From Candidatus Poseidoniales archaeon (GTDB lineage: Archaea; Thermoplasmatota; Poseidoniia; Poseidoniales; Poseidoniaceae): 64,000 nt of DNA. The notes beneath the pieces are model-generated. The model searched no databases. It had not been told where the DNA came from and saw only the letters and a list, made by a program, of their open reading frames with translations. The number at the start of each line of letters is the position of its first letter. Position 1 is the stretch's first letter. A program made the position numbers and the translations under genes. The DNA lies in assembly GCA_003602605.1 (NCBI GenBank), contig QQRW01000037.1:14718-78717 (forward strand). Direction: 5' to 3'. This document shows, one piece after another, positions 1 to 64,000 of the stretch.

Positions 1-1
1 C

Positions 2-190
2 GACATATTCGTGACCGGACACGTTCATGGCCACGCCTGCATTGATTACAAAGGTACAACCTTGATTTGTTCAAGCACTTGGCAGGATCAGACATCCTAC
101 CAAAGAATGCTAGGATTCCAGCCAAAGCCATGTATGCTGACAATAGTGAATCTGAAGAGTCACGCTACAACTGCCATACCGTTTGCATGA
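2..190 (+). CDS. DNA polymerase D (PolD) small subunit DP1, C-terminal fragment (gene enters from left edge)
   Basis: Frame 2 reads DIFVTGHVHGHACIDYKGTTLICSSTWQDQTSYQRMLGFQPKPCMLTIVNLKSHATTAIPFA*, with stop TGA at 188-190. It has a metallophosphoesterase GHxH motif and a C-terminal (S/G)xWQxQTxxQ..G..P.P pattern that I recall from archaeal DP1. It is absent from the ORF track because it has no in-window start. Confidence 0.55.
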   Translation, partial: DIFVTGHVHGHACIDYKGTTLICSSTWQDQTSYQRMLGFQPKPCMLTIVNLKSHATTAIPFA

Positions 191-871
191 TTATTGCAAA
201 CGGAGGAACGGAAGAATGGCACGCAAATCCTTACCATGCACTACATCGATGTCCGCATCGTTGAACGCTGCGATAGAGGAATCACGTGTAGGATTAAACC
301 CGATGAATCTGCTGCCATCGACATGCATCGACAAATCCATTTCAGAGTCGCCAACTGATACGCATGATTCGACGTCCAAATCATTCATCTTTAACAAGCG
401 GTGGATAACCTCCCCCTTTCCAGTAGCATGTAGTCGACATACTCCTTCATCTGAAAGTGAATCGTCCTCATTGAAAACAAATCCATTCGCAATCCAATCG
501 TCGACTTTGAGCATTGCAGCAATCGAGGAGACAAATAAATCCACACCAGCACTGACGATTGCTACGAACACCCCGTTTGACTGCAATTCCTCAACGACTT
601 CTCGTGCTCCATCCATGAGTTTTACACCAGAATAGGCACGAAACAATTCATCACGATAAATTGGGTCTTGAACAGCCTTCCACATCTGGATATCCGAGCG
701 CATAAATTCGACATCGGTGATTTCCCCACGTATGAAACGTTGCAGATGGAGAGAGTTATCAGTGCCAAAATGGTCATGGAGGGTTCTCCATGAACTTACG
801 GCGTCAACAAGAACACCATCACAATCGAAAACTACGCACTTTGTAAGGGGGATTTCTAAGGCATTCGACAT
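191..871 (-). CDS. HAD-superfamily hydrolase (phosphoserine-phosphatase-like, subfamily IB)
   Basis: HAD motif I is VVFDCDGVLVD, motif II is AIVSAG, and motif IV is VGDSEMDLS. The track start at 880 is TTG, and the first ATG is at 871 (MSNALEIPL..). Its stop abuts the DP1 stop with 0 nt spacing (convergent). Confidence 0.75.
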   Translation of the reverse strand: MSNALEIPLTKCVVFDCDGVLVDAVSSWRTLHDHFGTDNSLHLQRFIRGEITDVEFMRSDIQMWKAVQDPIYRDELFRAYSGVKLMDGAREVVEELQSNGVFVAIVSAGVDLFVSSIAAMLKVDDWIANGFVFNEDDSLSDEGVCRLHATGKGEVIHRLLKMNDLDVESCVSVGDSEMDLSMHVDGSRFIGFNPTRDSSIAAFNDADIDVVHGKDLRAILPFLRLQ

Positions 872-936
872 GAGTAACAAGTTGCTGATGAACTAATCAT
901 TTGAAAGGGTTCGCTCGGAACCGTAGAATAAGAATG

Positions 937-981
937 AAAAAAAAAAGACGAAGGCAGGGGGCCCCGTTAGGAAACCCCCTG
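937..981 (-). terminator. GC hairpin followed by a T10 tract (on the minus strand), downstream of the giant adhesin gene
   Basis: Stem CAGGGGG (955-961) pairs with CCCCCTG (975-981). The plus-strand A10 run at 937-946 is T10 on the minus strand, 8 nt after the hairpin. Oligo-T tracts are the known archaeal termination signal. Confidence 0.5.
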
Positions 982-1040
982 CGATCGTGTAGCTCTCTAC
1001 CTCATGGGTAGTCATCCCATCATGGGATGCGGGAGACAAA

Positions 1041-1064
1041 GGGGAGGGGATGAATCCCCTCCCC
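1041..1064 (-). terminator. Perfect GC-rich hairpin 38 nt downstream of the adhesin stop codon
   Basis: GGGGAGGGGAT-GA-ATCCCCTCCCC is a perfect 11-nt inverted repeat read directly from the sequence. A third palindrome, CATCCCAT-C-ATGGGATG, lies at 1013-1029. Confidence 0.45.
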
Positions 1065-1101
1065 AATGCGTCCGATTTTCTCGTCACTAAAGCGATTAAA
1101 C

Positions 1102-4100
1102 TCAAGCGCTGACGTCGTAAGACAAGCCAGACCATGTTCGAAGTTGTGCACCTTGACCAGCACTAGGTGCGTAGTTCAAGGAGATGGTCACATCTTCGAG
1201 TGGTGTTCCGTCAGAGTCATGCGTGCGCACAAAGATTGTGTCACCGGTGTTGAAGGTCGAAACCTTATCATCACCTTCAGAGTTCACTTGATCCACGAAT
1301 GTAACCATGGAGTCACTGTTCTGTGGGTTGAACCCGTAAACGCCTGCAGTATCTGCTAGATTGGTTGTCTTGACTTGTGCCTCACCGTTGGCATCAACAT
1401 AGAACACACGAACTTCGACTGCTTGGGTAGCCAAGTCAGTTTCAGACGCTTGAACTGTGATTCTCCAGTGACCTTCGTCGACATCGAAGCTGTTGACATC
1501 ATCAATAGCAAAGGTGACTCGAGGTACACCCTTGACATCGGTCTCTGCGAGGCTGCTTGCCCACACATATATGACACCAGAAAGAACCACTGTGATTGCA
1601 ACCATAAGGATAGTAGCAATAACTGGGCTCACAGCCATTTCGTCGTCTTCGAGTTTGTTCTCAACAACTTCTTCTTCATCGTCAGCACGGCGGCTGGAGA
1701 AGGCAAGAGCGCTGACAAACAGACCAGTTAGACTGACGACAACGATACTTGGTGCGAACGATGCAACTGAACTTGCTCCAATGGTTCGGACGACAACCGG
1801 TAGGTTCTGTCCAGTAGCTCCAAAGGAACCAGAGCCAGATGCGTATTCGTTACACTTGCCCCAATCGTTGTTTGCTTCAGCAGTAGCAAGATCCAAAGTC
1901 GTCATTCGGTTGTTACACCAGAAACTGTCTTCGAGCATTGGTCGGCGTTCCGAGGTCTGCGATGCATTCTGTCCATATTGTCCAGGAGCGGACCAAAGAG
2001 CACCTTGGGAACCACCGTTGTTCGCACGGTGGGACTCAGGGTCATCTGATTGGAATCGCTCGCTGGATGAAACAGTGAGGTCACATGGGTTGTTCAAACA
2101 AGTTAGAACATCCATTGAAACTTCTACCTTGGTCGTGTCCTTTGTCATGAAGATGTTTTCCTCAACAGTCAACGTTGTTCCGTAATCTGGAACATTGTAG
2201 TATCGTGTGGTTTCTTCTTCTGTGTGTCCATCGGTATGGAAGGTCACTGCCAACATGTGGTCGTACGTGTATGGTCCTTCATCGCCACCAGCATCGATGT
2301 TCACTGAAACAGGAACATAGGTGCCAGTCATGATGTTGGTAATACCGTTGAAGTTCACTCCGGATGTTGTGTCAAGTGAGTAGTCTGCAACGTTCTCTGC
2401 AACACGGTCAATTGTGACATAGACCACAACATCATCTTGGCCTTGGGCGTACGGTGCCAGTTGCTCAGTGAATGCTGAGTTGAGGACAGTCGTATCGTAG
2501 TTAGGCGTGTGTGATGGTGCAGTAGCAGTATCCTTGAGAACCAAGTTGATGGCACAGAAAGTCTGGCCAGCTGGTCGTAGTTGGTGGATACCGTTGTCGT
2601 TCATGTAATCAACTTCCCAATCGTAACCGTTTGTGGTTGCGTCTGGGATCAATGTGAAGACCAAATCAGTTCCAACGATAGCCGTCGTGAAGTAGTTGGT
2701 GTACGCACACTGTGAAGTTGGTTCAACAGTCCAAGTAAGGTCTGCAGGTACATCGTGGTCGATATCGTTCATCAATGGTAGAAGGTCCCAAGTTAGATTG
2801 TCAACATTGGTGTCATCTTCAGTCATGGTAATGAATTCACCTTCACCGTTTGCACGGCTTCCAGCGTCGCTGACCAACAAGTTCTGTCCATCGACATCTT
2901 GCAAGGTAATCACAGGTGCGTCGTTCACTGGAGCGACTGAGAAGTCGACTGTGTACGGTACCGCATCGGTGTTTTCGTTGCCGTCATCAGACAGTTCAAG
3001 CGTTACTGTGCATGAACCGCCCTTTTCGTTGGAAGTGTTCTCGGTAATAATCAGCGAGTTGAGTGTGTTCACTTCAACACTAAACGCAATACAAGACGAG
3101 TCTACAGAAGCATCCCAATCGTAGACTTGACGAACAGGTGATTGCTCGTTTGCCATGTCACGGATATAAGACTTGGAAGCGTTTGAAACCTCTCCAAGAT
3201 CCTTGGTGTGTGTTCCGAATCCTTCTGCAAGAATGTTGTCAAAGTTATCGTCAGTCGAGAAGATAGGCATACATCCTGCGTCTTCAACGTTGCAGATCAC
3301 CGGGGCGTCGTTCACGTTGGTGACTTCGAAGGAGATGTTCTTCTTGTCTGTCAAACCGTTGCTGTCAGTAACTTCAAACTCATACTCGAGAGTACCGAAT
3401 TGGTCATCAAGTGGAGTAATGGTCACAGTTTGTCCGTTCTGGTTCCAATCAACAAGCACATTATCGTATGCAACAAGGTTACCAGCTGCAGAAGTCCATG
3501 TGAGATCTGCTTCGAGGTCTTGCACATCGTCAGCCATGTTGGTTAGGCTGAATGTGTAAGCGCCGGAATCTTCCGCAACAGTGATGTCTTGTAGAGAGGA
3601 TTGAATCTCTGGACAAGCACGATCCATGTTGAGTGTGATTGCAACATTGGTAGCAAGAGACAAGTCAGTTTCTGTTTCCCAATCGTATTCACAGTCTGCT
3701 TCGGTCTTGATGAGAACATCATAGTTCTTAGCAACACTCGGTGTGGTTGAACCCTTGAATGAACGGTAAACAAGCACTTCATCGTTAATTTCTCCCGTCA
3801 ACAAATCATCGTGGTTTAGTTCCACAGTGATGTATTCTGAGAAGTCTTGAAGTGTGTTCAAAGCATCAATCGTTTGGGTTGGGTGGACAGTGCTGACATC
3901 AGCGGTCGATTCACCTTGCACAATTGCAATGATATCAATTTGACTTGGGGTTCCACCAATTCGTGAGAACGGTATGGAAATTTCAGTCAATCCTGATGCG
4001 GATGCGATATCAACGCTAGCAGCGCTGAGTGAGGTTGCACCCCATCCTAGGAAACCGTAACTGTACAGGTCATAGGAAGTCTCGCTGTCTGCCCATAGCA

Positions 4101-7100
4101 CGTAGTTAGCTTGGAACGGCAATTCGTGAGATCCACCGAGGTTGTAGCCTGTGCTGCTTCCGCTGCCATCAACGCTGAGGTAGATGAGAACATCGCTTGC
4201 AGCGAGGTCTTCACCGGTAAGACCGATGTAGAGGTCATCACCTTCGATGTATGTCACGAGCATGTCGTTTGTTCCATCACCGCTCATGAGACCTGGCATT
4301 GCATAGCCAGATGGGTTGAGGGCGTTTCCACCGACCCAGTCCTCATTTGAACCATCGACGTTCATGACCTCAGGTTGGAAGGTCGTCGAAACATAGGATG
4401 CACGAGTACCGTCGGTCGACTTAATCATCATTGCAACTTCATTGGTTGGAGCAGCGTTCAAGTGGGTAGAATCCATCGAGAACAAGTTTGCTTCATCAAT
4501 TGTAGCAGATGAGTCTACGACCAACTTGTTTTCATCGATTGTGTTACCGATCGATGTAACATAGGCGTTGCTTCCTGCATCAATCTGAACCGATGAGGTC
4601 GTCCAAGTCATGTTTTCAATACTGCCTTGTGATTCAACGACTTCGAGAGTTGTCGAAGCAGTCGATGTACCTCCATCCCAACGGAATGGTGTGTTTTCGA
4701 CATACATTCCGACCAATCCGGAAGCGTTCATTGGGTAAACCCAAACATCATCACTGTCAACAACATAGAGACCGGTTCCGGTTGCTCCACCGTCGACTGC
4801 AGCGTTAATTGCTACAACAGTTGCGTCGTCAACAAAGGCACCATAATCGTCACCAGAAATTGAAGCATCACCGGTGAGGGTGAGTTCTCCACTGGTCTTT
4901 TCGACACCTGTTGCGAATCCGGAGATTGTCGTACCACTGAGGGTCAGTGAATCTCCGCTTGCATCGTCAGCGTCAATACCAACAGTTGATGCATCGCCGC
5001 TACCGGTAATCACAGAGGATATGTCGGTAACGTCACAGTTGTCGATTTCCATTGCCGTGTCAGACAATGTGATGGTGTTACGAGCTGTGTTGACACTTAC
5101 TCCATCACAGTCTTCCAGTACAAGTCCGACTGCACTTGGTGCAGTGCGTCCTGCAGAGGTGCTGATCGTATTGTCCGCAATAGTTGGCCCGTTGTAACCA
5201 GCAGCAGCTCCGCCTTCGAGCATGAATACATCGGTACCACCGTCACCGTACGAGTCTGTCAGAGCGAGTAGGTAAAGGCCTGGAGCAGTGTATGTTGCAA
5301 GAGGCGTATACTGAGTGTTACTGGCAAAGGTAGAGCTGGTACCACGTCCGAATGAATCGGTAGTTCCGTCTGGCTTGGTAATCTGGATACCAGCTTCATA
5401 GCCCCAGGAATCTGTTGCGATATTGATATCGAGCGTCTTACCAGCTGCGAGGGTTGCACTGCATGATGCGGAGTAACGGTAAGAGCTACTCGAAATGGTG
5501 CACAACGAAGTAACTGGTGCAGGAGGCGATGTGGTACTGTCGACGATAATGCCACCATCTGCATCAACGATGGTATTGTTGTCAATATCACCGTAGCCTT
5601 CCAAGGAACTGATTGCAGCGTATGCAGCGTCTCCAGCTCCGTTGATCGTGTTTCCTGTTATGCGGTAATCCAATGCGTTATCGACATAAATTCCATCGGT
5701 AACAGTGTTGATCGTGTTTCCAATAATCATTGTACCAGTGTGTCCACCGTCGTAAACTCCGATTGCTGCAACTTTGGCACCACCGTTGTTCATTACGTTA
5801 TTTGATATCAATGCGTTTTCACTCGAACCATCTCTGTAGAGCCAAATGTCTGCAATTTCACCACCATCATTGAAGATGTTGTTCGAAATTGTGATGTTGT
5901 CTACACCCACATTCGATCCGTGTCGGTTCCAATAAGGTGAACGGGTTAGTTCAACACCGACTCCACAGTCGTTGAATACGTTGTTACTAACAACTGATCC
6001 TTCGCCACCGGATAGAACCATACACATGTCTGTGTTCTGGATGGCTTGATTGAGATCTGTGTAGCCCTTGAAGTGAGTAATTGTTGAATTCGTGACAGAG
6101 AATTCTTCAATTTCCCAAAGGTATTGGGTGCTCGAGCCCCAAGTGTATCCGTTCTGTGACTCAATCTTCGCAATGTTGGAGAAGATGGTGTTGTTTGCCA
6201 CGAGTGTGGTAATAGGGGAGCCATAGTAACCGAGTTCGATACCGTACATGCCGCCGTTGTCATCGTTGACAGTGACGCCATATAGAGCAGCATCGTTCAT
6301 GTAAACTTCGCCACCATATGGGTAACTTGTGTACCAACGTTGTGTGTCATAGAAGTCCCAAGCTCCAGTTGACAGAATTGTCGAGCCGTTGAAGTTGTAA
6401 GGAGTGTTTGACTTCAGTTGGATGTATGGCACGTCCATCATGATCGTATTACCTTGTTGATTAATCGTCAAGGAACTTGCGTATGCGTATTCATTGAGTG
6501 TTCCACCGTTACCGTCGTCGTAGCTACGTGTTCCTCTTGTAAAGAATGAACCCGCACAAGGAGTCACGGTTGTGTAAGCCGCACTGGTTGAGTACCAGCA
6601 TACACGCTCAGAAATCTGAGTGGTAAGTGGTACAGTTGCGCTGTTGCCAGAGGTGTCAGTGAGGGTTACTCCTTGAGTAGCATACCGGAAGTCGGCTTTG
6701 TTGTTCGTAGAGGTTGTGTAGAAGTAGTCGATTTCTGCAACACTCATCACTTCGTATCCTGCAAGGGAAGGAACCGTCATTCCGTTACTGTCTACGACAG
6801 CGGTTACGAAGTTCAATCCTTCTGCAATACCGTTTGCGTTCGTAGTGCCTGAGCCAGCGGCAGCACCGTCGGCGTCAAGCAGAGTGACCGTTGCGCCAGA
6901 AACGGCGTTGGTATCTGCGAGCAACTCGACTTGCATTGATCGCTTGCGAGTGAACTCACCTTGACCTGTGACTTCAACTGTTGTCGAATCCACAGTTCCT
7001 TCAATGAAATCAATGTTTGATTGACTGGATATTACGAAATCCTTCGTGTTGCCCATTGTGACGTCGGTAAAGGTGAAATCACCAGTTCCGGCAGCCTCTA

Positions 7101-10100
7101 CACCAACATCGTTGGTGGAGATGGTAATACCTGAGAAGGATACATCATTATCTGTGTTGGTTCCGTACTTGAATGCAGTTCCACTGTTTTCAACTGTTCC
7201 AGACAAATCACCTGCGAGATCCTTGGTGTAGTAGATACCTGCATTGGTATTTGAATCAAAATCAATGTTCATGAAGTCCATGGAACCAGATGCTGAGTTT
7301 CCTACAAGGATTCCGTAATCTCCGCCAGTTACTGTCAATCCGTCGCTTGTTGCCGCAGTTTGCCCAGTGATTTCCATACCAGAATCGGTTGGGTTTGTGA
7401 CAGTTACGTCTTGTATGTGTCCAGCAGCGAATGAGCCACCAATGGATACACCAGTGTCTGCACCGGTAATCGAGCCGTCCTTGAAGAGCGGTGTTCCGGA
7501 TTCACGGGCGTAGGCACCAAGTAGTGCTGCGTTGTCACCCGAGCGTGCGACGATTTCCAAACGGTCTTGGTAGTTGTCTGCACGGTTGTGAAGAACGTCC
7601 ATGTACAACGAAACCTTGCTGATGTTTGAAGCAGAGATGTCGATTGTCGGCATAGTCATTCGAGCACCTTGTCCGGGACTCATGTAGTAGGTGTAAGCAC
7701 GGTCGTAACAAATGTTGTAGCTTCCTTGCATTCCTTCAGGAGGATAGAAGATTGGGTTGTACATTGCGTGGTAAGTTGTGTAGTAAGCACCCCAATAGTG
7801 GTAAGGGTAGTATGCGTAGTAACCTGTTGGTGAGACATCTTCGATGTTTTCCCAGTCGAAACCAAACTCAAGAGGCTTGGATTCATAGTAAGCAGGGAAT
7901 CCAGGGTTGGAACCTCCCCATTGTTGCCAGATCTGGTAATAATAACCAATCCGGTTTGATGGATAATTCGGTCCGTAAGCGTATCCATTGGTGTTACAAT
8001 CCAAACTTGGAACCCCACCGACAGCACCAGGCGCATAGGTTGCGTAACCAGGCGTGCCAGACTTCGGATCAGCGGCGCTGATTGGGTAGTAACCAAGGTC
8101 ATCTGCTTCAGTGATATTCCATGTGTTTCCATTATCGTCTTCCAATTCGATGTTGTATCGGTCGGTGATCATGTAGTACTTCGTGGTAGCGTAATTGTAT
8201 CTTGGGTGAGCGTTTCCACCACCATAGATACTGTTCATACCGACTTGCAAGAAATCATCACCGAGGAAGGTCGACAAGTCAATCTTGTAGGTCGTCCATC
8301 CAGTGCTTTCACCGCTGAGCAATGTGCTACGGTAAATTGTAGGAAGGGACATACCACCGTAGATATCAACACCAACGGTGTTGTCTGTCGATGTGAAGCC
8401 GTCAACCTGTGGTGCACCGTTGAAGGATTGGATACCAACTGCAGCGTTCTTGACAACGATGTTGTCAATGGATCCGCCAGATGCTTCAACCCAAAGAGCT
8501 GTTCCTGATTGGCCGGTGTTTACGATTGAAGAATCTGCGATGTTAACAGTTCCACCGTTGACTTTCACAGTTGCCATATCGTCAGAGTTTGCTGATGCAC
8601 CGAAAATCGATGCTCCATCCGTCATCTTGAGGGTAGCCCCGGAACCGATGTACAATGCAGAGTCAGTGGTAGTGTCTTGGGCGACATCACGTAGTGTTCC
8701 GCCATCAAGTTCCAGAGTTCCTGCAACAATATCGATGTGAAGTCCATATGAAGGCGAAACAGCACTAATCGCTCCGATTGCTCCTGTATCTGAAGAAACA
8801 GTTGCGACGACCTTCCCACCGTTTGTCAAAGTCAAGACCGGGCTGCTTGTTGCAGTGCTCTTGACCTTGAGCGACGAACCCTTGAGAATCATAACACAGC
8901 CATCGAGCGTTAGGTCGGCAGAGAGTGTCATTGGTGTCCCGTCAAATTCGAAGATGGTGTGGCCGCTTGCGGTTGTACCGTTCGTTGGCAATTGTGCTCC
9001 GTTGGATGGGTCTACATAAGCATCCATCCAAGCGCAGTCCATTCCTGCTTGATCGAAATCTACAGGAGCAGGTTCGAGCAAGAGGTCAATTGTACTACCA
9101 ATGGTGAATCCAGCAGTTGGATACCAAGAAGACGAAGTCATAGTTTCGTTCTGGCCTGCTGGTCCGAATGCTCGAATGTTATGGTTCGAGTAGGTATTTC
9201 CACCGCTCTCGTCACCAGTGATTACCCAAACGCTTGCAGATCCAAGATTGGATGTTGCAGTGTCGGTAATGTGACTTCCAACTTCAAAGAGTTCAGAACT
9301 CGAACTGTCCGTAACTGCGGCAGTCACTGTGTGTCCAGACTTGAAAATCTGAGTTTGCACGTTGTTGACAAGTGCAATTCGGTAAGTTCGAACTGTAGCC
9401 AATCCACCGTACCAAATTTCAGAGGATGAAGATGGGACATCGACGTCACAGTCTCCAGTTCCACCGTTAACATCAGCGCAGTCGTCACCGTTTTGTGTGA
9501 CTTCGATGAGACGAATGTTTGAGTTCGTGTCCGCTTGTGCGAGGTAGATGCTGCCGGTTCCTGCGGTCGTGGATGTCATGGTCGTTTCACCAATAGTGAC
9601 ATCGGAATATCGTGCATAAACTGCAGAGTCAAGTGCCGAGGTGTGATCAATTGTTGAGTCCGCAATAAGAACCGAGTTCTTAGCTGCAGAACATCCGTTT
9701 GAGGTAACGCGTTCAGCGGTCATGGAGTTCAGTTGAACATTCCATCCACTGCATCCAGTCACTTCGAAGTGTGCAACATCAAGGTTGTTGATGATGACAG
9801 TGTCGGAGTTTGTGGCATCACCTTCAATCTTCAAATCATCAACACTGACGTCATCAAAGGTTCCCGGTTGCAAGTTACGCATCATCATGTTTCCAGCGGT
9901 AACTGTATCGAAGACTGCATTGTCTCCGAAGGCACCCGTTGTCGATGAAGTAGTACTTCCTCCAGGGAAGAAGTTCATTGAAGCGCTTCCTACATCAACA
10001 TCGGTCATCATGATTGATCCCATTGCATCAATCGAGACAGATGCATAGTTTGTGGCATCGAAGTTGAAGAGTTCAACTTCTGCACCTGCGCCAGCATCGG

Positions 10101-13100
10101 AATTGAGTGCTGAACCGGTCTGAGCCGTAGATGCTGTAGCGGTAACGTTGGAAATGGTAACCGTTTCCAAATCAACACTAATCAAGTTCACATATGCGTT
10201 GGTGATTGTCGTGTTTTCCAAGAAGAGAGAACCACCGGTTGATCCCGCAACGTTGACGATTGCGCCGTTGTTGGCACCTCCGTCTTTGTTACAGTTCGCG
10301 ATGGTACCTTCTGTTAGAGAAGCGACGGTGTCTTCAGCGAAGTCGAAACATGAATCATCGGTTCCGTCAACACTGAATTCGGTCATCGACACAACTGTTC
10401 CTTGGCCGCTTCCGTGTACGAAAGCTGCGCCAACATCCGTGAAGGTCACGTGATCCATTGTGAAGTTTCCAACGTTAGCGTTGCTGATTGGGCTCGAGCC
10501 GTGGCGAGAACCTGCAGCGATAGCGGCGTCGGTCGTGTTCTTGAAGTCAACATAAGAGAAGGTGTGGCGGTTGTCTGTGCTTGTCGTACAAGCGCCAGTG
10601 AATGCCATGCCCTTCCAATCAGCGCCACCAATTCCTTCGAAGAGAACGTGGTCAGTGCTGTTACCGTTGATGGTCATCTTATCACAAGCGCCATCAAAGG
10701 AAATTCCTTTGCCTGCTCCAACTTGAATGACTGTACCAGGTTCGATGGTAAGGTCAGCAGAGATGCTCAAATAGTCACCAGCCGGGTTGATTCGGACTGG
10801 ACTGTCTTCAACATCCCATGTTGTATCGGATGTGATGTCGGATGTGATATCTGTGCCCTTACCTTCGAAAGGCATTGTTCGGTAGTAAACACCACAATCG
10901 ACTGCTGTGTTTTGGTAGCAGTAGTAGGTTCCGTAGTAGGACCAATACGGTGCAATCAGTCCTGCAGGTGCAGCACTGTTGGACGAGTATGGGAGTTTCG
11001 GCATGTTGCCGTACCAGGTGGTCATTGCACGAACATTTGCTGTTGAACCGCTGCTAACGAAGTGCATGTTTCCGTGTCGCTCAATGTTGATGCGGTCGTT
11101 ACTGTCTGTGAAGTTGTAATCAGTTCCGAAATAGGTGAAATTAAATCCATTTGGCATTGCAATGTTATCAGCACATTGGGAGCCATAAGTTCGGAAGTAG
11201 TAACTCGATGCACAGTAGTATCCAGATGGAGTTCCACCGCTGGTACCCATGATATCGGTTTCAATACCGTTCACTATCGGGTTCATTCCTCTGTCGAAAG
11301 ATTCCCAAGAACCATCTGTACTGTCCGTTGTAATTCGGTAGTTGTTGGTGTGTGGGTTTGCCCCGTTGATGTACGAAGTACTCGTGCTGTGGCGAATAGT
11401 CTGTCCGTGTGTTCGTGTTTGGTCCATGAATCCGACTGTCGTTGCGTCGTAAGAATTCTTACATGCATCGTCGTAGTGGTATTCAATCTCGTTCGTGACG
11501 TCGTAAAAGACGGCTTGGAACGTACAACGGAAGTTGTTGTTGGTATATTGCATATCTCTCCATTCAACAATGAACATCTTGTTAGGATCGCCGACACTGA
11601 ATGTTTCAGTGCTGGTTGTCAAGGTGTTAACGGTTGATGTGTCTTGAGATGTGTCCTCAGCATAGAGGTAGTATTCAACTGAGTCACCGCGTTCAAGGTC
11701 TTCAAGATCAGCAGACCACGTACATGCAGCCAAAGCACATTGTGCTCGAGTTGAACTGCCTTCTGGGGTCAAAAGTTCGCTGGTCCATGAACCTGTAGTA
11801 CCGTCTGTACTTGTGATTCGGTAATACAGAGTTGGTCCAACGCCAGCAGTTGTGCTGACGTTTAATCCACTCGGTGGGTCTCCACCATCAGACAAAACCA
11901 CTGAAATGGTTCGGTCCTTGCTGTGGGAATCCGAAAGTGCTGAGTGATCTGCGATTGGAGCAAAGGTGTCAGGGACTGGGGCAACGCCGCCAATCTTGTA
12001 TGTTTGCGTACCGCTTGCAGCCTGGGAACCGTAGTATCCCATTGCGTGTGCCCATCCCGACCAAACGTATGATGGAAGGGCTCGTTCGTCGGCTAGACTG
12101 CCACCGCTGAGGTAAGATCCAGCGTAGTAGTAAGCTCCTGAACATTGGTCACGGCTTGCGAATGGACTTCGGAAGAAGTGAACGAAACCGTTTGTTGTTA
12201 CGCACAATCGGTTTGCGTTGATACCTGATCCGCCAGTAGCGTTACCGAACGAAAATAGACCCATTTGTCCACCGTAGGTTTCTTGGCCTGCAGCACTCAT
12301 TGCTGAGTCTGAACCCAGAGTGATCTTGTATGCAGGAGAGTTACCATAAGCGTAACTTGCATCCATTTGGCTTCCACCTGACAATTTGCTATCGATAGAA
12401 GGTGAACTTCCGATACCAACCATTGCAAATGCATTCTTGCCGGAGTCAAACAGGTATAGCAAATTCATTCCAGGGCCTTTGTCAGCGCTGATTGTAAGGT
12501 ATCCGCCGTCGTTTGTCATGTGTTCAAAGGTGTTCGAACGTGTTGAAGATGAACCCATTCCGTTCGACCCAGAACCTGCAACAGTTGCGTGTTGGCCCAT
12601 CCAGTTGTTGTAGAAGTAGTAGTTTGGTGCGTCATAACTTGTACCAGTGAAGAAACACTGGTTGGAACCAGTTCCACAAGAAGAGACATCGAATTCAAAG
12701 TAGAATTCATCGTTGCCATCAAAGTGTGTGAATTGCCGATCAATGAGTTGACTTGCTCTTGGGCTGGAGGAACTGCTTGCGTGCACATCAGTCATGAGCA
12801 CTGTAAGTTTCTTGTCATCTCCCGCATCCTCGACAGCTGCAACGGTGAAGTTGTACGGTGTTGGGACCGTTTGTGCACCGCTCAATGCCGGATCGTATCC
12901 AACGTTAGGGTTGGAGTTGAGATCTTGGAACTTCCAGTAGTATTCAACATAGTCTCCTGCGGAGATTGTTGGAGTTGATGCTCGGAACTGACATGTAGCG
13001 TCAGTTGTTGAACATGTTCCGATGCTCGTTGCGCTTACGCTCGTGAATGAACCGTTGTTGAGAGCGTAGTTGAGCGTAGGCTTGTTGTTTGCAGTCGTGT

Positions 13101-14874
13101 CGATGTTCGAGAGGTCAGACAATGTTGTGAAGAAGGTTCGTGAACCTTCAACATATGAGGTGACATCGTGGTATGGGACGAAGTCTGAGGCAGGCGCATC
13201 AGCGTCAATTCCACCAGAGTATGTGATACTTAGGTAAGAGTTCGAACTTCCCCCGTTGGAGTGGTAAGCGCGAGTGTAACCAGTGTTACCCGGTACTTTG
13301 TATCCAATAGCAACGGTTGAACTGGTGTTCTGAGCATCGGTGATGTAACTTGCTTGAGTGCTTGTTGCACAGGTTGCGCTCGTCGAACAAATGTCAGCAG
13401 TCGTTGACGAGTAGTACACTGGAGTCACAGTATCAAAGGAATCACTGTTCCACATCGAAGCGATGAGTTTTCGTGCGTTACCGTTGTTGTACATTGTACT
13501 GGTAGACGCGTAAGCACTCGAGGCGAGAGTGTTCGAACAACCGTTGGTAGGAGCTGCCGGCATAGTCCAACTGCCGTATGGCATGCTGGAGGAGGTCGGA
13601 GAGCCACAGTCTTCCAGGACTGTTGCAGCAACTGAGTTTGTCGCAGTAGAACCGGTCTGGTAAGTCCACCTCTGGTAATGCGAAATCGATTCAACAACTG
13701 CTTGGTTAGGTAATTGGTTGGATGTGGTAAATGTAAACGAGTTGAATGGCAAGTAGTAGTTTACGTTCGCGTTCGTGCTCGACCAGGAATACTGTCCCTT
13801 TTGCAGGTAGGTGGTCGTTCGAGCCATGTAACATCGGTTTAGCACCTTGTAACAGTAACCACTGTTTACATTGGATACTTGGATGGTTGGGTCGATGGCC
13901 AGCGGGAATACGCGTTCATCGGCCATGATCCATTCCGACTCAACGAGAGTGGAGATGATAATCTGCGAATCTATGACTTGAATGAAGTATGTTGCCGTGT
14001 ATGGTTCAGCAGGATTGCCTTCTTCGACAACAACTGGAACTGGAATTTGTGCGAGTAATTTTCCGGTCTCTGTGTTTCGGATGTCAAGAGGTTCTTGAGT
14101 TTGGGTCATTTCTTCCCCAAGCATCGTTTCTCCAAGGAAAAGAGCAAATCCGGACGGAAGTTGCAGCATTTCCGAGAATCCAAACCATGCATCGGATTCT
14201 TTGAGGATTGGACGCTCATTGACGATTAGGTTCTGCTTGAGTTGGTTGCTCTGAACAGTGTAGTCGAGTGAAAATCCTTCAGCGACAGGATAGCGAACCA
14301 TGTTACCGCCTACTTGCACTTCATCGGTTGATGGAGCAGCGTCGTAGATCTCAGGTGTCGTCATCGTTTCATCAAGAGTAATCAACATAGGATTAATTCC
14401 CATGACGATTGGATCAACCGATGGATTGACTTGAATAGCAACACCGTTAGCTGTTTCAGGAGCGAAGTAGGTCGTGAATGAGTTTTCAGTCACTTCCCAA
14501 CCATTGGCAGTAGCGACTACATTGAGATCGATGTCTGCCCATTCTCCATTCTCGCCCACAAAGTGAACTGGCGAATCGTGCAGAAGCTGCACGAATTTGC
14601 CGTCCTCAAGGACGAAGGTCTTGCTCGTTTGGTCTCTCATGCCGATGAGTTCATCGGATGGTTCGTATTCGTATTCAATTCCTGTCTCTTTCGAAGTTGG
14701 CAAAGCGAGGAGGTCTTCCCCTGTTGTGTCGTTTATAGCAACAAACTCCACATCGCCTGCGTTGTTATCGACGAACCCAGCCATAGGCATGAGGGCCATC
14801 AATGCACACAACAACAGTGCTATGCCAATTCCGTTAAAGACAGATGTTTTCTTGGTATTCTTTATTCCCAACAT
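1102..14874 (-). CDS. Giant (~4590 aa) membrane-anchored mosaic surface adhesin
   Basis: A single uninterrupted ORF, with ATG at 14874 preceded by AGGTGA; the track start at 14883 is a GTG inside that SD. Elements read from the translation: N-terminal signal anchor (IGIALLLCALMALMPMAGF); Ser/Thr-rich tracts; several arrays of parallel beta-helix (PbH1-like) repeats, e.g. ISNNIFNDGG..ISNNVMNNGG..IGNTINTVTDGIYV..ITGNTINGAG (about nt 5540-5905); NIDO-like FIVEWRD..CTFQAVFYDVTNEIEYHY (about nt 11460-11580); cadherin-like VNDAPV motifs (about nt 2905-3320); a C-terminal TM anchor; then the pilin-like module listed separately. Confidence 0.85.
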   Translation of the reverse strand: MLGIKNTKKTSVFNGIGIALLLCALMALMPMAGFVDNNAGDVEFVAINDTTGEDLLALPTSKETGIEYEYEPSDELIGMRDQTSKTFVLEDGKFVQLLHDSPVHFVGENGEWADIDLNVVATANGWEVTENSFTTYFAPETANGVAIQVNPSVDPIVMGINPMLITLDETMTTPEIYDAAPSTDEVQVGGNMVRYPVAEGFSLDYTVQSNQLKQNLIVNERPILKESDAWFGFSEMLQLPSGFALFLGETMLGEEMTQTQEPLDIRNTETGKLLAQIPVPVVVEEGNPAEPYTATYFIQVIDSQIIISTLVESEWIMADERVFPLAIDPTIQVSNVNSGYCYKVLNRCYMARTTTYLQKGQYSWSSTNANVNYYLPFNSFTFTTSNQLPNQAVVESISHYQRWTYQTGSTATNSVAATVLEDCGSPTSSSMPYGSWTMPAAPTNGCSNTLASSAYASTSTMYNNGNARKLIASMWNSDSFDTVTPVYYSSTTADICSTSATCATSTQASYITDAQNTSSTVAIGYKVPGNTGYTRAYHSNGGSSNSYLSITYSGGIDADAPASDFVPYHDVTSYVEGSRTFFTTLSDLSNIDTTANNKPTLNYALNNGSFTSVSATSIGTCSTTDATCQFRASTPTISAGDYVEYYWKFQDLNSNPNVGYDPALSGAQTVPTPYNFTVAAVEDAGDDKKLTVLMTDVHASSSSSPRASQLIDRQFTHFDGNDEFYFEFDVSSCGTGSNQCFFTGTSYDAPNYYFYNNWMGQHATVAGSGSNGMGSSSTRSNTFEHMTNDGGYLTISADKGPGMNLLYLFDSGKNAFAMVGIGSSPSIDSKLSGGSQMDASYAYGNSPAYKITLGSDSAMSAAGQETYGGQMGLFSFGNATGGSGINANRLCVTTNGFVHFFRSPFASRDQCSGAYYYAGSYLSGGSLADERALPSYVWSGWAHAMGYYGSQAASGTQTYKIGGVAPVPDTFAPIADHSALSDSHSKDRTISVVLSDGGDPPSGLNVSTTAGVGPTLYYRITSTDGTTGSWTSELLTPEGSSTRAQCALAACTWSADLEDLERGDSVEYYLYAEDTSQDTSTVNTLTTSTETFSVGDPNKMFIVEWRDMQYTNNNFRCTFQAVFYDVTNEIEYHYDDACKNSYDATTVGFMDQTRTHGQTIRHSTSTSYINGANPHTNNYRITTDSTDGSWESFDRGMNPIVNGIETDIMGTSGGTPSGYYCASSYYFRTYGSQCADNIAMPNGFNFTYFGTDYNFTDSNDRINIERHGNMHFVSSGSTANVRAMTTWYGNMPKLPYSSNSAAPAGLIAPYWSYYGTYYCYQNTAVDCGVYYRTMPFEGKGTDITSDITSDTTWDVEDSPVRINPAGDYLSISADLTIEPGTVIQVGAGKGISFDGACDKMTINGNSTDHVLFEGIGGADWKGMAFTGACTTSTDNRHTFSYVDFKNTTDAAIAAGSRHGSSPISNANVGNFTMDHVTFTDVGAAFVHGSGQGTVVSMTEFSVDGTDDSCFDFAEDTVASLTEGTIANCNKDGGANNGAIVNVAGSTGGSLFLENTTITNAYVNLISVDLETVTISNVTATASTAQTGSALNSDAGAGAEVELFNFDATNYASVSIDAMGSIMMTDVDVGSASMNFFPGGSTTSSTTGAFGDNAVFDTVTAGNMMMRNLQPGTFDDVSVDDLKIEGDATNSDTVIINNLDVAHFEVTGCSGWNVQLNSMTAERVTSNGCSAAKNSVLIADSTIDHTSALDSAVYARYSDVTIGETTMTSTTAGTGSIYLAQADTNSNIRLIEVTQNGDDCADVNGGTGDCDVDVPSSSSEIWYGGLATVRTYRIALVNNVQTQIFKSGHTVTAAVTDSSSSELFEVGSHITDTATSNLGSASVWVITGDESGGNTYSNHNIRAFGPAGQNETMTSSSWYPTAGFTIGSTIDLLLEPAPVDFDQAGMDCAWMDAYVDPSNGAQLPTNGTTASGHTIFEFDGTPMTLSADLTLDGCVMILKGSSLKVKSTATSSPVLTLTNGGKVVATVSSDTGAIGAISAVSPSYGLHIDIVAGTLELDGGTLRDVAQDTTTDSALYIGSGATLKMTDGASIFGASANSDDMATVKVNGGTVNIADSSIVNTGQSGTALWVEASGGSIDNIVVKNAAVGIQSFNGAPQVDGFTSTDNTVGVDIYGGMSLPTIYRSTLLSGESTGWTTYKIDLSTFLGDDFLQVGMNSIYGGGNAHPRYNYATTKYYMITDRYNIELEDDNGNTWNITEADDLGYYPISAADPKSGTPGYATYAPGAVGGVPSLDCNTNGYAYGPNYPSNRIGYYYQIWQQWGGSNPGFPAYYESKPLEFGFDWENIEDVSPTGYYAYYPYHYWGAYYTTYHAMYNPIFYPPEGMQGSYNICYDRAYTYYMSPGQGARMTMPTIDISASNISKVSLYMDVLHNRADNYQDRLEIVARSGDNAALLGAYARESGTPLFKDGSITGADTGVSIGGSFAAGHIQDVTVTNPTDSGMEITGQTAATSDGLTVTGGDYGILVGNSASGSMDFMNIDFDSNTNAGIYYTKDLAGDLSGTVENSGTAFKYGTNTDNDVSFSGITISTNDVGVEAAGTGDFTFTDVTMGNTKDFVISSQSNIDFIEGTVDSTTVEVTGQGEFTRKRSMQVELLADTNAVSGATVTLLDADGAAAGSGTTNANGIAEGLNFVTAVVDSNGMTVPSLAGYEVMSVAEIDYFYTTSTNNKADFRYATQGVTLTDTSGNSATVPLTTQISERVCWYSTSAAYTTVTPCAGSFFTRGTRSYDDGNGGTLNEYAYASSLTINQQGNTIMMDVPYIQLKSNTPYNFNGSTILSTGAWDFYDTQRWYTSYPYGGEVYMNDAALYGVTVNDDNGGMYGIELGYYGSPITTLVANNTIFSNIAKIESQNGYTWGSSTQYLWEIEEFSVTNSTITHFKGYTDLNQAIQNTDMCMVLSGGEGSVVSNNVFNDCGVGVELTRSPYWNRHGSNVGVDNITISNNIFNDGGEIADIWLYRDGSSENALISNNVMNNGGAKVAAIGVYDGGHTGTMIIGNTINTVTDGIYVDNALDYRITGNTINGAGDAAYAAISSLEGYGDIDNNTIVDADGGIIVDSTTSPPAPVTSLCTISSSSYRYSASCSATLAAGKTLDINIATDSWGYEAGIQITKPDGTTDSFGRGTSSTFASNTQYTPLATYTAPGLYLLALTDSYGDGGTDVFMLEGGAAAGYNGPTIADNTISTSAGRTAPSAVGLVLEDCDGVSVNTARNTITLSDTAMEIDNCDVTDISSVITGSGDASTVGIDADDASGDSLTLSGTTISGFATGVEKTSGELTLTGDASISGDDYGAFVDDATVVAINAAVDGGATGTGLYVVDSDDVWVYPMNASGLVGMYVENTPFRWDGGTSTASTTLEVVESQGSIENMTWTTSSVQIDAGSNAYVTSIGNTIDENKLVVDSSATIDEANLFSMDSTHLNAAPTNEVAMMIKSTDGTRASYVSTTFQPEVMNVDGSNEDWVGGNALNPSGYAMPGLMSGDGTNDMLVTYIEGDDLYIGLTGEDLAASDVLIYLSVDGSGSSTGYNLGGSHELPFQANYVLWADSETSYDLYSYGFLGWGATSLSAASVDIASASGLTEISIPFSRIGGTPSQIDIIAIVQGESTADVSTVHPTQTIDALNTLQDFSEYITVELNHDDLLTGEINDEVLVYRSFKGSTTPSVAKNYDVLIKTEADCEYDWETETDLSLATNVAITLNMDRACPEIQSSLQDITVAEDSGAYTFSLTNMADDVQDLEADLTWTSAAGNLVAYDNVLVDWNQNGQTVTITPLDDQFGTLEYEFEVTDSNGLTDKKNISFEVTNVNDAPVICNVEDAGCMPIFSTDDNFDNILAEGFGTHTKDLGEVSNASKSYIRDMANEQSPVRQVYDWDASVDSSCIAFSVEVNTLNSLIITENTSNEKGGSCTVTLELSDDGNENTDAVPYTVDFSVAPVNDAPVITLQDVDGQNLLVSDAGSRANGEGEFITMTEDDTNVDNLTWDLLPLMNDIDHDVPADLTWTVEPTSQCAYTNYFTTAIVGTDLVFTLIPDATTNGYDWEVDYMNDNGIHQLRPAGQTFCAINLVLKDTATAPSHTPNYDTTVLNSAFTEQLAPYAQGQDDVVVYVTIDRVAENVADYSLDTTSGVNFNGITNIMTGTYVPVSVNIDAGGDEGPYTYDHMLAVTFHTDGHTEEETTRYYNVPDYGTTLTVEENIFMTKDTTKVEVSMDVLTCLNNPCDLTVSSSERFQSDDPESHRANNGGSQGALWSAPGQYGQNASQTSERRPMLEDSFWCNNRMTTLDLATAEANNDWGKCNEYASGSGSFGATGQNLPVVVRTIGASSVASFAPSIVVVSLTGLFVSALAFSSRRADDEEEVVENKLEDDEMAVSPVIATILMVAITVVLSGVIYVWASSLAETDVKGVPRVTFAIDDVNSFDVDEGHWRITVQASETDLATQAVEVRVFYVDANGEAQVKTTNLADTAGVYGFNPQNSDSMVTFVDQVNSEGDDKVSTFNTGDTIFVRTHDSDGTPLEDVTISLNYAPSAGQGAQLRTWSGLSYDVSA
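1105..1638 (-). other. In-frame archaeal type IV pilin-like module (class III signal-peptide-like helix + beta domain) at the extreme C-terminus of the giant adhesin
   Basis: An internal ATG at 1638 begins MAVSPVIATILMVAITVVLSGVIYVWASS.., followed by PRVTFAIDD..GHWRITVQASETDL..VEVRVFYVD (178 aa). This matches the remembered consensus of Pfam Pilin_N/DUF1628 and TIGR02537. It is preceded by TM anchor FAPSIVVVSLTGLFVSALAF (1699-1758), SSRR and an acidic linker (1639-1698). No stop codon separates them. Confidence 0.6.
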
Positions 14875-14923
14875 GTCATTCACCTATACGGATTGTATGC
14901 AAAGCATCCCACGCCTTGCTCCC

Positions 14924-14931
14924 CTTATAGG
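14924..14931 (-). promoter_or_regulatory. Candidate TATA box for the giant adhesin gene
   Basis: The minus strand reads ..CCAACTCCTATAAGGGG.. about 50 nt upstream of ATG 14874, leaving room for a ~25-nt leader that carries AGGTGA. Assignment rests on position and sequence only. Confidence 0.3.
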
Positions 14932-15067
14932 AGTTGGGGTGCAAAATGTTTGATTTCCACAGTTGAAAATGCTGTGCGTATCGAGTACTGAATGAGTTTA
15001 TCCAAGTTGAATGGTACAATCGATTTGTAAAAGTAACAGTTCGGAATTCTTGCAAAGAACATACCTG

Positions 15068-15115
15068 GATTATCCAAACAATTAGCTAGAAGATTATCCA
15101 AACAATTAGCTAGAA
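15068..15115. repeat. 24-bp perfect tandem direct repeat x2 (GATTATCCAAACAATTAGCTAGAA) plus a degenerate third start (GATCAAAACAAT)
   Basis: Read directly: copy 1 is 15068-15091 and copy 2 is 15092-15115. It lies between the 1012-aa gene terminator and the adhesin promoter, about 195-240 nt upstream of ATG 14874. Confidence 0.9.
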
Positions 15116-15191
15116 GATCAAAACAATATTCGGAACTTCATGAACACTAGACCTGAAGTTCGAACGGTGTTCAAAAGAGTAAAAGGAGGCC

Positions 15192-15217
15192 GAGAGGGCC
15201 GTCGAAACGGCCCTCTC
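15192..15217 (-). terminator. Perfect 11-bp stem / CGAA loop hairpin downstream of the 1012-aa gene, followed by T-rich sequence
   Basis: GAGAGGGCCGT-CGAA-ACGGCCCTCTC lies 54 nt after the stop at 15271. The minus strand continues ..CCTTTTACTCTTTT... A second small hairpin, TCCCTC-CCGTGA-GAGGGA, lies nearer the stop. Confidence 0.55.
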
Positions 15218-15270
15218 AGCGGCTCTTCCCTCCCGTGAGAGGGATGTTTCATTCATCAGCAAAGGAAGAA

Positions 15271-18200
15271 TCAGTAATCCCAGTCTTTGCCTTCGTCGCC
15301 TTCTCCACCACGGGAGAGGATGAATGCACCAACGATGAATGCGACCACGACGACGCCACCTATGACGCCCCATGTCCAAGTCGGGACTCCACCTTCAACA
15401 TCATCTCCAATGATTGTAGTACCGTCATCGGTGTTGGTGTTGTCAGAATCTCGTTGGTAATCGATACTGTTCATCGTACCTGCTGCCATTGAGTTGCCTA
15501 GGGCATCCACTGGTACTGCGGTGAAATGATACGTGTACGTACCTGCAGACCATGTCGAGATGTCGACATCGAGCGTGGTACCAGCTGCATCAAGACATGT
15601 CTCAGGCATGTTTGCAGCATCAAAGGTGCCACGTTGGTAGCAAACCTTCCAAGATGCGACATCGTCTTGTGCACCTGCTGCGGTCCATGAAACGGTCCAT
15701 GTGTTCTCAACTGCTGCAATTGTGAGGTCTGTTGCTGCTGCTCCACCATCAACTGCACTGTCTGCAACGACTGTGCCAGTTCCGACTGGGCTGCTGCATC
15801 CGACTTCATTACAAACGGCAACGGTAACGGTGTACTCTACACCGTGGGTCGTCGATTGTCCAGAGTATGGATAAGAGGTGTTACCTGCTCCAAGAGAAAT
15901 CTCGAATGCTGTGGTACAGTCTACGGTTTCACAAACAGTGACATCGATACTGTCTCCTGAGAGCATGGTTCCGTCGACGTCCCAGTTGATCTGAATTGCT
16001 CCACCCTTTGCGGCTGCTGCGTTGAATCCAGTGATACTTGCAGACGGTACCTCTGCTTGAGCGAGAGATCCACCCATGAGCACAAGTTGTCCGTTCGATA
16101 GAACCGGCGAGTTCGCTGGGAAAGTGTAGGAAAATTGCCCTGTAGTTGCATCAACATCGGTTGGAGCATCACTGAGCATTGTCCAAGATGCACCGTTCAC
16201 ATACCACAGTGATGTTGCACCTAAACTCTTATCGTATTGAATACTCATTGATTGTTGCAATACATCGTTTGCAGAGTAAGTCGTCGAAGGAGAATAGTCA
16301 ATGACACCTACTGAGTCGTATCGTCCAGTGAAACCTGGAAGTTCAAGATTTGTCAAAGCGTCTCCGTCTGTAGCGGTAACGGTGAATGGGGTTGTTCCCC
16401 AGTAAAGCAGGTCATAATTGAGTCCAAGTCCGCTTGTGGTCGAAGCGAAATTACTTCCATCGTTCCAAACTTGAAGCATCAATTCCTTCGATGCTTCGCC
16501 GCCGTTAGGGTCGTAAACGTTGACAGAGACCGGGAAGTTGGTCACATAATCTCCCTGTATGAGTACCGAGCAGACTGTGAGCATTGTTGTACGCTCGCAA
16601 CCTGGAAGCGCAACGCCGTTGAACATCCATTCAATTTCGATGTTTGAAGAACTTGGGTCGTCAACATCGAAGACTTGAACAGCCATCGAAATGAGGTCGT
16701 CCTGACCCATATACAGGTCATCTTCGTTCAACAAGTCCAATGCGATAATGAGTGGAGCATTGTTACGAACATATAGGCTCATACTCATATCATTGTTCGA
16801 TGGTTTTGCATCGGTCATCTTCGTATCTGGGATAAGCTCGGCAGCGAATGTGTATTCACCGTCCATGGACAATGAAACCATTGTGCATGCATAACCTGTC
16901 ATTGACATTCCTTGTCCAATTCCAAGAGGGGCATAGACTGGGTATGCAGGTTCAACTGCTTCACACGTGGTTGAATCAATGACATCAACGACTCCATCGA
17001 GAGGATCGGTAATCTGGAAGTTCACAGACCAATTGTATGTCGATTCAGCCTCGCTCCCACGATGCTCTACTTCGACGTGGAGGTATGAGGTACCAACGTT
17101 CAAGTCGCCACTGTCAGCGTTCGTGAAGAAAGTTGTACCTTGTCCGGTACCGTCAGCATTGTAGCCTTGAACTACGGTCAATTGAGAAATTCGAATGTCG
17201 TTAAAGATGCTCGCAAATCCGTCAATGGTGCTGGAATCAGTCGCAGGGTATGCGTCCCGAGTGAATGTTTCCTCGCAGAAGTTGTCGAAAGAGTTGTTGT
17301 CAGCATCAACGTAAACACAACTTGTCCACTGGTCGTATTGAATGTAATCAACGATGGAGGCTTTCAGGCCGTAAGACGCTGAGTCAACATTGTCGACATC
17401 CACTGTGAGACTGCCGGAAAGCGTCCATGTGGTGAGTACACTACGAGTGTCGGTTGTAATAGTAGAAGGTTCAGATGAAAGATTTTCGTAAACATCCACG
17501 GTTGTTGATGTTCCTGCGGTAAAGATGTTTGTACCGGAACTGTCGATAGTAGTACCGTCAGTGGTTTGAGCTGCACTTACTTCACCAGTTGTTTGAACGC
17601 GAATTCGAACATCACGCGGGTCGAAAGTATCCGAGCCTGTAGCGTTAACGGTGAGTGTCCAGTCCTTTGTTCCAGATCCACTTTCCATTTCGTTGCCACT
17701 GTCCCAAGTGAGTTCAACGCCAATGTCGTACCAGTCTTCGACTGACACGAATACTTGTTGGACATCGTTTCCAACGTCGTCATCCGGGTTTGCGTTGAGA
17801 ATCATTTCAACAACGTAAAGTCCCTTAACAGGCGTCCATGTAATCGGGTTTCCTGCAACAGACATGGTGTGCTTTCCGCCACCAAGGATGGCTCCAGCTG
17901 AAAGAGATTGGAAGTCACAGACAGAGACTGAAGCGCACATGACATCATTGTTCGTCCATGTGAGATCGTTACCAGAGGCGTCCTTAGCAAGGATGCTTGG
18001 GTTACCATTCGCATCAGAAAGCCATACATTTACGGTGTAGGCCATCTCGGTGATGTCTGCATCACCGCTGTTCTTGATGTAAGCGGAGAATGTTGTATCA
18101 TCGCCTACTTTCAATACATTTCGGCATTCTGCCCCAAGTGGGCAAACAGTTTCTTTTGGTGTGGTGATAGCAACCAAGTCTGCATCAGCGCCAGAACGGG

Positions 18201-18309
18201 CGCCTGTGTCTTCAATTACTTCATTATCTTCTAACTCGGCGAAGTCAAAACTTGAGAGAGCACTCACAAGCATCAACATGACGAGAATCATAGGGGTTAT
18301 TTTTCGCAT
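15271..18309 (-). CDS. Large secreted, C-terminally TM-anchored surface protein (CARDB-like and Fn3-like beta-sandwich domains)
   Basis: ATG at 18309 is preceded by GGAGGT. It has signal peptide MRKITPMILVMLMLVSALSSFDFAE and C-terminal anchor WGVIGGVVVVAFIVGAFILSRGGEGDEGKDWDY*. The sequence is acidic and Thr/Ser-rich, with CARDB-like (TFSAYIKNSGDADITEMAYTVNVWL) and Fn3-like C-terminal segments. Confidence 0.85.
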   Translation of the reverse strand: MRKITPMILVMLMLVSALSSFDFAELEDNEVIEDTGARSGADADLVAITTPKETVCPLGAECRNVLKVGDDTTFSAYIKNSGDADITEMAYTVNVWLSDANGNPSILAKDASGNDLTWTNNDVMCASVSVCDFQSLSAGAILGGGKHTMSVAGNPITWTPVKGLYVVEMILNANPDDDVGNDVQQVFVSVEDWYDIGVELTWDSGNEMESGSGTKDWTLTVNATGSDTFDPRDVRIRVQTTGEVSAAQTTDGTTIDSSGTNIFTAGTSTTVDVYENLSSEPSTITTDTRSVLTTWTLSGSLTVDVDNVDSASYGLKASIVDYIQYDQWTSCVYVDADNNSFDNFCEETFTRDAYPATDSSTIDGFASIFNDIRISQLTVVQGYNADGTGQGTTFFTNADSGDLNVGTSYLHVEVEHRGSEAESTYNWSVNFQITDPLDGVVDVIDSTTCEAVEPAYPVYAPLGIGQGMSMTGYACTMVSLSMDGEYTFAAELIPDTKMTDAKPSNNDMSMSLYVRNNAPLIIALDLLNEDDLYMGQDDLISMAVQVFDVDDPSSSNIEIEWMFNGVALPGCERTTMLTVCSVLIQGDYVTNFPVSVNVYDPNGGEASKELMLQVWNDGSNFASTTSGLGLNYDLLYWGTTPFTVTATDGDALTNLELPGFTGRYDSVGVIDYSPSTTYSANDVLQQSMSIQYDKSLGATSLWYVNGASWTMLSDAPTDVDATTGQFSYTFPANSPVLSNGQLVLMGGSLAQAEVPSASITGFNAAAAKGGAIQINWDVDGTMLSGDSIDVTVCETVDCTTAFEISLGAGNTSYPYSGQSTTHGVEYTVTVAVCNEVGCSSPVGTGTVVADSAVDGGAAATDLTIAAVENTWTVSWTAAGAQDDVASWKVCYQRGTFDAANMPETCLDAAGTTLDVDISTWSAGTYTYHFTAVPVDALGNSMAAGTMNSIDYQRDSDNTNTDDGTTIIGDDVEGGVPTWTWGVIGGVVVVAFIVGAFILSRGGEGDEGKDWDY

Positions 18310-18355
18310 ATCTATACCTCCGATGGTTCGGTAATACTCCCCACGGAAAGCGTCG

Positions 18356-18363
18356 TATTTATA
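18356..18363 (-). promoter_or_regulatory. Candidate TATA box (TATAAATA on minus strand) for the 1012-aa gene
   Basis: It lies 47-54 nt upstream of ATG 18309 in an AT-rich 223-nt intergenic region. A second palindromic TTTATAAA lies at 18389-18396. Confidence 0.35.
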
Positions 18364-18532
18364 CTATATGAGAACCAAAGCATGAGATATTTATAAAGAA
18401 ACGCACACAATTTTGGATTCGAAGCCTCGCAGTGACCCGAATTAGAATTAACTGGAGTGTGTTGTTTGTAGAACTGCCATTTTTAGGCTAAAAACGAACA
18501 TCTCAAACACCTGTTCGAACATATGTTATAAT

Positions 18533-21500
18533 CTACACCGCCCGTAAAGATGCGGAAGCCGGTACATTGGAAGCCTTACGTATCGGCATATATGTAGCCA
18601 AGAGAACCAAAATCCATCCGCCAATGAAGACCATGAGAATTGATTCGACTGGTAAAGTAAAACTGGCACCCTGATCCTTCCAAAACGCCGTATACAGGGC
18701 GCGATGGAATCCAATCGCTACAAGAATTCCATTGGCCATGCCAAGCACACTCACCCAGGAGACTTCAATGAAGAACGACAGGAACACCATGCTTTTTCGG
18801 TAACCTAGAGCCCTAAGTATTCCAATCGATGTGCTTCGTTCTGAAACGGAGCGCACCGTAACCACTCCGATTCCTGCAATTCCGACGATGAGTCCGAGCG
18901 CGAGATAACCTTCGAAAATCCCCAACAATGCCAGAACCAGTGACTGGAGTATCAATACTTCGTCTGAAATGACAGAAACCTGAACGCCCTTTCCGTTTAA
19001 GATGGGTGTCAATTCCGATTCCATTTCAGCTGCAGTTAGACGTACATCCCGGCTCTTGCCAGCGGGCGAGAAATCTGCGATGTTGTCGTCATTAAATTGA
19101 GTTGATGGTTGAGCATTATCGGTGACGCTAACATACATCCGAGTGAGTCTCCCATCGAATTGTTCGATCACTACATCATCGTTCATCCAAACACCTGCGG
19201 AGAACAAATATGAAGATTGTTCAAGGAATCCTGCAACTTGGACATTTCGAGTGTTTCCAGGGTTGGAAATATCAATTAGCGAAATCGAATCTCCAATTGA
19301 AAAACTTAGCGTCGAAATACCGCTGCCATCGGCAATCGATTCAAGCCCAAATGATGCATCGAGAATAACCAAATCATCGCGACTTCCAACCGTCGCCCAC
19401 ACTTCTGTTTCACTCGAACCCAATGAAGAATCCCAAAGATAAAGCGGTAATCCACCGTGTGATGAGAAGGCTTCGTCAAATCCACGAACAACATATGGCA
19501 TTCGCTCACCAGACCCGTCCTCAAGGAAGACTTCTCCTCGATGAACACGTGCCACTGAATCAATCTGAGACTCAAGATTGGATGAAAGATTCCATTCAGT
19601 TATATCCTCTGAAAGAACGATTGGACTTGAGCGTGAGCCAGTGAGCAGCAATTCATACTCGCCTTCTGCTTCTTCAACAAACGAACTTGTATAGTTATCA
19701 AATTGTTCAGCATACCCACCAAGAACAATCACGGAGAAGACCGTGATTGAGAACATACCCATGACTACAGCAGTTCGAACTGGAGTCGCAAGAGGATAAG
19801 CGAGCGAAACCGGGAGCACTGGACCCCATCTTTTGGTGAGGAATTTTGATTTACCCAACCTTCGAACAATCATAGGTGCTGCACTGGTCAGCAAAAGCAC
19901 ACCTGCAAAGACTTCGACCAATCCCAAAGCGATGAAAGAGATCTCATCAGGCTCCATACCTTTCCGTACCGGGTCAATACTTGCAAGCCCAACTGTCCAA
20001 ATCAACAGCGAGATTCCTAGCCAAGCCAGTGTATTTCGGTTTGCGTGCCTCCAAAAGCCTTGCCATAATCTATTTTTATCACGGAAGAAAACTGGTAATT
20101 CCCATGTTAAAATTGGAACAGCCGATACGATTCCAAATACTCCTGTGAGCATCCAAAGGAAGTACGACATTGAAGAATTAAAACCAAAAATCACCAACAG
20201 AGAAAGGGTGAGCAAACCTCCACCAAGTGCAAGAATTTGAATCAGAACGAGGAACATCGGTATTCCATCACTGCGGGGAACTTTACCACCCTTAAGTGCA
20301 AGAAGGATATTCAATCGTGATGTCCAAAGGGCGGAGAACCACAGTGTTGTCAAAGCCAAAAGGAATCCCCACACTGCGCCTGAAAACAAAGAATTCCATT
20401 CCCATGCGAAACTGAATTGGTTCGAACCAACTGACGCAAACATGTTCTTGAAGCCAATGCTGATGAACCACGCCAAAGCAATCCCAACCAAACTTCCAAC
20501 TGCGCTGGCGAGTGCTGATAGAAGAACACCTTCTTGCACAGCGAGCGCTCTCGCATCGGATTGAGATACACCGAGTGCACGCATGGTTCCGAGTTCTGCT
20601 CGACGTGATTCTGCGAGCATCATTACAATGGTCAATACGAGGAGAATACCTGCAACAATCGTAAACGTTCCGAACACCAAGAACATGGCAGCTAAAACCC
20701 CCGATGACTCCTCAGCAATCGCTGCCGCTTCCACCTTAACTGCCCGAATATCGAGGTTTGCGCCGGTTGAGTTTGCATAATGATCGAGCCATTGAATGAT
20801 GTTCTCCGAGGATTCGTTCAAACTCCCGTTAAGGGAGAATACGACGAGAGAACGTTCATCCTCGCCACCAGAAGCAAGCATTTCACCGTCGTCGAGTGAA
20901 ACAAGGCCAAGGACAACTGAATCTAGTTCAGAAAGAGTCTCAAATCCAGCGATGTCAGCATACGAGCCGGCATAGGTGAGTTGGTGGGCTGTATCATCGC
21001 CAAATGCGTATGGAATGAGCCCCTTCACCCAAAACTCACTTTCATTCGCCTCAAGAGATAACGCCGTTAATCTTTGACTGAGTAAAACCTCACCCGGTTC
21101 AACCATTAAAGGCGAATTGCCGCCACCAAAGGCGAGATACAACTGAGGGAGTACGCCAAAACCACCTGCAGTAGAGACCACAGGGATGCGTAATGAGAGA
21201 ACTTTGTCATTCGTGGAGTCCCATCGGATGAGTCCCTCTGAAACGGAGCACCAGTGTTCAGACGGAGAAAAAAGGGTCAATGATGCCTCGCCGTTGCACA
21301 TTGGATGTAAATCAGCATCTGCACCAGGAAGGGTAACTTCAGGCCATGATGAATTCGAACCGATTTCAGTAAATTGAATGGTTGAAATCGAAGAAGTGTA
21401 TCGAGAGGATGAAAGCAAACCTTCGACTTCAAGAAACAAAGAATCGTCGCTAAGAAGATGAGTTGAAAGAATCGTTGAGGGAAGATCAATATCGAGCACG

Positions 21501-23143
21501 ATGCTGTCATGGTGACTCAAATCAAGATTGAAAGAGTGGAGGATGAGGCTGGCATTGTGTTCTTCTAAGGCCCACCAACCATTGCTGGCTTGAGCAACAG
21601 AACGAAAATTACCTGTTGATGAATAGGATGCCCATGTATCGTCATCAAGTTCACCTTCGTAACCAACAATGAGTTCTCCGTCGGTCGCAATGAGTCCGTA
21701 TTGGCCTGAACCATCGAGGGTGAAATCGTTGACAATTCCAGAATCTGTGACCCTCCAAACCCAAGCTGCACCATCACCTTCAATTTGAAAACCAGCCCCG
21801 CTTGGAGTGAAATGCCAAAGTCCACGTTGCCCAGCCCAAAGTTCAGTGATCTCGGAATCGGCAAGGGTAAGAATTTGCTGATTTTCGTACTCCATTTCAA
21901 CCATTGGCACTTGAAGGACCTCCATCATCGATGCGTCCGGTGAAAGAACAGTCATGTTCTCACGGAGACCTCGGACCAATTCACCTGAAAGCCGTCCTAA
22001 CCCTTGTGAAGATGAAAGCGTCATCGAATTCGTGGAAGTATCAATGTCAAGAGAGAGGCCTACATCCTCGGCGCGAATGTACTGGTCAAGTACTGTTTGC
22101 AATTCATCAAGTACAGGTTGAATCTGCTCTGCCTGTTCGTGTTTGTCATCAACAGCATAGTATAAAGTGTTGATTTTTCCGACCATTTTCTGCATGGATT
22201 GAGCTGTTTTTAAGTCGGTAAAAAGAGCGGGGGCTTGCGTTCCTGCAGATGCCCCTTGGCCTTGATTAGCGACGACTGAATGGACTTCAACTTGTGCTTC
22301 AATACGTTTCCGTTGCCCGTCGTCAGTCACATACCATCCTAAATCAAAACGATCACCCTCCACTAGATTCAATTCATCTGCCAGAACTTGATTGACAGCG
22401 ACTTGGTACTGTTGGGAGAAAAAGTTCGCTTCATTGAGAGTTGAATATCGAATGCCATCGCCGGATGTGCCAATCTTAGGCCAATGCTCGAGTGAATCTA
22501 TCGAACTGTTCATCGCCATCCAAGTAACTCCGGTAAGTGATGACGCATTTGACGAAGTACTTACTGAGGCGACAATTCCTTGTTGCTGAGCCTGGATTGA
22601 TGAAGCTAGAATACTGTTCGATTGCACCCCTTGCCAAACCTCATTCGCCAATACTTCAGTGAGCGTGACTCTCTCACCTTTTGAAAGGTCAAAACCTGAA
22701 ACGGTTATGTCCGTTTCACCCCATGCGCCTTCAACCTCGTTTCGTACAGTAGCATCCAGTGAATCACCAACAATCATCGATGAAGTTATGATCGCCGAGG
22801 CGACAATTAATCCAACCATCAGTAATGCTGCTTGGCGTTTGCGACGAACAATGTTCTTGGTTGCCAACCTCCAAACCACCAACCTTTGAGGGACCAGCAT
22901 AGGTTGAAGCAAGATATGACTCATCACACCAAGTGCGAACGACCCCGCCCATAGAGTGGCACCTGAAACAGAAATCCAGTTAAGGAAAAAGTAGGCGATG
23001 TAGGCATCGACAACCGGTGCGAAAATCAGCAGAAAAATTCTCAATGCTCCAAGTTGCTTCCACCTTCCAATACCAAAAGTCGATACTGCGCTCAACAGTC
23101 CAACCATGATAAAAAGTGAAAGCATTTCAAGAAACAGTCTCAT
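18533..23143 (-). CDS. ABC transporter permease, MacB/FtsX-type with two FtsX modules, extra TM helices and very large ectodomains (1536 aa)
   Basis: FtsX-type signatures: LATKNIVRRKRQAALLMVGLIVASAII (TM1) followed by a ~670-aa loop, then ..AESRRAELGTMRALGVSQSD... The second module is LAYPLATPVRTAVVMGMFSITV.. followed by a ~300-aa loop, then ..SERSTSIGILRALGYRKSM... Its start overlaps the ATPase stop as ATGA (23140-23143). Confidence 0.85.
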   Translation of the reverse strand: MRLFLEMLSLFIMVGLLSAVSTFGIGRWKQLGALRIFLLIFAPVVDAYIAYFFLNWISVSGATLWAGSFALGVMSHILLQPMLVPQRLVVWRLATKNIVRRKRQAALLMVGLIVASAIITSSMIVGDSLDATVRNEVEGAWGETDITVSGFDLSKGERVTLTEVLANEVWQGVQSNSILASSIQAQQQGIVASVSTSSNASSLTGVTWMAMNSSIDSLEHWPKIGTSGDGIRYSTLNEANFFSQQYQVAVNQVLADELNLVEGDRFDLGWYVTDDGQRKRIEAQVEVHSVVANQGQGASAGTQAPALFTDLKTAQSMQKMVGKINTLYYAVDDKHEQAEQIQPVLDELQTVLDQYIRAEDVGLSLDIDTSTNSMTLSSSQGLGRLSGELVRGLRENMTVLSPDASMMEVLQVPMVEMEYENQQILTLADSEITELWAGQRGLWHFTPSGAGFQIEGDGAAWVWRVTDSGIVNDFTLDGSGQYGLIATDGELIVGYEGELDDDTWASYSSTGNFRSVAQASNGWWALEEHNASLILHSFNLDLSHHDSIVLDIDLPSTILSTHLLSDDSLFLEVEGLLSSSRYTSSISTIQFTEIGSNSSWPEVTLPGADADLHPMCNGEASLTLFSPSEHWCSVSEGLIRWDSTNDKVLSLRIPVVSTAGGFGVLPQLYLAFGGGNSPLMVEPGEVLLSQRLTALSLEANESEFWVKGLIPYAFGDDTAHQLTYAGSYADIAGFETLSELDSVVLGLVSLDDGEMLASGGEDERSLVVFSLNGSLNESSENIIQWLDHYANSTGANLDIRAVKVEAAAIAEESSGVLAAMFLVFGTFTIVAGILLVLTIVMMLAESRRAELGTMRALGVSQSDARALAVQEGVLLSALASAVGSLVGIALAWFISIGFKNMFASVGSNQFSFAWEWNSLFSGAVWGFLLALTTLWFSALWTSRLNILLALKGGKVPRSDGIPMFLVLIQILALGGGLLTLSLLVIFGFNSSMSYFLWMLTGVFGIVSAVPILTWELPVFFRDKNRLWQGFWRHANRNTLAWLGISLLIWTVGLASIDPVRKGMEPDEISFIALGLVEVFAGVLLLTSAAPMIVRRLGKSKFLTKRWGPVLPVSLAYPLATPVRTAVVMGMFSITVFSVIVLGGYAEQFDNYTSSFVEEAEGEYELLLTGSRSSPIVLSEDITEWNLSSNLESQIDSVARVHRGEVFLEDGSGERMPYVVRGFDEAFSSHGGLPLYLWDSSLGSSETEVWATVGSRDDLVILDASFGLESIADGSGISTLSFSIGDSISLIDISNPGNTRNVQVAGFLEQSSYLFSAGVWMNDDVVIEQFDGRLTRMYVSVTDNAQPSTQFNDDNIADFSPAGKSRDVRLTAAEMESELTPILNGKGVQVSVISDEVLILQSLVLALLGIFEGYLALGLIVGIAGIGVVTVRSVSERSTSIGILRALGYRKSMVFLSFFIEVSWVSVLGMANGILVAIGFHRALYTAFWKDQGASFTLPVESILMVFIGGWILVLLATYMPIRKASNVPASASLRAV

Positions 23144-23835
23144 TCCTCCTCATTACGACGATCTTCGACGATCGTTCCATCCAACATCTGCAATGTCCGA
23201 GTACATCGCTCAGCAATCATCGCATCGTGGGTCACGATGAGGAAAGTCGTGTTGCGTTCATGATTCAATTTGTGAAGCAACTCAAGAACTTCAAATGAGG
23301 TTACGGAGTCAAGGTTACCTGTCGGCTCATCACAGAGAATAACCGCTGGATTGTGTACAAGTGCACGTGCTACCGCAACTCGTTGTTGTTGACCGCCTGA
23401 CAGTTCCGAAGGGAGGTGCTCAGATCTTTCGGATAGACCAACCGATTGGAGTGCCTCTAGAGCTCCTTTACGCGCTTCAGAAGCAGACCTTCCGAGCAAG
23501 AGGAGTGGTAACTCTACATTTTCAACAGCGGAGAGTACTGGGAGCAAATTGAAGTCCTGAAAAATGAATCCTAGATATTCTGCACGCATGCGAGTACGTT
23601 TGTTATCAGAAATTCCAAACAGTGGTTCTCCGTTAACCTGTACATCACCAGAATTAGGCTCATCGATTCCGGAAAGAATGTTGAGAAGAGTTGTTTTCCC
23701 GCATCCCGAAGGACCCATGATTGCAACCATCTCGCCTGCATCAATACTTACATCGACACCTTTGACTGCCTGAACAGTAGATTCCCCCGATGGGTAGATT
23801 TTCCAAACACCTGTCGCTTTCATCACGGGGCCCAT
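23140..23835 (-). CDS. ABC transporter ATP-binding protein (MacB/LolD-type)
   Basis: Walker A is GPSGCGKTT, the signature is LSGGQQQRVAVARAL, Walker B is ILCDEPTGNLD, and the H-loop is IVTHD. It is translationally coupled (ATGA) to the permease. Confidence 0.95.
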   Translation of the reverse strand: MGPVMKATGVWKIYPSGESTVQAVKGVDVSIDAGEMVAIMGPSGCGKTTLLNILSGIDEPNSGDVQVNGEPLFGISDNKRTRMRAEYLGFIFQDFNLLPVLSAVENVELPLLLLGRSASEARKGALEALQSVGLSERSEHLPSELSGGQQQRVAVARALVHNPAVILCDEPTGNLDSVTSFEVLELLHKLNHERNTTFLIVTHDAMIAERCTRTLQMLDGTIVEDRRNEEE

Positions 23836-23886
23836 ACAATGAGGACAGCCGAATGCGTTGATAAACTACCGCTTCAAAGCATCAAC

Positions 23887-24138
23887 ATGAACGATGGAGA
23901 GCCACACAGCATCATCGTTCTCACCTTCGGCCCGCTTGCAGAAAAACTCGGTTGGAAAAGAAAGGAACACTTGATTCGACAGAACACATCGATTTCTGAT
24001 GTGGTCGAATCGATCGGGCTTACTTTGAATCAGCAGAAAGGGCTTCTCTTTGCCGTGAATGGCTCACAATGTAAGAGCGATGTAAAACTACAGCCTGGAG
24101 ATGAATTAGCATTGCTCCCGCCCGTATCTGGTGGATAA
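23887..24138 (+). CDS. MoaD/ThiS-family ubiquitin-like protein (possible SAMP)
   Basis: An 83-aa protein ending ..LQPGDELALLPPVSGG*, the diglycine C-terminus typical of MoaD/SAMP. I chose the internal ATG at 23887 (MNDGEPHSIIVL..) because it gives the family-typical length. Confidence 0.7.
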   Translation: MNDGEPHSIIVLTFGPLAEKLGWKRKEHLIRQNTSISDVVESIGLTLNQQKGLLFAVNGSQCKSDVKLQPGDELALLPPVSGG

Positions 24139-24210
24139 TTGGAAAAAAACGGGAATGTTTGGCCGAAGAGTTCAACACTACCCCCGCAGTGCACATACCG
24201 AGGAAGAAGC

Positions 24211-24513
24211 ATGATTGGCGGCTTGGGACCACTTGAACTCACGATATTGGTCGGCTTATTCTTCGTACTGTTTGGTGCAGAACGATTGCCGAAAATGGCT
24301 AATGCACTCGGGCGCTCCAAGGGTGAGTTCCAAAAAGGACTTACCGACACATCTCGAACAATTACCGATTTGGAAGCGGGCGGTAAAACTCCAAACCAGA
24401 TACTCAGCGAAAGGGCTCGCGCAGTTGGCATTGACCCAGCAGGAATGGATATTGATGAACTGGAACGCAAGACTAGTGCATTGGAGAATCTCAACTCCAG
24501 CGGTGAAGAATAA
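24211..24513 (+). CDS. tatA: Twin-arginine translocase subunit TatA/E
   Basis: MIGGLGPLELTILVGLFFVLFGAERLPKMANALGRSKGEFQKGL is the classic TatA N-terminus. I chose the ATG at 24211 rather than the upstream extension in the track. Confidence 0.85.
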   Translation: MIGGLGPLELTILVGLFFVLFGAERLPKMANALGRSKGEFQKGLTDTSRTITDLEAGGKTPNQILSERARAVGIDPAGMDIDELERKTSALENLNSSGEE

Positions 24514-25005
24514 TCAGCGCTTTCTCTTGAGAACAAGCGCCGCACCACATCGGTCGCAGTCACCCACATCACCCTTTTTTGAACGAGCAACATCTTCTGG
24601 AACTTCTGTCGTGTGCCTGCAACCGGTACATCGTCGAATCCAAGTCCATACCTGTTGCGCCCCTTTAGTGTCGACTGAACTGGATTCATGCCCAGAGAAT
24701 TTCATTGTGTTCTGAAGGCGATAATCATCCGTAACGAGCGGCAACTCAAGTCCAAGTGCCAAAGCTAAGACTTCTAAATCGACATCCGAAAGCCGGGGAA
24801 GGTCACCGCTTTGAGCTGCGCATTCCTTAGCATGGGCCATCCAAGTTGCATCAGCGATGCGCCAATCGATATCTAAGGCTTGAACCAACATCCACCGTTG
24901 GGGGCTTACACGTTCCAGTTCGGCCTGTTGAGCAACCGAACAAATGTTGCCGTTCAATTCATCAGCCGGCCAGTGCAATAAAGCGGCTGTGTCGAGTACT
25001 CGCAT
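24514..25005 (-). CDS. nob1: Nob1-like endonuclease (PIN domain + C-terminal zinc ribbon)
   Basis: PIN motifs are MRVLDTAALL and LSDVDLEVLALALGLELPLVTDDYRLQNT. The Zn ribbon is CTGC..(22)..CDRC. The size (163 aa) is typical of archaeal Nob1. ATG is at 25005 (the track start is TTG). Confidence 0.7.
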   Translation of the reverse strand: MRVLDTAALLHWPADELNGNICSVAQQAELERVSPQRWMLVQALDIDWRIADATWMAHAKECAAQSGDLPRLSDVDLEVLALALGLELPLVTDDYRLQNTMKFSGHESSSVDTKGAQQVWTWIRRCTGCRHTTEVPEDVARSKKGDVGDCDRCGAALVLKRKR

Positions 25006-25085
25006 CAAGGCAGATACCGACGAATGTACTCCTTGAAGTCACCGCACACCCACACCTTCATGGCTATGAGTATGAAGGGGGCAAC

Positions 25086-25709
25086 ATGTCATGGAAGCAG
25101 TCAATACTCGACTTCTTCGACATCTTTGGCCCTGCGAGTTTGGCTGTACTCTCATTTACCGAATCCATAATTCAACCAATCCCCCCTGATTTGTTGTATA
25201 TTCCAATGTTGGCAGATGCCATTGGAAACACACCACTTGTCGTTTGGTTGTGGCTCACCGTCACTGTTTCATCAGTCGCGGGCTCGCTTGTTGGTTACTG
25301 GGTTGGGAAGCGATGGGGGCGCTCATTCATAGGGAAGTTCTCAAAACAGTCTCACCTCGATAAAATTGAGGCACTCACCATACGTTACGGAACATTTGGA
25401 ATATTCATAGCAGCCTTTTCACCGATACCATACAAGGTGTTTGGTTGGTTTGCTGGGATGGGTGAAATGGAAAAGAAGCCTTTCATCATCGCCGGATTGT
25501 TTGGGAGAGGACTTCGTTTTGGACTTGAGGCGATCTTGATTGGAATCTACGGCAATACCGCCATTGATTCTATCAATTGGTTTCTCGATAACGAAATTGT
25601 TCTCGGAGTAGGGATGATACTTGCTGCAATACCGACCTGGTACATCTGGAAATGGTGGTCGGGAATCCAACTCGAAGCAATTCGCAAAGATACTGACTCC
25701 GTGGAGTGA
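25086..25709 (+). CDS. DedA/YqaA-family (VTT/SNARE-associated domain) membrane protein
   Basis: MSWKQSILDFFDIFGPASLAVLSFTESIIQPIPPDLLYIPML.. is a YqaA-like N-terminus, followed by several TM helices. ATG at 25086 is preceded by a GGGGG-rich SD-like sequence. Confidence 0.7.
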   Translation: MSWKQSILDFFDIFGPASLAVLSFTESIIQPIPPDLLYIPMLADAIGNTPLVVWLWLTVTVSSVAGSLVGYWVGKRWGRSFIGKFSKQSHLDKIEALTIRYGTFGIFIAAFSPIPYKVFGWFAGMGEMEKKPFIIAGLFGRGLRFGLEAILIGIYGNTAIDSINWFLDNEIVLGVGMILAAIPTWYIWKWWSGIQLEAIRKDTDSVE

Positions 25710-25769
25710 TACATCGCCACATTTCATGGTGCGAATCATTATCAAGGGGTGGTCGGTGGACTGGCTGTC

Positions 25770-25844
25770 GCTCGTGTGGTGTAGCTAGGTCCATCATAGT
25801 GGGTTTTCATCCCGCCGACCCGGGTTCGAATCCCGGCACGAGCA
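25770..25844 (+). tRNA. tRNA-Glu (anticodon UUC)
   Basis: Folded by hand. The acceptor stem GCTCGTG/CACGAGC is perfect. The anticodon stem is GTGGG/CCCGC with loop TTTTCAT (anticodon TTC). The T arm is CCGGG-TTCGAAT-CCCGG, and the discriminator is A. No CCA is encoded. A T6 run lies 30 nt downstream. Confidence 0.85.
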
Positions 25845-26121
25845 CTCAACAGAATTTCTGCGCCGCAGTAATGCTTTTTTGCTTACTCGCATGAGATGGA
25901 ATCTCACCGTTCAATCATTAGAATTGGATGGTCATGATGTCTGACACTACCAAATCGGAAAGTGTTTGCACCCGGGTTCGAGCCCCCAAAAACTCGATTG
26001 TAAGGAAGAGAAATAACATTGCTCAGCCGATACACATGAAGATCAATGCACAGCTAATGCACGGCACATAGAACTGAAGTAAAGGGTACCAGAGTGCAGA
26101 GCAACGCCATTACGAATTTGC

Positions 26122-27429
26122 TCAATCATCATCGGTGTCGAACATTGTAAGGGTCTTTGATAACTCAATTGCTCGGTTATCCAAATCCGCACGCTCATCT
26201 TTGCTAAGTCCAGTATCTCGTAGCGACTCTTGAATCTGTTCAAGTTCCTCTCGAGCATCATCACGTTGCTTACGAAGGTTCCTGTCTTCGCGAGTCATCT
26301 GACGCTTGGCTGCTAGCTGACGGCTCTCCTTGGAGCGCGCATCGCCGGAGAGCATCTCATCATCTTCGCCAGAGAGTTCGACCGCTGTTGGGAACGGTAT
26401 ACGAATGTGTTCTTGTTCAAATCGTTCATCCAACGACTTCAACAGCCAATCACGAGTAACCCACTCATCACTGTAATCTGCAACCCAAGTGTACAAGCGC
26501 AGAACTTTTGCGAAGTCGCCAAGTTCAACAAGAAGGACACGAGGTTCTGGTGACTCAATGGTGTAAGGACAGTCTCGAGCTAATTTGAGCATTGTGACTT
26601 TGACGTGGTCAATACTTTCGCGGTAATCAACTCCGATGTCAACAACCACTGAAATTCTTCTCGCAATTCCATCCCCGCCGCCACGAGCGTGGTTCACTAA
26701 GGTAGAGGAGATAAGTGAATTGTTTGGAATAACCACGAGTTTTTCATCCCGATCCAAAATCTTCGTTGAAAGTATACCCATTGAGATAACTGTTCCAATC
26801 ATTCCCTCCACTTCAATACGGTCTCCAACCTCAAACGGCCGATCAACTGCAAGCATGAAAGAATTGACAATATTACCAAGTGTTTGTTGAACTGCCAATC
26901 CGATAATGAGAGAGAAAACCGCCAATGAGGCAAAAAGTCCGAGCAGTTCAATGTTGAGTTCATTCAGCGCTAAATTTAGTCCTATGAAGTAAGTAACTGC
27001 ACGCAAGAGGAACACAATGAGAGGATTACCTCCGGATACTGTAACGCTTGACTTAGCTGTAAAGCGTCCGAGAATGACTGGCACGAGGTGTTTAATCCCA
27101 GTGCTCAAAATTGAAGTTGTCGTCATAATATAAATGACGCTGAAATACGGATACATTGACTCGAGTAATTCTGAATTAGAATCAGTTACCCAAACTCCGG
27201 AAAGCTGAATCCCCGCAACGACGACGAAAAAGTAGAGTCTATTGGACAACGGTTGAATGAGGGCATCATCCCATTGTGCTTTCGAACGAGTAACGAGATT
27301 ACGGAACGGTCGTACGATCAAGTACTTGCAAAAAGCAAGTGCAAAAAACATCAAGCCTATGCAGATGCCGATTTTTGGAAGCGTATCTAATGCATCAATC
27401 TGCTCGAGATACTCGTCAATGGTAGACAT
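26122..27429 (-). CDS. Mechanosensitive ion channel, MscS family
   Basis: It has N-terminal TM helices and the MscS beta-domain signature LAVQQTLGNIVNSFMLAVDRPFEVGDRIEVEGMIGTVISMGILSTKILDRDEKLVVIPNN. Confidence 0.9.
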   Translation of the reverse strand: MSTIDEYLEQIDALDTLPKIGICIGLMFFALAFCKYLIVRPFRNLVTRSKAQWDDALIQPLSNRLYFFVVVAGIQLSGVWVTDSNSELLESMYPYFSVIYIMTTTSILSTGIKHLVPVILGRFTAKSSVTVSGGNPLIVFLLRAVTYFIGLNLALNELNIELLGLFASLAVFSLIIGLAVQQTLGNIVNSFMLAVDRPFEVGDRIEVEGMIGTVISMGILSTKILDRDEKLVVIPNNSLISSTLVNHARGGGDGIARRISVVVDIGVDYRESIDHVKVTMLKLARDCPYTIESPEPRVLLVELGDFAKVLRLYTWVADYSDEWVTRDWLLKSLDERFEQEHIRIPFPTAVELSGEDDEMLSGDARSKESRQLAAKRQMTREDRNLRKQRDDAREELEQIQESLRDTGLSKDERADLDNRAIELSKTLTMFDTDDD

Positions 27430-27552
27430 GTCGTTCAGTTCGTTGGCTGGCGTGCCCTTTACAAAACTACCCCATGATAAATCACCTAAGTACTATCAAG
27501 AATGGTATAAACTATATCTTCGCACATTGAGGCCTGTTATAACGGGGTGCTC

Positions 27553-28227
27553 ATGATGGACGGATTGAAGTATTTTCAACTCCAAATGCCGGTTGAAAAA
27601 GGGTCCCATCTCCCTGGCGCAAGTATCATGAATTACTTCACCAAAGTGGAATATATTAGCACGGTGAACACAACCAAAATACCAGCAAGCTATGTATTCC
27701 TTGTAGAGTTTAATAATCCGGCCGTATTTGATAATGGAGTGAACCTTGATTTGAGTTTTCAAATCGAGGAAATTTTGTTCCAAGATGAATCATATGCATA
27801 TATTGTCGCTAAATTGCCGGGTCCGTTGGGTTCATTGGTTCAAGGTGTCAAAGGTTGTTGGTTTACAGCACCGACTTCCTTATCCCTCGAAAATGGTTTA
27901 TTATGGACGGTTCAGGGAACCCCTATCGGTCTTAAAGAAGCACGTGATTTACTCGTGCAAATCGTACCTGGTGATTTGAAGATGCGCATTAGTAAAACTG
28001 TGGCATCAGATTGGATTAGCGCACCTCGACTTCCTCCACGCCGGCACGAAGTGATGAAAACTGCCGTTGAATTGGGGTATTACTCTACCCCTCGAGGATG
28101 CACTCAGCGAGATATTGCAGACACGCTTGGAATCCGTCAAGGGACCGTCGCCGAGCACCTTCAATCGGCAGAAGGTTCCATCATCAATTCATGGTCCAAG
28201 CAAGCCACGGACTCATCTTTCCGCTGA
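27553..28227 (+). CDS. HTH_10 (bacterio-opsin-activator-type) DNA-binding regulator
   Basis: The C-terminal segment PPRRHEVMKTAVELGYYSTPRGCTQRDIADTLGIRQGTVAEHLQSAEGSIIN matches the HTH_10 pattern. The N-terminal domain is unassigned. ATG is at 27553 (the track start is GTG). Confidence 0.7.
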   Translation: MMDGLKYFQLQMPVEKGSHLPGASIMNYFTKVEYISTVNTTKIPASYVFLVEFNNPAVFDNGVNLDLSFQIEEILFQDESYAYIVAKLPGPLGSLVQGVKGCWFTAPTSLSLENGLLWTVQGTPIGLKEARDLLVQIVPGDLKMRISKTVASDWISAPRLPPRRHEVMKTAVELGYYSTPRGCTQRDIADTLGIRQGTVAEHLQSAEGSIINSWSKQATDSSFR

Positions 28228-28275
28228 GCGAGCAAAAAACACAAGTTTGCTCTACGGGCACTATTTGGTTAACAA

Positions 28276-29121
28276 TCAAGCAAGCGTACCGTTTTGATAG
28301 TCGAGGAGTGCTTGATGGATTTCTTCTCGTGTATTCATCACAAACGGCCCATATCGTGCAATTGGCTCGTTCAATTCAGGACCAGCTAAAATCAAAAACT
28401 CTGCATCCTCTTCAATTGCTTCCAAAACGACCTCATCGCCATCGTTCATGAGTCCCAATTGCCCATCATGAATAGGTTTCCCACCAAGATGGAGTGTCCC
28501 ACCAAAGACGTAGACCATTCCATTGAGACCGGATTCAATCGATTGCTTGTGAACGCCACCCTTTTGAATTTTCATATGAATATAGGTGATCGGTATCACA
28601 GTATCGATTACGGCATTAACACCCAGAGTAGACCCTGCGATGACGTTCGCCCAAACTTTACCATCCTCGGAGGTGACTTTCGGGATTTTGGAGGAATCGA
28701 TGTCCTGGTATCGGGGTTCCATCATTTTGTCTTTAGCCGGGAGGTTTACCCAGATTTGGAATCCGTGGGAGACTCCACCGGTTTTCAAGAACTCCTCTTG
28801 AGGAAGTTCTGAATGTATGATACCTCTCCCTGCAGTCATCCATTGTACGTCTCCTGGATTCAAGTCGCCTTTGTTGCCGGCACTGTCTTCGTGTTGCATT
28901 GCTCCTTGAATCATGTAGGTCACTGTTTCAAATCCTCGGTGCGGATGAGCTGGCGCCCCAATCGCTTGTCCAGGGTCCCAATGGACAGGACCCATTTCGT
29001 CGAGAAGCAAAAATGGGCTCATCAGGGTACCCATAGCGGAAGGCCGGCGTACTGGAAAACCTCCTCCTTCGAGTACTGTGTGAGTTGGAGCCGTCATTTT
29101 CAAAGTTCGTTCCTGCCTCAT
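28276..29121 (-). CDS. Pirin-family (bicupin) protein
   Basis: GGFPVRRPSAM..PFLLLDEMGPV..APAHPHRGFETVTYMIQG..HEDSAGN..GDVQWMTAGRGIIHSE is the pirin signature. I placed the start at ATG 29121, which overlaps the upstream stop as ATGA. The longer track ORF would overlap the upstream gene. Confidence 0.85.
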   Translation of the reverse strand: MRQERTLKMTAPTHTVLEGGGFPVRRPSAMGTLMSPFLLLDEMGPVHWDPGQAIGAPAHPHRGFETVTYMIQGAMQHEDSAGNKGDLNPGDVQWMTAGRGIIHSELPQEEFLKTGGVSHGFQIWVNLPAKDKMMEPRYQDIDSSKIPKVTSEDGKVWANVIAGSTLGVNAVIDTVIPITYIHMKIQKGGVHKQSIESGLNGMVYVFGGTLHLGGKPIHDGQLGLMNDGDEVVLEAIEEDAEFLILAGPELNEPIARYGPFVMNTREEIHQALLDYQNGTLA

Positions 29122-29615
29122 TGTACCACCTGCTGAATGAGAATATCGATCGAAGATTGATTGAATGGTTTCGACTTGTTGATGATGACAGGTCGACCAA
29201 TGACATTTGATCCGAGGTAAGAAAATTGCATTCGCATGCTCATAACAGCATGTTGGCCACCGCCCCCACTCACGGATGCAAGACCAATTTTCTTTTGATT
29301 GAAGAGTAACCGGAAATCTTTTGATTGCACCGACATCCATGCAATGATGTTGTTGAGCACTGGTGGGATTAAGCCATTGTATTCCGGTGCGCAGACAATC
29401 AATGCCTCGCTTTCAAGAAAAAGTTCCACTACCCCTTCGATTAGAGAAGGGTCAGTCAATTCTTTCTCAGCTTGTGGAGTATACATTGGGGCGTTGAGAG
29501 AGCACAGGTCTAGAACTGTACCTTTGTGACCTAAATCCTCGAGTGACTGCTTGAACGATTCCGCAAGTTGGAGATTTTTTCCAGTTGATGCTGAGAGAAT
29601 AAGAACACTTGACAT
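29118..29615 (-). CDS. NAD(P)H-dependent FMN reductase / flavodoxin-like fold protein
   Basis: MSSVLILSASTGKNLQLAESF.. and ..IVCAPEYNGLIPPVLNNIIAWMS are typical of the FMN_red family. Confidence 0.75.
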   Translation of the reverse strand: MSSVLILSASTGKNLQLAESFKQSLEDLGHKGTVLDLCSLNAPMYTPQAEKELTDPSLIEGVVELFLESEALIVCAPEYNGLIPPVLNNIIAWMSVQSKDFRLLFNQKKIGLASVSGGGGQHAVMSMRMQFSYLGSNVIGRPVIINKSKPFNQSSIDILIQQVVQ

Positions 29616-29666
29616 GCACCGATGAGGAAGGCATCACATTTCAACCTATGAGTATCTCCATAGAGA

Positions 29667-32600
29667 CTACCATTTCATCCGATACGCTATGTAAAGCACA
29701 CCAATGACTGTTGGAATAATTGCCAAAGCAAGAATTGTCATCAACAATTGTTTGACCTCGGTCTCAGATTGTGCATCAACTGTGTTGACTTTGTCTTCTT
29801 CTTCTTCATTCGAACAATTTTGCAGCAATGGGTTGCATATGGAACCATCATCTGTATCGGCGTCATCATCCTCAACAGGAATGTAGTCTGTATCTTCGTA
29901 ACCATCTCGGCAACCGTCGGCATCTGAGTCTGTATTTGGAGCAGAAGTCCAATGTTTCTCACCGAGCGGACAAGTGTCGAGAAGATCACTCACACCGTCA
30001 TCATCATCATCAAGGTCTTCGCCGGAATCAAGACAACCATCTTGGTCGTAATCATTCACTTCATCCGAAATCCAATCGAGAAGGCCACGATTACAATCAT
30101 CAGCGCCGTCAAGAAGGCCATCGTTATCATCGTCAGGGTCTTCGCTTGACTCATCTCTGCAGCCATCTCCGTCATAATCAGTTGATGGGGAAGTCAGCCA
30201 ATCCAGTTCACCGGTTGAACACAAGTCATCAATGTCTTTCACGCCATCGTTGTCATCGTCTTCGTCTTCGGAAGAATCGCGGCAGCCGTCAGTATCGTGA
30301 TCTTCGGATTTCGTGGAAGACCATAAGAGCTCACCTGTCGAACATTCATCGTCTACATCCAAAACCCTATCGTTGTCATCATCGAGGTCCTCGGAGCTGT
30401 CTTGGCAGCCGTCAGCGTCATAATCAGTCGATGAACTCGAAGTCCAGCCTGTTGCCCCTACGGCACACGAATCTTCAGCGTCCACAATTCCATCACCATC
30501 AGAATCGTTGTCTTCGGATGTGAAATCTTTACAACCGTTTTCATCGAGATCTTGCAGTGGATTGGTAGAATCCCAATTCGATTCTCCGAGAGGACAGTCA
30601 TCAGCGGTGTCGATTCGGTTATCGTTATCGTCGTCATCATCTTCTGTAGAATCACGGCAACCATCGCCATCGTAGTCCGTTAGCACGCTGGAAAACCAAC
30701 TTAATTCGCCAACAGGACAAGTGTCTTGCCAATCGCTAATCTTATCGTTGTCGTCATCACTGTCCTCGTTTGAATCCTGACAGCCATCGGAATCATAATC
30801 GTTTGATGGAAGTGATGTCCAGTTACGAGTTCCACGGTTGCAGATATCTTGAACATCCAGCACTCCATCATTATCGTCATCCTTATCTTCAGTCCCGTCA
30901 TAGCACCCATCAAAATCATAGTCGATGTTTTCAGATGGCGCGCTCCACCCCATGCGCCCAGTGGAGCAGTTATCGACATCGTCGAGTACGTTGTCGTTGT
31001 CGTCATCATCATCTTCCGTAGAGTCTCGGCAACCATCGCTGTCGTAATCTTCTGAGCCAGAGGATGTCCACCCAAGTTCTCCAGTCTGGCATAAATCGGC
31101 AAAGTCAATCACTCCGTCGTTATCATCGTCCAAATCCTCGGACACATCGAGGCAACCATCGCTGTCGTAATCTGTTAGGTTGGAGGGAATCCAGCCAGAC
31201 TCTCCACTTGGGCAATTATCCTCAAGATCTTCAATACCATCGTTATCATCATCGGAATCTTCGTTCAAATCTCTGCAACCGTCACCGTCGTTATCTGTTA
31301 ATGGTCCTGAAATCCAACCGAGGTCGCCTTTTTGGCAATCATCATCCACGTCTAAAACACCATCATTGTCGTCGTCCAAATCTTCCTCGAGACTAAAGAA
31401 TCCATTGTTGTAGAAATCGTCCATGCAACCATCCCCATCATGGTCGCCAAAGTTTGCCGATGACCAGTTCCAGTGATGGTCGTACTTCGGACATGAATCA
31501 GAACCGTCATGGACACCGTCGTTATCATCATCAAAGTCCTCGCCAACATCCCGGCAGCCGTCACCGTCCCAGTCAGTTATCAAAGATTGATCCCCGGTTG
31601 AAGTGAACCTCGAAATCCAACCCACATCGCCAGTAGGACATGCATCAAGACTGTCGGGTAAGCCGTCGTTGTCATCGTCATTGTCTTCCGAAAAATCGTT
31701 GCAGCCATCTGCATCCCAATCGGTTGTGGAATTTGAGGTCCAACCTAAGTCTGCAGGCCAACATTGATCGTCATCATCCAAAATGAGGTCATTGTCGTCA
31801 TCAGGGTCTTCGGTTATGTCACGACATCCATCGGAATCATAATCGGTCGTTGCGTTTGAAATCCAACCAAGTTCGCCGAGTCTACAGTCGTCACTCACGT
31901 CTGCTTTTGTGTCGTTATCGTCATCAAGGTCTTCACCTGCATCACGGCAACCATCGGCGTCATGATCTGTTGCGGGGCCTGAAATCCAACCAAGGTCGCC
32001 TCTTTGGCAGACGACATCGTTCGTATCAAGGATCCCGTCGTTGTCATCATCGAGATCTTCAGAAATGTCCCGGCAACCATCGGAATCGTAGTCTGATACA
32101 AGAGTCGGATTCCAGCCCATCTCCCCAGTCTGACAAAGATCATTGACATCCGGGACACCATCGTTATCATCGTCGAGGTCTTCTACGAAATCATGGCAAC
32201 CATCACCATCATAATCCGAAGTAGAGTTTGAAATCCAATTAGGGAGGCCGAGATGGCAGCTGTCATCAACATCAGGCACTGTGTCGTTATCATCATCAAG
32301 GTCCTCCGAAGTAGAATCTTGACAGCCATCGTCGTCGTAGTCTGTGAAGATCGTTGAAATCCAACCTGTGTCACCCTGTGCGCAACTGTCAAGCGGGTCG
32401 TCAATGCCGTCATTATCGTCATCGTCATCACAGACATCACCTTCAGAGTCACCATCATAGTTGGCCTGGTCCGCATTCGGAGTAAATTGACAATTATCAA
32501 CGCCATCTGCAACCCCATCGTTATCATCGTCAGGATCGTTCACACCATCTTCACAACCATCGCCATCATTATCGGTCGTAGGATTAGAAATCCAGCCTAC

Positions 32601-35600
32601 CGTGCTTGTTAGGCAACTGTCAGCTGAATCTGCGACGGTATCTCCATCATCGTCGTTATCTTCTCCGGCATCACGGCAACCGTCGCCATCATAGTCGGTC
32701 GTCGGTGATGAAATCCATCCTAAATCGCCAGTTCGGCAGAAATCTGGTGCACTGTCGGCAAGACCGTCGTTATCATCGTCGAGGTCCTCTCCTACTCCCG
32801 GAGAAGGCAGGCTATCTTGGCAACCATCACCATCGTGGTCGGTGAAACCGTTCGATATCCAGCCAGTCTGGCCCGGCGTACAATCGTCTGATGTGTCAGA
32901 AATTCCATCTCCGTCGTCATCACTGTCTTCATCCGCATCTCTGCAACCGTCAGCATCGATGTCGTTCGCCAACGTGGATGTCCAGCCAACAACGCCACGG
33001 ATACAATTATCCGGTGCATCATCATTGATGCCGTCGTTATCGTCATCGTCATCGCAAGCATCGCCTTCTGAATCTGAATCGTGATTTTCTTGACCAGTAT
33101 TCACTGTAAGTTGGCAATTGTCCGAGGTATCGGTTATTCCGTCGTTATCATCATCGATGTCTTCAGTTGAATCACGACAGCCATCGCCATCAAAGTCTGT
33201 TGTGCTGTCGGAAATCCAACCGAGATTACCTGTATCGCAGGTATCACTTGAATCGACAACACCGTCGTTATCATCGTCAATATCCTCGTCAGCATCACGG
33301 CAACCGTCAGAATCGTAATCATTCACTGATGTGGGTGTCCAACCAATAATCCCCGTTTGGCATTGGTCAGGGGCTAAATCGGGAATTCCGTCGTTATCAT
33401 CGTCAAGGTCTTCGGTAGAATCGTCCTTGCAACCATCAGAATCATGGTCGGTTGTGGAGGATGAAATCCATCCTGTCTCCATGAAATTACAATCGTCAGA
33501 TGCATCGTTGATACCATCGTTATCGGTATCCGAATCTTCGGTCGAGTCTCGGCAACCATCGCCATCATAATCGTTTGATGGAGTTGAAATCCAGCCCAAA
33601 TCGCCTTTATCACATACATCCGGATGGTTGTCGTTAACGCCGTCATTGTCGTCATCAAGGTCTTCACCCGAATCCTGACAGCCGTCAGAGTCGTAATCGG
33701 TTGATGGAGATGGAGACCAACCCACATCTCCTGTCTGACAATCGTCAAGACCGTCCATGATTCCATCGTTGTCATCATCTGGGTCTTCGGTTGAACTGTC
33801 CTGACAGCCGTCTCCATCGTTGTCTGTTAAACTGGTTGAAGTCCAACCGAGGTTACCGAACTGACACAGATCGGGTTCTAAATCCTCGACTCCATCGTTG
33901 TCGTCGTCAAGATCTTCAGTCGCATCACGGCAACCGTCCGAGTCATAGTCGGTAGAGGGTGACGGTGTCCATGCGCTTTCGCCAAACTGACAGTCATCAA
34001 GACTATCTGCGACTCCATCGTTATCATCGTCCAAATCTTCAGAGGAATCATCCTTACAGCCATCGTTATCTGAATCCGTGGCAGGAGTCGAGGTCCAACC
34101 TGTTATACCAAATTGGCATGCATCAGGATGCAAATCAGTTACTGAATCGTTATCATCGTCCAGGTCTTCAAGGGAATCTTGACAGCCATCATTATCGTGG
34201 TCTGTGCTGGTACTGGAAGTCCAATTAAGGTCTCCAGTTTGGCAATCATCAAAAGCATCAGCTACGCCATCGTTGTCATCGTCGAGGTCAAAAGTAGTAT
34301 CGTCTTTACATCCGTCTGAATCATAGTCATTGTTTGCATTCGGAGTCCAGCCAATTGTGCCAGTAGGGCACAAATCGTTTCCATCGTTAATTCCATCGTT
34401 GTCATCATCGAGGTCTTCGGCCGATACGTCCTTGCAACCGTCGCTGTCATAGTCTGTAGAGGAAGAAGATGACCAGCCAGTGATGCCTTGCGGGCATGAG
34501 TCAAGGTCATCAGAGACTCCGTCGTTGTCCGAATCAAAATCTTCGGTTGCGTCCCGACAACCGTCCTGGTCGTTGTCGTTAATGATGGTAGAAGTCCATC
34601 CTAAATCACCTGTGGCACAGGCGTCATTGGAATCGATAATGCCGTCGTTGTCATCATCGTTGTCTTCAACATCGTCTTTACAGCCATCAGAATCGTAGTC
34701 TGTCAGTGTAGTGGGCGTCCAACCGATCACGCCAAACTGGCATGTATCTGTGGCATCGAGGACCGAATCGTTGTCGTCATCGGTATCTTCCGAAGATGCA
34801 TCTCTACAACCGTCAGAATCATGGTCGGTTGTTGAAGAGGAGGTCCAACCCATATCCCCATTCTGACACGAGTCGATAGAATCAACAACACCGTCGTTGT
34901 CATCATCAGGGTCCTCATCTGAATCTCTACAACCATCTCCATCACGGTCAGTTGCTGATGAAGAAGTCCAACCTAGAGCACCTGTTTGACACAAATCTGG
35001 TACATCTGAAACTCCATCGTTGTCATCGTCAGGATCTTCGAGAGAATCTTGACACCCGTCGGAGTCATGGTCTGTCGAGGCGCCAGAAGTCCACCCAAGG
35101 TCGCCTTGAGGGCAGGCATCTGATCCGTCGAGAACGAGGTCATTATCTCGGTCTGAGTCTTCAGTCGAATCCTTACAACCGTCGCTGTCGTAATCGTTAC
35201 TGGAACTAGAAATCCAGCCTAAGTCGCCGGTTTTGCAGAAATCAGATACATCGTTGACTCCGTCATTGTCATCATCCAAATCTTCGTCTGAATCACGACA
35301 TCCATCGGAATCATAATCGGTGACTGAGGTTGGAGACCAACCAATAATTCCTATTTGACAGGTATCAAGAGCGTCACTGATACCGTCGTTGTCATCGTCG
35401 GTGTCTTCGGTTGATGCATCTTGACAACCATCAGTATCATGGTCTGTGCTGGAACTCGAAAGCCAGCCAGTGTTACCATTTTCACAATCATCATTAACAT
35501 CGAGAATGCCATCATTATCAGTGTCAAAGTCTTCTGTTGAATCGCGGCAACCGTCTCCATCAAAGTCAGTAGATGGCGAAGAAGTCCAACCCAGATCACC

Positions 35601-36854
35601 CGTTTGACAAAGGTCAGGCGCCAAGTCGGCTACTCCATCGTTATCATCATCGAGGTCTTCTAGAGAATCTTGACAACCATCAGAATCATAATCGGTTGAA
35701 ATAGCTGAGGAAGTCCAACCAAGATCGCCAGTTGAACAATCATCAAGTGTATCCGAAACGCCGTCGTTATCATCATCCGTGTCTTCGCTTGAAGCATCCT
35801 GGCAGCCGTCTGAATCGTGGTCAGTAAGGGAAGTTGAGGTCCAGCCAAGATTACCTAAATGGCAGTCATCCGAGGTATCAAGGATGAGATCATTATCGTC
35901 ATCAAAATCTTCAGTAGAATCTTGGCAGCCGTCTGAATCATAATCCGTGGATGAGTCTGGAGTCCATCCCATGTTGCCATCTCGGCAAGAATCGGCAGAA
36001 TCGGTAATGCCATCGTTATCGTCATCGGTATCTTCGCTTGAGGCATCTTGACAACCATCTGAATCATGGTCGGTAGATGAGGAAGAGGTCCATCCAGTGT
36101 TGCCCGTTGGACAGTCATCATCATTATCCTCTATTCCGTCACCATCATCATCATCGTCTTCTGTTGAATCTCGACATCCATCGCTATCGACGTCATTAAC
36201 CGCAGATGAAGTCCAACCTAAATCCCCAAATTGACATGAATCTGTGACATCAGGGATTGAATCGTTATCGTCGTCCAAATCTTCGGAAATATCTTGGCAA
36301 CCGTCCGAGTCATGGTCGTTGAGACTTGTTGAAGTCCAGCCCTTATCGCCCAATTGACATTCATCCAGTGTATCAATGACACCATCGTTGTCATCGTCAT
36401 CGTCTTCGGCTGAATCGAGGCATCCATCCGAATCGTAATCATTGATCGCCGTAGGAGTCCACCCTATTTCTCCGGTGGGACAATCGTCAAAGTTATCAGC
36501 AATTGTGTCGTTGTCGTCATCGGTATCTTCGTTCGAATCCTGACAGCCATCGGAGTCATGATCGGTGGACGAATTGGATGTCCATCCAGTGTTACCATTT
36601 TCACATTCATCATCTGGATCGAGTATTCCATCTGAGTCGGAATCTATCGAACGTGAAGATGAATACAGTGCTGAAAATTCACTGTTGCTCTCAAGTTCCA
36701 AGAACATAAGTTGAGAAGTAGATACTGAAGCGAAAAAAAACATCAACAGCGCCGCAAACGCGCCGAATCTGCTCATACGCTCCGCTAGCATGGATTGGTG
36801 TACACCTCCGGACTTTTTATCCTTCCGTCCAAAATCTTCCAAATCGAAGCCCAT
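29667..36854 (-). CDS. Giant (2395 aa) extremely acidic membrane-anchored protein made of thrombospondin type-3-like Ca-binding repeats
   Basis: It has an N-terminal signal anchor (FGAFAALLMFFFASVSTS) and about 52 units of consensus C-x-x-G-x-x-GW-[TI]-S-x-x-[ST]-D-x-D-x-DGC-x-D-x-x-ED-x-DDDNDG-x-x-D-x-x-D. The C-terminal TM is LLMTILALAIIPTVIGVLYIAYRMKW*. Confidence 0.9.
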   Translation of the reverse strand: MGFDLEDFGRKDKKSGGVHQSMLAERMSRFGAFAALLMFFFASVSTSQLMFLELESNSEFSALYSSSRSIDSDSDGILDPDDECENGNTGWTSNSSTDHDSDGCQDSNEDTDDDNDTIADNFDDCPTGEIGWTPTAINDYDSDGCLDSAEDDDDDNDGVIDTLDECQLGDKGWTSTSLNDHDSDGCQDISEDLDDDNDSIPDVTDSCQFGDLGWTSSAVNDVDSDGCRDSTEDDDDDGDGIEDNDDDCPTGNTGWTSSSSTDHDSDGCQDASSEDTDDDNDGITDSADSCRDGNMGWTPDSSTDYDSDGCQDSTEDFDDDNDLILDTSDDCHLGNLGWTSTSLTDHDSDGCQDASSEDTDDDNDGVSDTLDDCSTGDLGWTSSAISTDYDSDGCQDSLEDLDDDNDGVADLAPDLCQTGDLGWTSSPSTDFDGDGCRDSTEDFDTDNDGILDVNDDCENGNTGWLSSSSTDHDTDGCQDASTEDTDDDNDGISDALDTCQIGIIGWSPTSVTDYDSDGCRDSDEDLDDDNDGVNDVSDFCKTGDLGWISSSSNDYDSDGCKDSTEDSDRDNDLVLDGSDACPQGDLGWTSGASTDHDSDGCQDSLEDPDDDNDGVSDVPDLCQTGALGWTSSSATDRDGDGCRDSDEDPDDDNDGVVDSIDSCQNGDMGWTSSSTTDHDSDGCRDASSEDTDDDNDSVLDATDTCQFGVIGWTPTTLTDYDSDGCKDDVEDNDDDNDGIIDSNDACATGDLGWTSTIINDNDQDGCRDATEDFDSDNDGVSDDLDSCPQGITGWSSSSSTDYDSDGCKDVSAEDLDDDNDGINDGNDLCPTGTIGWTPNANNDYDSDGCKDDTTFDLDDDNDGVADAFDDCQTGDLNWTSSTSTDHDNDGCQDSLEDLDDDNDSVTDLHPDACQFGITGWTSTPATDSDNDGCKDDSSEDLDDDNDGVADSLDDCQFGESAWTPSPSTDYDSDGCRDATEDLDDDNDGVEDLEPDLCQFGNLGWTSTSLTDNDGDGCQDSSTEDPDDDNDGIMDGLDDCQTGDVGWSPSPSTDYDSDGCQDSGEDLDDDNDGVNDNHPDVCDKGDLGWISTPSNDYDGDGCRDSTEDSDTDNDGINDASDDCNFMETGWISSSTTDHDSDGCKDDSTEDLDDDNDGIPDLAPDQCQTGIIGWTPTSVNDYDSDGCRDADEDIDDDNDGVVDSSDTCDTGNLGWISDSTTDFDGDGCRDSTEDIDDDNDGITDTSDNCQLTVNTGQENHDSDSEGDACDDDDDNDGINDDAPDNCIRGVVGWTSTLANDIDADGCRDADEDSDDDGDGISDTSDDCTPGQTGWISNGFTDHDGDGCQDSLPSPGVGEDLDDDNDGLADSAPDFCRTGDLGWISSPTTDYDGDGCRDAGEDNDDDGDTVADSADSCLTSTVGWISNPTTDNDGDGCEDGVNDPDDDNDGVADGVDNCQFTPNADQANYDGDSEGDVCDDDDDNDGIDDPLDSCAQGDTGWISTIFTDYDDDGCQDSTSEDLDDDNDTVPDVDDSCHLGLPNWISNSTSDYDGDGCHDFVEDLDDDNDGVPDVNDLCQTGEMGWNPTLVSDYDSDGCRDISEDLDDDNDGILDTNDVVCQRGDLGWISGPATDHDADGCRDAGEDLDDDNDTKADVSDDCRLGELGWISNATTDYDSDGCRDITEDPDDDNDLILDDDDQCWPADLGWTSNSTTDWDADGCNDFSEDNDDDNDGLPDSLDACPTGDVGWISRFTSTGDQSLITDWDGDGCRDVGEDFDDDNDGVHDGSDSCPKYDHHWNWSSANFGDHDGDGCMDDFYNNGFFSLEEDLDDDNDGVLDVDDDCQKGDLGWISGPLTDNDGDGCRDLNEDSDDDNDGIEDLEDNCPSGESGWIPSNLTDYDSDGCLDVSEDLDDDNDGVIDFADLCQTGELGWTSSGSEDYDSDGCRDSTEDDDDDNDNVLDDVDNCSTGRMGWSAPSENIDYDFDGCYDGTEDKDDDNDGVLDVQDICNRGTRNWTSLPSNDYDSDGCQDSNEDSDDDNDKISDWQDTCPVGELSWFSSVLTDYDGDGCRDSTEDDDDDNDNRIDTADDCPLGESNWDSTNPLQDLDENGCKDFTSEDNDSDGDGIVDAEDSCAVGATGWTSSSSTDYDADGCQDSSEDLDDDNDRVLDVDDECSTGELLWSSTKSEDHDTDGCRDSSEDEDDDNDGVKDIDDLCSTGELDWLTSPSTDYDGDGCRDESSEDPDDDNDGLLDGADDCNRGLLDWISDEVNDYDQDGCLDSGEDLDDDDDGVSDLLDTCPLGEKHWTSAPNTDSDADGCRDGYEDTDYIPVEDDDADTDDGSICNPLLQNCSNEEEEDKVNTVDAQSETEVKQLLMTILALAIIPTVIGVLYIAYRMKW
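29903..36608 (-). repeat. Coding tandem-repeat array: about 52 units of ~43-46 codons (TSP3-like), plus 2 divergent units
   Basis: I counted the units by hand from DxDxDGC occurrences in the translation. The DNA periodicity of about 130-138 nt is visible throughout. Confidence 0.85.
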
Positions 36855-36950
36855 GCTTCGGTTTTGGACCTTTTATCAAATAATTCTATTGACAGATTGC
36901 CCAGTGTGAGCAGGGGGAAAGAAGATGGTGATGAATCACCTGGGAGTTAC

Positions 36951-37436
36951 ATGGCCAAACTGCGGTACTTCGGCCGTAATCATATTGTTTCACAGTTCGT
37001 AGGTACATTGGGGTGGGACATCGCTGAAGACGACGAAGAAGTGGATGTGATCATTGTCGACACATTTGACAACCAAAGCGCAGAACACCTCCAGCGACTC
37101 GAAGGAACCATCGCACTCATGAGGACTGCATTGGACTTAGTCGAAACAGGAAATGTAAAATCGTTCGTTGCTCTTACAGACCAGTCTGCAGAAAACGGTA
37201 GAACACGACCCAATGTACCGGCTGGCCAGGAACATGGGACAAGACCGAATGGCGTTCACGGATTTGGCACTCTCACCGTTGAAGTGTTAGGCCGTCTTGC
37301 TGCAAAGAATGGCGCCATCACTCGGATTGTGAAACACACTGGAACATCTGATGAAGAGGTATGTAACGCCGCTCAACATGCCATAAAAACACTGAACTCC
37401 AAGGAATTGTATCAGGTGTTACGGCTTGACATATAG
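36951..37436 (+). CDS. Hypothetical protein (161 aa)
   Basis: ORF starting at ATG 36951 (MAKLRYFGRNHIVSQFVG..). I recognise no family. It is divergent from the TSP3-repeat gene. Confidence 0.5.
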   Translation: MAKLRYFGRNHIVSQFVGTLGWDIAEDDEEVDVIIVDTFDNQSAEHLQRLEGTIALMRTALDLVETGNVKSFVALTDQSAENGRTRPNVPAGQEHGTRPNGVHGFGTLTVEVLGRLAAKNGAITRIVKHTGTSDEEVCNAAQHAIKTLNSKELYQVLRLDI

Positions 37437-37466
37437 GTTCAAGTAGGTCGCTGCAGAGTTTACTCT

Positions 37467-37751
37467 ATGTCCGAAGAAATCCTCGTTGAACACGCAAATT
37501 CTCACGACACCGATTTTCTCATGTACACTGGCCGGTTTTGCGGTTACTGTTCCGCAGCCAAGCGATTACTCAACAGCAAGGAATTTACTTTCACTGAAAT
37601 CAGCTTTGACGAGCAACCCGATTTGAGAAACCCTGTTGTTGAAGCAACTGGACACCGAACTGTGCCAGTTATTCTCGACATCAGAGGTGAGCAACCCGTC
37701 TTCGTTGGTGGCTTTGACCAACTACAACCCTATCTTCGACAAAGCAGTTAA
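37467..37751 (+). CDS. grx: Glutaredoxin
   Basis: Active site CGYC in FLMYTGRFCGYCSAAKRLL, followed by TVPVILDIRGEQPVFVGGFDQL (the TVP..GG motif). Confidence 0.85.
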   Translation: MSEEILVEHANSHDTDFLMYTGRFCGYCSAAKRLLNSKEFTFTEISFDEQPDLRNPVVEATGHRTVPVILDIRGEQPVFVGGFDQLQPYLRQSS

Positions 37752-38336
37752 CCACTCTTTCAACGAGTCGTGATGCTCCATCGGGATCATGTGTCCCTTC
37801 GGATGTTCAATCAGTTCCAATGCCCAACCTGCCGACTCAAAAACATGAGCTACAGCCCAACCATCCTGGATGGAAACTCTCAAATCTCTAATTCCATGCA
37901 TCCAAAAAAGATGCTTTGGCTCTAACTCTGCCAGACGAAGACGTAGTTCCATCTCACGAACCAGTCGTGTCCCCATAGCCACAACACCTACGATTCTATC
38001 AGCGAGTGGAAGCTGTAGCATCTCTTGGGCCATTGCGCCACCTTGTGAAAACCCCCCAACAACAAGCGGTCCAAGTGGCGCTTGCTCAGAAATAAGTTGT
38101 TCGAGTTGCGAAAGAGAAGAGTCGACATCGATGAGTTCCCTTCGTGAAAGCGTCATTCGACGAGTAGCATCAGCATCTTCATCCTCGTATCTCCACCATG
38201 TACGTCCACGTCGAGGATGCGCATAGCGAGCCTCAGGCACGATGAGCGTCCATCCCTCAGGTAATATCTTTTCAGCAAAAGGACGCATCATACTGGCATC
38301 GCCAGTCATGCCATGCATCATGATGAGAGTAGGCAA
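37722..38336 (-). CDS. Alpha/beta hydrolase (phospholipase/carboxylesterase family)
   Basis: PTLIMMHGMTGD is an oxyanion-hole strand, and GFSQGGAMA is the nucleophile elbow. There is a C-terminal His (KGHMIPME). The start is TTG at 38336, which is needed to include the first beta-strand. The 3' end overlaps grx by 30 nt. Confidence 0.75.
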   Translation of the reverse strand: MPTLIMMHGMTGDASMMRPFAEKILPEGWTLIVPEARYAHPRRGRTWWRYEDEDADATRRMTLSRRELIDVDSSLSQLEQLISEQAPLGPLVVGGFSQGGAMAQEMLQLPLADRIVGVVAMGTRLVREMELRLRLAELEPKHLFWMHGIRDLRVSIQDGWAVAHVFESAGWALELIEHPKGHMIPMEHHDSLKEWLTALSKIGL

Positions 38337-38345
38337 AGAAATCCC

Positions 38346-39311
38346 TCACAATTCCCACTGGAATACGAGTGCTCCGGCAACCCTCAAGTGAATGAAAGAA
38401 CCCGAACCTTGAACAGTAGCCGTCAAAGAATATTCGCCGGAATTCGAGGGAATGGTTCCAATCGCTCCTTTTTCGGTTGCACCTGAACCCCACGCACGAG
38501 TGAGCGGGGAGGCCCCTGCATGGTCTTTCATTGTGAGAGAACCTGAACCGCCTTGGCTAATCTCGACATCAAGATACCAAACGAGGGTATTCCAATCGCC
38601 CTCTGATGGATGCCCTTCATCGAGGAAAGTGTCGTACATTTCTTGGTCACTGTTCTCGTAGCGGTTATCGAGTAAATCACGTGCTCGATAGAAGAAGACA
38701 TCTCCTGAATAACCGTCACGGGCTGAGTTAAGATCCATTCGTAACTGTCGTACGCCTTCATCATCACGCCACACAAAATTTTCCATAAATTCTTTGTCAC
38801 CGCTGAAGGTGTAGGATATCTCATGCCCTTCAGCAGAAGTAGCCGAAACACGAGCGTTTCCATTGTTGATGGAGTCGGTGGTCGCAGTCCAATCTTGCCC
38901 AAACAAAGTGAAAGTCCAAGTGTCACCAACCGTCCACGGGAATGAAAACACGGATTGTGGTTCTCCGTTTTCATATACCGACAACCCATCAAGAGTCATT
39001 CGACCGAGGAATGGATTGTGATTGATGACTGCGTGACGCTGTGCTTCACGTTCAGAAGAGATACCAACCTGGTAAACCCCGTCCTCGTTGTCAATTTCAG
39101 CAACGACCAAACGAGCACTGTCTTCGCCAAATTGCGGCGTTATGAATGTGTAAAGCCACTGATCTCCGACTTCCCATTCTGGGAGTAAGGTCTGTTCAAC
39201 TGTGGTTGAATCAGAATCGCTCGAATCTATTGAACTGGTTGTACACCCTGCCAGAATACTGGTGCAAAGCAACAGCAACAGCATAACACCGGCTTTCAAC
39301 CCACTGCTCAT
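38346..39311 (-). CDS. Putative secreted lipoprotein, function unknown
   Basis: MSSGLKAGVMLLLLLCTSILAGCTTSS is a signal peptide with a lipobox-like LAGC. The remainder is beta-rich and I recognise no family. Confidence 0.65.
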   Translation of the reverse strand: MSSGLKAGVMLLLLLCTSILAGCTTSSIDSSDSDSTTVEQTLLPEWEVGDQWLYTFITPQFGEDSARLVVAEIDNEDGVYQVGISSEREAQRHAVINHNPFLGRMTLDGLSVYENGEPQSVFSFPWTVGDTWTFTLFGQDWTATTDSINNGNARVSATSAEGHEISYTFSGDKEFMENFVWRDDEGVRQLRMDLNSARDGYSGDVFFYRARDLLDNRYENSDQEMYDTFLDEGHPSEGDWNTLVWYLDVEISQGGSGSLTMKDHAGASPLTRAWGSGATEKGAIGTIPSNSGEYSLTATVQGSGSFIHLRVAGALVFQWEL

Positions 39312-39361
39312 GGCAATAACCCAGCATGGCTCTGTTCAAGAGCCTAACGCATCGAAACGGT

Positions 39362-41494
39362 TCAGACAAGTTGCCCTGTTCCAGCCAAAACAACTGCAAC
39401 AATCGACATCAACTTGATCAGAATGTTGAGTGAAGGGCCGGATGTGTCCTTGAACGGGTCTCCAATCGTGTCACCAATGACGGCTGCTTCGTGAGCATCG
39501 TCACCTTTCTTAGCGCCTGCGATATGGTCTTGCTCGATGGCTTTCTTGGCATTGTCCCAAGCACCACCAGCATTAGCCATGAACAACGCCATGAGAACAC
39601 CGGTCACAAGAGAACCTGCAAGAAGTCCGCCAAGTGCATCAGCATCAAGCGCCAATCCAACAACAACAGGCGCCACTACTGCGACAACACCGGGACCCAC
39701 CATCTCACGAAGAGCTGCCTTCGTGGAAATATCAACACAGGTTTGAGAATCGGGGTAGGTCATATCACCAGCAACGACTTTTTCAGGCCACGTTGTAGCG
39801 TCTTCAAGGTCACCATCAAAGGAGGAGTCATTCGACAAACTCTCTCGCATAATAGCGAATTGGCGGCGAATTTCAACAACCATGTCACCTGCAGCCTTAC
39901 CGACTGAAGTCATAGTCATAGCAGCAACAACGAAAGGCAGTCCGCCACCGATGAGAAGTCCAATCACAACCATTGGGTTGGTCAAAGTGAGGTCGAGGTT
40001 GTCCGGGCCGACTGCCGCAGTGTAGGCTGCGAACAGTGCCAGAGCAGTCAATGCTGCTGAACCAATAGCGAATCCTTTGCCGACTGCTGCAGTCGTGTTA
40101 CCAATTGAATCGAGTTCGTCGGTAATTGCTCGAACATCAGAGCCAAGACCACTCATCTCAGCAACTCCACCTGCATTATCTGCAACTGGCCCGTATGCAT
40201 CGACGGTCATGGTTACGCCAACGGTAGCAAGCATACCCATTGCAGCCATTGCGATACAATAGAGACCGTAGTCACTGCCGCCAAAGTGGTTCGCTCCAAA
40301 GATACCTGCAGCGATCAAAAGAATCGGAATGAACGTCGACATCATTCCGACAGAAAGACCAGCAATAGCGTTGGTAGCTGGTCCTGTCTTGGACATTTCG
40401 CCAATGTGAGGAATTGCTTTAGTTGGGATTCCAAATACAGGTTCAATACCAGTATAGTATTCAGTAATGAGGCCAATTGCGATTCCGACAACACTGCCCA
40501 AAACTACAGAATGCATAACTCCAATTTCAACATCGATAAGTCCTTGGTTGATGGAGATGTAACCACCTGCCCAAAACAGAATTGCTGCAATGAATGTGGT
40601 GTTGCGTAGTGCTGCTGCTGCATCTTTGCCGTTCTTAAGAACATACATTGAGAACACACCGATGATGGATGCAACATAGCCGATAAGGCCGAGGAGAATT
40701 GGCATCATGATGTAATCAGTAGCGCCATCAAAACCACTTGGGCCAAAGTCATCTGAACTTGCGATGATCATTGCTGCAATGATTGAACCCACGAAGGATT
40801 CGAAGATGTCTGCTCCCATTCCGGCAACGTCACCGACATTGTCTCCGACGTTATCAGCGATGACACCCGGATTGCGAGGGTCGTCCTCTGGAATACCTGC
40901 TTCGACTTTACCGACAAGATCAGCACCGACGTCCGCAGCCTTGGTGTAGATACCGCCACCAACACGAGCGAAGAGAGCAATCGAAGATGCACCCATACCG
41001 AATCCTGCAGCAGCAGAAAGGTCTGGGTTTGCATCGCCTGCTCCTAGCCAGTATGCAACAAGAGAGATACCGAGAAGACCAAGTCCGCCAACGGAAAGGC
41101 CCATGACTGCACCACCGTTGTATGAAACAGAAAGAGCGCCGGCCTTACCGTCGTTCTTAGCAGCCATGGTAGTTCGGCCGTTGGCCGAGGTTGCAGCACG
41201 CATTCCAGAGAATCCTGCTGCAACAGATGCAAGTGCACCTGCAAAGAAAGCAATTGCAGTATTCATGTCGTTGAGTTGTGTAAGCGCAACGCCAACAACA
41301 ACCACGAATATTGCGAGAACTCGATATTCTGCAAAAAGGAAGGCCATGGCACCTTTTTGAATTTCTTCAGTGATGCTAGCAACTTTCTCGTTGTCAATTT
41401 TCACTTTGTTTACTTGTTGGTACAGCATAAACGCAACAGCAAGTCCGAAAAGACCCGCACCTGCGGCAATCATTGGTATATTATCCAGCATCAT
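39362..41494 (-). CDS. hppA: Membrane-bound ion-translocating inorganic pyrophosphatase
   Basis: [27 protein letters not shown] and [23 protein letters not shown] are diagnostic M-PPase motifs. The protein is 710 aa and polytopic. Confidence 0.95.
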
Positions 41495-41659
41495 AGAACA
41501 CCTTGTTATTCCGGCGACCTAAGAACCCCTCATAAGTAGTTCCCTCTAAAAAACACCCCTTAATGGCCTTTAATGAGAACTGAACGGTATTCAACCCGGT
41601 TTCATCCGTGCAACTGTTCAAGCAATTGTTGAAAGAGGAGAGGCCTGCAGGGTAGTAGC

Positions 41660-41995
41660 ATGAGCATCACCGCCGAGGAGATCTTGGCTGAGATTGGACC
41701 AGTTCAAGAGATACTGGATGAACACGATGGGGTCGTGAATGTCCTTGACACTACAGACGGCAACATCATGCTCTCACTTGACGGCGGATGCAATGGTTGC
41801 TCATCTACACCAATGACTGCTATGCAGATTTACTATTCCCTCAAAAAACTCGACCACATCAACGATGTCATTTTCGTGAACGGCGAACTTCCGGAATACA
41901 TGCGTACATTCATTGACCAAAAAATGGCAAAGGAAGCGAGTCAACCTTCTTCTGGAGCAGAAGAGACAAGTCAACCTCGTGGCGAGATTGTCTAA
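41660..41995 (+). CDS. NifU-like (Nfu C-terminal domain) Fe-S cluster protein
   Basis: IGPVQEILDEHDGVVNVLDTTDGNIMLSLDGGCNGCSSTPMT has the CxxC motif in a NifU-domain context. Confidence 0.7.
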   Translation: MSITAEEILAEIGPVQEILDEHDGVVNVLDTTDGNIMLSLDGGCNGCSSTPMTAMQIYYSLKKLDHINDVIFVNGELPEYMRTFIDQKMAKEASQPSSGAEETSQPRGEIV

Positions 41996-42415
41996 TCATT
42001 CTTTTTCATCCTTACCAATCGTATGAGGATTTGCTCCAAATGAAACATTTTCGCCCTTGATGTTCATCCGAGCTGCGATAGCAATAACGATACAAACCAA
42101 GGAGAGAGGTTTTGGAAGGTAATTCGATCCCCAAAGCATCCCACCTGATAGCGAAAGCCACCAAAGTACGCCTGCGGCTGCGATCAAGACGATGGCAATA
42201 ATGTTCTGAACGATGTGTTCAGCCCGAGGTGAGCGGGAAAAGGTCGCAATAAAAGTGAACAACACAGCCGAAATACCGCACAAGGCTTCGGCGAGATGTT
42301 CGATGAAGATCACGCTGACCATGAACAGTGCTGCAGGCCGTGGTTCTTCAACATGAAGTTCGACAAGTGAGAGAAAGAGCAACGTTTGAGAAGGGTCGCC
42401 GACAACACGAACCAT
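41996..42415 (-). CDS. Small hydrophobic membrane protein, unknown function (start uncertain)
   Basis: It has 3-4 predicted TM helices (VSVIFIEHLAEALCGISAVLFTFIATF, IIAIVLIAAAGVLWWLSL, LSLVCIVIAIAA). The track start at 42535 would overlap PolX by 122 nt. ATG 42415 or ATG 42322 are alternatives. Confidence 0.4.
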   Translation of the reverse strand: MVRVVGDPSQTLLFLSLVELHVEEPRPAALFMVSVIFIEHLAEALCGISAVLFTFIATFSRSPRAEHIVQNIIAIVLIAAAGVLWWLSLSGGMLWGSNYLPKPLSLVCIVIAIAARMNIKGENVSFGANPHTIGKDEKE

Positions 42416-44351
42416 GGCAGGCGGAGGATTCACACTACCTAAGGCACGGCCGAGCGGCCCACCGTATTTCTCTCGCAACCAAATCGCTTCAGTCATGCAC
42501 CAAGTGGCAGTTCTCCTGGAACTGAACGGCGCCAATGTGTTTCGTGTCCGTTCGTATCAAAACGCCAGTCGAATGCTCGGCGGCTTGACGGAAGACCTCG
42601 GAGAATTGGTTTCTACCGGCCGGCTTTTTGAGATGAAAGGAATTGGTAAAGGATTGGGATCAGCACTTACTCAAGCCATCATGGAAGGTGAATGGCCGAG
42701 CGATTGGGTGGAATTGCACAATTCGACACCTCAAGGACTCATTGAGATGCTCGGAATCCCCGGACTCGGGCCGAAGCGTATCAAGCTGATGAACGAAGAA
42801 CTCGGAGTTGATTCTGTTGCGTCTCTAAAGGAAGCGGCTACAGATGGATTGATTGCACCAATGAAAGGATTTGGCAAGAAATCTCAACAACGAATGCTCG
42901 ATGGAATCGAACTGTTGGCACGGTTCAGGGCTCGTCGGAGATTGGATGTTGGCTTAATGTACGGAGAAGCATTCCAATCAAAAATAGCATCCATTGAGGG
43001 TGTAATCAAGGCTCAATTGGCCGGAAGTGCTCGCCGTCGAAAAGAAACCATAGGCGACTTAGATGTCGTTGTTGCTGTTGAAGATGAGCACCACGAGAAC
43101 GTGGCAGAAGCAATTCTATCGCTACCTGGAATCGCTGATGTGAAAGGTGCTGGAGATTCAAAGATTAGCCTTATTCTTGACACAAGCATATTCGACGGTG
43201 GATTTACCGTAGGTCACATTGACCCAAACGTATTGGATGCCATCGGTGGAGATGACTACGAGCAACTTGAGAGTGGGGGAACAATCGATGCACAAGTACG
43301 GCTTGTTACTCCAGAAGTATTCCCGTTCACCTTAGCCTACTTCACCGGAAGTAAGGAGCACAACATTGCCATGCGACAACGAGCCATTGATCGTGGGTTG
43401 AAGTTGAACGAGTTCGGACTCATCCCCGATGCCAAGGCTGGCGATTTGAAAGGTATGGCTGCAGCCAAGTTTTCTCTTAAAGCATCCACAGAAGAGGACA
43501 TCTACCGCCACTTAGAACTGGATTGGGTTTCTCCAGAACTGCGTGAAGACACCGGTGAAATCGTTGCTGCGGAGACATCCAACCTCCCACAATTACTTTC
43601 GGGGCAGGACATACGAGGCGCACTGCACAACCACACCACACTTTCCGATGGCGAAGCAACGCTGGAAGAGATGGCTGACACTGCACGAAAAATGGGTTGG
43701 AATTGGTTGGGAATCGCAGACCATTCACCCACGCTCAAAATCGCAAATGGAGCAAGTGCTGAAGATTTATTGGAACAGGGAGAAACAATTCAACGCTACA
43801 ATGCAGCATGGGCGAAAGAAGGTACAGATTTCCGACTCTTCCACGGTGTCGAATCAGATATTCTCGAAGGTGGTAAACTCGACCACCCCGACGATGTATT
43901 GTCCCAGCTTGATTACACTGTAGCTTCGGTGCACGCCCTCTCCAAATGGAAAGCTCGTGATGAACTGCAAAACACCGAGGAATTGATGCAATGCATAGAC
44001 CATCCATCAACAACCGTTCTCGGTCATCCTACCGGCCGTATTTTGCAAGGAAGGGATGGATACGAAGTAGACTTGTTCGCTGTACTTGAACACATGGCAG
44101 AACACAACGAGGAGGGGCGACTGAAAGCGGTCGAGTTGAATGCAAGCCCCTACAGACTCGACCTCGACTGGAGATTGTGTAAACATGCGAAAGGTCTGGG
44201 CGTTCCAGTCATCATCAATCCAGACGCCCACTCAATTCGAGGACTTGCCGATATCAGTTATGGGGTCATGGCTGCACGCAAAGGTTGGATTGAGCCACAT
44301 GATGTTCTCAACTCGCTCAGTGGTGAAGAACTTCAACGCCGTCTTTCGTAA
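42414..44351 (+). CDS. polX: Family X DNA polymerase with C-terminal PHP domain (PolX)
   Basis: It has N-terminal HhH-like segments (VAVLLELNGANVFRVRSYQNA; IPGLGPKRIKLM), the nucleotidyltransferase motif GSARRRKETIGDLDVVVAV, and PHP motifs ALHNHTTLSDGEATLEEM..GIADHSP..ASVH..LGHP..INPDAHS. Confidence 0.9.
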   Translation: MAGGGFTLPKARPSGPPYFSRNQIASVMHQVAVLLELNGANVFRVRSYQNASRMLGGLTEDLGELVSTGRLFEMKGIGKGLGSALTQAIMEGEWPSDWVELHNSTPQGLIEMLGIPGLGPKRIKLMNEELGVDSVASLKEAATDGLIAPMKGFGKKSQQRMLDGIELLARFRARRRLDVGLMYGEAFQSKIASIEGVIKAQLAGSARRRKETIGDLDVVVAVEDEHHENVAEAILSLPGIADVKGAGDSKISLILDTSIFDGGFTVGHIDPNVLDAIGGDDYEQLESGGTIDAQVRLVTPEVFPFTLAYFTGSKEHNIAMRQRAIDRGLKLNEFGLIPDAKAGDLKGMAAAKFSLKASTEEDIYRHLELDWVSPELREDTGEIVAAETSNLPQLLSGQDIRGALHNHTTLSDGEATLEEMADTARKMGWNWLGIADHSPTLKIANGASAEDLLEQGETIQRYNAAWAKEGTDFRLFHGVESDILEGGKLDHPDDVLSQLDYTVASVHALSKWKARDELQNTEELMQCIDHPSTTVLGHPTGRILQGRDGYEVDLFAVLEHMAEHNEEGRLKAVELNASPYRLDLDWRLCKHAKGLGVPVIINPDAHSIRGLADISYGVMAARKGWIEPHDVLNSLSGEELQRRLS

Positions 44352-44353
44352 GC

Positions 44354-44608
44354 GTGAGCAAACCACACATTCATGACATCCCCCCCACTCCGTTTACCAT
44401 GCGTCTACTTCGAACGATGATTATGGGAGGAGTCATGCTGATTCCCGGACTGTTGTTGGCGATGATCATTTGGTACATCATGGGCCAACCAACAACAGAA
44501 CCGATGGAATCGTTGATTTGTAACGGCATACCTCTGCTTTCAGTTTCATTCGGACTGTTCTTCGGTTGGGTTACTGGAGAAGCTTATTCTGTCAAAATGG
44601 AGTCGTGA
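44354..44608 (+). CDS. Small 2-TM membrane protein, unknown function
   Basis: GTG at 44354 or ATG at 44399 (MRLLRTMIMGGVMLIPGLLLAMIIWYI..). It is tightly packed between polX and nth. Confidence 0.45.
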   Translation: MSKPHIHDIPPTPFTMRLLRTMIMGGVMLIPGLLLAMIIWYIMGQPTTEPMESLICNGIPLLSVSFGLFFGWVTGEAYSVKMES

Positions 44609-44617
44609 GGCGGTTGC

Positions 44618-44929
44618 ATGACCCATTTCAAAGTGAAACAGTGGGATGAGTTGAAGACATTCTTCACCTCCTTTTTCAGTCATGTGTCTGGTAACGTCGA
44701 GCAAACAGTAGACAGCATTCGATTCAGCTCGCCACCCACTATGGTCGAAACCAGCCTCCACTTGTTTCGAGACGGTACATTTGGTGCAAACATGCCGCTT
44801 CACGGTATTGAGTCAAAGGTAGAAATGGTGGATTTTCAAACCGAACCTCATCGCGTCACCTTTGTTGGCCAGGGTCTTGAATACATCTACCGAATTCCAA
44901 CCCAACTAATCTTGACGGAGGAGAGATGA
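44618..44929 (+). CDS. Hypothetical soluble protein (103 aa)
   Basis: ATG is at 44618, and the stop is immediately followed by the nth ATG (TGA-ATG). I recognise no family. Confidence 0.5.
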   Translation: MTHFKVKQWDELKTFFTSFFSHVSGNVEQTVDSIRFSSPPTMVETSLHLFRDGTFGANMPLHGIESKVEMVDFQTEPHRVTFVGQGLEYIYRIPTQLILTEER

Positions 44930-45580
44930 ATGAAACGTAAAGACAAGGCAATAAAAATTGCCGCCATGCTTGAGGAATTCTATCCTGAAACTCCAGTGCC
45001 TCTCGACCATGAAAACGACTTTCAATTACTCGTCGCTGTCCTCATGAGCGCTCAAACGACAGACCTCAAAGTGAATGAAGTCACACCGGCATTGTTTGCC
45101 AAAGCTCCAACTGCTGAAGCCATGGTTCAACTGACTGTCGAAACCATTCTCAATGATATCCGGCAAGTTGGATTAGCTCCTACGAAGGCAAAGAACATAC
45201 ATCGACTCTCCGAACTCGTAATGGAACGTCATGGAGGAACAATACCTCAAACGTTTGAGGAACTTGAAGCGCTACCTGGCGTAGGCCACAAAACTGCTGG
45301 AGTGGTGATGGCACAATGCTTTGGCGTACCCGCATTTCCAATTGACACCCACATACATCGACTTGCCGCTCGGTGGGGCCTGTCCAATGACACCACTGTT
45401 CAGCGAACTGAGCGTGATTTGAAAGCCATATTCCCGAAAAAATTGTGGAACAAGTTACACTTGCAAATCATCTTCTTTGGAAGAGAATTCTGTCCTGCAC
45501 GCAACCATGACCTTGAACAATGCCCAATCTGTTCTTGGGCAGCTACGAAGAAACGTATTGCTCAAGAAAAAAAACGCTGA
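44930..45580 (+). CDS. nth: Endonuclease III (DNA glycosylase/AP lyase)
   Basis: It has LVAVLMSAQTTDLKVN, the HhH-GPD motif LPGVGHKTAGVVM, and the FeS cluster loop CPARNHDLEQCPICSW. Confidence 0.92.
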   Translation: MKRKDKAIKIAAMLEEFYPETPVPLDHENDFQLLVAVLMSAQTTDLKVNEVTPALFAKAPTAEAMVQLTVETILNDIRQVGLAPTKAKNIHRLSELVMERHGGTIPQTFEELEALPGVGHKTAGVVMAQCFGVPAFPIDTHIHRLAARWGLSNDTTVQRTERDLKAIFPKKLWNKLHLQIIFFGREFCPARNHDLEQCPICSWAATKKRIAQEKKR

Positions 45581-45582
45581 AA

Positions 45583-46032
45583 TCAAACGATTGAGATGCT
45601 TCGAGATGCGATATTTAGCAGTACGAGTACACCGATGATTACCGCAGTCACTCGGAGTGCAGTATGTTCGTATTTTTCATCGTACGATTCACGCAGCAAA
45701 GCATAACCGATCAACCCTAATCCTAGGGACTGAAGAATGGTTCCGACTGAACCGATAACACGATTGAGGTCATTGTGCGCTTCTGTGTCTTCGGCTATTT
45801 TTTCGGTAACGCCTTCCGCTTCAAGGTCATAATCGACCACCGATGGCGGACCGAACATTTCGACAACTTCTACAAAAACAACCGATGCAAGTATCAGAAT
45901 AACGCCGAGCATCAACCATCGATGGAAGGAATAACTCAGCGGTGAGGTTTGAAATCCCGCAGCAGGTAGGTAAGGCGAGGGTGCAGGAGGGTTTTGGGCA
46001 GCGGATGCAGCAGGTGGTGGTGGGGCTTGCAT
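45583..46032 (-). CDS. Pro-rich N-terminus + 3-TM membrane protein, unknown function, directly downstream of arlJ
   Basis: ATG is at 46032 (MQAPPPPAASAAQNPPAPSPYL..). The TMs are WLMLGVILILASVVFVEVV, VIGSVGTILQSLGLGLIGYALL and VTAVIIGVLVLLNIA. It lies 39 nt after the arlJ stop on the same strand. Confidence 0.55.
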   Translation of the reverse strand: MQAPPPPAASAAQNPPAPSPYLPAAGFQTSPLSYSFHRWLMLGVILILASVVFVEVVEMFGPPSVVDYDLEAEGVTEKIAEDTEAHNDLNRVIGSVGTILQSLGLGLIGYALLRESYDEKYEHTALRVTAVIIGVLVLLNIASRSISIV

Positions 46033-46071
46033 GGCAACCAATCACTGACTGGGATTATGATTGTTGGGTCG

Positions 46072-47874
46072 TTAAACGCCAAACACAGCAGATGCAGCTT
46101 CCAATACCAACGAAGTGATGTATGAAGTGATGCCTGCAACCCAAAGCAGTTGAATTCCTTGACCCATAGCAGTTGTCCATATACCACCTCGCAACCTGTT
46201 CGATATGATTGAGACTGCAATAACTTGGAAGAGGATGAGAATTGAAACAATAATTTTGAACATTCGTATATTCTCCCCAACTCCTGAAGCATCTTCCATG
46301 ACTGGAAGGGCCAATCCTGCGCCGAATTCAGCCAAAGCACTGACATCCGTATTGGTGAAGTTTTCAGCCACACCTGCAATAGAATCGCCAAGCTTGAGGA
46401 CAATTGCAATGGTAACGTTGAGACTGGTCACCGAAGCAATAAGCAGACCGAGAGCGACACCACGCATGGTATTGGCCGAGAGAGATCTCCTTCTTCGCAA
46501 CGAAAGTAAACTTCCTACCGACCGAGAAACCATCTCAGCTGTGTCTGCTGGCTTACCTGAAGATTGTGAACCTTCGATGTAGATGCGTGTGTAACGTGAT
46601 ATCACAGCTGAATTGGTATCTGCGTTGAAGTAGTCCCAAGCTCGATCGGAATCAATACGAGTGGACAGTCGCTTTTCCAATCGATCGATAGAACGATCGA
46701 GCATACCGAAGTCAATCCCTCGCAAGGCTTTGATGGTGGCTGATGGTTCAGCTGAACGAGCCTGTGCAGTACCACCCAAGGCTCGAATAAAATCGGGATA
46801 AGTCTCGTCTCTTCGCAGAACTTGGCGTTCTTCTCTTCCGATCATAATTGCTGGAATAAGCATGGGTGAAAGGGGTGCAGCAATGAAAATGAGACCGTAT
46901 CGGTCCCATTGATTGGTAACTGCTTCCCAAGATGCTGCGAGTAGGATGACCATGATCACGGTTAGGAAACTGGTGAGAATACCCGCTCCGACAAGTGCTC
47001 GGAAGAAATTAAGTCGGAATGGTGTATCCATCTCATCACGAGCAAAAGTTGGGTCTTCGGGGACCGTCGCCCTAAACGCAAAGACTGCAGCGATTTGGAT
47101 TATAGTGAATACAAGCGATGCCAAAAGAATGAATCGCAATCGGCTGGCCACCATAATTGGTGTATCGGTAGCTGAACCGACTTCGAACAGAACCAAATGG
47201 ATTCCAGCAATAACAAGACCGAACAATCCGGCTGAGACCAAAGAGACATAGATTTCTTTCATCGTATCGACTGATTCAAGACGAGTATCGTAGAGAGTCG
47301 TGTATTGTTCGGCAACCGTCTCTTGTTCAGAACGCATGAACTCGTCGATGGCTTGGCCTGCTTCGATGGAAAACGCCATTCGATCGAGGAAATCTGCCCA
47401 AAGCGGACTCGGGCTTTGTTGTGCCACAATACGAGATGCCTCTGGAAGGGATGTGTGCCATTTGTCAACAAGTGTTTCAATTCGTTTGACCTCATTCGCC
47501 AACTCACCGTAATCACTCATTTGTTTGAGAATATCGAAAATGGATTGAGCACCTACTTCGCCAAGAGATAAAATACCCATTCGAGTAATGAACATGTGCA
47601 TCTCTTTCTCAATCATGGTTGCCGACCGTTGAACATCGAGCAATGGATACGCAGCTGCCGCACCTCCTGCCAAGATGGGTAAAAGGATAATCAGAAGAAT
47701 ACCAGCTGCACCTGAGAACAGTGCACCTTCAGCGAGGCCACCAGTGAGGAAAATGAGAAGTAAAGAAAACAGGAATCCTACGATTGCAGCGCCACCGACA
47801 TAAAAAAGGAGAAATTGCCCAACTGGAATCTCAACGCGACGCAAGGCGATTTGCCAGTAAGACATTCGCTGCAT
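46072..47874 (-). CDS. arlJ: Archaellum assembly membrane platform protein ArlJ (FlaJ)
   Basis: A 600-aa polytopic membrane protein with two cytoplasmic soluble segments (GspF/TadC-like layout). It lies immediately downstream of arlI, in the canonical position. Confidence 0.8.
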   Translation of the reverse strand: MQRMSYWQIALRRVEIPVGQFLLFYVGGAAIVGFLFSLLLIFLTGGLAEGALFSGAAGILLIILLPILAGGAAAAYPLLDVQRSATMIEKEMHMFITRMGILSLGEVGAQSIFDILKQMSDYGELANEVKRIETLVDKWHTSLPEASRIVAQQSPSPLWADFLDRMAFSIEAGQAIDEFMRSEQETVAEQYTTLYDTRLESVDTMKEIYVSLVSAGLFGLVIAGIHLVLFEVGSATDTPIMVASRLRFILLASLVFTIIQIAAVFAFRATVPEDPTFARDEMDTPFRLNFFRALVGAGILTSFLTVIMVILLAASWEAVTNQWDRYGLIFIAAPLSPMLIPAIMIGREERQVLRRDETYPDFIRALGGTAQARSAEPSATIKALRGIDFGMLDRSIDRLEKRLSTRIDSDRAWDYFNADTNSAVISRYTRIYIEGSQSSGKPADTAEMVSRSVGSLLSLRRRRSLSANTMRGVALGLLIASVTSLNVTIAIVLKLGDSIAGVAENFTNTDVSALAEFGAGLALPVMEDASGVGENIRMFKIIVSILILFQVIAVSIISNRLRGGIWTTAMGQGIQLLWVAGITSYITSLVLEAASAVFGV

Positions 47875-47885
47875 TCGACATCACC

Positions 47886-49607
47886 TCACGTATGGTTTAC
47901 TCCAGTCCATGTATCCACGGCTTTATCGAAGTGTTCCCATCCGTTGTTGTAATAGATGCCGATCAAGTCGAAAACATCGTCATAGTGGGTTAATTCTCTC
48001 TCCACCATTCGGTCAAGTGCAGCGGCCCTCCTCAGCATTTCATCGTAAATATCACGCTTATTGGAGAATCCGGCCATCGCTGCAATCTTGTTTTCCAACA
48101 AATGGCTTTGGAACATTCCACGGAAATAGTGCTTATCTTTGACAGGGTCCCATTCGAACATTCCACGAGTGAGTACTCCGTCGCTGTGCTTGTTGTATCC
48201 GATAACTTCGTCGATTCCTGTTACACGTCGAGCAATTCCGCCACCGGGTGCTTCAACCACTTCTTGGAAAATTGCGAAATTCAAGTTGTCAAAAAAGCGA
48301 ATTGGAACATTAATTGGGTCACCCGTAAATCTTTGAATCATTTTAACGATGGACGATGCGTGGAATGTAGCAATAACCGGGTGACCAGTTTGCATAGCCT
48401 GAAATGCAGTAGCCCCTTCAATACCGCGAATTTCACCGATGATAATGTAGCGAGGACGGCTACGAAGAGCTGCCTTAAGCAAGTCGAACATCTCGACCCG
48501 AGATTCTTCGTTCTTCGAGGAACGAGTAACGAGCCGCTGCCAAATCTTGTGGCGCACCTTCACTTCCGGGGTATCCTCCGCTGAGTAAATCTTAACGTTG
48601 TGGTCAATGAACGGCAAGATAGCATTGAGTGTCGTGGTTTTACCCGATGCAGTTTCTCCAGAAACAAGAACGGACATACCGTATTCAAGGCAAATCCAAA
48701 TGTAAGCAGCAACCTGTGACGAAATTGTGCCCCAAGCAATGAGTTGCGTAATCGAGATGGTTTCCTCTGCGAATTTACGGATGGTAAACGACGGTCCAAG
48801 CATTGAAACGTCGTCTGAGAAAATAATGTTGATACGTGAACCATCGAGCAGTGCACCGTCAATAATCGGTTTATTGTCAGAAACTGGTCGTCCAATTCGC
48901 TCTGACATTGCTCGTAAGAAGCGCGAAAGGAGTTCTCTATCACGGAACCGAATGTTGGATGTAACCATTCCAAACACTTTGTGGTCCATATGTACGTGTT
49001 TCAATCCTATCGAGTGAATATCTTCCAGCATTTCATCGGAGAGAAGTGGCTCCAGTGGACCGTTACGAATTAAGTCCCGAACAACAATGTAGCGTAGTCG
49101 TTCTCTCTGGGCTTCAGTGACAATAAGACGCTTGTCGTCCATACCCAACATTTCCCAGAAGCGCCCTTGACGGCGTACGTTCGTGAGTGCTTCAGTATCG
49201 AGGAGTGTGTAACGCTCAATCATCTGTGAGAGAATGTTTTCAAATTCGTCATCCGTGGTGAATGATGGCGCTGTTGGAGCCTCTTGCAGAAGTGTTTCTA
49301 TGAGACCGCGACGGATATTTTCCTCTTCTTCAGAAAGTTGAGGTTCGAGGCCAAACCAAAGAATCTGTCCTCCCCCCTCTTCATCAGCCGGAGGTTCGTA
49401 AATGTGAACAAAAATTGGTTCTTTTGTAATGTAAATGAGGTTGTAAGGTCTTTCTTTCTTTGCGTCACGATCCAACTCACCGTAGTAGATAGGACGTGAA
49501 CCATGGCTCGATTCGAAATCTCGAACCCATTCTGCGACGTGCGGGTGCGCACTCATGACCGAGTTGAGGTCACCTTTGGCAAATCGGGGCTCATCTTCGA
49601 CCATCAT
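47886..49607 (-). CDS. arlI: Archaellum motor/assembly ATPase ArlI (FlaI)
   Basis: Walker A is VSGETASGKTTTLNAIL, Walker B is YIIIGEIRG, and the His box is TGHPVIATFHA. At 573 aa, the size does not suggest an intein. Confidence 0.95.
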   Translation of the reverse strand: MMVEDEPRFAKGDLNSVMSAHPHVAEWVRDFESSHGSRPIYYGELDRDAKKERPYNLIYITKEPIFVHIYEPPADEEGGGQILWFGLEPQLSEEEENIRRGLIETLLQEAPTAPSFTTDDEFENILSQMIERYTLLDTEALTNVRRQGRFWEMLGMDDKRLIVTEAQRERLRYIVVRDLIRNGPLEPLLSDEMLEDIHSIGLKHVHMDHKVFGMVTSNIRFRDRELLSRFLRAMSERIGRPVSDNKPIIDGALLDGSRINIIFSDDVSMLGPSFTIRKFAEETISITQLIAWGTISSQVAAYIWICLEYGMSVLVSGETASGKTTTLNAILPFIDHNVKIYSAEDTPEVKVRHKIWQRLVTRSSKNEESRVEMFDLLKAALRSRPRYIIIGEIRGIEGATAFQAMQTGHPVIATFHASSIVKMIQRFTGDPINVPIRFFDNLNFAIFQEVVEAPGGGIARRVTGIDEVIGYNKHSDGVLTRGMFEWDPVKDKHYFRGMFQSHLLENKIAAMAGFSNKRDIYDEMLRRAAALDRMVERELTHYDDVFDLIGIYYNNGWEHFDKAVDTWTGVNHT

Positions 49608-49616
49608 AACACCTCA

Positions 49617-50357
49617 TCAGCTAACCGCCGTAATATCAACGATGAAGCCCATTCCAGGCTCGACACGCCATCCAATGGATGTTTGAATAGGACCAGCAGC
49701 TCGCAAGAAACGTGTGATGACGATGTTGCGCTTAATCTCGCCACCAATCATTGCCGTTTGCAAATCAAGAACGACTTCAGCGGATGCACGTAATGTGTGC
49801 ATGAGTTTGTGGTCCATTTCTTCAGGATCCACACAAAGCATCAACGAACGACCCTGTGAACACACTTGGCGTAATCGTTGCATGAGTTGGAATCGACTCG
49901 TATCATTAAGATCACTCGGCATAATCGAACTGGCAGAATCAATGATGACGACATCTGCGAGTTCAATGGCTTCGGATTGAAGAACTTCTTCGAGTCCGAC
50001 GTTCGGCAATGATTCTGCGATGGTTCCAAATCGGCTGAACACCAAGAGGCGTCCTTCTCGGATGGCGTCAGTGACTCCATAACCAAGTGATTCCATTTGC
50101 TCTACCCATCCGCGAGTTGTCAATTCAGTCGTGATGACAAGAACTTTGACACCATTTTCAGCAAGCCCGTAAGCTAGACGTTGGGAAATGAGGGATTTTC
50201 CACCACCTACTGTACCCTGTAGCACGTACAGAGAGCGATTCGGCATTCGGAGTCCCATCGAGTCGGCAAGAGAGTCCGTTTCCAGTTCGTATGGGAATCC
50301 GTCTTCCTTAGGCTTGTGAGCCGTGGTGAAAGGGTCTTCCTTGACATGTTCATCCAT
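49617..50357 (-). CDS. arlH: Archaellum protein ArlH (FlaH), RecA/KaiC-like ATP-binding protein
   Basis: Walker A is GTVGGGKSLISQRLAYGLAENG, and the layout is KaiC-like. ATG at 50357 overlaps the arlG stop by 8 nt (the track start is GTG 50387). Confidence 0.85.
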   Translation of the reverse strand: MDEHVKEDPFTTAHKPKEDGFPYELETDSLADSMGLRMPNRSLYVLQGTVGGGKSLISQRLAYGLAENGVKVLVITTELTTRGWVEQMESLGYGVTDAIREGRLLVFSRFGTIAESLPNVGLEEVLQSEAIELADVVIIDSASSIMPSDLNDTSRFQLMQRLRQVCSQGRSLMLCVDPEEMDHKLMHTLRASAEVVLDLQTAMIGGEIKRNIVITRFLRAAGPIQTSIGWRVEPGMGFIVDITAVS

Positions 50358-50856
50358 TAATGCGCACCTCTTGATTGAAACTTGCACTGGAAGAAATTCC
50401 GGAGACGAATTCTGAGGCCACAGTCACGAATATACTAATGTCGGTGTTGTCGGTATACGAATTGAACGTGTTGTTCGATACAGTCACTTCAAGCAAGACA
50501 TTGGGATTCCAAACCGTAGGCGTGGGAGTTCCCAAAAACGAGGTAGTTACACCCACAGCGGGAACTGAGAGGCCATCAATGAGGACTTGCATTTGGGTTT
50601 CATCCATTGGGTGTTCTCCGGTATTGAGGATGTAGAAGGTGATTTGATGGTCCGCTCCAGACCGGTCAATGTTGACGTTCATGGGGTCACCAGCAAAATC
50701 AATAGCAACTTCCTCTGAAAGTTGTAAGCCCCTTTGTTGTTTTTGAATGACTTGAGAAGTGGATGACCATTCTTGAATCAAAACTGCACTGGCGGAACTG
50801 GAGATCAGCAATGCGCTGATGAGCATGATGTATGTTGAAGCACCTCCGTCAGCCAT
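50350..50856 (-). CDS. arlG: ArlG (FlaG)-like archaellum protein
   Basis: It has an archaellin-like hydrophobic N-terminus (MADGGASTYIMLISALLISSSASAVLIQEW) and a beta-rich domain. Its position is between arlF and arlH. Confidence 0.65.
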   Translation of the reverse strand: MADGGASTYIMLISALLISSSASAVLIQEWSSTSQVIQKQQRGLQLSEEVAIDFAGDPMNVNIDRSGADHQITFYILNTGEHPMDETQMQVLIDGLSVPAVGVTTSFLGTPTPTVWNPNVLLEVTVSNNTFNSYTDNTDISIFVTVASEFVSGISSSASFNQEVRING

Positions 50857-50865
50857 AGTAACACC

Positions 50866-51570
50866 TCATGATGCCGACCGCACCATAGTCGTGGGGCCAA
50901 CTGTCATTGCCAAACGTTCGTATTCAGTATTCGTGCTGAGTTCATCGTTCCAAAACAACTGCAATGTTTCACCAGAATACCAATTGGTACTGGCCCCAGC
51001 GAGAGCTGATTGCAAAGAATCTTGTGATTCAGTTAGTGTCTCTGGCTCTTCGCCGTCATAGAACACCCAAACTTCATCGCTTTTCAGCGTATCAGGGCCT
51101 TGGTTGGTTATGTTTGCGTAAATGTACTGATGAAAGACAGGTGCATCAAATGTAGCAGGACTTGTCGGAGATTGAATCACATTCGACATATTGTATATAG
51201 TCCATGTTGGGGTTGCAGAACTTGGGCAGAAACCGTGGTTGGTGATAACCACGTTTCCTACATCAATCTCTCCACCTGTTGTTGTGAATGTAGCAGAAAA
51301 TCCGCCGCATTCATCCGAACCAACATTTGCTTTCAAAATCCCATCAAAGTATCCTGTTCCTTGATTACCTGCTGACATTGACACTTCGTGTATGACATGC
51401 TGAGCAACGTTCACATCGTCAATGGTAAAACTCGGGTCCGGAACTGAGGCGCTTTCGATTGCATCCAAACCGGTTGCAACCTGTGCGTCCAAAGCTGAAA
51501 TGGCCATTGAAAAGACCACAAGCATTGAGATCCCAACAATGAGACCTCCAATTCCGACCGAAGCGCCCAT
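50866..51570 (-). CDS. arlF: ArlF (FlaF)-like archaellum protein
   Basis: MGASVGIGGLIVGISMLVVFSMAISALDAQV resembles the FlaF N-terminus (MGFSVS..). ATG at 51570 lies 1 nt after the upstream stop. At 234 aa it is longer than typical FlaF. Confidence 0.6.
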   Translation of the reverse strand: MGASVGIGGLIVGISMLVVFSMAISALDAQVATGLDAIESASVPDPSFTIDDVNVAQHVIHEVSMSAGNQGTGYFDGILKANVGSDECGGFSATFTTTGGEIDVGNVVITNHGFCPSSATPTWTIYNMSNVIQSPTSPATFDAPVFHQYIYANITNQGPDTLKSDEVWVFYDGEEPETLTESQDSLQSALAGASTNWYSGETLQLFWNDELSTNTEYERLAMTVGPTTMVRSAS

Positions 51571-51571
51571 A

Positions 51572-52420
51572 TCAGAGTTCACCTCGAAGCGACTGAACTT
51601 GACGCCATGAACTAATCAATGACGAAAAGACCAGTAATTCTTTGTGCGACAAATGATCGTCTAATGCTGCTTCTGATTCACCAGGGGCTGCCAATTGAAC
51701 AATTGCAAGGACTGCACGTCCTTCCTGTTCTGACAACATACCCGAGGACATTGCTTTCTGAGCAAAACTAACCGCAGCCATTCCAGACATGCTGTCAAGA
51801 AGTAAGGCTGAAACGGTTGGCGCACCTACCTGATTCGCATTTGCAGTCGCACCCGTTGAAGGCGCATGCAAGAATGGATTCGCAGCGAGTGCTTGTGCTT
51901 CATACAATTCGACCAGTGGAGCTTCATCAACGCTTTTCAGACGGTCCATGCCTGCCGCAGAGATGACTTCGCCACTTGCAGTGACAATGGTGTCTCCGCT
52001 CATCATGGATTCTTCTCCGACAGATTCAGACGAAGCGGTTAGATTCCCTTCAGCATCCACAGTAGGGGCTGCTTGCGGGGTATCCAACCGAACTTCCACC
52101 ATCCTCAAAACATCCTCGACCATGTCGAGGCGACTGCTGATGAGGCGCTCCAATCCAGATGTGTCGACGGTTGTGCTCGCAGGAACAGGTGTCGAAGGGG
52201 CAAGAGTTGCCGCTACTGTTGGAACACTTCCAACGCTGTTCATACGAGCTCGTGTCGGACTAGGACTGATCGTCCATGCATCGTCTTCGCTGAGTTCTCC
52301 TTCTTCAGGAAGAGGGACTTGTTCAATGGCGATATTCGCCATAATTTTCAGTCGTTCCTCCGTAAGGTCTGCATCTGCATCTCTGTTTTTATCTGCGTTA
52401 CCGCTAAATGGCCATGCCAT
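51572..52420 (-). CDS. Unknown soluble acidic protein occupying the ArlC/D/E position of the archaellum operon
   Basis: ATG at 52420 is preceded by GGGAGGA. There is no TM helix. The sequence is Ala/Ser/Thr/Pro-rich and likely disordered in the middle, with a helical C-terminus. I cannot recognise the Arch_fla_DE signature by eye. Confidence 0.5.
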   Translation of the reverse strand: MAWPFSGNADKNRDADADLTEERLKIMANIAIEQVPLPEEGELSEDDAWTISPSPTRARMNSVGSVPTVAATLAPSTPVPASTTVDTSGLERLISSRLDMVEDVLRMVEVRLDTPQAAPTVDAEGNLTASSESVGEESMMSGDTIVTASGEVISAAGMDRLKSVDEAPLVELYEAQALAANPFLHAPSTGATANANQVGAPTVSALLLDSMSGMAAVSFAQKAMSSGMLSEQEGRAVLAIVQLAAPGESEAALDDHLSHKELLVFSSLISSWRQVQSLRGEL

Positions 52421-52475
52421 GATAAATCCTCCCAAGGGCTGTAATGCCTTTTGGCATTGGTGCCCTTAGATGCAA

Positions 52476-53132
52476 TCAGATGACAAGTGATCCAGCATCT
52501 GTGCTTCCGATGTCCAAGGTTTGGAAAGTTGTACCGCCGCTACCGACGTGAAGGTAAAGTTCAACCTTGTTGTCTCCGCCTGCAGCACTGCAATCTACAC
52601 CGTTTCCGTTGTCGTTAGCATCGATCCACATAGCGTATCCAGTCCCTGGATTCATGATTCCAGTTGCGGAATCTAAAGCATTGTTATCTGGCTCATCTTC
52701 GCCCATTTCAGCAACAGCACCGCCTGCGGTGAACGCAACTCCAGCACCATCAGGGTCTCCAATGAATCCTTCAACAACGCCGTCGTCACAGAAGAACTGG
52801 AACGAAATTTCGTCGAGAGGTGCAGGTTCGCTACCAGGAGCGAGACGAACATGGAACATGTATGCTTCAGTACTCGAGAAACCATTACCAACGTCATTTC
52901 CGGCATCGCCGTTAGCGACAAAACCAGCTGAAATGAGGACCTTACCTGCCATGTTGTCGGCAGTGTCATCACCAGTAGTTTGAGCATTTTGTTGGAGTTT
53001 TTCAGCAGTTTGAATGATGACTGCTGCAGCGACTGCAGCAACCAAAATCAAAGCAATAAAGACAATCATTGCACCGATACCGATAGCAGCGATTTTGTCT
53101 TCTTGAATATCGTTACGAGTATTTGGCTTCAT
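52476..53132 (-). CDS. arlB: Archaellin (ArlB/FlaB) paralog 2
   Basis: The N-terminus is ..EDKIAAIGIGAMIVFIALILVAAVAAAVIIQTAEKLQQNAQTTG (class III signal peptide + conserved archaellin helix). Its ATG overlaps the paralog-1 stop as ATGA. Confidence 0.9.
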   Translation of the reverse strand: MKPNTRNDIQEDKIAAIGIGAMIVFIALILVAAVAAAVIIQTAEKLQQNAQTTGDDTADNMAGKVLISAGFVANGDAGNDVGNGFSSTEAYMFHVRLAPGSEPAPLDEISFQFFCDDGVVEGFIGDPDGAGVAFTAGGAVAEMGEDEPDNNALDSATGIMNPGTGYAMWIDANDNGNGVDCSAAGGDNKVELYLHVGSGGTTFQTLDIGSTDAGSLVI

Positions 53133-53680
53133 ATTACTTTCGCCCCCGCTGTAATGTCAGCACCATAATTCAAGGTTTCATATGTGAAACCTCCAGCGCC
53201 AGATTGGATAATCAATGTGTGGTCTGCGTTTTCCGCAGGAGCACAGTCATTGAGTGTTGCAGTTTGAAGTGTAATGTCGTAGGTCGATCCTGGAACCAGA
53301 GTGGCACTCAGAGCAGCCACTCCAACGAGGCTAGAAGACGTAAAGTCTCCAGCATCTACACCAGCAGTACAGACAATGTTCCAGTCAATATTTGCTGGGT
53401 TGATTGCATCTGATCCTGGAGCAAGTTCGTAGGTAATGTACAATTCACCAGCATTAGGAATCATGACGTTCTTGATGACCACTTTCGAGGACAGCAAAGA
53501 AGTCGTTTCTTCACCGGTTGTTTGTGCATTCTGTTGCAACTTTTCAGCAGTCTGAATAATGACCGCTGCTGCAACCGCTGCAACCAGAATCAGTGCAATG
53601 AACACAATCATTGCACCAATACCAATAGCAGCGACATTATCGCTATTTTCGTTCTTATTTTCTTTCATATTTTTCACCAT
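53129..53680 (-). CDS. arlB: Archaellin (ArlB/FlaB) paralog 1
   Basis: ..SDNVAAIGIGAMIVFIALILVAAVAAAVIIQTAEKLQQNAQTTG is identical to paralog 2 over about 40 aa, with synonymous DNA differences. Alternative start ATG is at 53668 (see the promoter entry). Confidence 0.9.
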   Translation of the reverse strand: MVKNMKENKNENSDNVAAIGIGAMIVFIALILVAAVAAAVIIQTAEKLQQNAQTTGEETTSLLSSKVVIKNVMIPNAGELYITYELAPGSDAINPANIDWNIVCTAGVDAGDFTSSSLVGVAALSATLVPGSTYDITLQTATLNDCAPAENADHTLIIQSGAGGFTYETLNYGADITAGAKVI

Positions 53681-53682
53681 TT

Positions 53683-53695
53683 TTTAATTTTATAT
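53683..53695 (-). promoter_or_regulatory. Strong TATA-like element (ATATAAAATTAAA on minus strand) immediately upstream of the first archaellin
   Basis: The minus strand reads GGGGGATATAAAATTAAAAA-ATG. The element lies only 3-15 nt from ATG 53680 and about 20-28 nt from ATG 53668. Confidence 0.4.
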
Positions 53696-53723
53696 CCCCC
53701 ATGTAGGGTGGAAAAGGATTGAG

Positions 53724-54779
53724 TTAAGAAGAACCTCCAGAACTCATTGTGATTCGAAGTGGAATTCGAATAATTGCCACTTCGTCAGGAGCGAGGCGTT
53801 CCACAAATGGAACTGCATCAGCGGTGTAGCCTGGTGGGAACCAAGGCGAGAGAAGGATATCAGCAAGGGGCTCCATCGAGCGGTTTTGTGCACGTATGGT
53901 GACAAAAACTTCGCCAGTACGGATTTCATAACCTGTCGTAATCGCGAGTTTACGCGACAACGGTATTTCGTCTGCACCGTAACGCCGGTTGGCTGACACA
54001 TTGAATCGAACTGGTAAATTTCCTCCCGGAGCGATTGTTGGCAGGTCGACCGATGAAGGCGTAGATACCCAGCCCTCGGGCACCGGCGGCGAGAGGCGCA
54101 TTGGAGGCATTGCAACAGGCCCGTCATTGATAATTCGAACGACCAACACGCCTTCATCCCCTCCAGCAGGCCAGCGTGTTTCAAGGCCCATCCAGAAATG
54201 TCGGAACAAGAACGGATTAAGCGTCGATGTGTTTCCACCGATTAAATCGTCGACAAGGAATTCAACTTCACCTGCAGCTCCACCTACATCTCCGATTTCA
54301 GCTGCTCCTGTCGCACTCCTCAAACGAAGGAGAATCGTTTCAATATCGTTCTCGCTGATTTTCTTTTCATTGAGCAGACGGTGGAGCATAGCAATGTTTC
54401 TGCGTAAATACAGCACGTCTTCTTCGAGAACGGCAAGCGATGACTCCGCCTTGTCGACGCTAGACAGAGCACGGCGAAGTTTGTGCGTTTGCAAGAAACT
54501 CTTTGCTTCACTGATTTCAAGTTCAGTACCGGCAAGGGAATTTGTATCGTCCTGAGCAATTCCGAGAACCATCGTCTCTAAATCCCGGGGAAGCGGACGT
54601 TCTGGACTCGATGACGAAGGCATTGGTGGGAAAGGAGGTATCTCCTCTCCAGCATCAGCCTGTATGGCTGCGGATGCCTCATTCGAGGGTTCACTTGAGA
54701 CTTCATCCTCAAACTGAGGCATTTCATCAAGAGTTTTCTGCTCAAGTGAGGGGTCGACGAGTTCTTCATCAGGCATCAT
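53724..54779 (-). CDS. Cytosolic acidic/coiled-coil protein with C-terminal beta-sandwich (CARDB-like) domain, unknown function
   Basis: There is no TM helix or signal peptide. The layout is an acidic, probably disordered N-terminus, then heptad-like helices (LAVLEEDVLYLRRNIAMLHRLLNEKKISENDIETILLRL), then GVLVVRIINDGPVAMPPMRLSPPVPEGW..LPVRFNVSA. The start overlaps the upstream gene by 11 nt. Confidence 0.65.
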   Translation of the reverse strand: MMPDEELVDPSLEQKTLDEMPQFEDEVSSEPSNEASAAIQADAGEEIPPFPPMPSSSSPERPLPRDLETMVLGIAQDDTNSLAGTELEISEAKSFLQTHKLRRALSSVDKAESSLAVLEEDVLYLRRNIAMLHRLLNEKKISENDIETILLRLRSATGAAEIGDVGGAAGEVEFLVDDLIGGNTSTLNPFLFRHFWMGLETRWPAGGDEGVLVVRIINDGPVAMPPMRLSPPVPEGWVSTPSSVDLPTIAPGGNLPVRFNVSANRRYGADEIPLSRKLAITTGYEIRTGEVFVTIRAQNRSMEPLADILLSPWFPPGYTADAVPFVERLAPDEVAIIRIPLRITMSSGGSS

Positions 54780-57700
54780 CGTTCACCTCCTCGTTTGAAA
54801 ATAAGTTCTCGGGATTCAGGGCTTGTGAGGCTTCTGCAGACCCGAAGATGTCATCCAGATTGAGTCCATCTGCTGCGAGTTCGTTGAACAACCGAGCTGG
54901 GTCGCTCAAATCACGCTCGATTCGAATGGCCTTTACCTCGATGTCGGTGAGGCGTCCGTAAAGTTCGCCGTACATGTTGTTCGCACGGTTGATCAGGAAC
55001 CAAACACCTGCCATCACTACGAAGACATAAGTCGCGATACTAACGACATTTGTCCGATCCTCGGTGAGCATTGGTGGAATTCCTAGAATAATGGCAAGCA
55101 TACCAAGTACCGGCATGCCAAGAATTGTGCGGAGTTGGCGGCGGCTACTGGCAAGTTCTTCGAAGTGGTCTGCATACAGTGTCGAAATGCCTCTTCGAGC
55201 GCGTTGGTAGTCTTCGTGCAGGAGGCGGAATTCGTCGGTGCTCTTCCACGTCATCCTCCATATCCACAATGCAGCAAGTGTGAGCACAACAAAGCCCCAC
55301 CAAGCGAATTGGAAGATATGGAAGGAGAAACCGAAACCAACAACACCTGCATAGATTGCCAAGAGTCGGAAATTATCGTTTTGTGATGTTAAGCGGAAGA
55401 GAATAATGGATACCAGCAGGCAGGTAACAGCTGCCACGAAACTGACAGAAACACCTGGCGACCATGAAATAACGTCCTCCTTCAATGTCATTTTATCGTT
55501 CAAAACAACATTGTTTTCCATGAACGAGGCGTTAAGCGATGCAACACATGATACTTCAGAGCGCTGAGACCACCAATCGATTGAATCAGCGGTGACGACC
55601 CATGTGAATGTTCGTTCTTGGGTCGCAAAGAAGAACGGAATCATCGAGTAGTTGAGCCCCGAAGCGACTGAACGATTCAACAATGCGGGAGTCTCAGAAG
55701 GTAAAGTTGAGACAGTGAGACCCTCACATTGCAGGTCAACGACCACATCAAGGGCCGTAGCAGAACCGACGTTTTGAACAACGACTGTAATCGTGCTTTG
55801 TGTACCTTCTTGGAATTGACCTTCATCTGAAGAGATACTCTTAATCATCGGATCGGCAAACACTGCCAATACAAGTGAGAACGTTTCCTCGTCGTAGACT
55901 GAGTAGCCGTTGTTTTCATCGGGGTGGTAGAGCCTGAATGTCAAATCCCAACCGTCACCGGGCAGAATAAATCCTTTCGTAGGAGTCTCTGCTTCAATCC
56001 GAATAGAGGAAGGATTCCATGCTTCAAGCTCAAGCAGACTGTATCTCGAGGTGGGGCCAAGTGAAGTCGCACCACATTCTTGGTCGAGATTTAGAGGATG
56101 GACATCTGAGGTCCCGTCAAATTTGTCAACAATAAGAGAGAAGTTCCAAGAATACTCAAACTCGGACAGGCCCATCGATTCGAGGTTCAACAGACGTTCA
56201 GCGTTACAAAGTTCAATCATGTAAGCCACTTCGCTGCCGTTCCCTGTTGGGATGTTTGTGTACGGGAGGAATACATCGACAAAGTCGCTGTTAATGTCAG
56301 GCTCGATGCCAATATCGCCCGTGGAAAAGAATCGAGACATTACGAGTTGTGTTGTGAACTGACCACTGCCTTCCACTTCAGTCTCTGTTGGGTCGAGGAA
56401 AAGGGTCAAATCTGCAGTCAATGAAAGAAGCGGCAAGTCGACGGTTCCAACCGCCGTGAACGAGTGTACAACAGGCGTGTTTATTGGCAGAACAATCAAT
56501 GACGGTTGAGTCACCATTTCCCAATCTGTAGAGAGATTGGTGAGGCCAGGGCGAGTAATTGCATATACGGCATTGACGGTGACATCCTTGTTGCCCGTGT
56601 TCAAAAGCGTGACTTCCCAAGTGCGAGTGGATTTTGGTTGGAACTCCATGACATCAGGCCAGTCAGAAGATTCAACAATAAACAGTGGCTGAATTAACAA
56701 CTGAACTGTGTGCGTACTGTAAACAATTCCAGTCGTAGAATTGACGGCAGTAATGGTCAGATTGTAGACTGAGCCTTGTACCAGTGTATCAGCACCACCA
56801 AGGCTTGGGATTGCAACGTTCACACTGTCTGAGTACGTTTGATCGATGGAAAGAACTTCGGTGAGTTCCGATTTTGAAAGTGTAATGTTGCCTTCAACAG
56901 CCAAAGTAACCTTGACTGTTTCCTGGAGGTTTCCGTTGTTGATTATGTCAAAATCGACTTGTTCCATTTGACCGGGAGTTACTGCCTTCTGTTCAGGAGC
57001 AGAAATTCCAATCGAATGGTTTTCAGTAATATTGGCGACAACATTCGAGGAAAGAAGAATTTGACCGTTGTTGGTTGAAACCCAAACTGTTGTCATGTAG
57101 AATCCGTCAGAGTCGGCATCACCGTTGGCATTCATTTCTATTCGGATGGTTTCTTCATATCCTGCTGCGATAAAAACACTCGAAGTTATCGGAGATACGA
57201 TGCTGAAATCCACATCACCTGCCAAGGAGTTATCCAACCAAATCTCGTAGTCTGCAGGCGCATTGCCAGTGTTTTTGATGACAATGGAAGTAAAGGTCGA
57301 ATCTGTTACATCGAGTTCAAGCGACTGATTCGTTGGAGTAAGGCTGCCGTTGAAAATCTGACCTACAACCACATAGAATACATGCTCGCTGCCAATCAAT
57401 AAACCTGAGACTGGATCCTCAATTCGAACCGTGATTGGCTGATTCAATCCAGCCGGCGCAAGTGGGTCAGTTCGAATGTTAAACGTCACGACTTGGATGT
57501 GTGCAGCGTTACCGGAGGAACCATCGAGCGTACCGTCAGCAATATCTGCAGTCAAATTGGAAATATTTTGGTCGTTATCGGAAAAGTTGGCAGTCCAATT
57601 TTCAGGGAGATTGTCTACGATTCGCAAGCGATATGACCCCACATCGTTGCCTGTGTTGGCAAAGCGCATAGGAATCGAACTGTCGACTCCAACCGGCACA

Positions 57701-59775
57701 TCGTAAGGGCCGTTATCTAAGAAATCACCATCGATGACTTGAGGAATGACGATTGTGTAATTTCGGGTAAGAGGAACTGCGTTCACACCACTACCGACCA
57801 ATGCTGCGCTTAGTGTAGGCGTGATGGTCAGTGAAGCTGCAAAGGTACCTGCGACAGGATATTGATTGGCTTGTGGGCCGATAATGTCCAAGGTCGTGTT
57901 CATACTGTCGCCGGGTTGTAGTCCGGAGTAGAGCGGGTTTGAAACAGAAACCGACCAGCGGTCGGCCTCTCCAAAACCACCCTCATTCAACGCAGTGAAG
58001 GACTTTGAAGTCGTAAGTGTAGCGTCCAAGGTCTCGGTTAACAACGTGGGAAGATTGTGGATGACGCGCAAATTCAAATCGATGTTTTGAACAAGTTGAG
58101 TGCCAGTGAGTGTTTGTTCGATTTCTTCGACAGAGAGGTATTGTGGTTCAGGGTCCAAGCCTGGGTCAACAACGATCACGGGTGACACTTTGATTGGAGC
58201 TGTGTCTTGAGAGGGTACGCCTCCACCTATTGGTTGGCATTGAATCCATACATCGAGTTCATCACCGGCCATATTGTATTCGCTGGTGACGATTGGGTTT
58301 TGGATTGCAGGAGCAGTAAGCGTCACGACAACTTGGGTTGTAGCGCCAGATGCAACAGGAGGTGTGATCGATGGGCTGACCTCCCAGGTCCAGTTGAGTG
58401 TTGCGACCGACAACCCGGTCGCCAAAGTGTAGGTCGTTGTGACACTTCCAGTGTTTGTAATTTGGGCAATATACTGCGCCTGACCACCTGGATTGATGGT
58501 CTTGATTGAAGAGTCTTCAATCAGCGTAACATCGCCTTTGAAGAAATCACCAACCATCACACGACCTACTCCCGAGATTTGGTAATTGTCGGGAGAGTTA
58601 ACAGAGGTGAATGTAATAGTAATCTTGTCCGTTTCCGAACGAACTGCGTTAGCGGGAACATTGACATCGAGAGTGACTAGGCGAATGGAGCCAGCGGGAA
58701 GCGTGGCGCCAAAAGAGGCGGAAGAAACATCAGCCCATGGTTTGTTTTGGGTGACCGAGATGGTGAAGAGGTCGGATTCCACACCGGTGTTTTTGACAAC
58801 GAATGTGATAGCAGTCGTATCACCCGGCTCGACAACAAGCGTGGCTGGTTCGATAACGACTGCATTGTAGTCAGAAAATTTCACCCATGATTCTCGAACA
58901 ATAACTGTTTCAGTCCATGAAGTACCGTCGAACTTGACCGATGCTGAGATATTCCAAACGCCCGTGAGTGCTGAGCCATCTACATCAGCGCTTAGAACGC
59001 CAGATTCTTGGAGAGTTGCTGATGAGGCAGGATATGAACCTGGTTGAAGTGTAACTGTGCCCGATGTGAAGGTGATCACCGTCGGAGTAGGCGTCGAGTT
59101 ATCGGTAAGGACGATTGTCATTGTAGCGGAGATTGGCTTGACTCCTGAGTTGGTAACCGATGTATTGAGGGTTGAGATGGCGTTTGGTAGTGCCATTCGG
59201 TTGGTGGTAGGTGAATCTGCGGGGAAAGTATTACCCATCACATCTCCAAGATGTTTGTTTTCTACAGAGAAAGCAAAGCCAACATCTTGAATATTGTTGA
59301 GCAAATCATTTCCTGTCTCTTTGGTGGAGACCAATTTTATCCTAAGTTCTTGCCCAGCACCGTTCGTTGCAATCCATGAGAATGATATCGGCGTGAGATC
59401 AACTTGCCCTGAAGCACCGCTCACGCTACCCATCGAGATGCTATCGACATCCGTGAATCCAAGAGATGGCGAGCCTTTGTGTTGCAAGACAATCCAAAGC
59501 TCGTCGTTTCCAGAACCGACCGCTGAAATGTTTGCGGTGACGATGTGTTCGCCAGGTTCAAGGAAAAGGCTTGAACCAATCACTGCGGAACCTGAATTAC
59601 TGAGTTGCAGTGGATTTCGGAAGTAAAAGTCGAGCGTTGCACGTCCGGAGGTAGACGATGAGGTGCTGGATTCCTCGGCATCAGCAAACGGCAGATACAT
59701 CGGCAACACAAACAGTGCAACAAGCAGTGCTGCCAGCAGAGATTGACGATTGGCATGTTCACGCAGGAGTGTCAC
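54769..59775 (-). CDS. Large (~1668 aa) surface protein of repeated CARDB/DUF11-like beta-sandwich domains with a C-terminal 5-TM module and acidic cytoplasmic tail
   Basis: The signal peptide follows GTG 59775 (..REHANRQSLLAALLVALFVLPMYLPFADA). Repeated xxNTGxxxxxY/F motifs are present (VVKNTGVESDLFTISV; QITNTGSVTTTYTL; VIKNTGNAPADYEIWL; IINNGNLQETVKVTL; LLNTGNKDVTVNAVY; VQNVGSATALDVVV). The C-terminal TMs are at about nt 54990-55450. The track ORF start (60120) overlaps the upstream gene and I rejected it. Confidence 0.8.
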   Translation of the reverse strand: MTLLREHANRQSLLAALLVALFVLPMYLPFADAEESSTSSSTSGRATLDFYFRNPLQLSNSGSAVIGSSLFLEPGEHIVTANISAVGSGNDELWIVLQHKGSPSLGFTDVDSISMGSVSGASGQVDLTPISFSWIATNGAGQELRIKLVSTKETGNDLLNNIQDVGFAFSVENKHLGDVMGNTFPADSPTTNRMALPNAISTLNTSVTNSGVKPISATMTIVLTDNSTPTPTVITFTSGTVTLQPGSYPASSATLQESGVLSADVDGSALTGVWNISASVKFDGTSWTETVIVRESWVKFSDYNAVVIEPATLVVEPGDTTAITFVVKNTGVESDLFTISVTQNKPWADVSSASFGATLPAGSIRLVTLDVNVPANAVRSETDKITITFTSVNSPDNYQISGVGRVMVGDFFKGDVTLIEDSSIKTINPGGQAQYIAQITNTGSVTTTYTLATGLSVATLNWTWEVSPSITPPVASGATTQVVVTLTAPAIQNPIVTSEYNMAGDELDVWIQCQPIGGGVPSQDTAPIKVSPVIVVDPGLDPEPQYLSVEEIEQTLTGTQLVQNIDLNLRVIHNLPTLLTETLDATLTTSKSFTALNEGGFGEADRWSVSVSNPLYSGLQPGDSMNTTLDIIGPQANQYPVAGTFAASLTITPTLSAALVGSGVNAVPLTRNYTIVIPQVIDGDFLDNGPYDVPVGVDSSIPMRFANTGNDVGSYRLRIVDNLPENWTANFSDNDQNISNLTADIADGTLDGSSGNAAHIQVVTFNIRTDPLAPAGLNQPITVRIEDPVSGLLIGSEHVFYVVVGQIFNGSLTPTNQSLELDVTDSTFTSIVIKNTGNAPADYEIWLDNSLAGDVDFSIVSPITSSVFIAAGYEETIRIEMNANGDADSDGFYMTTVWVSTNNGQILLSSNVVANITENHSIGISAPEQKAVTPGQMEQVDFDIINNGNLQETVKVTLAVEGNITLSKSELTEVLSIDQTYSDSVNVAIPSLGGADTLVQGSVYNLTITAVNSTTGIVYSTHTVQLLIQPLFIVESSDWPDVMEFQPKSTRTWEVTLLNTGNKDVTVNAVYAITRPGLTNLSTDWEMVTQPSLIVLPINTPVVHSFTAVGTVDLPLLSLTADLTLFLDPTETEVEGSGQFTTQLVMSRFFSTGDIGIEPDINSDFVDVFLPYTNIPTGNGSEVAYMIELCNAERLLNLESMGLSEFEYSWNFSLIVDKFDGTSDVHPLNLDQECGATSLGPTSRYSLLELEAWNPSSIRIEAETPTKGFILPGDGWDLTFRLYHPDENNGYSVYDEETFSLVLAVFADPMIKSISSDEGQFQEGTQSTITVVVQNVGSATALDVVVDLQCEGLTVSTLPSETPALLNRSVASGLNYSMIPFFFATQERTFTWVVTADSIDWWSQRSEVSCVASLNASFMENNVVLNDKMTLKEDVISWSPGVSVSFVAAVTCLLVSIILFRLTSQNDNFRLLAIYAGVVGFGFSFHIFQFAWWGFVVLTLAALWIWRMTWKSTDEFRLLHEDYQRARRGISTLYADHFEELASSRRQLRTILGMPVLGMLAIILGIPPMLTEDRTNVVSIATYVFVVMAGVWFLINRANNMYGELYGRLTDIEVKAIRIERDLSDPARLFNELAADGLNLDDIFGSAEASQALNPENLFSNEEVNDDA

Positions 59776-60190
59776 CCCCTGGAGAGTCGAAACGAGCGAT
59801 GGTGACCTTCTTTCCTTGACGGCGCCACTGCATAAGGAGTTGCTCAAGGAGGCGCTCATGGTCGATGTCTGAGATGCCAAGGCGGCGGCGTTCCTCCCAC
59901 AGAAGCATCTGCTCAGTCTTGGTAAGAAGGGCGTCTCTGAGATACAATTCCAGCGTACGGCGGTATGCATCACGGTCAGAAACTGCGTAAACAATCGTGT
60001 CTCCGGGAAGTTGATCCGCACGATTTTGAATGAGGTTGCCGAGGGTAAGAGCCTCGTCATATGTGATGTCTCGCTTATCCAAGTCGGTTTGAACTGCACT
60101 GGCAATGGTTTGCAAGTCAAACCGCGTGTTGGTACGCTGTATTCGTTTGGAATATCGGCGGCTTCTACGAGACAATCGGACCGCCACCAT
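59759..60190 (-). CDS. Small basic/helical protein (143 aa), unknown function
   Basis: ATG is at 60190 (MVAVRLSRRSRRYSKRIQRTNTR..), followed by helical repeats (YRRTLELYLRDALLTKTEQMLLWEERRRLGISDIDHERLLEQLL). Its 3' end overlaps the proposed GTG start of the next gene by 17 nt. Confidence 0.55.
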   Translation of the reverse strand: MVAVRLSRRSRRYSKRIQRTNTRFDLQTIASAVQTDLDKRDITYDEALTLGNLIQNRADQLPGDTIVYAVSDRDAYRRTLELYLRDALLTKTEQMLLWEERRRLGISDIDHERLLEQLLMQWRRQGKKVTIARFDSPGGDTPA

Positions 60191-60361
60191 GATTATCCTT
60201 GTGACCTGCCGGTTATTGAAAGAATCGGTCAGCACACCCTTGCCAACCCGATATGCGGTAAAATCTACCCGTATCGCATAAAAGACTCACTGAGGGCAAC
60301 TAATTGACATTTTGGCATTTGACATCAGCATGCCCCAGGACACGGAGAAAAGCAATGTTTC

Positions 60362-60874
60362 ATGTCCTGTGAGCCGCACGACTTCTCCATGAGCGACGCA
60401 ATTACACACGAAGTCGGCAATTCAGCACCTGCATTCGAATGTCTAGATTCCAGTGGCAATGTCCACAGCTCGGCTGCCTACCAAGCAGACGGAAAAACTG
60501 TCATACTGTACTTCTACCCTCGAGATTCAACCCCCGGATGCACAACACAGGCTTGTGACTTCAGAGACAACTTTGCCCGGCTAACGACAGAAGGATTCAT
60601 TGTTCTTGGCGTCTCAAAAGATTCCGAAGGCTCCCATGAAAAGTTCATCGCAAAGCAGGAACTAAACTTCCCACTCCTCATGGATCGTGACGGAGAACTG
60701 CATGAAAAGTTCGGAACATGGCGATTGAAAAAGAACTACGGCCGAGAATACATGGGTTGTTCTCGGTCGACATTTGTAATCTCACCCGATGGAAACTTCA
60801 CTTGGCTTCGATACAATGTCAAGGCGAAGGGACACGTTGGTATGCTCATGAGGGAACTCGGACTCGGTGAATGA
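60362..60874 (+). CDS. bcp: Thiol peroxidase / peroxiredoxin, Bcp type
   Basis: VILYFYPRDSTPGCTTQACDFRD is the PxxxTxxC peroxiredoxin active site of Bcp/PrxQ. Confidence 0.9.
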   Translation: MSCEPHDFSMSDAITHEVGNSAPAFECLDSSGNVHSSAAYQADGKTVILYFYPRDSTPGCTTQACDFRDNFARLTTEGFIVLGVSKDSEGSHEKFIAKQELNFPLLMDRDGELHEKFGTWRLKKNYGREYMGCSRSTFVISPDGNFTWLRYNVKAKGHVGMLMRELGLGE

Positions 60875-61392
60875 GGGATTCAATGCCAACTGAGGCTTCA
60901 TTGAGCGGGACTCGAATCGATTTGGGGGGCGGATCAGTTGCTTGGTCACCCTGCCACATCGGCGAGGGTACAGTAATAGGTGTGTCCTGCTCAATTGGCT
61001 CATTAGCTCATATCGGCCGAAACGTCGCATTAGGAAACGGATGTCGAATTCAAGGGGGTGCTTACATTGCCGACGGATGCGAACTCGCCGATGGTGCATT
61101 CATTGGTCCGAATGCAACTCTGTTGAACGACAAGTACCCTCCTTCACAGAATCCACAACAATGGCAGTCGATTCATGTCGGAAAAAATGCCGTCATTGGA
61201 GGAGGTGCAACGATCTTACCAGGGTGCAATGTCGGTCAAGGTGCTGTACTGGGTGCTGGCTCCACCCTCACAAAGCAGCTACCTGAAAACCAAGTATGGG
61301 CAGGTCAACCGGCAACGTTCCTCATGATGCGGAAAGCATACGATGAAAAGCAACTGCAACTCAAACACTCATTGGGCACTGGAGGCAATTGA
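60871..61392 (+). CDS. Left-handed beta-helix (hexapeptide-repeat) sugar N-acetyltransferase-like protein
   Basis: Hexapeptide repeats are present (IGRNVALGNGCRIQGGAYIADGCELADGAFIGPNATLLNDKYP..VGKNAVIGGGATILPGCNVGQGAVLGAGS). The start overlaps the bcp stop as ATGA. Confidence 0.8.
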   Translation: MRDSMPTEASLSGTRIDLGGGSVAWSPCHIGEGTVIGVSCSIGSLAHIGRNVALGNGCRIQGGAYIADGCELADGAFIGPNATLLNDKYPPSQNPQQWQSIHVGKNAVIGGGATILPGCNVGQGAVLGAGSTLTKQLPENQVWAGQPATFLMMRKAYDEKQLQLKHSLGTGGN

Positions 61393-62211
61393 ATGGATAG
61401 AAAGGCAGTAGTTCTCGATTATCTAAAGAAATGCAATGCATACGCAGAAAAATCGATTGCGCGGAAACTCGAACGTGGTGAAGAAGACGAGACTGCGTCT
61501 TGGATATCCTACATTGAGTTCAACAACCACGCCATAGAAGAAATCCAAAACGGCACACTCAACAAGTGGTTTTCACCAATGCCGATGACCAACATGGACC
61601 ATGCAAGGCGAATGGACGTTGAAGCCATTGAGCATGCGCAACGTGCAGGATGGTTGTCCGGACTGCTTTCGCCACGGCCGCTCGTCCTCGCTTCGACCCA
61701 AGACGAGCACGGTAACAAGAATCTCGCACCTTACACCTCTGTGATGGCAGTATCTACCGGTCCACCTTTGCTTATCGCTTCGTTCAGTTGCAACCGTGAG
61801 GGTCGATATCGGGACACACTCCACAATCTTCGCTCTACCAAACGTGCCATTCTCCATTTGATGCCGAGCAGCATTGAGATGGTGAAAGCGATTGATGAAA
61901 CCGCGGCGCCTTTGCCACAAGGTGAAAGTGAATGGAACCTCTCCGGACTCACTGAAAGTCCTCTTGACCCACTGCTCATCAACGAAGCAGTTGCTGCACT
62001 CGAAGTCGAATACATCGAAGATAGGGCACTCCCGGATGCCGTAGCAAGGCTCGCAGTACTGCGAGTTACGGGGCTATGGACTTCTGAATCCACAATTCCA
62101 CCGAGTGGACTGGACATACTGTGTCAGCACGGTCACGACCGTCTCTCTCCTGCCCCGAGTGATTGGGGAGAGAAGGTATTGAAGCACTACGGTGGACGCA
62201 AACTATCGTAA
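61393..62211 (+). CDS. Flavin reductase-like (FMN-binding split-barrel) domain protein
   Basis: PRPLVLASTQDEHGNKNLAPYTSVMAVSTGPPLLIASFS fits the Flavin_Reduct pattern. The ATG follows the upstream stop directly. Confidence 0.7.
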   Translation: MDRKAVVLDYLKKCNAYAEKSIARKLERGEEDETASWISYIEFNNHAIEEIQNGTLNKWFSPMPMTNMDHARRMDVEAIEHAQRAGWLSGLLSPRPLVLASTQDEHGNKNLAPYTSVMAVSTGPPLLIASFSCNREGRYRDTLHNLRSTKRAILHLMPSSIEMVKAIDETAAPLPQGESEWNLSGLTESPLDPLLINEAVAALEVEYIEDRALPDAVARLAVLRVTGLWTSESTIPPSGLDILCQHGHDRLSPAPSDWGEKVLKHYGGRKLS

Positions 62212-63201
62212 TGATTTCCACATCTCTGCAAGTCCTTGACTGAGCGAAGTCGTTGCTCTCCAACCAAGTCGAGATTCTGCCTCAGAGCAATTTGGCAGAC
62301 GACGGCTCACATCACCATGATATCCCTCCTCATGATGTACCTCGGGCATTGGCTGACTCCAAGTTGGATCTGCAGCTGCAGCATCAAAAACCGCCTGTTG
62401 AAGCGATTGAATAGAGATCTCCTCCGTTGAACCTATGTTGAAAGCAGCTCCAGCAAGCGGCGTACCGTCCAATGCAGTATCCATGAGTCCTGCGCGATAA
62501 AAACCGTCAACTGTGTCCGCAATCCATGTGAACGATCGAGTTTGTGTACCCCCATTATGCATTTTTAGAGGCGTATTCTCTAGGACAGAAGAGAAAAACA
62601 TGGCTACAACTTGACCGTATTCGTCACCGAGCAAACGCGGCCCATAGGCGTTAAACGGCCGAACAATTCGAACATCTAAGCCGTCCCGTGCAGCGTGTTG
62701 ACAAGCAATTTCATCGAGATATTTGCTGGCACCATAGGAGTGCCTTTGATGAAGTGAAGGGTCGGTAAATGTCATCTCATTGCCGTTTTGAATCGGTTGT
62801 TGTTTAGCTTCACCAAAGGCTTCTGGAGAGGATGCAAGAATGTATCGCGCATCGTAGGACATCGCCAGTTCCAATGTCCTTAGCGTTCCATTGATGTTCA
62901 CATCAATCACCGAATGTGCAGCCTCATGAAACCATTTGGTACCGTTTACTGCAGCCAAATGAAACACAATATCCACACCTCCTAAGACGTCCATTGCATC
63001 GTCAAGGCGGTCTACATCACGAACATCACCTTGCATAAAGTGAAAACGAGCGTTGCCTTCAATCGAGGCAAGGTTCGACTTTCGTCCTCTGAAAAGTGAG
63101 TCATATGCAAGAACAGTATGGCCCTCTTGAATCAATCTCTCGCACAACGAAGAGCCTATGAAACCGGCACCTCCGGTGACAAGAATTCGTTGTAAGGCCA
63201 T
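62203..63201 (-). CDS. NAD-dependent sugar-nucleotide epimerase/dehydratase (extended SDR)
   Basis: ILVTGGAGFIGSSL is the Rossmann motif and YGASKYLDE is the catalytic YxxxK. The protein is 332 aa. Confidence 0.9.
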   Translation of the reverse strand: MALQRILVTGGAGFIGSSLCERLIQEGHTVLAYDSLFRGRKSNLASIEGNARFHFMQGDVRDVDRLDDAMDVLGGVDIVFHLAAVNGTKWFHEAAHSVIDVNINGTLRTLELAMSYDARYILASSPEAFGEAKQQPIQNGNEMTFTDPSLHQRHSYGASKYLDEIACQHAARDGLDVRIVRPFNAYGPRLLGDEYGQVVAMFFSSVLENTPLKMHNGGTQTRSFTWIADTVDGFYRAGLMDTALDGTPLAGAAFNIGSTEEISIQSLQQAVFDAAAADPTWSQPMPEVHHEEGYHGDVSRRLPNCSEAESRLGWRATTSLSQGLAEMWKSLR

Positions 63202-63210
63202 ACCGACACC

Positions 63211-64000
63211 TCATTTTTTGCGTTCAAGGACTGTGAGAGTCACGACACCTTGTTCTGATTTCAATTCGACAATATCTCCATCGTTGACATCCATGCAAGG
63301 GTCTGAATCAAACCCGTGGCCGTATGGAAGATCCAACAATGAACACGCTGGAAGAGTAAGAGGGCATACATCTCGGTTGACAATGGCCTTCGGACCTTTC
63401 CCGGTGTACAATAAACCCATCAAGACATACGGAGCAACCGTTGAGCCCGAGCCCTTAGGGTAAATGAGAATCGAATTCTCGATTGCTCGTCCGTCGAGTG
63501 GGTGACCGGTTTCCTCGATGACACCGGTATCTCGATGTACATAGCCAAGATAGGTAATAGGGACATCCGTTACCATTGCAGGTCCTTTCAAACAAAAGTC
63601 TCCTTGACTCTCGAGCGGAGAGCCCGTTAGCACTGCATCGCCGGTTTGAACGGTTTTGGCACTGGCATGTTGGGGTTGTGATTTCGCTTCCAGTACGGGC
63701 TGAGGGCCTGCTGAAAGTGATGCATCAAAAGCGTGCGACACGCAGTCATGAATGGACATCACGCTTGTCGGCAACCGGTTGAGTCCGCTGGTAAGATAGT
63801 GTTCGGCCTTGAGTGAATTGGTGAGCAAATGGTTGTAGTGTGCTCGGTTATACGGTGTGACTTCGGGACACGTGTCTTTCAAAAGAACAGCACCCGCACT
63901 TTCGAGAAGGGCAATGCTACCATCGGCCAAAGCCAGTTCGTAATTTTCACCGCTGGTAAAGACCCATAATCGCTGATCGGGAATCTTGGCGCCCATCTCT
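63211..64000 (-). CDS. Aconitase X family protein, fused catalytic (DUF521) + swivel (DUF126) domains; 5' end outside the window
   Basis: The C-terminal segment ILIYPKGSGSTVAPYVLMGLLYTGKGPKAIVNRDV..LPACSLLDLP matches the DUF126/AcnX swivel pattern. The upstream part (..AGAVLLKDTCPEVTPY..) matches the DUF521 C-terminus. The frame is still open at position 64000. Confidence 0.7.
   Translation of the reverse strand, partial: EMGAKIPDQRLWVFTSGENYELALADGSIALLESAGAVLLKDTCPEVTPYNRAHYNHLLTNSLKAEHYLTSGLNRLPTSVMSIHDCVSHAFDASLSAGPQPVLEAKSQPQHASAKTVQTGDAVLTGSPLESQGDFCLKGPAMVTDVPITYLGYVHRDTGVIEETGHPLDGRAIENSILIYPKGSGSTVAPYVLMGLLYTGKGPKAIVNRDVCPLTLPACSLLDLPYGHGFDSDPCMDVNDGDIVELKSEQGVVTLTVLERKK

Follow-up and report, generated by a model that had tools for sequence, protein, structure and literature searches.

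A conserved archaeal type IV pilin module at the C-terminus of a giant surface protein in marine Poseidoniaceae

Haloarchaeal adhesion pilins of the Pilin_N family (H. volcanii PilA1-6; 8fj5, 8gi2, 9myg) combine a …[DE][DE]xA/VSPVI(G/A)…ILMVAITV… region with a helix and beta-sandwich head, and their motif stands at the extreme N-terminus behind a 10-15-aa leader. In H. volcanii, several pilins of the one organism share a nearly identical hydrophobic helix. A related architecture is found in the ArlF/ArlG (FlaF/FlaG) stator of the archaellum, where an archaellin/pilin-like N-terminal helix anchors a beta-sandwich that contacts a cell-envelope protein. Bacterial modular or minor pilins and tip adhesins (S. 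sanguinis PilB/PilC, PilY1-type) couple a bulky adhesive module to a filament via a pilin-like subunit that shares the N-terminal helix of the major pilin; the large module is either C-terminal to the pilin or a separate protein. The class III signal peptide and PibD also serve some non-filament surface proteins, whose signal is N-terminal with no membrane helix upstream of it. To our knowledge, class III signal peptides are regarded as exclusively N-terminal, and prediction tools and annotation pipelines assume as much.

Marine Group II (MG-II) archaea are among the most abundant archaea of the surface ocean and are uncultured, and we know of essentially nothing established about their cell envelope and attachment biology. 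Genomic surveys of MG-II discuss the archaellum operon only. The window analyzed here, a 64,000-nucleotide stretch from a Candidatus Poseidoniales archaeon, encodes a giant surface protein on the minus strand (1102..14883). The last 265 residues of this protein are best explained as a membrane hairpin, of which the second helix and the domain that follows make up a complete archaeal type IV pilin. The gene has 4,593 codons when counted from GTG 14883, and comparison with an ortholog (P0121) suggests that ATG 14874 is the likely true start. The product is rich in Thr, Ser, Gly and Asp, with a pI of 4.05. No stop interrupts its frame across the 23-aa anchor (SFAPS…), the RR pair, the 20-aa acidic loop and the pilin module of 176 aa, whose beta-rich domain reaches up to the stop codon at 1102-1104. 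A first-pass annotation of the window had described this layout, and its coordinates and reading frame hold.

A hydropathy scan of the 4,593 residues detects just three hydrophobic segments: residues 12-40, which form an N-terminal signal or anchor (14764..14850, minus strand), residues 4371-4398 (TM1) and residues 4414-4446 (the pilin helix). The topology proposed earlier, with the ectodomain outside, TM1 running inward, the loop in the cytoplasm and the pilin helix leading back out to the final domain, is self-consistent with these three segments. A Lys-rich KNTKK precedes the N-terminal segment, and the same arrangement occurs in orthologs P0121, P0126 and P0153. Pilin_N (residues 4417-4461) is the sole domain above cut-off in a Pfam scan of the full 4,593 aa, which returned no other significant domain and so lends no support to the name adhesin used in the first-pass annotation. 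The last confidently folded part of the ectodomain is a beta-sandwich, here termed module X (MLAVTFHTDGH…VEVSMDVLTC..CD; 2098..2388, minus strand; AlphaFold2 pLDDT 80-90), after which comes a linker with Cys and a terminal LPxVV. A fold search with a 432-aa model gave only generic Ig/FN3-like matches for module X. Terminator-like hairpins (1064-1041 and 982-954) and a T-run lie 3' of the stop codon (936..1064, minus strand), and no terminator-like element is present between TM1 and the pilin module. Downstream of the giant, the same gene order (either HAD hydrolase or PolD small subunit with CinA) is seen again even among distant relatives. Antisense genes overlapping the tail were considered and rejected, as the stop-free antisense stretches range from 55 to 363 codons between orthologs. 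Two large neighboring proteins end in a hydrophobic anchor and charged tail (..AFILSRGGEGDEGKDWDY and ..IAYRMKW, each then stopping), as had been noted.

TM1 is a 23-aa stop-transfer anchor (SFAPSIVVVSLTGLFVSALAFSS; 1693..1761, minus strand; hydropathy maximum 2.03) that includes the hydrophobic stretch FAPSIVVVSLTGLFVSALAF at nt 1758-1699. SSRR and the acidic linker follow at nt 1698-1639. The predicted cytoplasmic loop (RRADDEEEVVENKLEDDEMA; 1633..1692, minus strand) is acidic, with RR at its start and [DE][DN][DE]-x-Ala at its end. TM1 is well conserved and has a length of exactly 23 aa in 74/74 loci. Across 74 loci the loop measures 18-22 aa and contains a mean of 9.4 acidic residues; Ala occupies position -1 in every one, position -2 varies freely, and acidic residues fill -3 to -5. 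The succession of SFAPS, TM1 and RR has the tripartite look of an archaeosortase-like signal, but this candidate was rejected because it is not C-terminal and because no NCBIfam CTERM model (PGF-CTERM and relatives) matches the last 432 aa at E <= 1.

Beyond ATG 1638 the frame continues with AVSPVIATILMVAITVVLSGVIYVWASS and the beta-rich domain. Family HMMs, a predicted helix and beta-sandwich fold, and fold matches identify the tail as a bona fide pilin module of the archaeal type IV family. It matches both Pilin_N (PF07790; E 3.9e-9, 37.7 bits, cut-off 25.2) and TIGR02537 (E 3.2e-9, 36.1 bits, cut-off 20) above the curated cut-offs, which confirms the family proposed in the first-pass annotation, and the Pilin_N match also passes in the context of the full 4,593-aa protein (31.1 bits). 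A profile of the tail matches the solved archaeal pilin filaments 8fj5 (E 9e-12), 8gi2 (2e-7) and 9myg (9e-7). The N-terminal helix (VSPVIATILMVAITVVLSGVIYVWASSLAE; 1543..1632, minus strand; model residues 92-119) has a hydropathy maximum of 2.54, and the head (1105..1542, minus strand) is a beta-sandwich of ~145 aa modeled with AlphaFold2 pLDDT above 90. Together they are predicted to adopt the lollipop fold of an N-terminal helix with a beta-rich globular head. Foldseek ranks two archaellins, 5z1l and 8rh5, and a pilin of C. divulgatum, 8rey, as the top matches of the head (E 1e-4 to 1e-3). The soluble domain of FlaF (4zbh, 4p94) also matches the head in the fold search; the tail has no Pfam match to Arch_flagellin (PF01917), which places it outside the ArlF/ArlG stator family.

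Alignment to solved pilins predicts a class III signal-peptidase site between Ala (1635-1633) and Val (1632-1630) of the minus strand (1630..1635). The tail has the small residue (Gly/Ala) at -1 and the hydrophobic helix of ~20-30 aa expected of such substrates, and the mature N-termini of 8rey and 3j1r align with its Val+1. At the same position, the haloarchaeal pilins 8fj5 and 8gi2 read NDDSA-VSPVIG and DEERA-VSPVIG, respectively. The acidic DDxA/VSPVI pattern is thus common to the tail and to haloarchaeal pilins with solved filaments, and this cleavage-site signature supports processing. The predicted products are an upstream chain ending in …DDEMA and a mature pilin beginning with VSPVIATILMVAITVVLSGVIYVWASSLAETDVK. 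Archaeal pilin-like proteins present this motif at their extreme N-terminus, after a leader that is short and usually basic. Its first residue in the giant is 4416 of 4593, after TM1, RR and the acidic loop, and most loci have no Lys/Arg at -2. Archaellins of the window likewise have Ala at -1 and lack Lys/Arg at -2, so that the peptidase serving this organism must accept such sites. The amino acids of the pilin helix are invariant while its synonymous sites are saturated, although the invariance appears inflated, since related loci were retrieved with helix patterns; a search with the head alone offsets this in part, and the helix is retained in the relatives so retrieved. Codon-level comparison indicates that selection on the helix acts at the protein level.

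Nearly the same helix is found in a free-standing pilin that is very abundant in marine metagenomes (at least 120 contigs). This protein has a 10-aa leader (MKNENRNEEA/VSPVIATILMVAITVVLAGVLYVWASSLA) and a conserved, strong GGAGGAC ribosome-binding site. The tail and the free-standing pilin share Ala(-1) and agree at 28/30 of the first mature residues (Ala(-1)/VSPVIATILMVAITVVL.GV.YVWASSLA), whereas their heads are unrelated. Ser/Ala at +18 and Ile/Leu at +21 are the two diagnostic differences, and each family keeps its own state, which points to purifying selection acting on each independently and not to gene conversion. All 65 of the 65 complete NRNEEA-leader proteins in a metagenome scan carry the free-pilin head rather than the tail-type head. 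The free-standing gene adjoins Sua5-Map and glycosyltransferase genes, a neighborhood that differs from that of the giant locus. Both the free pilin and the giant are annotated from Poseidonia/Poseidoniaceae MAGs, and there was no overlap between the record names compared for presence in the same genome. A viral origin of the free pilin was rejected, with 0 matches in viral contigs.

By a narrow balance of probability, the tail is a true substrate of the class III signal-peptide type, cleaved on the cytoplasmic side of the membrane, and it serves as a minor or anchor pilin encoded in cis with the giant. In this mechanism, the ~4,350-aa ectodomain is exported behind the N-terminal signal, TM1 (SFAPS…, then RR) stops transfer, and the 18-22-aa acidic loop remains cytoplasmic. 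The pilin helix then re-inserts N-in/C-out, which places the head outside, beside the last ectodomain module. These steps are directly supported; those that follow are inferred. A class III signal peptidase of the ArlK/PibD type would cut after the invariant Ala at the cytoplasmic face, making everything upstream of the site a giant ‘leader’ and yielding a TM1-anchored giant and a 176-aa mature pilin. Through its near-identical mature N-terminal helix, the tail would dock on or enter the machinery or fiber of the free pilin. Even after cleavage the giant would remain membrane-bound through TM1, and coupling to a fiber would need a non-covalent contact; the giant may stay attached by contact of the head with the last ectodomain module. 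A further proposal, which is unlikely, is that the giant is in effect the leader of a minor pilin that is built into, primes or terminates the free-pilin pilus, with the head bound to module X. ArlI and ArlJ are present in the window as part of the archaellum operon, which is located ~31 kb from the tail and has an ArlF/G-like gene of its own at 50353-50856. A T2SSF gene lies ~9 kb upstream of a distant ortholog of the giant.

The pilin could have been joined to the giant by an assembly or sequencing artefact, or by the very recent loss of a stop between adjacent genes, as one reading in the first-pass annotation held, and type IV pilin entries of 170-200 aa that look ‘stand-alone’ are indeed numerous in databases. 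Those that were checked as candidate stand-alone orthologs (P0071/L081, P0099/L082, P0087/L092 and P0095/L091) proved to be gene calls that start past a gap in the scaffold or at the edge of a contig. A tail-type head does follow a short free-pilin leader in contigs L089 and L090, whose homology to the fused loci begins exactly at the Ala(-1) codon and whose 3' flank is that of a giant locus. These hybrids of a free-pilin 5' part and a giant-locus 3' part occur only in low-coverage (1.4-1.6x) ENA assemblies with adapter remnants; they were rejected as true stand-alone orthologs and are read as chimeras, or else as rare recombinants, with the junction inside the shared helix. Against an artefact, the frame through the tail is open as one ORF, not two, in 80/80 independently assembled loci from Poseidoniaceae species representatives, and in 78 of these it stays open as far as the locus start. 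Variation in loop length (18-22 aa) is always in frame, and the fusion is kept in relatives with heads just 34-37% identical. Judged from these comparisons, the fusion is ancient and selected, which overturns the reading as a recent event and leaves it a negligible probability. Alternatively, one ORF may give two products, the tail being made also or only from an internal start in the loop, or from an internal promoter, as an ordinary short-leader prepilin. The internal ATG noted earlier is indeed present at 1638, and an in-frame ATG occurs in 57/75 distinct loops; 40 of the ATG sites lie at -7, and 13, with that of this window among them, at -2. Its position is not conserved, however, as Met(-2) is confined to those 13 of 75 loop sequences. 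A Red Sea study lists an unspecified DUF1628 gene among the most active MG-II transcription start sites (PMC5069720), which would fit such a start if that gene were the tail. On the other hand, 18/75 loops lack an ATG and 12/75 lack any ATG, GTG or TTG. No SD-like motif precedes the -2 ATG in 13/13 cases, as had been observed for ATG 1638, and about half of the -7 ATGs are preceded by a weak GGAG/GAGG only, as expected from Glu codons, whereas the free pilin has its invariant GGAGGAC. Given also that no AT-rich promoter-like element lies upstream of ATG 1638, separate expression of the tail is highly improbable.

The more serious challenge to processing is that the hairpin is an uncleaved anchor, in which a pilin captured long ago supplies only a second membrane helix and the head is an extracellular domain packed on the last module. 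The fixed length and conservation of TM1 fit a co-evolved uncleaved hairpin, the match of the head to the FlaF soluble domain is consistent with it, and the N-terminal helices of ArlF/ArlG are described as staying uncut. Moreover, no peptidase gene is found nearby: a Pfam scan of the window ORFs of at least 150 aa, which comprise all plausible genes, gave no match to Peptidase_A24, in agreement with the initial observation for the window, and a search with the GxGD[..][KR] motif found nothing credible in 1.38 Mb of related loci and flanks. Further evidence comes from an exhaustive search with the head alone, in which every occurrence was either C-terminal in a giant (2,785-5,559 aa) or within one of five small paralogs (P0122, P0131, P0135, P0136 and P0138). 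The paralogs lack the entire two-helix hairpin, join module X straight to the head and carry a separate C-terminal anchor. Because their heads are covalently linked to the ectodomain, neither cleavage nor filament assembly is needed for head function, and it is this that keeps the second-anchor reading of the first-pass annotation alive. What an uncleaved hairpin leaves unexplained is an invariant Ala(-1) beside a hypervariable -2, acidic residues at -3 to -5 like those of processed haloarchaeal pilins, and agreement at 28/30 mature residues with a canonical short-leader pilin across the whole group. An uncleaved anchor is therefore somewhat doubtful. As for the processed polyprotein, the other reading considered at the outset, the sequence evidence favors it with respect to cleavage and the link to a pilus system, because the free-standing pilin has the same cleavage site and 28/30 of the mature residues and because Ala(-1) is invariant.

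The processed-pilin reading places the giant close to several known systems and apart from each. The tail shares its family HMMs, motif and helix-plus-sandwich design with haloarchaeal pilins, but its motif follows an ectodomain, a membrane helix and an acidic loop. It differs from the free-standing pilin, which has its own ribosome-binding site, short leader, head and neighborhood. ArlF and ArlG are separate small Arch_flagellin proteins inside the archaellum operon, whereas the tail is of the Pilin_N type with a canonical cleavage site. In the giant, in contrast to the bacterial adhesive pilins, the large module is N-terminal, beyond the hairpin and the predicted cleavage site. The proposed route resembles that of the non-filament PibD substrates, which differ in having an N-terminal signal and no upstream membrane helix. 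A literature search, including papers on MG-II and on archaeal surface filaments, found no description of a pilin fused behind a giant protein, in agreement with the first-pass annotation.

In databases these giants are split or carry wrong labels: a 180-aa ‘type IV pilin’ is one example, and proteins of 2,172-3,946 aa filed under ‘FlaG/FlaF family flagellin’ are another. On the processed-pilin reading, the locus would tie the largest conserved surface protein of MG-II to a pilus system overlooked in genomic surveys. If the conserved internal site is used, the peptidase would act on a polytopic precursor, and one gene could yield a giant surface protein and a pilin in a 1:1 ratio. On the unlikely proposal that the tail also joins the free-pilin pilus, no earlier class III signal peptide would have been internal and C-terminal, and cargo would be loaded onto a type IV filament by a new route. 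A surface protein of ~4,400 residues would thereby be coupled physically to a type IV filament in the dominant planktonic archaea of the ocean.

The giant surface protein encoded by minus-strand ORF 1102..14883 (4,593 codons) carries a C-terminal type IV pilin module, its tail (…SFAPSIVVVSLTGLFVSALAFSSRRADDEEEVVENKLEDDEMAVSPVIATILMVAITVVLSGVIYVWASSLAETDVKGVPRVTF…SYDVSA, then stop). The last ectodomain module and a linker ending LPxVV are followed by TM1, an acidic loop, the pilin helix, and a head domain. Pfam Pilin_N (E 3.9e-9, 37.7 bits versus a cut-off of 25.2) and TIGR02537 (E 3.2e-9) both match the last 178 residues. A Pfam scan of the giant gave no significant domain besides Pilin_N, and the name "adhesin" is an assumption. 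Hydrophobic segments number only three in the entire protein (an N-terminal signal, TM1, and the pilin helix), so the predicted topology (outside, TM1, cytoplasmic loop, helix, outside) is self-consistent. Re-translation of the window reproduces the coordinates that the first-pass annotation had given for the ORF and its pilin tail, and the pilin-family assignment proposed there holds as well. The stop codon is directly followed on the minus strand (window 936-1064) by terminator-like elements, namely a pair of strong, GC-rich hairpins at 1064-1041 and 982-954 plus a run of T; a small ORF overlapping them (893..1135) is probably spurious. The intergenic region upstream of the gene contains a perfect 24-nt tandem repeat (window 15068-15118, 2.1 copies, GATTATCCAAACAATTAGCTAGAA).

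In sequence and predicted fold, the tail is a true pilin, as had been proposed. Its profile matches solved archaeal pilin filaments, including 8fj5 (E 9e-12), Natrinema PilA2 8gi2 (E 2e-7), and 9myg. In the alignment, 8fj5 and 8gi2 (…NDDSA-VSPVIG and …DEERA-VSPVIG) share the pre-cleavage pattern of the tail, and mature 8rey and 3j1r each begin with a residue that aligns to its Val+1 (numbered from the predicted class III cleavage site Ala|Val). An AlphaFold2 model of the tail region has two helices and a beta-sandwich predicted with confidence (pLDDT 78.6 overall, head >90), for which the best PDB fold matches are the archaellins 5z1l, 8rh5, 7ofq, and 9eq7 and the Cuniculiplasma pilin 8rey. 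FlaF, too, matches in fold through its soluble domain.

Sequence conservation shows that the giant-pilin fusion is old and maintained by selection. Screening one genome per species yielded at least 532 related loci, the best 80 of which were analysed. All 80 are free of stops across the loop and TM1, and in 78 of the 80 the frame remains open to where the locus begins, as much as 3,425 aa further upstream. Among 74 loci compared, TM1 is always 23 aa long and the loop spans 18-22 aa, so loop indels are always in frame. The loop starts with RR, has a mean of 9.4 acidic residues, and ends [DE][DN][DE]-x-Ala. Ala occupies -1 in 74/74 loci, whereas -2 varies freely (A 33, M 13, T 12, S 5, and others); the Met/ATG at -2 noticed in the window is therefore not conserved, Met being present in 13 of 74-75 loops. 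No internal start is conserved: 18 of 75 distinct loops lack any ATG, 12 of 75 lack ATG, GTG, and TTG, and the -2 ATG is not preceded by an SD-like motif in the related loci, nor, as the first reading had indicated, in the window. Every synonymous alternative occurs among the codons of the pilin helix, yet its amino acids do not vary, an invariance that is partly built in because the loci had been retrieved with helix peptides.

As an unbiased control, the head domain alone was used as query against 1.84 billion representative proteins. All 16 helix-bearing representatives examined, including every full-length carrier, are giants or giant fragments. The giants (4,595, 5,559, 4,572, 4,640, 4,539, 4,372, 3,639, and 2,785 aa) each have the head at the extreme C-terminus, behind TM1, RR, the acidic loop, and A|VSPV(I/V)ATIL(M/L)VA(I/V)T. 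This layout is kept even where head identity is 34-37%. With the frame open in 80/80 loci, such conservation refutes the proposal of a recent fusion or a stop codon lost in assembly. Downstream gene order is likewise shared even with distant relatives (mostly a HAD hydrolase, otherwise PolD small subunit and CinA). Database entries of 170-230 aa named "type IV pilin" come from gene calls whose start follows a scaffold gap or coincides with the end of a contig. One distant, higher-GC relative has an orthologous 4,372-aa giant with cupredoxin-family (Copper-bind) matches on a 3.0-Mb contig (L088, 1-1028 and 10001-23119), where a T2SSF platform gene and two small genes with hydrophobic N-termini lie ~9 kb upstream.

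Some matches carry the leader M(K/Q/N)NENRNEEA in place of the loop. A metagenome scan for NRNEEAVSPVI recovered at least 120 contigs, with no occurrence in viral contigs. These encode a canonical free-standing pilin (loci L093-L172 and L213-L227, e.g. L146:1583-2095) with a 10-aa leader, a mature protein of ~155-175 aa, an invariant ribosome-binding site (GGAGGAC), and a full-length Pilin_N match (E 9e-12). Its gene invariably has Sua5-Map on one side and glycosyltransferase genes on the other. With 2,911 matches and clusters of up to 360 member sequences, this very abundant family is annotated from Poseidonia and belongs to marine Poseidonia/Poseidoniaceae. The MG-II genome papers surveyed do not mention it. 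Its head is unrelated to that of the tail. Of its first 30 mature residues, 28 are identical to those of the tail. The two differences, Ala/Ser at +18 and Leu/Ile at +21, do not vary within either family, which speaks for separate selection on each helix rather than gene conversion. Separately, the head of the free-standing pilin occurs without the helix as the C-terminal domain of secreted, lipoprotein-like proteins (P0218 and P0327, 281-300 aa; the P0327 signal ends LILTGC), and pilin heads seem to have been shuffled among surface proteins in this lineage.

Hybrid sequences join the two families: contigs L089 (1-1370) and L090 (1-1243) and cluster members P0334, P0336, P0341, and P0343. From 5' to 3' they combine the upstream gene, 5' UTR, and leader of the free pilin, a tail-type head, and the 3' flank of the giant locus. 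Homology to fused loci starts at the Ala(-1) codon, with the switch inside the shared helix. They are limited to ENA assemblies with adapter remnants and ~1.5x coverage. They were rejected as orthologs with a stop codon and are treated as chimeras, made in vitro or during assembly, or else as rare recombinants deleting or rearranging the giant gene, joined within the shared helix.

Close homologs belong to Candidatus Poseidoniaceae/Poseidonia (Marine Group IIa). In the window, a minus-strand archaellum operon (46075-54779) encodes ArlJ (46075-47874), ArlI (47889-49607), ArlH (49620-50387), an ArlF/G-like protein (50353-50856), and two archaellins (52479-53132 and 53132-53680). The archaellin leaders end …NVA|AIGIG and …KIA|AIGIG, so that -1 is Ala and -2 is neither Lys nor Arg. 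The window further encodes housekeeping functions, additional large secreted proteins, and an FtsX/ABC pair. Between giant surface-protein genes, a protein of 1,536 aa whose C-terminal domain is an FtsX permease (18533-23835, minus strand) adjoins an ABC ATPase; the pair resembles a MacB-like transporter, here with a very large portion outside the cytoplasm.

A class III signal peptidase would probably cut the tail after the Ala, since -1 is invariant beside a variable -2, residues -3 to -5 are acidic as in processed haloarchaeal pilins, and the archaellins of the window share the pattern of Ala(-1) with a non-basic -2. A Pfam scan found no Peptidase_A24 gene in the window. Archaellins need ArlK/PibD, and an archaellated lineage is therefore expected to encode a class III signal peptidase. 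The main rival holds that TM1, loop, and helix form a hairpin serving as an uncleaved membrane anchor. Conservation of TM1 supports such an anchor, as does the existence of paralogs without the hairpin, but the cleavage-site signature and the near-identity of the helix to that of a canonical pilin weigh against it.

Five small paralogs (P0122, P0131, P0135, P0136, and P0138, from loci L086 and L087; complete ones 416-707 aa) have the last ectodomain module and a pilin-type head but lack exactly TM1, loop, and helix: LPxVV and a short acidic linker run directly into …PRFTFE…. A new C-terminal anchor ends four of the five sequences and is GLPSIG-TM-RR in several. P0131 retains the Cys-rich stretch of the window's clade. 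Sequence comparison suggests that these paralogs arose by hairpin deletion, and in them head and module probably form one extracellular unit.

Neither an internal class III signal nor a pilin placed behind a giant protein turned up in full-text literature searches, and both are absent from the MG-II papers surveyed, a Thermoplasmatales cell-surface study, and a 2026 preprint on archaeal type IV filament systems. The class III signal/pilin module itself is rated as known, its position and context in the giant as undescribed. IMG names proteins of 2,172-3,946 aa in the giant family "FlaG/FlaF family flagellin (archaellin)" and NCBI labels tail fragments "type IV pilin", annotations that hide the fused architecture. 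Extra flaI, flaJ, and tadC genes are mentioned for MGIIa MAGs (PMC6864105), and in a Red Sea study a DUF1628 gene, which could be either of the two pilin genes, ranks seventh in activity among MG-II transcription start sites (PMC5069720). Speculatively, the mature tail might enter, or dock on, a pilus made of the free-standing pilin, and might hold the giant there through contact of its head with the last ectodomain module.

Follow-up and report, generated by a model that had tools for sequence, protein, structure and literature searches.

The archaellum stator is formed by ArlF and ArlG, small beta-sandwich proteins that bear signal peptides of class III and act at the envelope. The ring or switch proteins of the cytoplasm are ArlC/D/E in Euryarchaeota and ArlX in Thermoproteota, the latter being a small protein that has a coiled coil and, at its N-terminus, a membrane helix, and whose gene comes after arlB. 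S-layer-like proteins with Ig folds are known to occur as additional components in the loci of archaella and type IV pili (PMC4858521, PMC13705601). Multi-Ig proteins of this kind (arCOG05057 type) are described there in the archaellum loci of some Methanococcales and Thermococcales, and the authors propose that the envelope is thereby modified or primed for the filament. For the halobacterial type IV pilus system, one of these papers reports an S-layer-like protein together with the intracellular coiled-coil protein arCOG07564 (PMC4858521). How the stator is anchored in archaea without a regular S-layer (PMC12448462) and what role the extra S-layer-like proteins play in archaellum loci (PMC13705601) are open questions. 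No other planktonic archaea are as abundant in the surface ocean as those of Marine Group II (MGII), and the archaellum is one trait separating the ecological clades of this group (PMC6336850, PMC6461757).

Here, we followed up a 64,000-nucleotide stretch of DNA from an uncultured Candidatus Poseidoniales archaeon of MGII (GCA_003602605.1 QQRW01000037.1:14718-78717; the window), in which a sequence-only reading had placed a coupled module of three genes, P1, P2 and P3, next to the archaellum operon. In this organism and in a large part of its phylum, P2 and P3 probably belong to the archaellum apparatus as an accessory part not described before, and the pair is a conserved, clearly delimited, membrane-spanning two-protein candidate for both open questions. 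The genes P1, P2 and P3 are not mentioned in an MGII metatranscriptome paper (PMC9723583), and a paper on the Chloroflexota archaellum had no bearing on them.

Gene Arrangement and Start Sites

All three open reading frames exist on the minus strand at the sites given by the sequence-only reading, and each has many conserved homologues, so they are not chance ORFs. P1 (143 aa; 59759..60190, ATG at 60190) is followed by P2 (1668 aa; 54769-59775) and P3 (351 aa; 53724..54779). The 11-nt overlap of P2 and P3 is exact, with P3 starting at ATG 54779-54777 and P2 ending in the stop codon TGA (54771-54769), while the 17-nt overlap of P1 and P2 hinges on GTG 59775 being the P2 start. Judged from the sequence, P2 would indeed start there; this choice gives a normal signal peptide, and a homologue (P0206) that is 96% identical over the searched residues 1400-1668 carries a gene call of 1668 aa. 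The Shine-Dalgarno sequence of P3, GGAGGTG (54784..54790, minus strand), lies within the P2 codons E-E-V, and the EEV motif is kept at the P2 C-terminus throughout Poseidoniales. This embedded site marks translational coupling of P2 with P3.

Upstream of P1, the TATA-like box TTTCAATAA (60213..60221, minus strand) is centred 27 nt 5' of the P1 ATG within a conserved 23-nt motif (60208-60230), and the motif ACCGATTCTTTCAATAACCGGC is kept in 12 of 12 Poseidoniaceae loci compared. With regard to archaeal promoter geometry, the box is the probable promoter of a leaderless P1 transcript. A scan for bacterial-type promoters and terminators, which applied bacterial models to an archaeal host, gave counts near those of shuffled controls.

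At the other end of the module, the gap of 43 nt originally given between P3 and arlB is correct up to the first arlB ATG (53680). This ATG is not kept in relatives, whereas a GGTGA motif (53674-53678) and the second ATG (53668) are conserved across them, so the gap is probably 55 nt and the archaellin gene arlB1 probably spans 53129..53668. Between the P3 stop and arlB lies a small hairpin (UUCCACCC..loop..GGGGGA; 53695..53713, minus strand), which recurs in the 75 different intergenic sequences that were inspected (10 of those without folding) and shows compensatory stem changes, with G.U pairs on the sense strand only. It begins 11 nt past the P3 stop and thus leaves no space for a separate promoter upstream of it. 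In the window, the TATA-like ATATAAAAT immediately before arlB could serve as an independent archaellin promoter. The minus strand continues with the archaellin gene arlB2 (52476..53132), with X (51572..52420), which encodes an acidic, soluble protein of 282 aa between arlB2 and arlF in the ArlC/D/E slot, and with the arlF-J block (46072..51582), consisting of arlF (50866-51582), arlG (50350-50856), arlH (49617-50387), arlI (47886-49607) and arlJ (46072-47874).

A Giant Surface Protein and Its Cytoplasmic Partner

Pfam matches, hydropathy and an AlphaFold model all agree with the architecture first suggested for P2, a large Ig-like (CARDB-type) ectodomain joined to five transmembrane helices. 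On the minus strand, a Sec-type signal peptide (aa 1-33, ending in ..LPFADA; 59677..59775) precedes approximately 1400 aa of Ig-like beta-sandwiches of the NEW3/CARDB/Ig_VWA7 type (55453..59676), a five-helix membrane module (aa 1442-1595; 54991..55452) seen in hydropathy, AlphaFold model and alignment, and a cytoplasmic tail (aa 1596-1668; 54772..54990), in which a conserved helix (YG.LYGRLTDIEVKA.RIERDL.DPARL) is followed by an acidic end (..EEVNDDA). Hydropathy and the model place one hydrophobic segment at the N-terminus and five at the C-terminus. The ectodomain is acidic (pI 4.05), and P2 contains 24 N-X-S/T sequons for N-glycosylation. It matches Pfam NEW3 (PF10633) with 30.0 bits (cut-off 24.4) and more weakly Ig_VWA7, FixG_C and CARDB, and the membrane-proximal domain was modelled as a CARDB-like sandwich. 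The loop between helices 3 and 4 is basic and conserved (W.S..E...IH.DYQRAR.G) and obeys the positive-inside rule with a predicted cytoplasmic location. A PDB sequence search returned no match for P2, and a fold search with the AlphaFold model of the C-terminal module (pLDDT 74) matched through the Ig domain only, with no match for the five-helix part.

The cytoplasmic parts of P2 reach 63% identity versus 39-53% in the 100-residue bins covering the other regions, and conservation is highest in the membrane module and the cytoplasmic tail taken together. Homologue length is 1616-1732 aa in all but four of the 120 Poseidoniaceae matches listed. The steady ectodomain length and its even identity, with no hypervariable or repeat-number variation, speak against P2 being an adhesin or surface-contact protein that is co-regulated with the archaellum and has P3 as a cytoplasmic adaptor. 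In that case P2 would share the operon since both it and the archaellum serve particle attachment, and it would not belong to the archaellar machine. Likewise, a recognisable binding domain was not found in P2, and a five-helix anchor, conserved cytoplasmic elements and a coupled partner are unusual for a passive adhesin. We consider this explanation rather unlikely, although long Ig-like ectodomains are typical of adhesins, MGII archaella have been argued to serve adhesion by Rinke et al. (PMC6461757), and adhesins are frequent extras in archaeal type IV pilus loci (PMC4858521).

P3 has no hydrophobic segment and is predicted to be cytoplasmic. It comprises an acidic disordered tail (residues 1-62), a bundle of five helices (63-180), an NPF motif (188-190) and two beta-sandwiches (195-343), and its homologues are 61-92% identical and all of Poseidoniales type among the 120 matches listed. 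With 23.3 bits, P3 scores just below the NEW3 cut-off of 24.4, and 12 of 20 family members match. The claimed resemblance of its sandwich to the P2 repeats is therefore borne out at the level of this Pfam family and fails in pairwise BLASTP (E > 1); a derivation of the P3 beta-sandwich from the P2 repeats was rejected, as BLASTP found no significant similarity. Foldseek with the AlphaFold model of P3 (pLDDT 72) against the PDB gave tandem Ig-like matches only, and FlaF/FlaG structures were not returned in the fold searches with P3 or the P2 module. Across all three proteins, PDB sequence and profile searches yielded at most a NEW3-like domain and coiled-coil noise, Pfam and NCBIfam scans gave no match for P1 and nothing beyond generic Ig-like domains for P2 and P3, and the Arch_flagellin, ArlF and ArlG profiles had no match. 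The fold and profile searches assigned no function to P1, P2 or P3.

P1 is a helical, basic protein (pI 9.8) of predicted cytoplasmic location with the N-terminal segment RLSRRSRRY.KRIQR, and an alignment of 10 orthologues has 41 invariant columns. P1 matched no family in Pfam, NCBIfam or the PDB. It is confined to Poseidoniales and not universal within the order; one archaellated genus (G059) is without it, and in another genus an additional gene stands between P1 and P2. Of the proposed three-gene module, the P2-P3 pair thus holds together, but P1 is a less constant member that may regulate the module or act in its assembly.

Synteny and Co-Occurrence with the Archaellum

The link to the archaellum was checked by synteny and co-occurrence with arlB-J, as had been named beforehand, and both came out positive. 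The order P1-P2-P3-arlB-arlB-X-arlF-G-H-I-J is kept in 80 of 80 Poseidoniaceae loci among the matches listed. P2-P3 stands directly upstream of arlB in five loci (five genomes) from other Poseidoniales families and genera; a sixth such locus (G047) ends at arlF and was left out of the synteny count. In 61 relatives, P3, the P2 membrane module and ArlJ are identical in presence and absence, with every exception at a contig end. This co-loss could reflect single deletions of one contiguous block. In a sample of the phylum, uncorrected for phylogeny, a strong P3 match was found in 92 of 171 archaellin-positive versus 0 of 130 archaellin-negative genomes.

As anticipated for non-archaellated relatives, the P2 membrane module and P3 were found in no archaellum-less Thalassarchaeaceae genome searched, and the P2 module likewise in none of the order's archaellum-less genomes searched, which argues against P2 as a general S-layer protein. 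The alternative offered earlier, P2 as nothing more than the organism's S-layer protein, is now disfavoured; its place beside the archaellum genes would then be due to chance. P2 does resemble many archaeal S-layer proteins in being a large, acidic, predicted glycoprotein of Ig-like domains. However, P2 is anchored by five helices, and its cytoplasmic loop and tail are conserved; it has a dedicated, translationally coupled cytoplasmic partner, and several families whose flanking genes differ retain the position at the operon head, so that we regard this reading as highly improbable.

The 80 loci listed by a search of genome contigs all came from close Poseidoniales; more distant relatives were reached by a profile search of a representative genome library. 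In other Thermoplasmatota, P3 homologues stand behind a P2-like protein of the same architecture, and in most of these families (f11, f19, f21, f45 and f46) and in four metagenomic loci they lie directly upstream of arlB, with differing flanking genes. The pair heads the operon in at least eight Thermoplasmatota families. P2-P3 is missing from many of the phylum's archaellated families, among them those whose archaellins are canonical and score high; archaella in general thus do not need the pair.

In family f7, a P2-P3-like pair and the archaellum genes are on separate contigs, and behind the pair come genes for four coiled-coil proteins, of which three have zinc-ribbon ends, and for a STAND-TPR NTPase. 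Homologues of the P3 beta-sandwich core alone occur as stand-alone genes away from the operon (f8, f17, f23, f25 and f31). Pairs that can stand apart from archaellum genes would suit an adhesin, and both observations would suit a general connector between surface and cytoplasmic scaffold that was recruited beside archaellum genes in some lineages, e.g., for fixing motors to a polar structure. Such a connector appears improbable to us, given that a single f7-type locus was examined and that all sampled genomes with a strong P3-family match are archaellated.

Relation to the Cytoplasmic Ring

The idea that the module stands in for ArlC/D/E or ArlX found no support. Other Thermoplasmatota hold P2-P3-type pairs and ArlC/D/E fusions in one operon (loci L097, L099, L100 and L101); the pair therefore does not replace the cytoplasmic ring, and attention for the ring role shifts to X, whose motif LYE..NPFL is also found in the ArlC/D/E fusions of sister lineages. 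FlaC_arch (PF05377) and Arch_fla_DE (PF04659) matched none of P1, P2 and P3 at E <= 0.1 and none of 20 P3-family members at E <= 10, and a six-frame search of the whole genome found no PF04659. As an ArlC/D/E paralogue, P3 was rejected at an hhalign probability of 40% (E 3e-4) in the helical region, which is below a reliable level, and as a paralogue of X because hhalign aligned the NPF motif only.

The same weak alignment of the P3 helices with the coiled-coil and NPF region of ArlC/D/E fusions has a bearing on a sensor or brake, in which the ectodomain would sense surface contact and P3 would signal to the motor in lineages without chemotaxis genes. MGII is without identifiable chemotaxis genes (PMC6461757), which fits this idea. 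Nevertheless, sister lineages with the pair also have ArlC/D/E, and no signalling domain was detected in the Pfam and NCBIfam scans; together with the low reliability of the alignment, this makes a sensor or brake quite improbable.

Proposed Role of the Pair

We lean, if only slightly, towards P2-P3 as an accessory complex of the archaellum, made of two proteins and spanning the membrane, that forms a local S-layer-like envelope element at its base. P2 would be exported via Sec and held in the membrane by its five helices, displaying the glycosylated Ig-like ectodomain of approximately 1400 aa outside the cell and presenting the conserved basic loop and helical tail to the cytoplasm. P3 would be made in step with P2 through translational coupling and remain cytoplasmic, where it would most likely dock on the loop and tail via its helical bundle or its two beta-sandwiches. 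As two of the first cistrons of the archaellum cluster, P2 and P3 are probably transcribed from the promoter upstream of P1, and transcription probably runs on through the P3-arlB junction. The envelope element might serve the ArlF/G stator as a fixed point, form an opening or collar around the filament, or do both, with P3 tying it to the cytoplasmic side.

A bolder version remains doubtful. Here, P2-P3 would be a new structural component of the archaellar machine itself, a private, membrane-anchored pseudo-S-layer collar that is gripped by ArlF/G, and P3 would lock the loop and tail to the motor or a polar scaffold, in Poseidoniales and many other Thermoplasmatota. If true, it would explain archaellar torque in lineages without a regular S-layer. 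In any case, P2 and P3 are specific proteins to seek in tomograms, pull-downs and complex structure predictions.

Comparison with Known Systems

Like ArlF and ArlG, P2 and P3 contain beta-sandwiches, but separate arlF and arlG genes are present at the locus, and the P2 signal peptide is of the Sec type and not class III. Like ArlX and ArlC/D/E, P3 is a cytoplasmic, partly helical protein of the archaellum operon, and an NPF motif after a helical stretch is common to P3 and the ArlC/D/E fusions. However, P3 is encoded upstream of arlB and not between arlB and arlF as ArlC/D/E are, and it differs from ArlX in having no N-terminal membrane helix, in preceding arlB and in its two beta-sandwiches.

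The halobacterial type IV pilus system, compared by its description, likewise pairs a surface protein of S-layer-like kind with a cytoplasmic protein that is helical or coiled-coil. It belongs to another filament type and not to the archaellum, and beta-sandwich domains as in P3 are not described for the coiled-coil protein in that part of the paper (PMC4858521). The closest counterparts are the arCOG05057-type proteins, and P2 can be seen as a variant of these S-layer-like Ig proteins already noted in archaellum loci. By the published descriptions (PMC13705601, PMC4858521), both are secreted proteins with several Ig-like folds encoded within an archaellum cluster. P2 differs from them in that its C-terminal part has five transmembrane helices and conserved cytoplasmic elements, and in that it is always accompanied by the overlapping gene for its cytoplasmic partner P3, and stands at the operon head in Thermoplasmatota.

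Gene array and junctions

The organism is a Marine Group II archaeon, as the names of its homologues ('Candidatus Poseidoniaceae archaeon' and Poseidonia sp.) show, and its archaellum genes lie in a single long co-directional array on the minus strand of the window, from 46072 to 60190. This array is headed by three genes, P1 (59759-60190, 143 aa), P2 (54769-59775, 1668 aa) and P3 (53724-54779, 351 aa), none of which matched any archaellum family in the profile scans. The two archaellins arlB1 (53129-53680) and arlB2 (52476-53132) follow, and then ArlF (50866-51582), ArlG (50350-50856), ArlH (49617-50387), ArlI (47886-49607) and ArlJ (46072-47874), all seven assigned by Pfam and NCBIfam and all on the minus strand. 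Between arlB2 and arlF lies X (51572-52420, minus strand), a gene for approximately 282 aa without Pfam or NCBIfam assignment. A small proline-rich gene with three transmembrane helices was found 3' of arlJ (45583-46041, minus strand); most Poseidoniaceae loci have it at the equivalent position ('post149' in the tblastn map).

The sequence-only reading had described P1 to P3 as translationally coupled, and the 11-nt overlap of P2 and P3 was confirmed, with the ATG of P3 at 54779 and the stop codon of P2 ending at 54769. At this junction (GAGGAGGTGAACGATGATGCCTGA), the P2 codons for E-E-V make up the GGAGGTG ribosome-binding site of P3, and the ..EEV.. motif is kept at the P2 end in most compared Poseidoniales orthologues, which fits a conserved P2-P3 coupling signal. 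The 17-nt overlap of P1 and P2 holds if P2 starts at GTG 59775. This predicted start is plausible; it yields a normal signal peptide (..LLAALLVALFVLPMYLPFADA) and a length of 1668 aa, equal to the gene-call length of a homologue that was 96% identical over the searched C-terminal residues 1400-1668. The 43-nt gap to arlB was correct for ATG 53680, but this codon is often missing in relatives. They keep GGTGA (window 53674-53678) and, after 5-8 nt, an ATG equivalent to 53668. Since this second ATG is conserved together with GGTGA and the first is not, 53668 is the probable start of arlB1, which would thus have a Shine-Dalgarno sequence in front of it and not be leaderless.

P1 is basic (pI 9.8), and its first 30 residues hold nine lysines and arginines. 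Residues 70-117 (..LLTKTEQMLLWEERRRLGISD..; window 59840-59980, minus strand) show a weak resemblance to part of an approximately 350-aa protein, flanked by zinc-ribbon motifs, that is encoded on genome contig C33 (42957-44036). The latter protein occurs in nearly all relatives, archaellum-less ones included.

Transcription signals

Upstream of P1, a 23-nt motif (ACCGATTCTTTCAATAACCGGC; 60208-60230, minus strand) is conserved in 12 of 12 compared Poseidoniaceae loci. The centre of the contained TTTCAATAA lies 27 nt upstream of the P1 ATG, the archaeal TATA spacing for a leaderless mRNA, and the motif is likely the BRE/TATA of a leaderless P1 transcript. In the divergent bcp/P1 region, another conserved motif, CTTTTATGC, is located approximately 60 nt upstream of the first.

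The intergenic stretch from P3 to arlB contains a small hairpin (53695-53713, minus strand), which begins 11 nt after the P3 stop codon. All 75 distinct intergenic sequences that were inspected show it in recognisable form. ViennaRNA predicted it in nearly all of the 56 folded sequences, and ten sequences outside this folded set carry a variant 5' anchor. The inner stem varies in a compensatory manner (CCCGC/GCGGG, CCCTC/GAGGG, CCCAC/GTGGG, GCCC/GGGC and ACCC/GGGT), several variants pair through G.U on the sense strand only, and RNAalifold found compensatory changes in two of four consensus pairs among 24 representatives. GGACGAG or an A-rich tract follows on the 3' side. A hairpin formed on the sense strand so soon after the P3 stop, with the conserved GGTGA behind it, suggests transcription across the P3-arlB junction, via read-through or from a promoter within P3. 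The hairpin could serve in the processing or stabilisation of the abundant archaellin mRNA. Directly before arlB, the window also contains ATATAAAAT, which could be an independent arlB promoter.

Architecture of P2 and P3

P2 was correctly described before as an ectodomain joined to a five-helix membrane module, as it has one hydrophobic helix at its N-terminus and five more towards its C-terminus. The ectodomain is acidic, and P2 contains 24 sequons. The model of the C-terminal 369 residues (mean pLDDT 74) shows a single CARDB-like sandwich, helices compatible with five membrane passes, long cytoplasmic extensions after helices 3 and 5, and approximately 25 disordered final residues. All fold matches of this model were to the Ig domain, and no structural match was obtained for the membrane part. 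For the membrane-proximal Ig-like domain (aa 1300-1440; window 55040-55878, minus strand), the best structural match was a domain of the ectodomain of the archaeal fusexin Fsx1 (7p4l; E 5.5e-8, 21% identity, rmsd 2.9 A over 139 columns), ranking above a Pyrococcus CARDB domain (3idu); the likeness to Fsx1 is limited to this one domain. With regard to topology, we infer an outside N-terminus and an inside location of the short basic loop, the loop from helix 3 to helix 4 (eight lysines and arginines in 40 residues) and the C-terminal tail. In a comparison of nine Poseidoniaceae orthologues, conservation peaked in the region of the cytoplasmic loop, helices 4-5 and tail (63% identity), compared with 39-53% per 100-residue bin in the remaining protein. 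P2 and P3 are referred to as the pair below.

In P3, the first 62 residues are acidic, and no hydrophobic segment was found. The model, built on a 26-sequence alignment (mean pLDDT 72), consists of a disordered stretch (1-62), five helices (63-180), a short NPF-containing turn and two beta-sandwiches (195-343). In the alignment that combines P3 with its distant homologues from other Thermoplasmatota, a few columns are invariant, among them the proline of the NPF/PFP motif, N218, P234, N299, P312 and P315. Foldseek against the PDB returned generic tandem Ig-like matches only, namely ciliary HYDIN-like proteins, transglutaminase C-terminal domains, adaptin appendages and TRAP. The proposed resemblance of the P3 sandwich to the P2 repeats stands at the family level only, because NEW3 matches both proteins, but BLASTP returned nothing.

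Co-occurrence with the archaellum

The 61 relatives were searched separately for P3, the P2 membrane module and ArlJ. Of the 37 own-genus genomes (the source genome included), 36 carry P3, as do G039, G045, G052, G057 and G059, and the P2 module had an identical distribution. That of ArlJ deviated in four genomes only, with ArlJ gained in G047 and G055 and missing in G008 and G057. Every mismatch coincides with a contig end: the contig of G047 stops directly after arlF, the matches in G055 and G057 abut contig starts, and the missing partner in G008 and G032 would lie past the contig. Every searched genome of the order that has no archaellum also lacks P3 and the P2 module. The alternative that P2, with its CARDB-like ectodomain, is simply a general S-layer protein is unlikely.

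The gene order was equally stable. At least 80 Poseidoniaceae loci were taken with 10-kb flanks each, and every sufficiently long one read bcp(-) / P1 P2 P3 arlB arlB X arlF arlG arlH arlI arlJ, followed by a small gene with three transmembrane helices. In other Poseidoniales families or genera, P1-P2-P3-arlB is kept in G039 and G045, and P2-P3-arlB in G059, where no P1 was detectable. In G052 and G057, from one Thalassarchaeaceae genus, an additional gene of 1050-1089 aa without Pfam match separates P1 from P2 (L014:9078-12347 and L016:9070-12222, minus strand). The expected synteny and co-occurrence with the archaellum genes were thus found across the 61 relatives, contig ends aside, and in the fetched loci. 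Conserved unannotated proteins in and around a 'putative MGII motility operon' had been noted by Tully (2019) and left unanalysed (PMC6336850).

Beyond the order, a P3 profile searched against 1.8 billion representative proteins revealed a small family of 79 matches, mostly fragments. A few distant members were full-length (E 1e-3 to 1e-5), four of them, with relatives, from 'Thermoplasmatota archaeon' assemblies. Their four loci share a layout in which a CARDB-type protein of 1489-1686 aa comes first and the P3 homologue second, overlapping in three loci and separated by 103 nt in the fourth (L099), followed by arlB, an ArlC/D/E fusion (FlaC_arch + Arch_fla_DE), arlF, arlG, arlH, arlI and arlJ. 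The large proteins are built like P2, from a signal peptide through a long ectodomain and five C-terminal helices to a cytoplasmic tail; P1 is absent upstream of them in all four loci.

In an evenly drawn phylum sample of 301 genomes, a strong P3-family match (E < 1e-15) occurred in 92, all of them archaellin-positive, and in none of the 130 archaellin-negative genomes (Fisher's exact 8e-30, uncorrected for phylogeny). In the families f11, f19 (four genera), f21, f45 and f46, P3 homologues were confirmed to adjoin arlB. A further 79 archaellin-positive genomes are without the pair, among them families with the top-scoring archaellins against the Pfam model, and it is absent from the cultured-type Thermoplasmatales-like families of the sample. 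In f7, the pair (L107, G063:C11:133500-153400, 2890-14237, minus strand) and the archaellum genes are on different contigs; four coiled-coil proteins, three with CXXC zinc-ribbon ends, and a STAND-TPR NTPase follow, and the P3-like protein also bears a zinc ribbon. Matches in f8, f17, f23, f25 and f31 were limited to the beta-sandwich core of P3, and the genes concerned stand alone, apart from the operon. Those of f8, f23, f25 and f31 (L102, L103, L108 and L109) encode proteins of 360-430 aa with the P3 double-sandwich core in archaellated genomes, starting near a P(F/L)PLL motif.

The cytoplasmic ring and the nature of the pair

The sequence-only reading had considered the module as a substitute for ArlC/D/E, the cytoplasmic ring of Euryarchaeota. 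This had to be abandoned, as the distant operons encode ArlC/D/E beside the pair, which hence cannot replace it. A six-frame search of the whole genome found no Arch_fla_DE. The hhalign comparison of the P3 family with ArlC/D/E fusions covered 82 helical columns up to the NPF motif (probability 40%, E 3e-4); with helical sequences, such a likeness hints at a relationship but is no reliable sign of it. X occupies the ArlC/D/E slot of the sister-lineage operons and is therefore a better candidate than the pair for a highly diverged ring protein; its alignment with ArlC/D/E is restricted to 'LYE/D......NPF'. A relationship of P3 to X was rejected, since their alignment covers the NPF motif only.

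Most likely, P2 and P3 form a membrane-spanning two-protein complex that is functionally part of the archaellum cluster in a large Thermoplasmatota clade. Less probable alternatives are a co-regulated adhesin, a general surface-to-cytoskeleton connector or a sensor. The pair is attractive as a putative fixed point for the ArlF/G stator; the way in which S-layer-less Thermoplasmatales hold their stators is still debated (PMC12448462). The nearest described kind to P2 is the multi-Ig 'S-layer-like' protein encoded in the archaellum gene clusters of certain Methanococcales and Thermococcales, for which a local envelope modification for the filament was proposed (PMC13705601). The pair is also close to the S-layer-like and coiled-coil extras that recur in archaeal type IV pilus loci (PMC4858521). 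It differs from these S-layer-like kinds by the five-helix anchor and the conserved cytoplasmic elements of P2, and by P3 as an obligatory, translationally coupled cytoplasmic partner.
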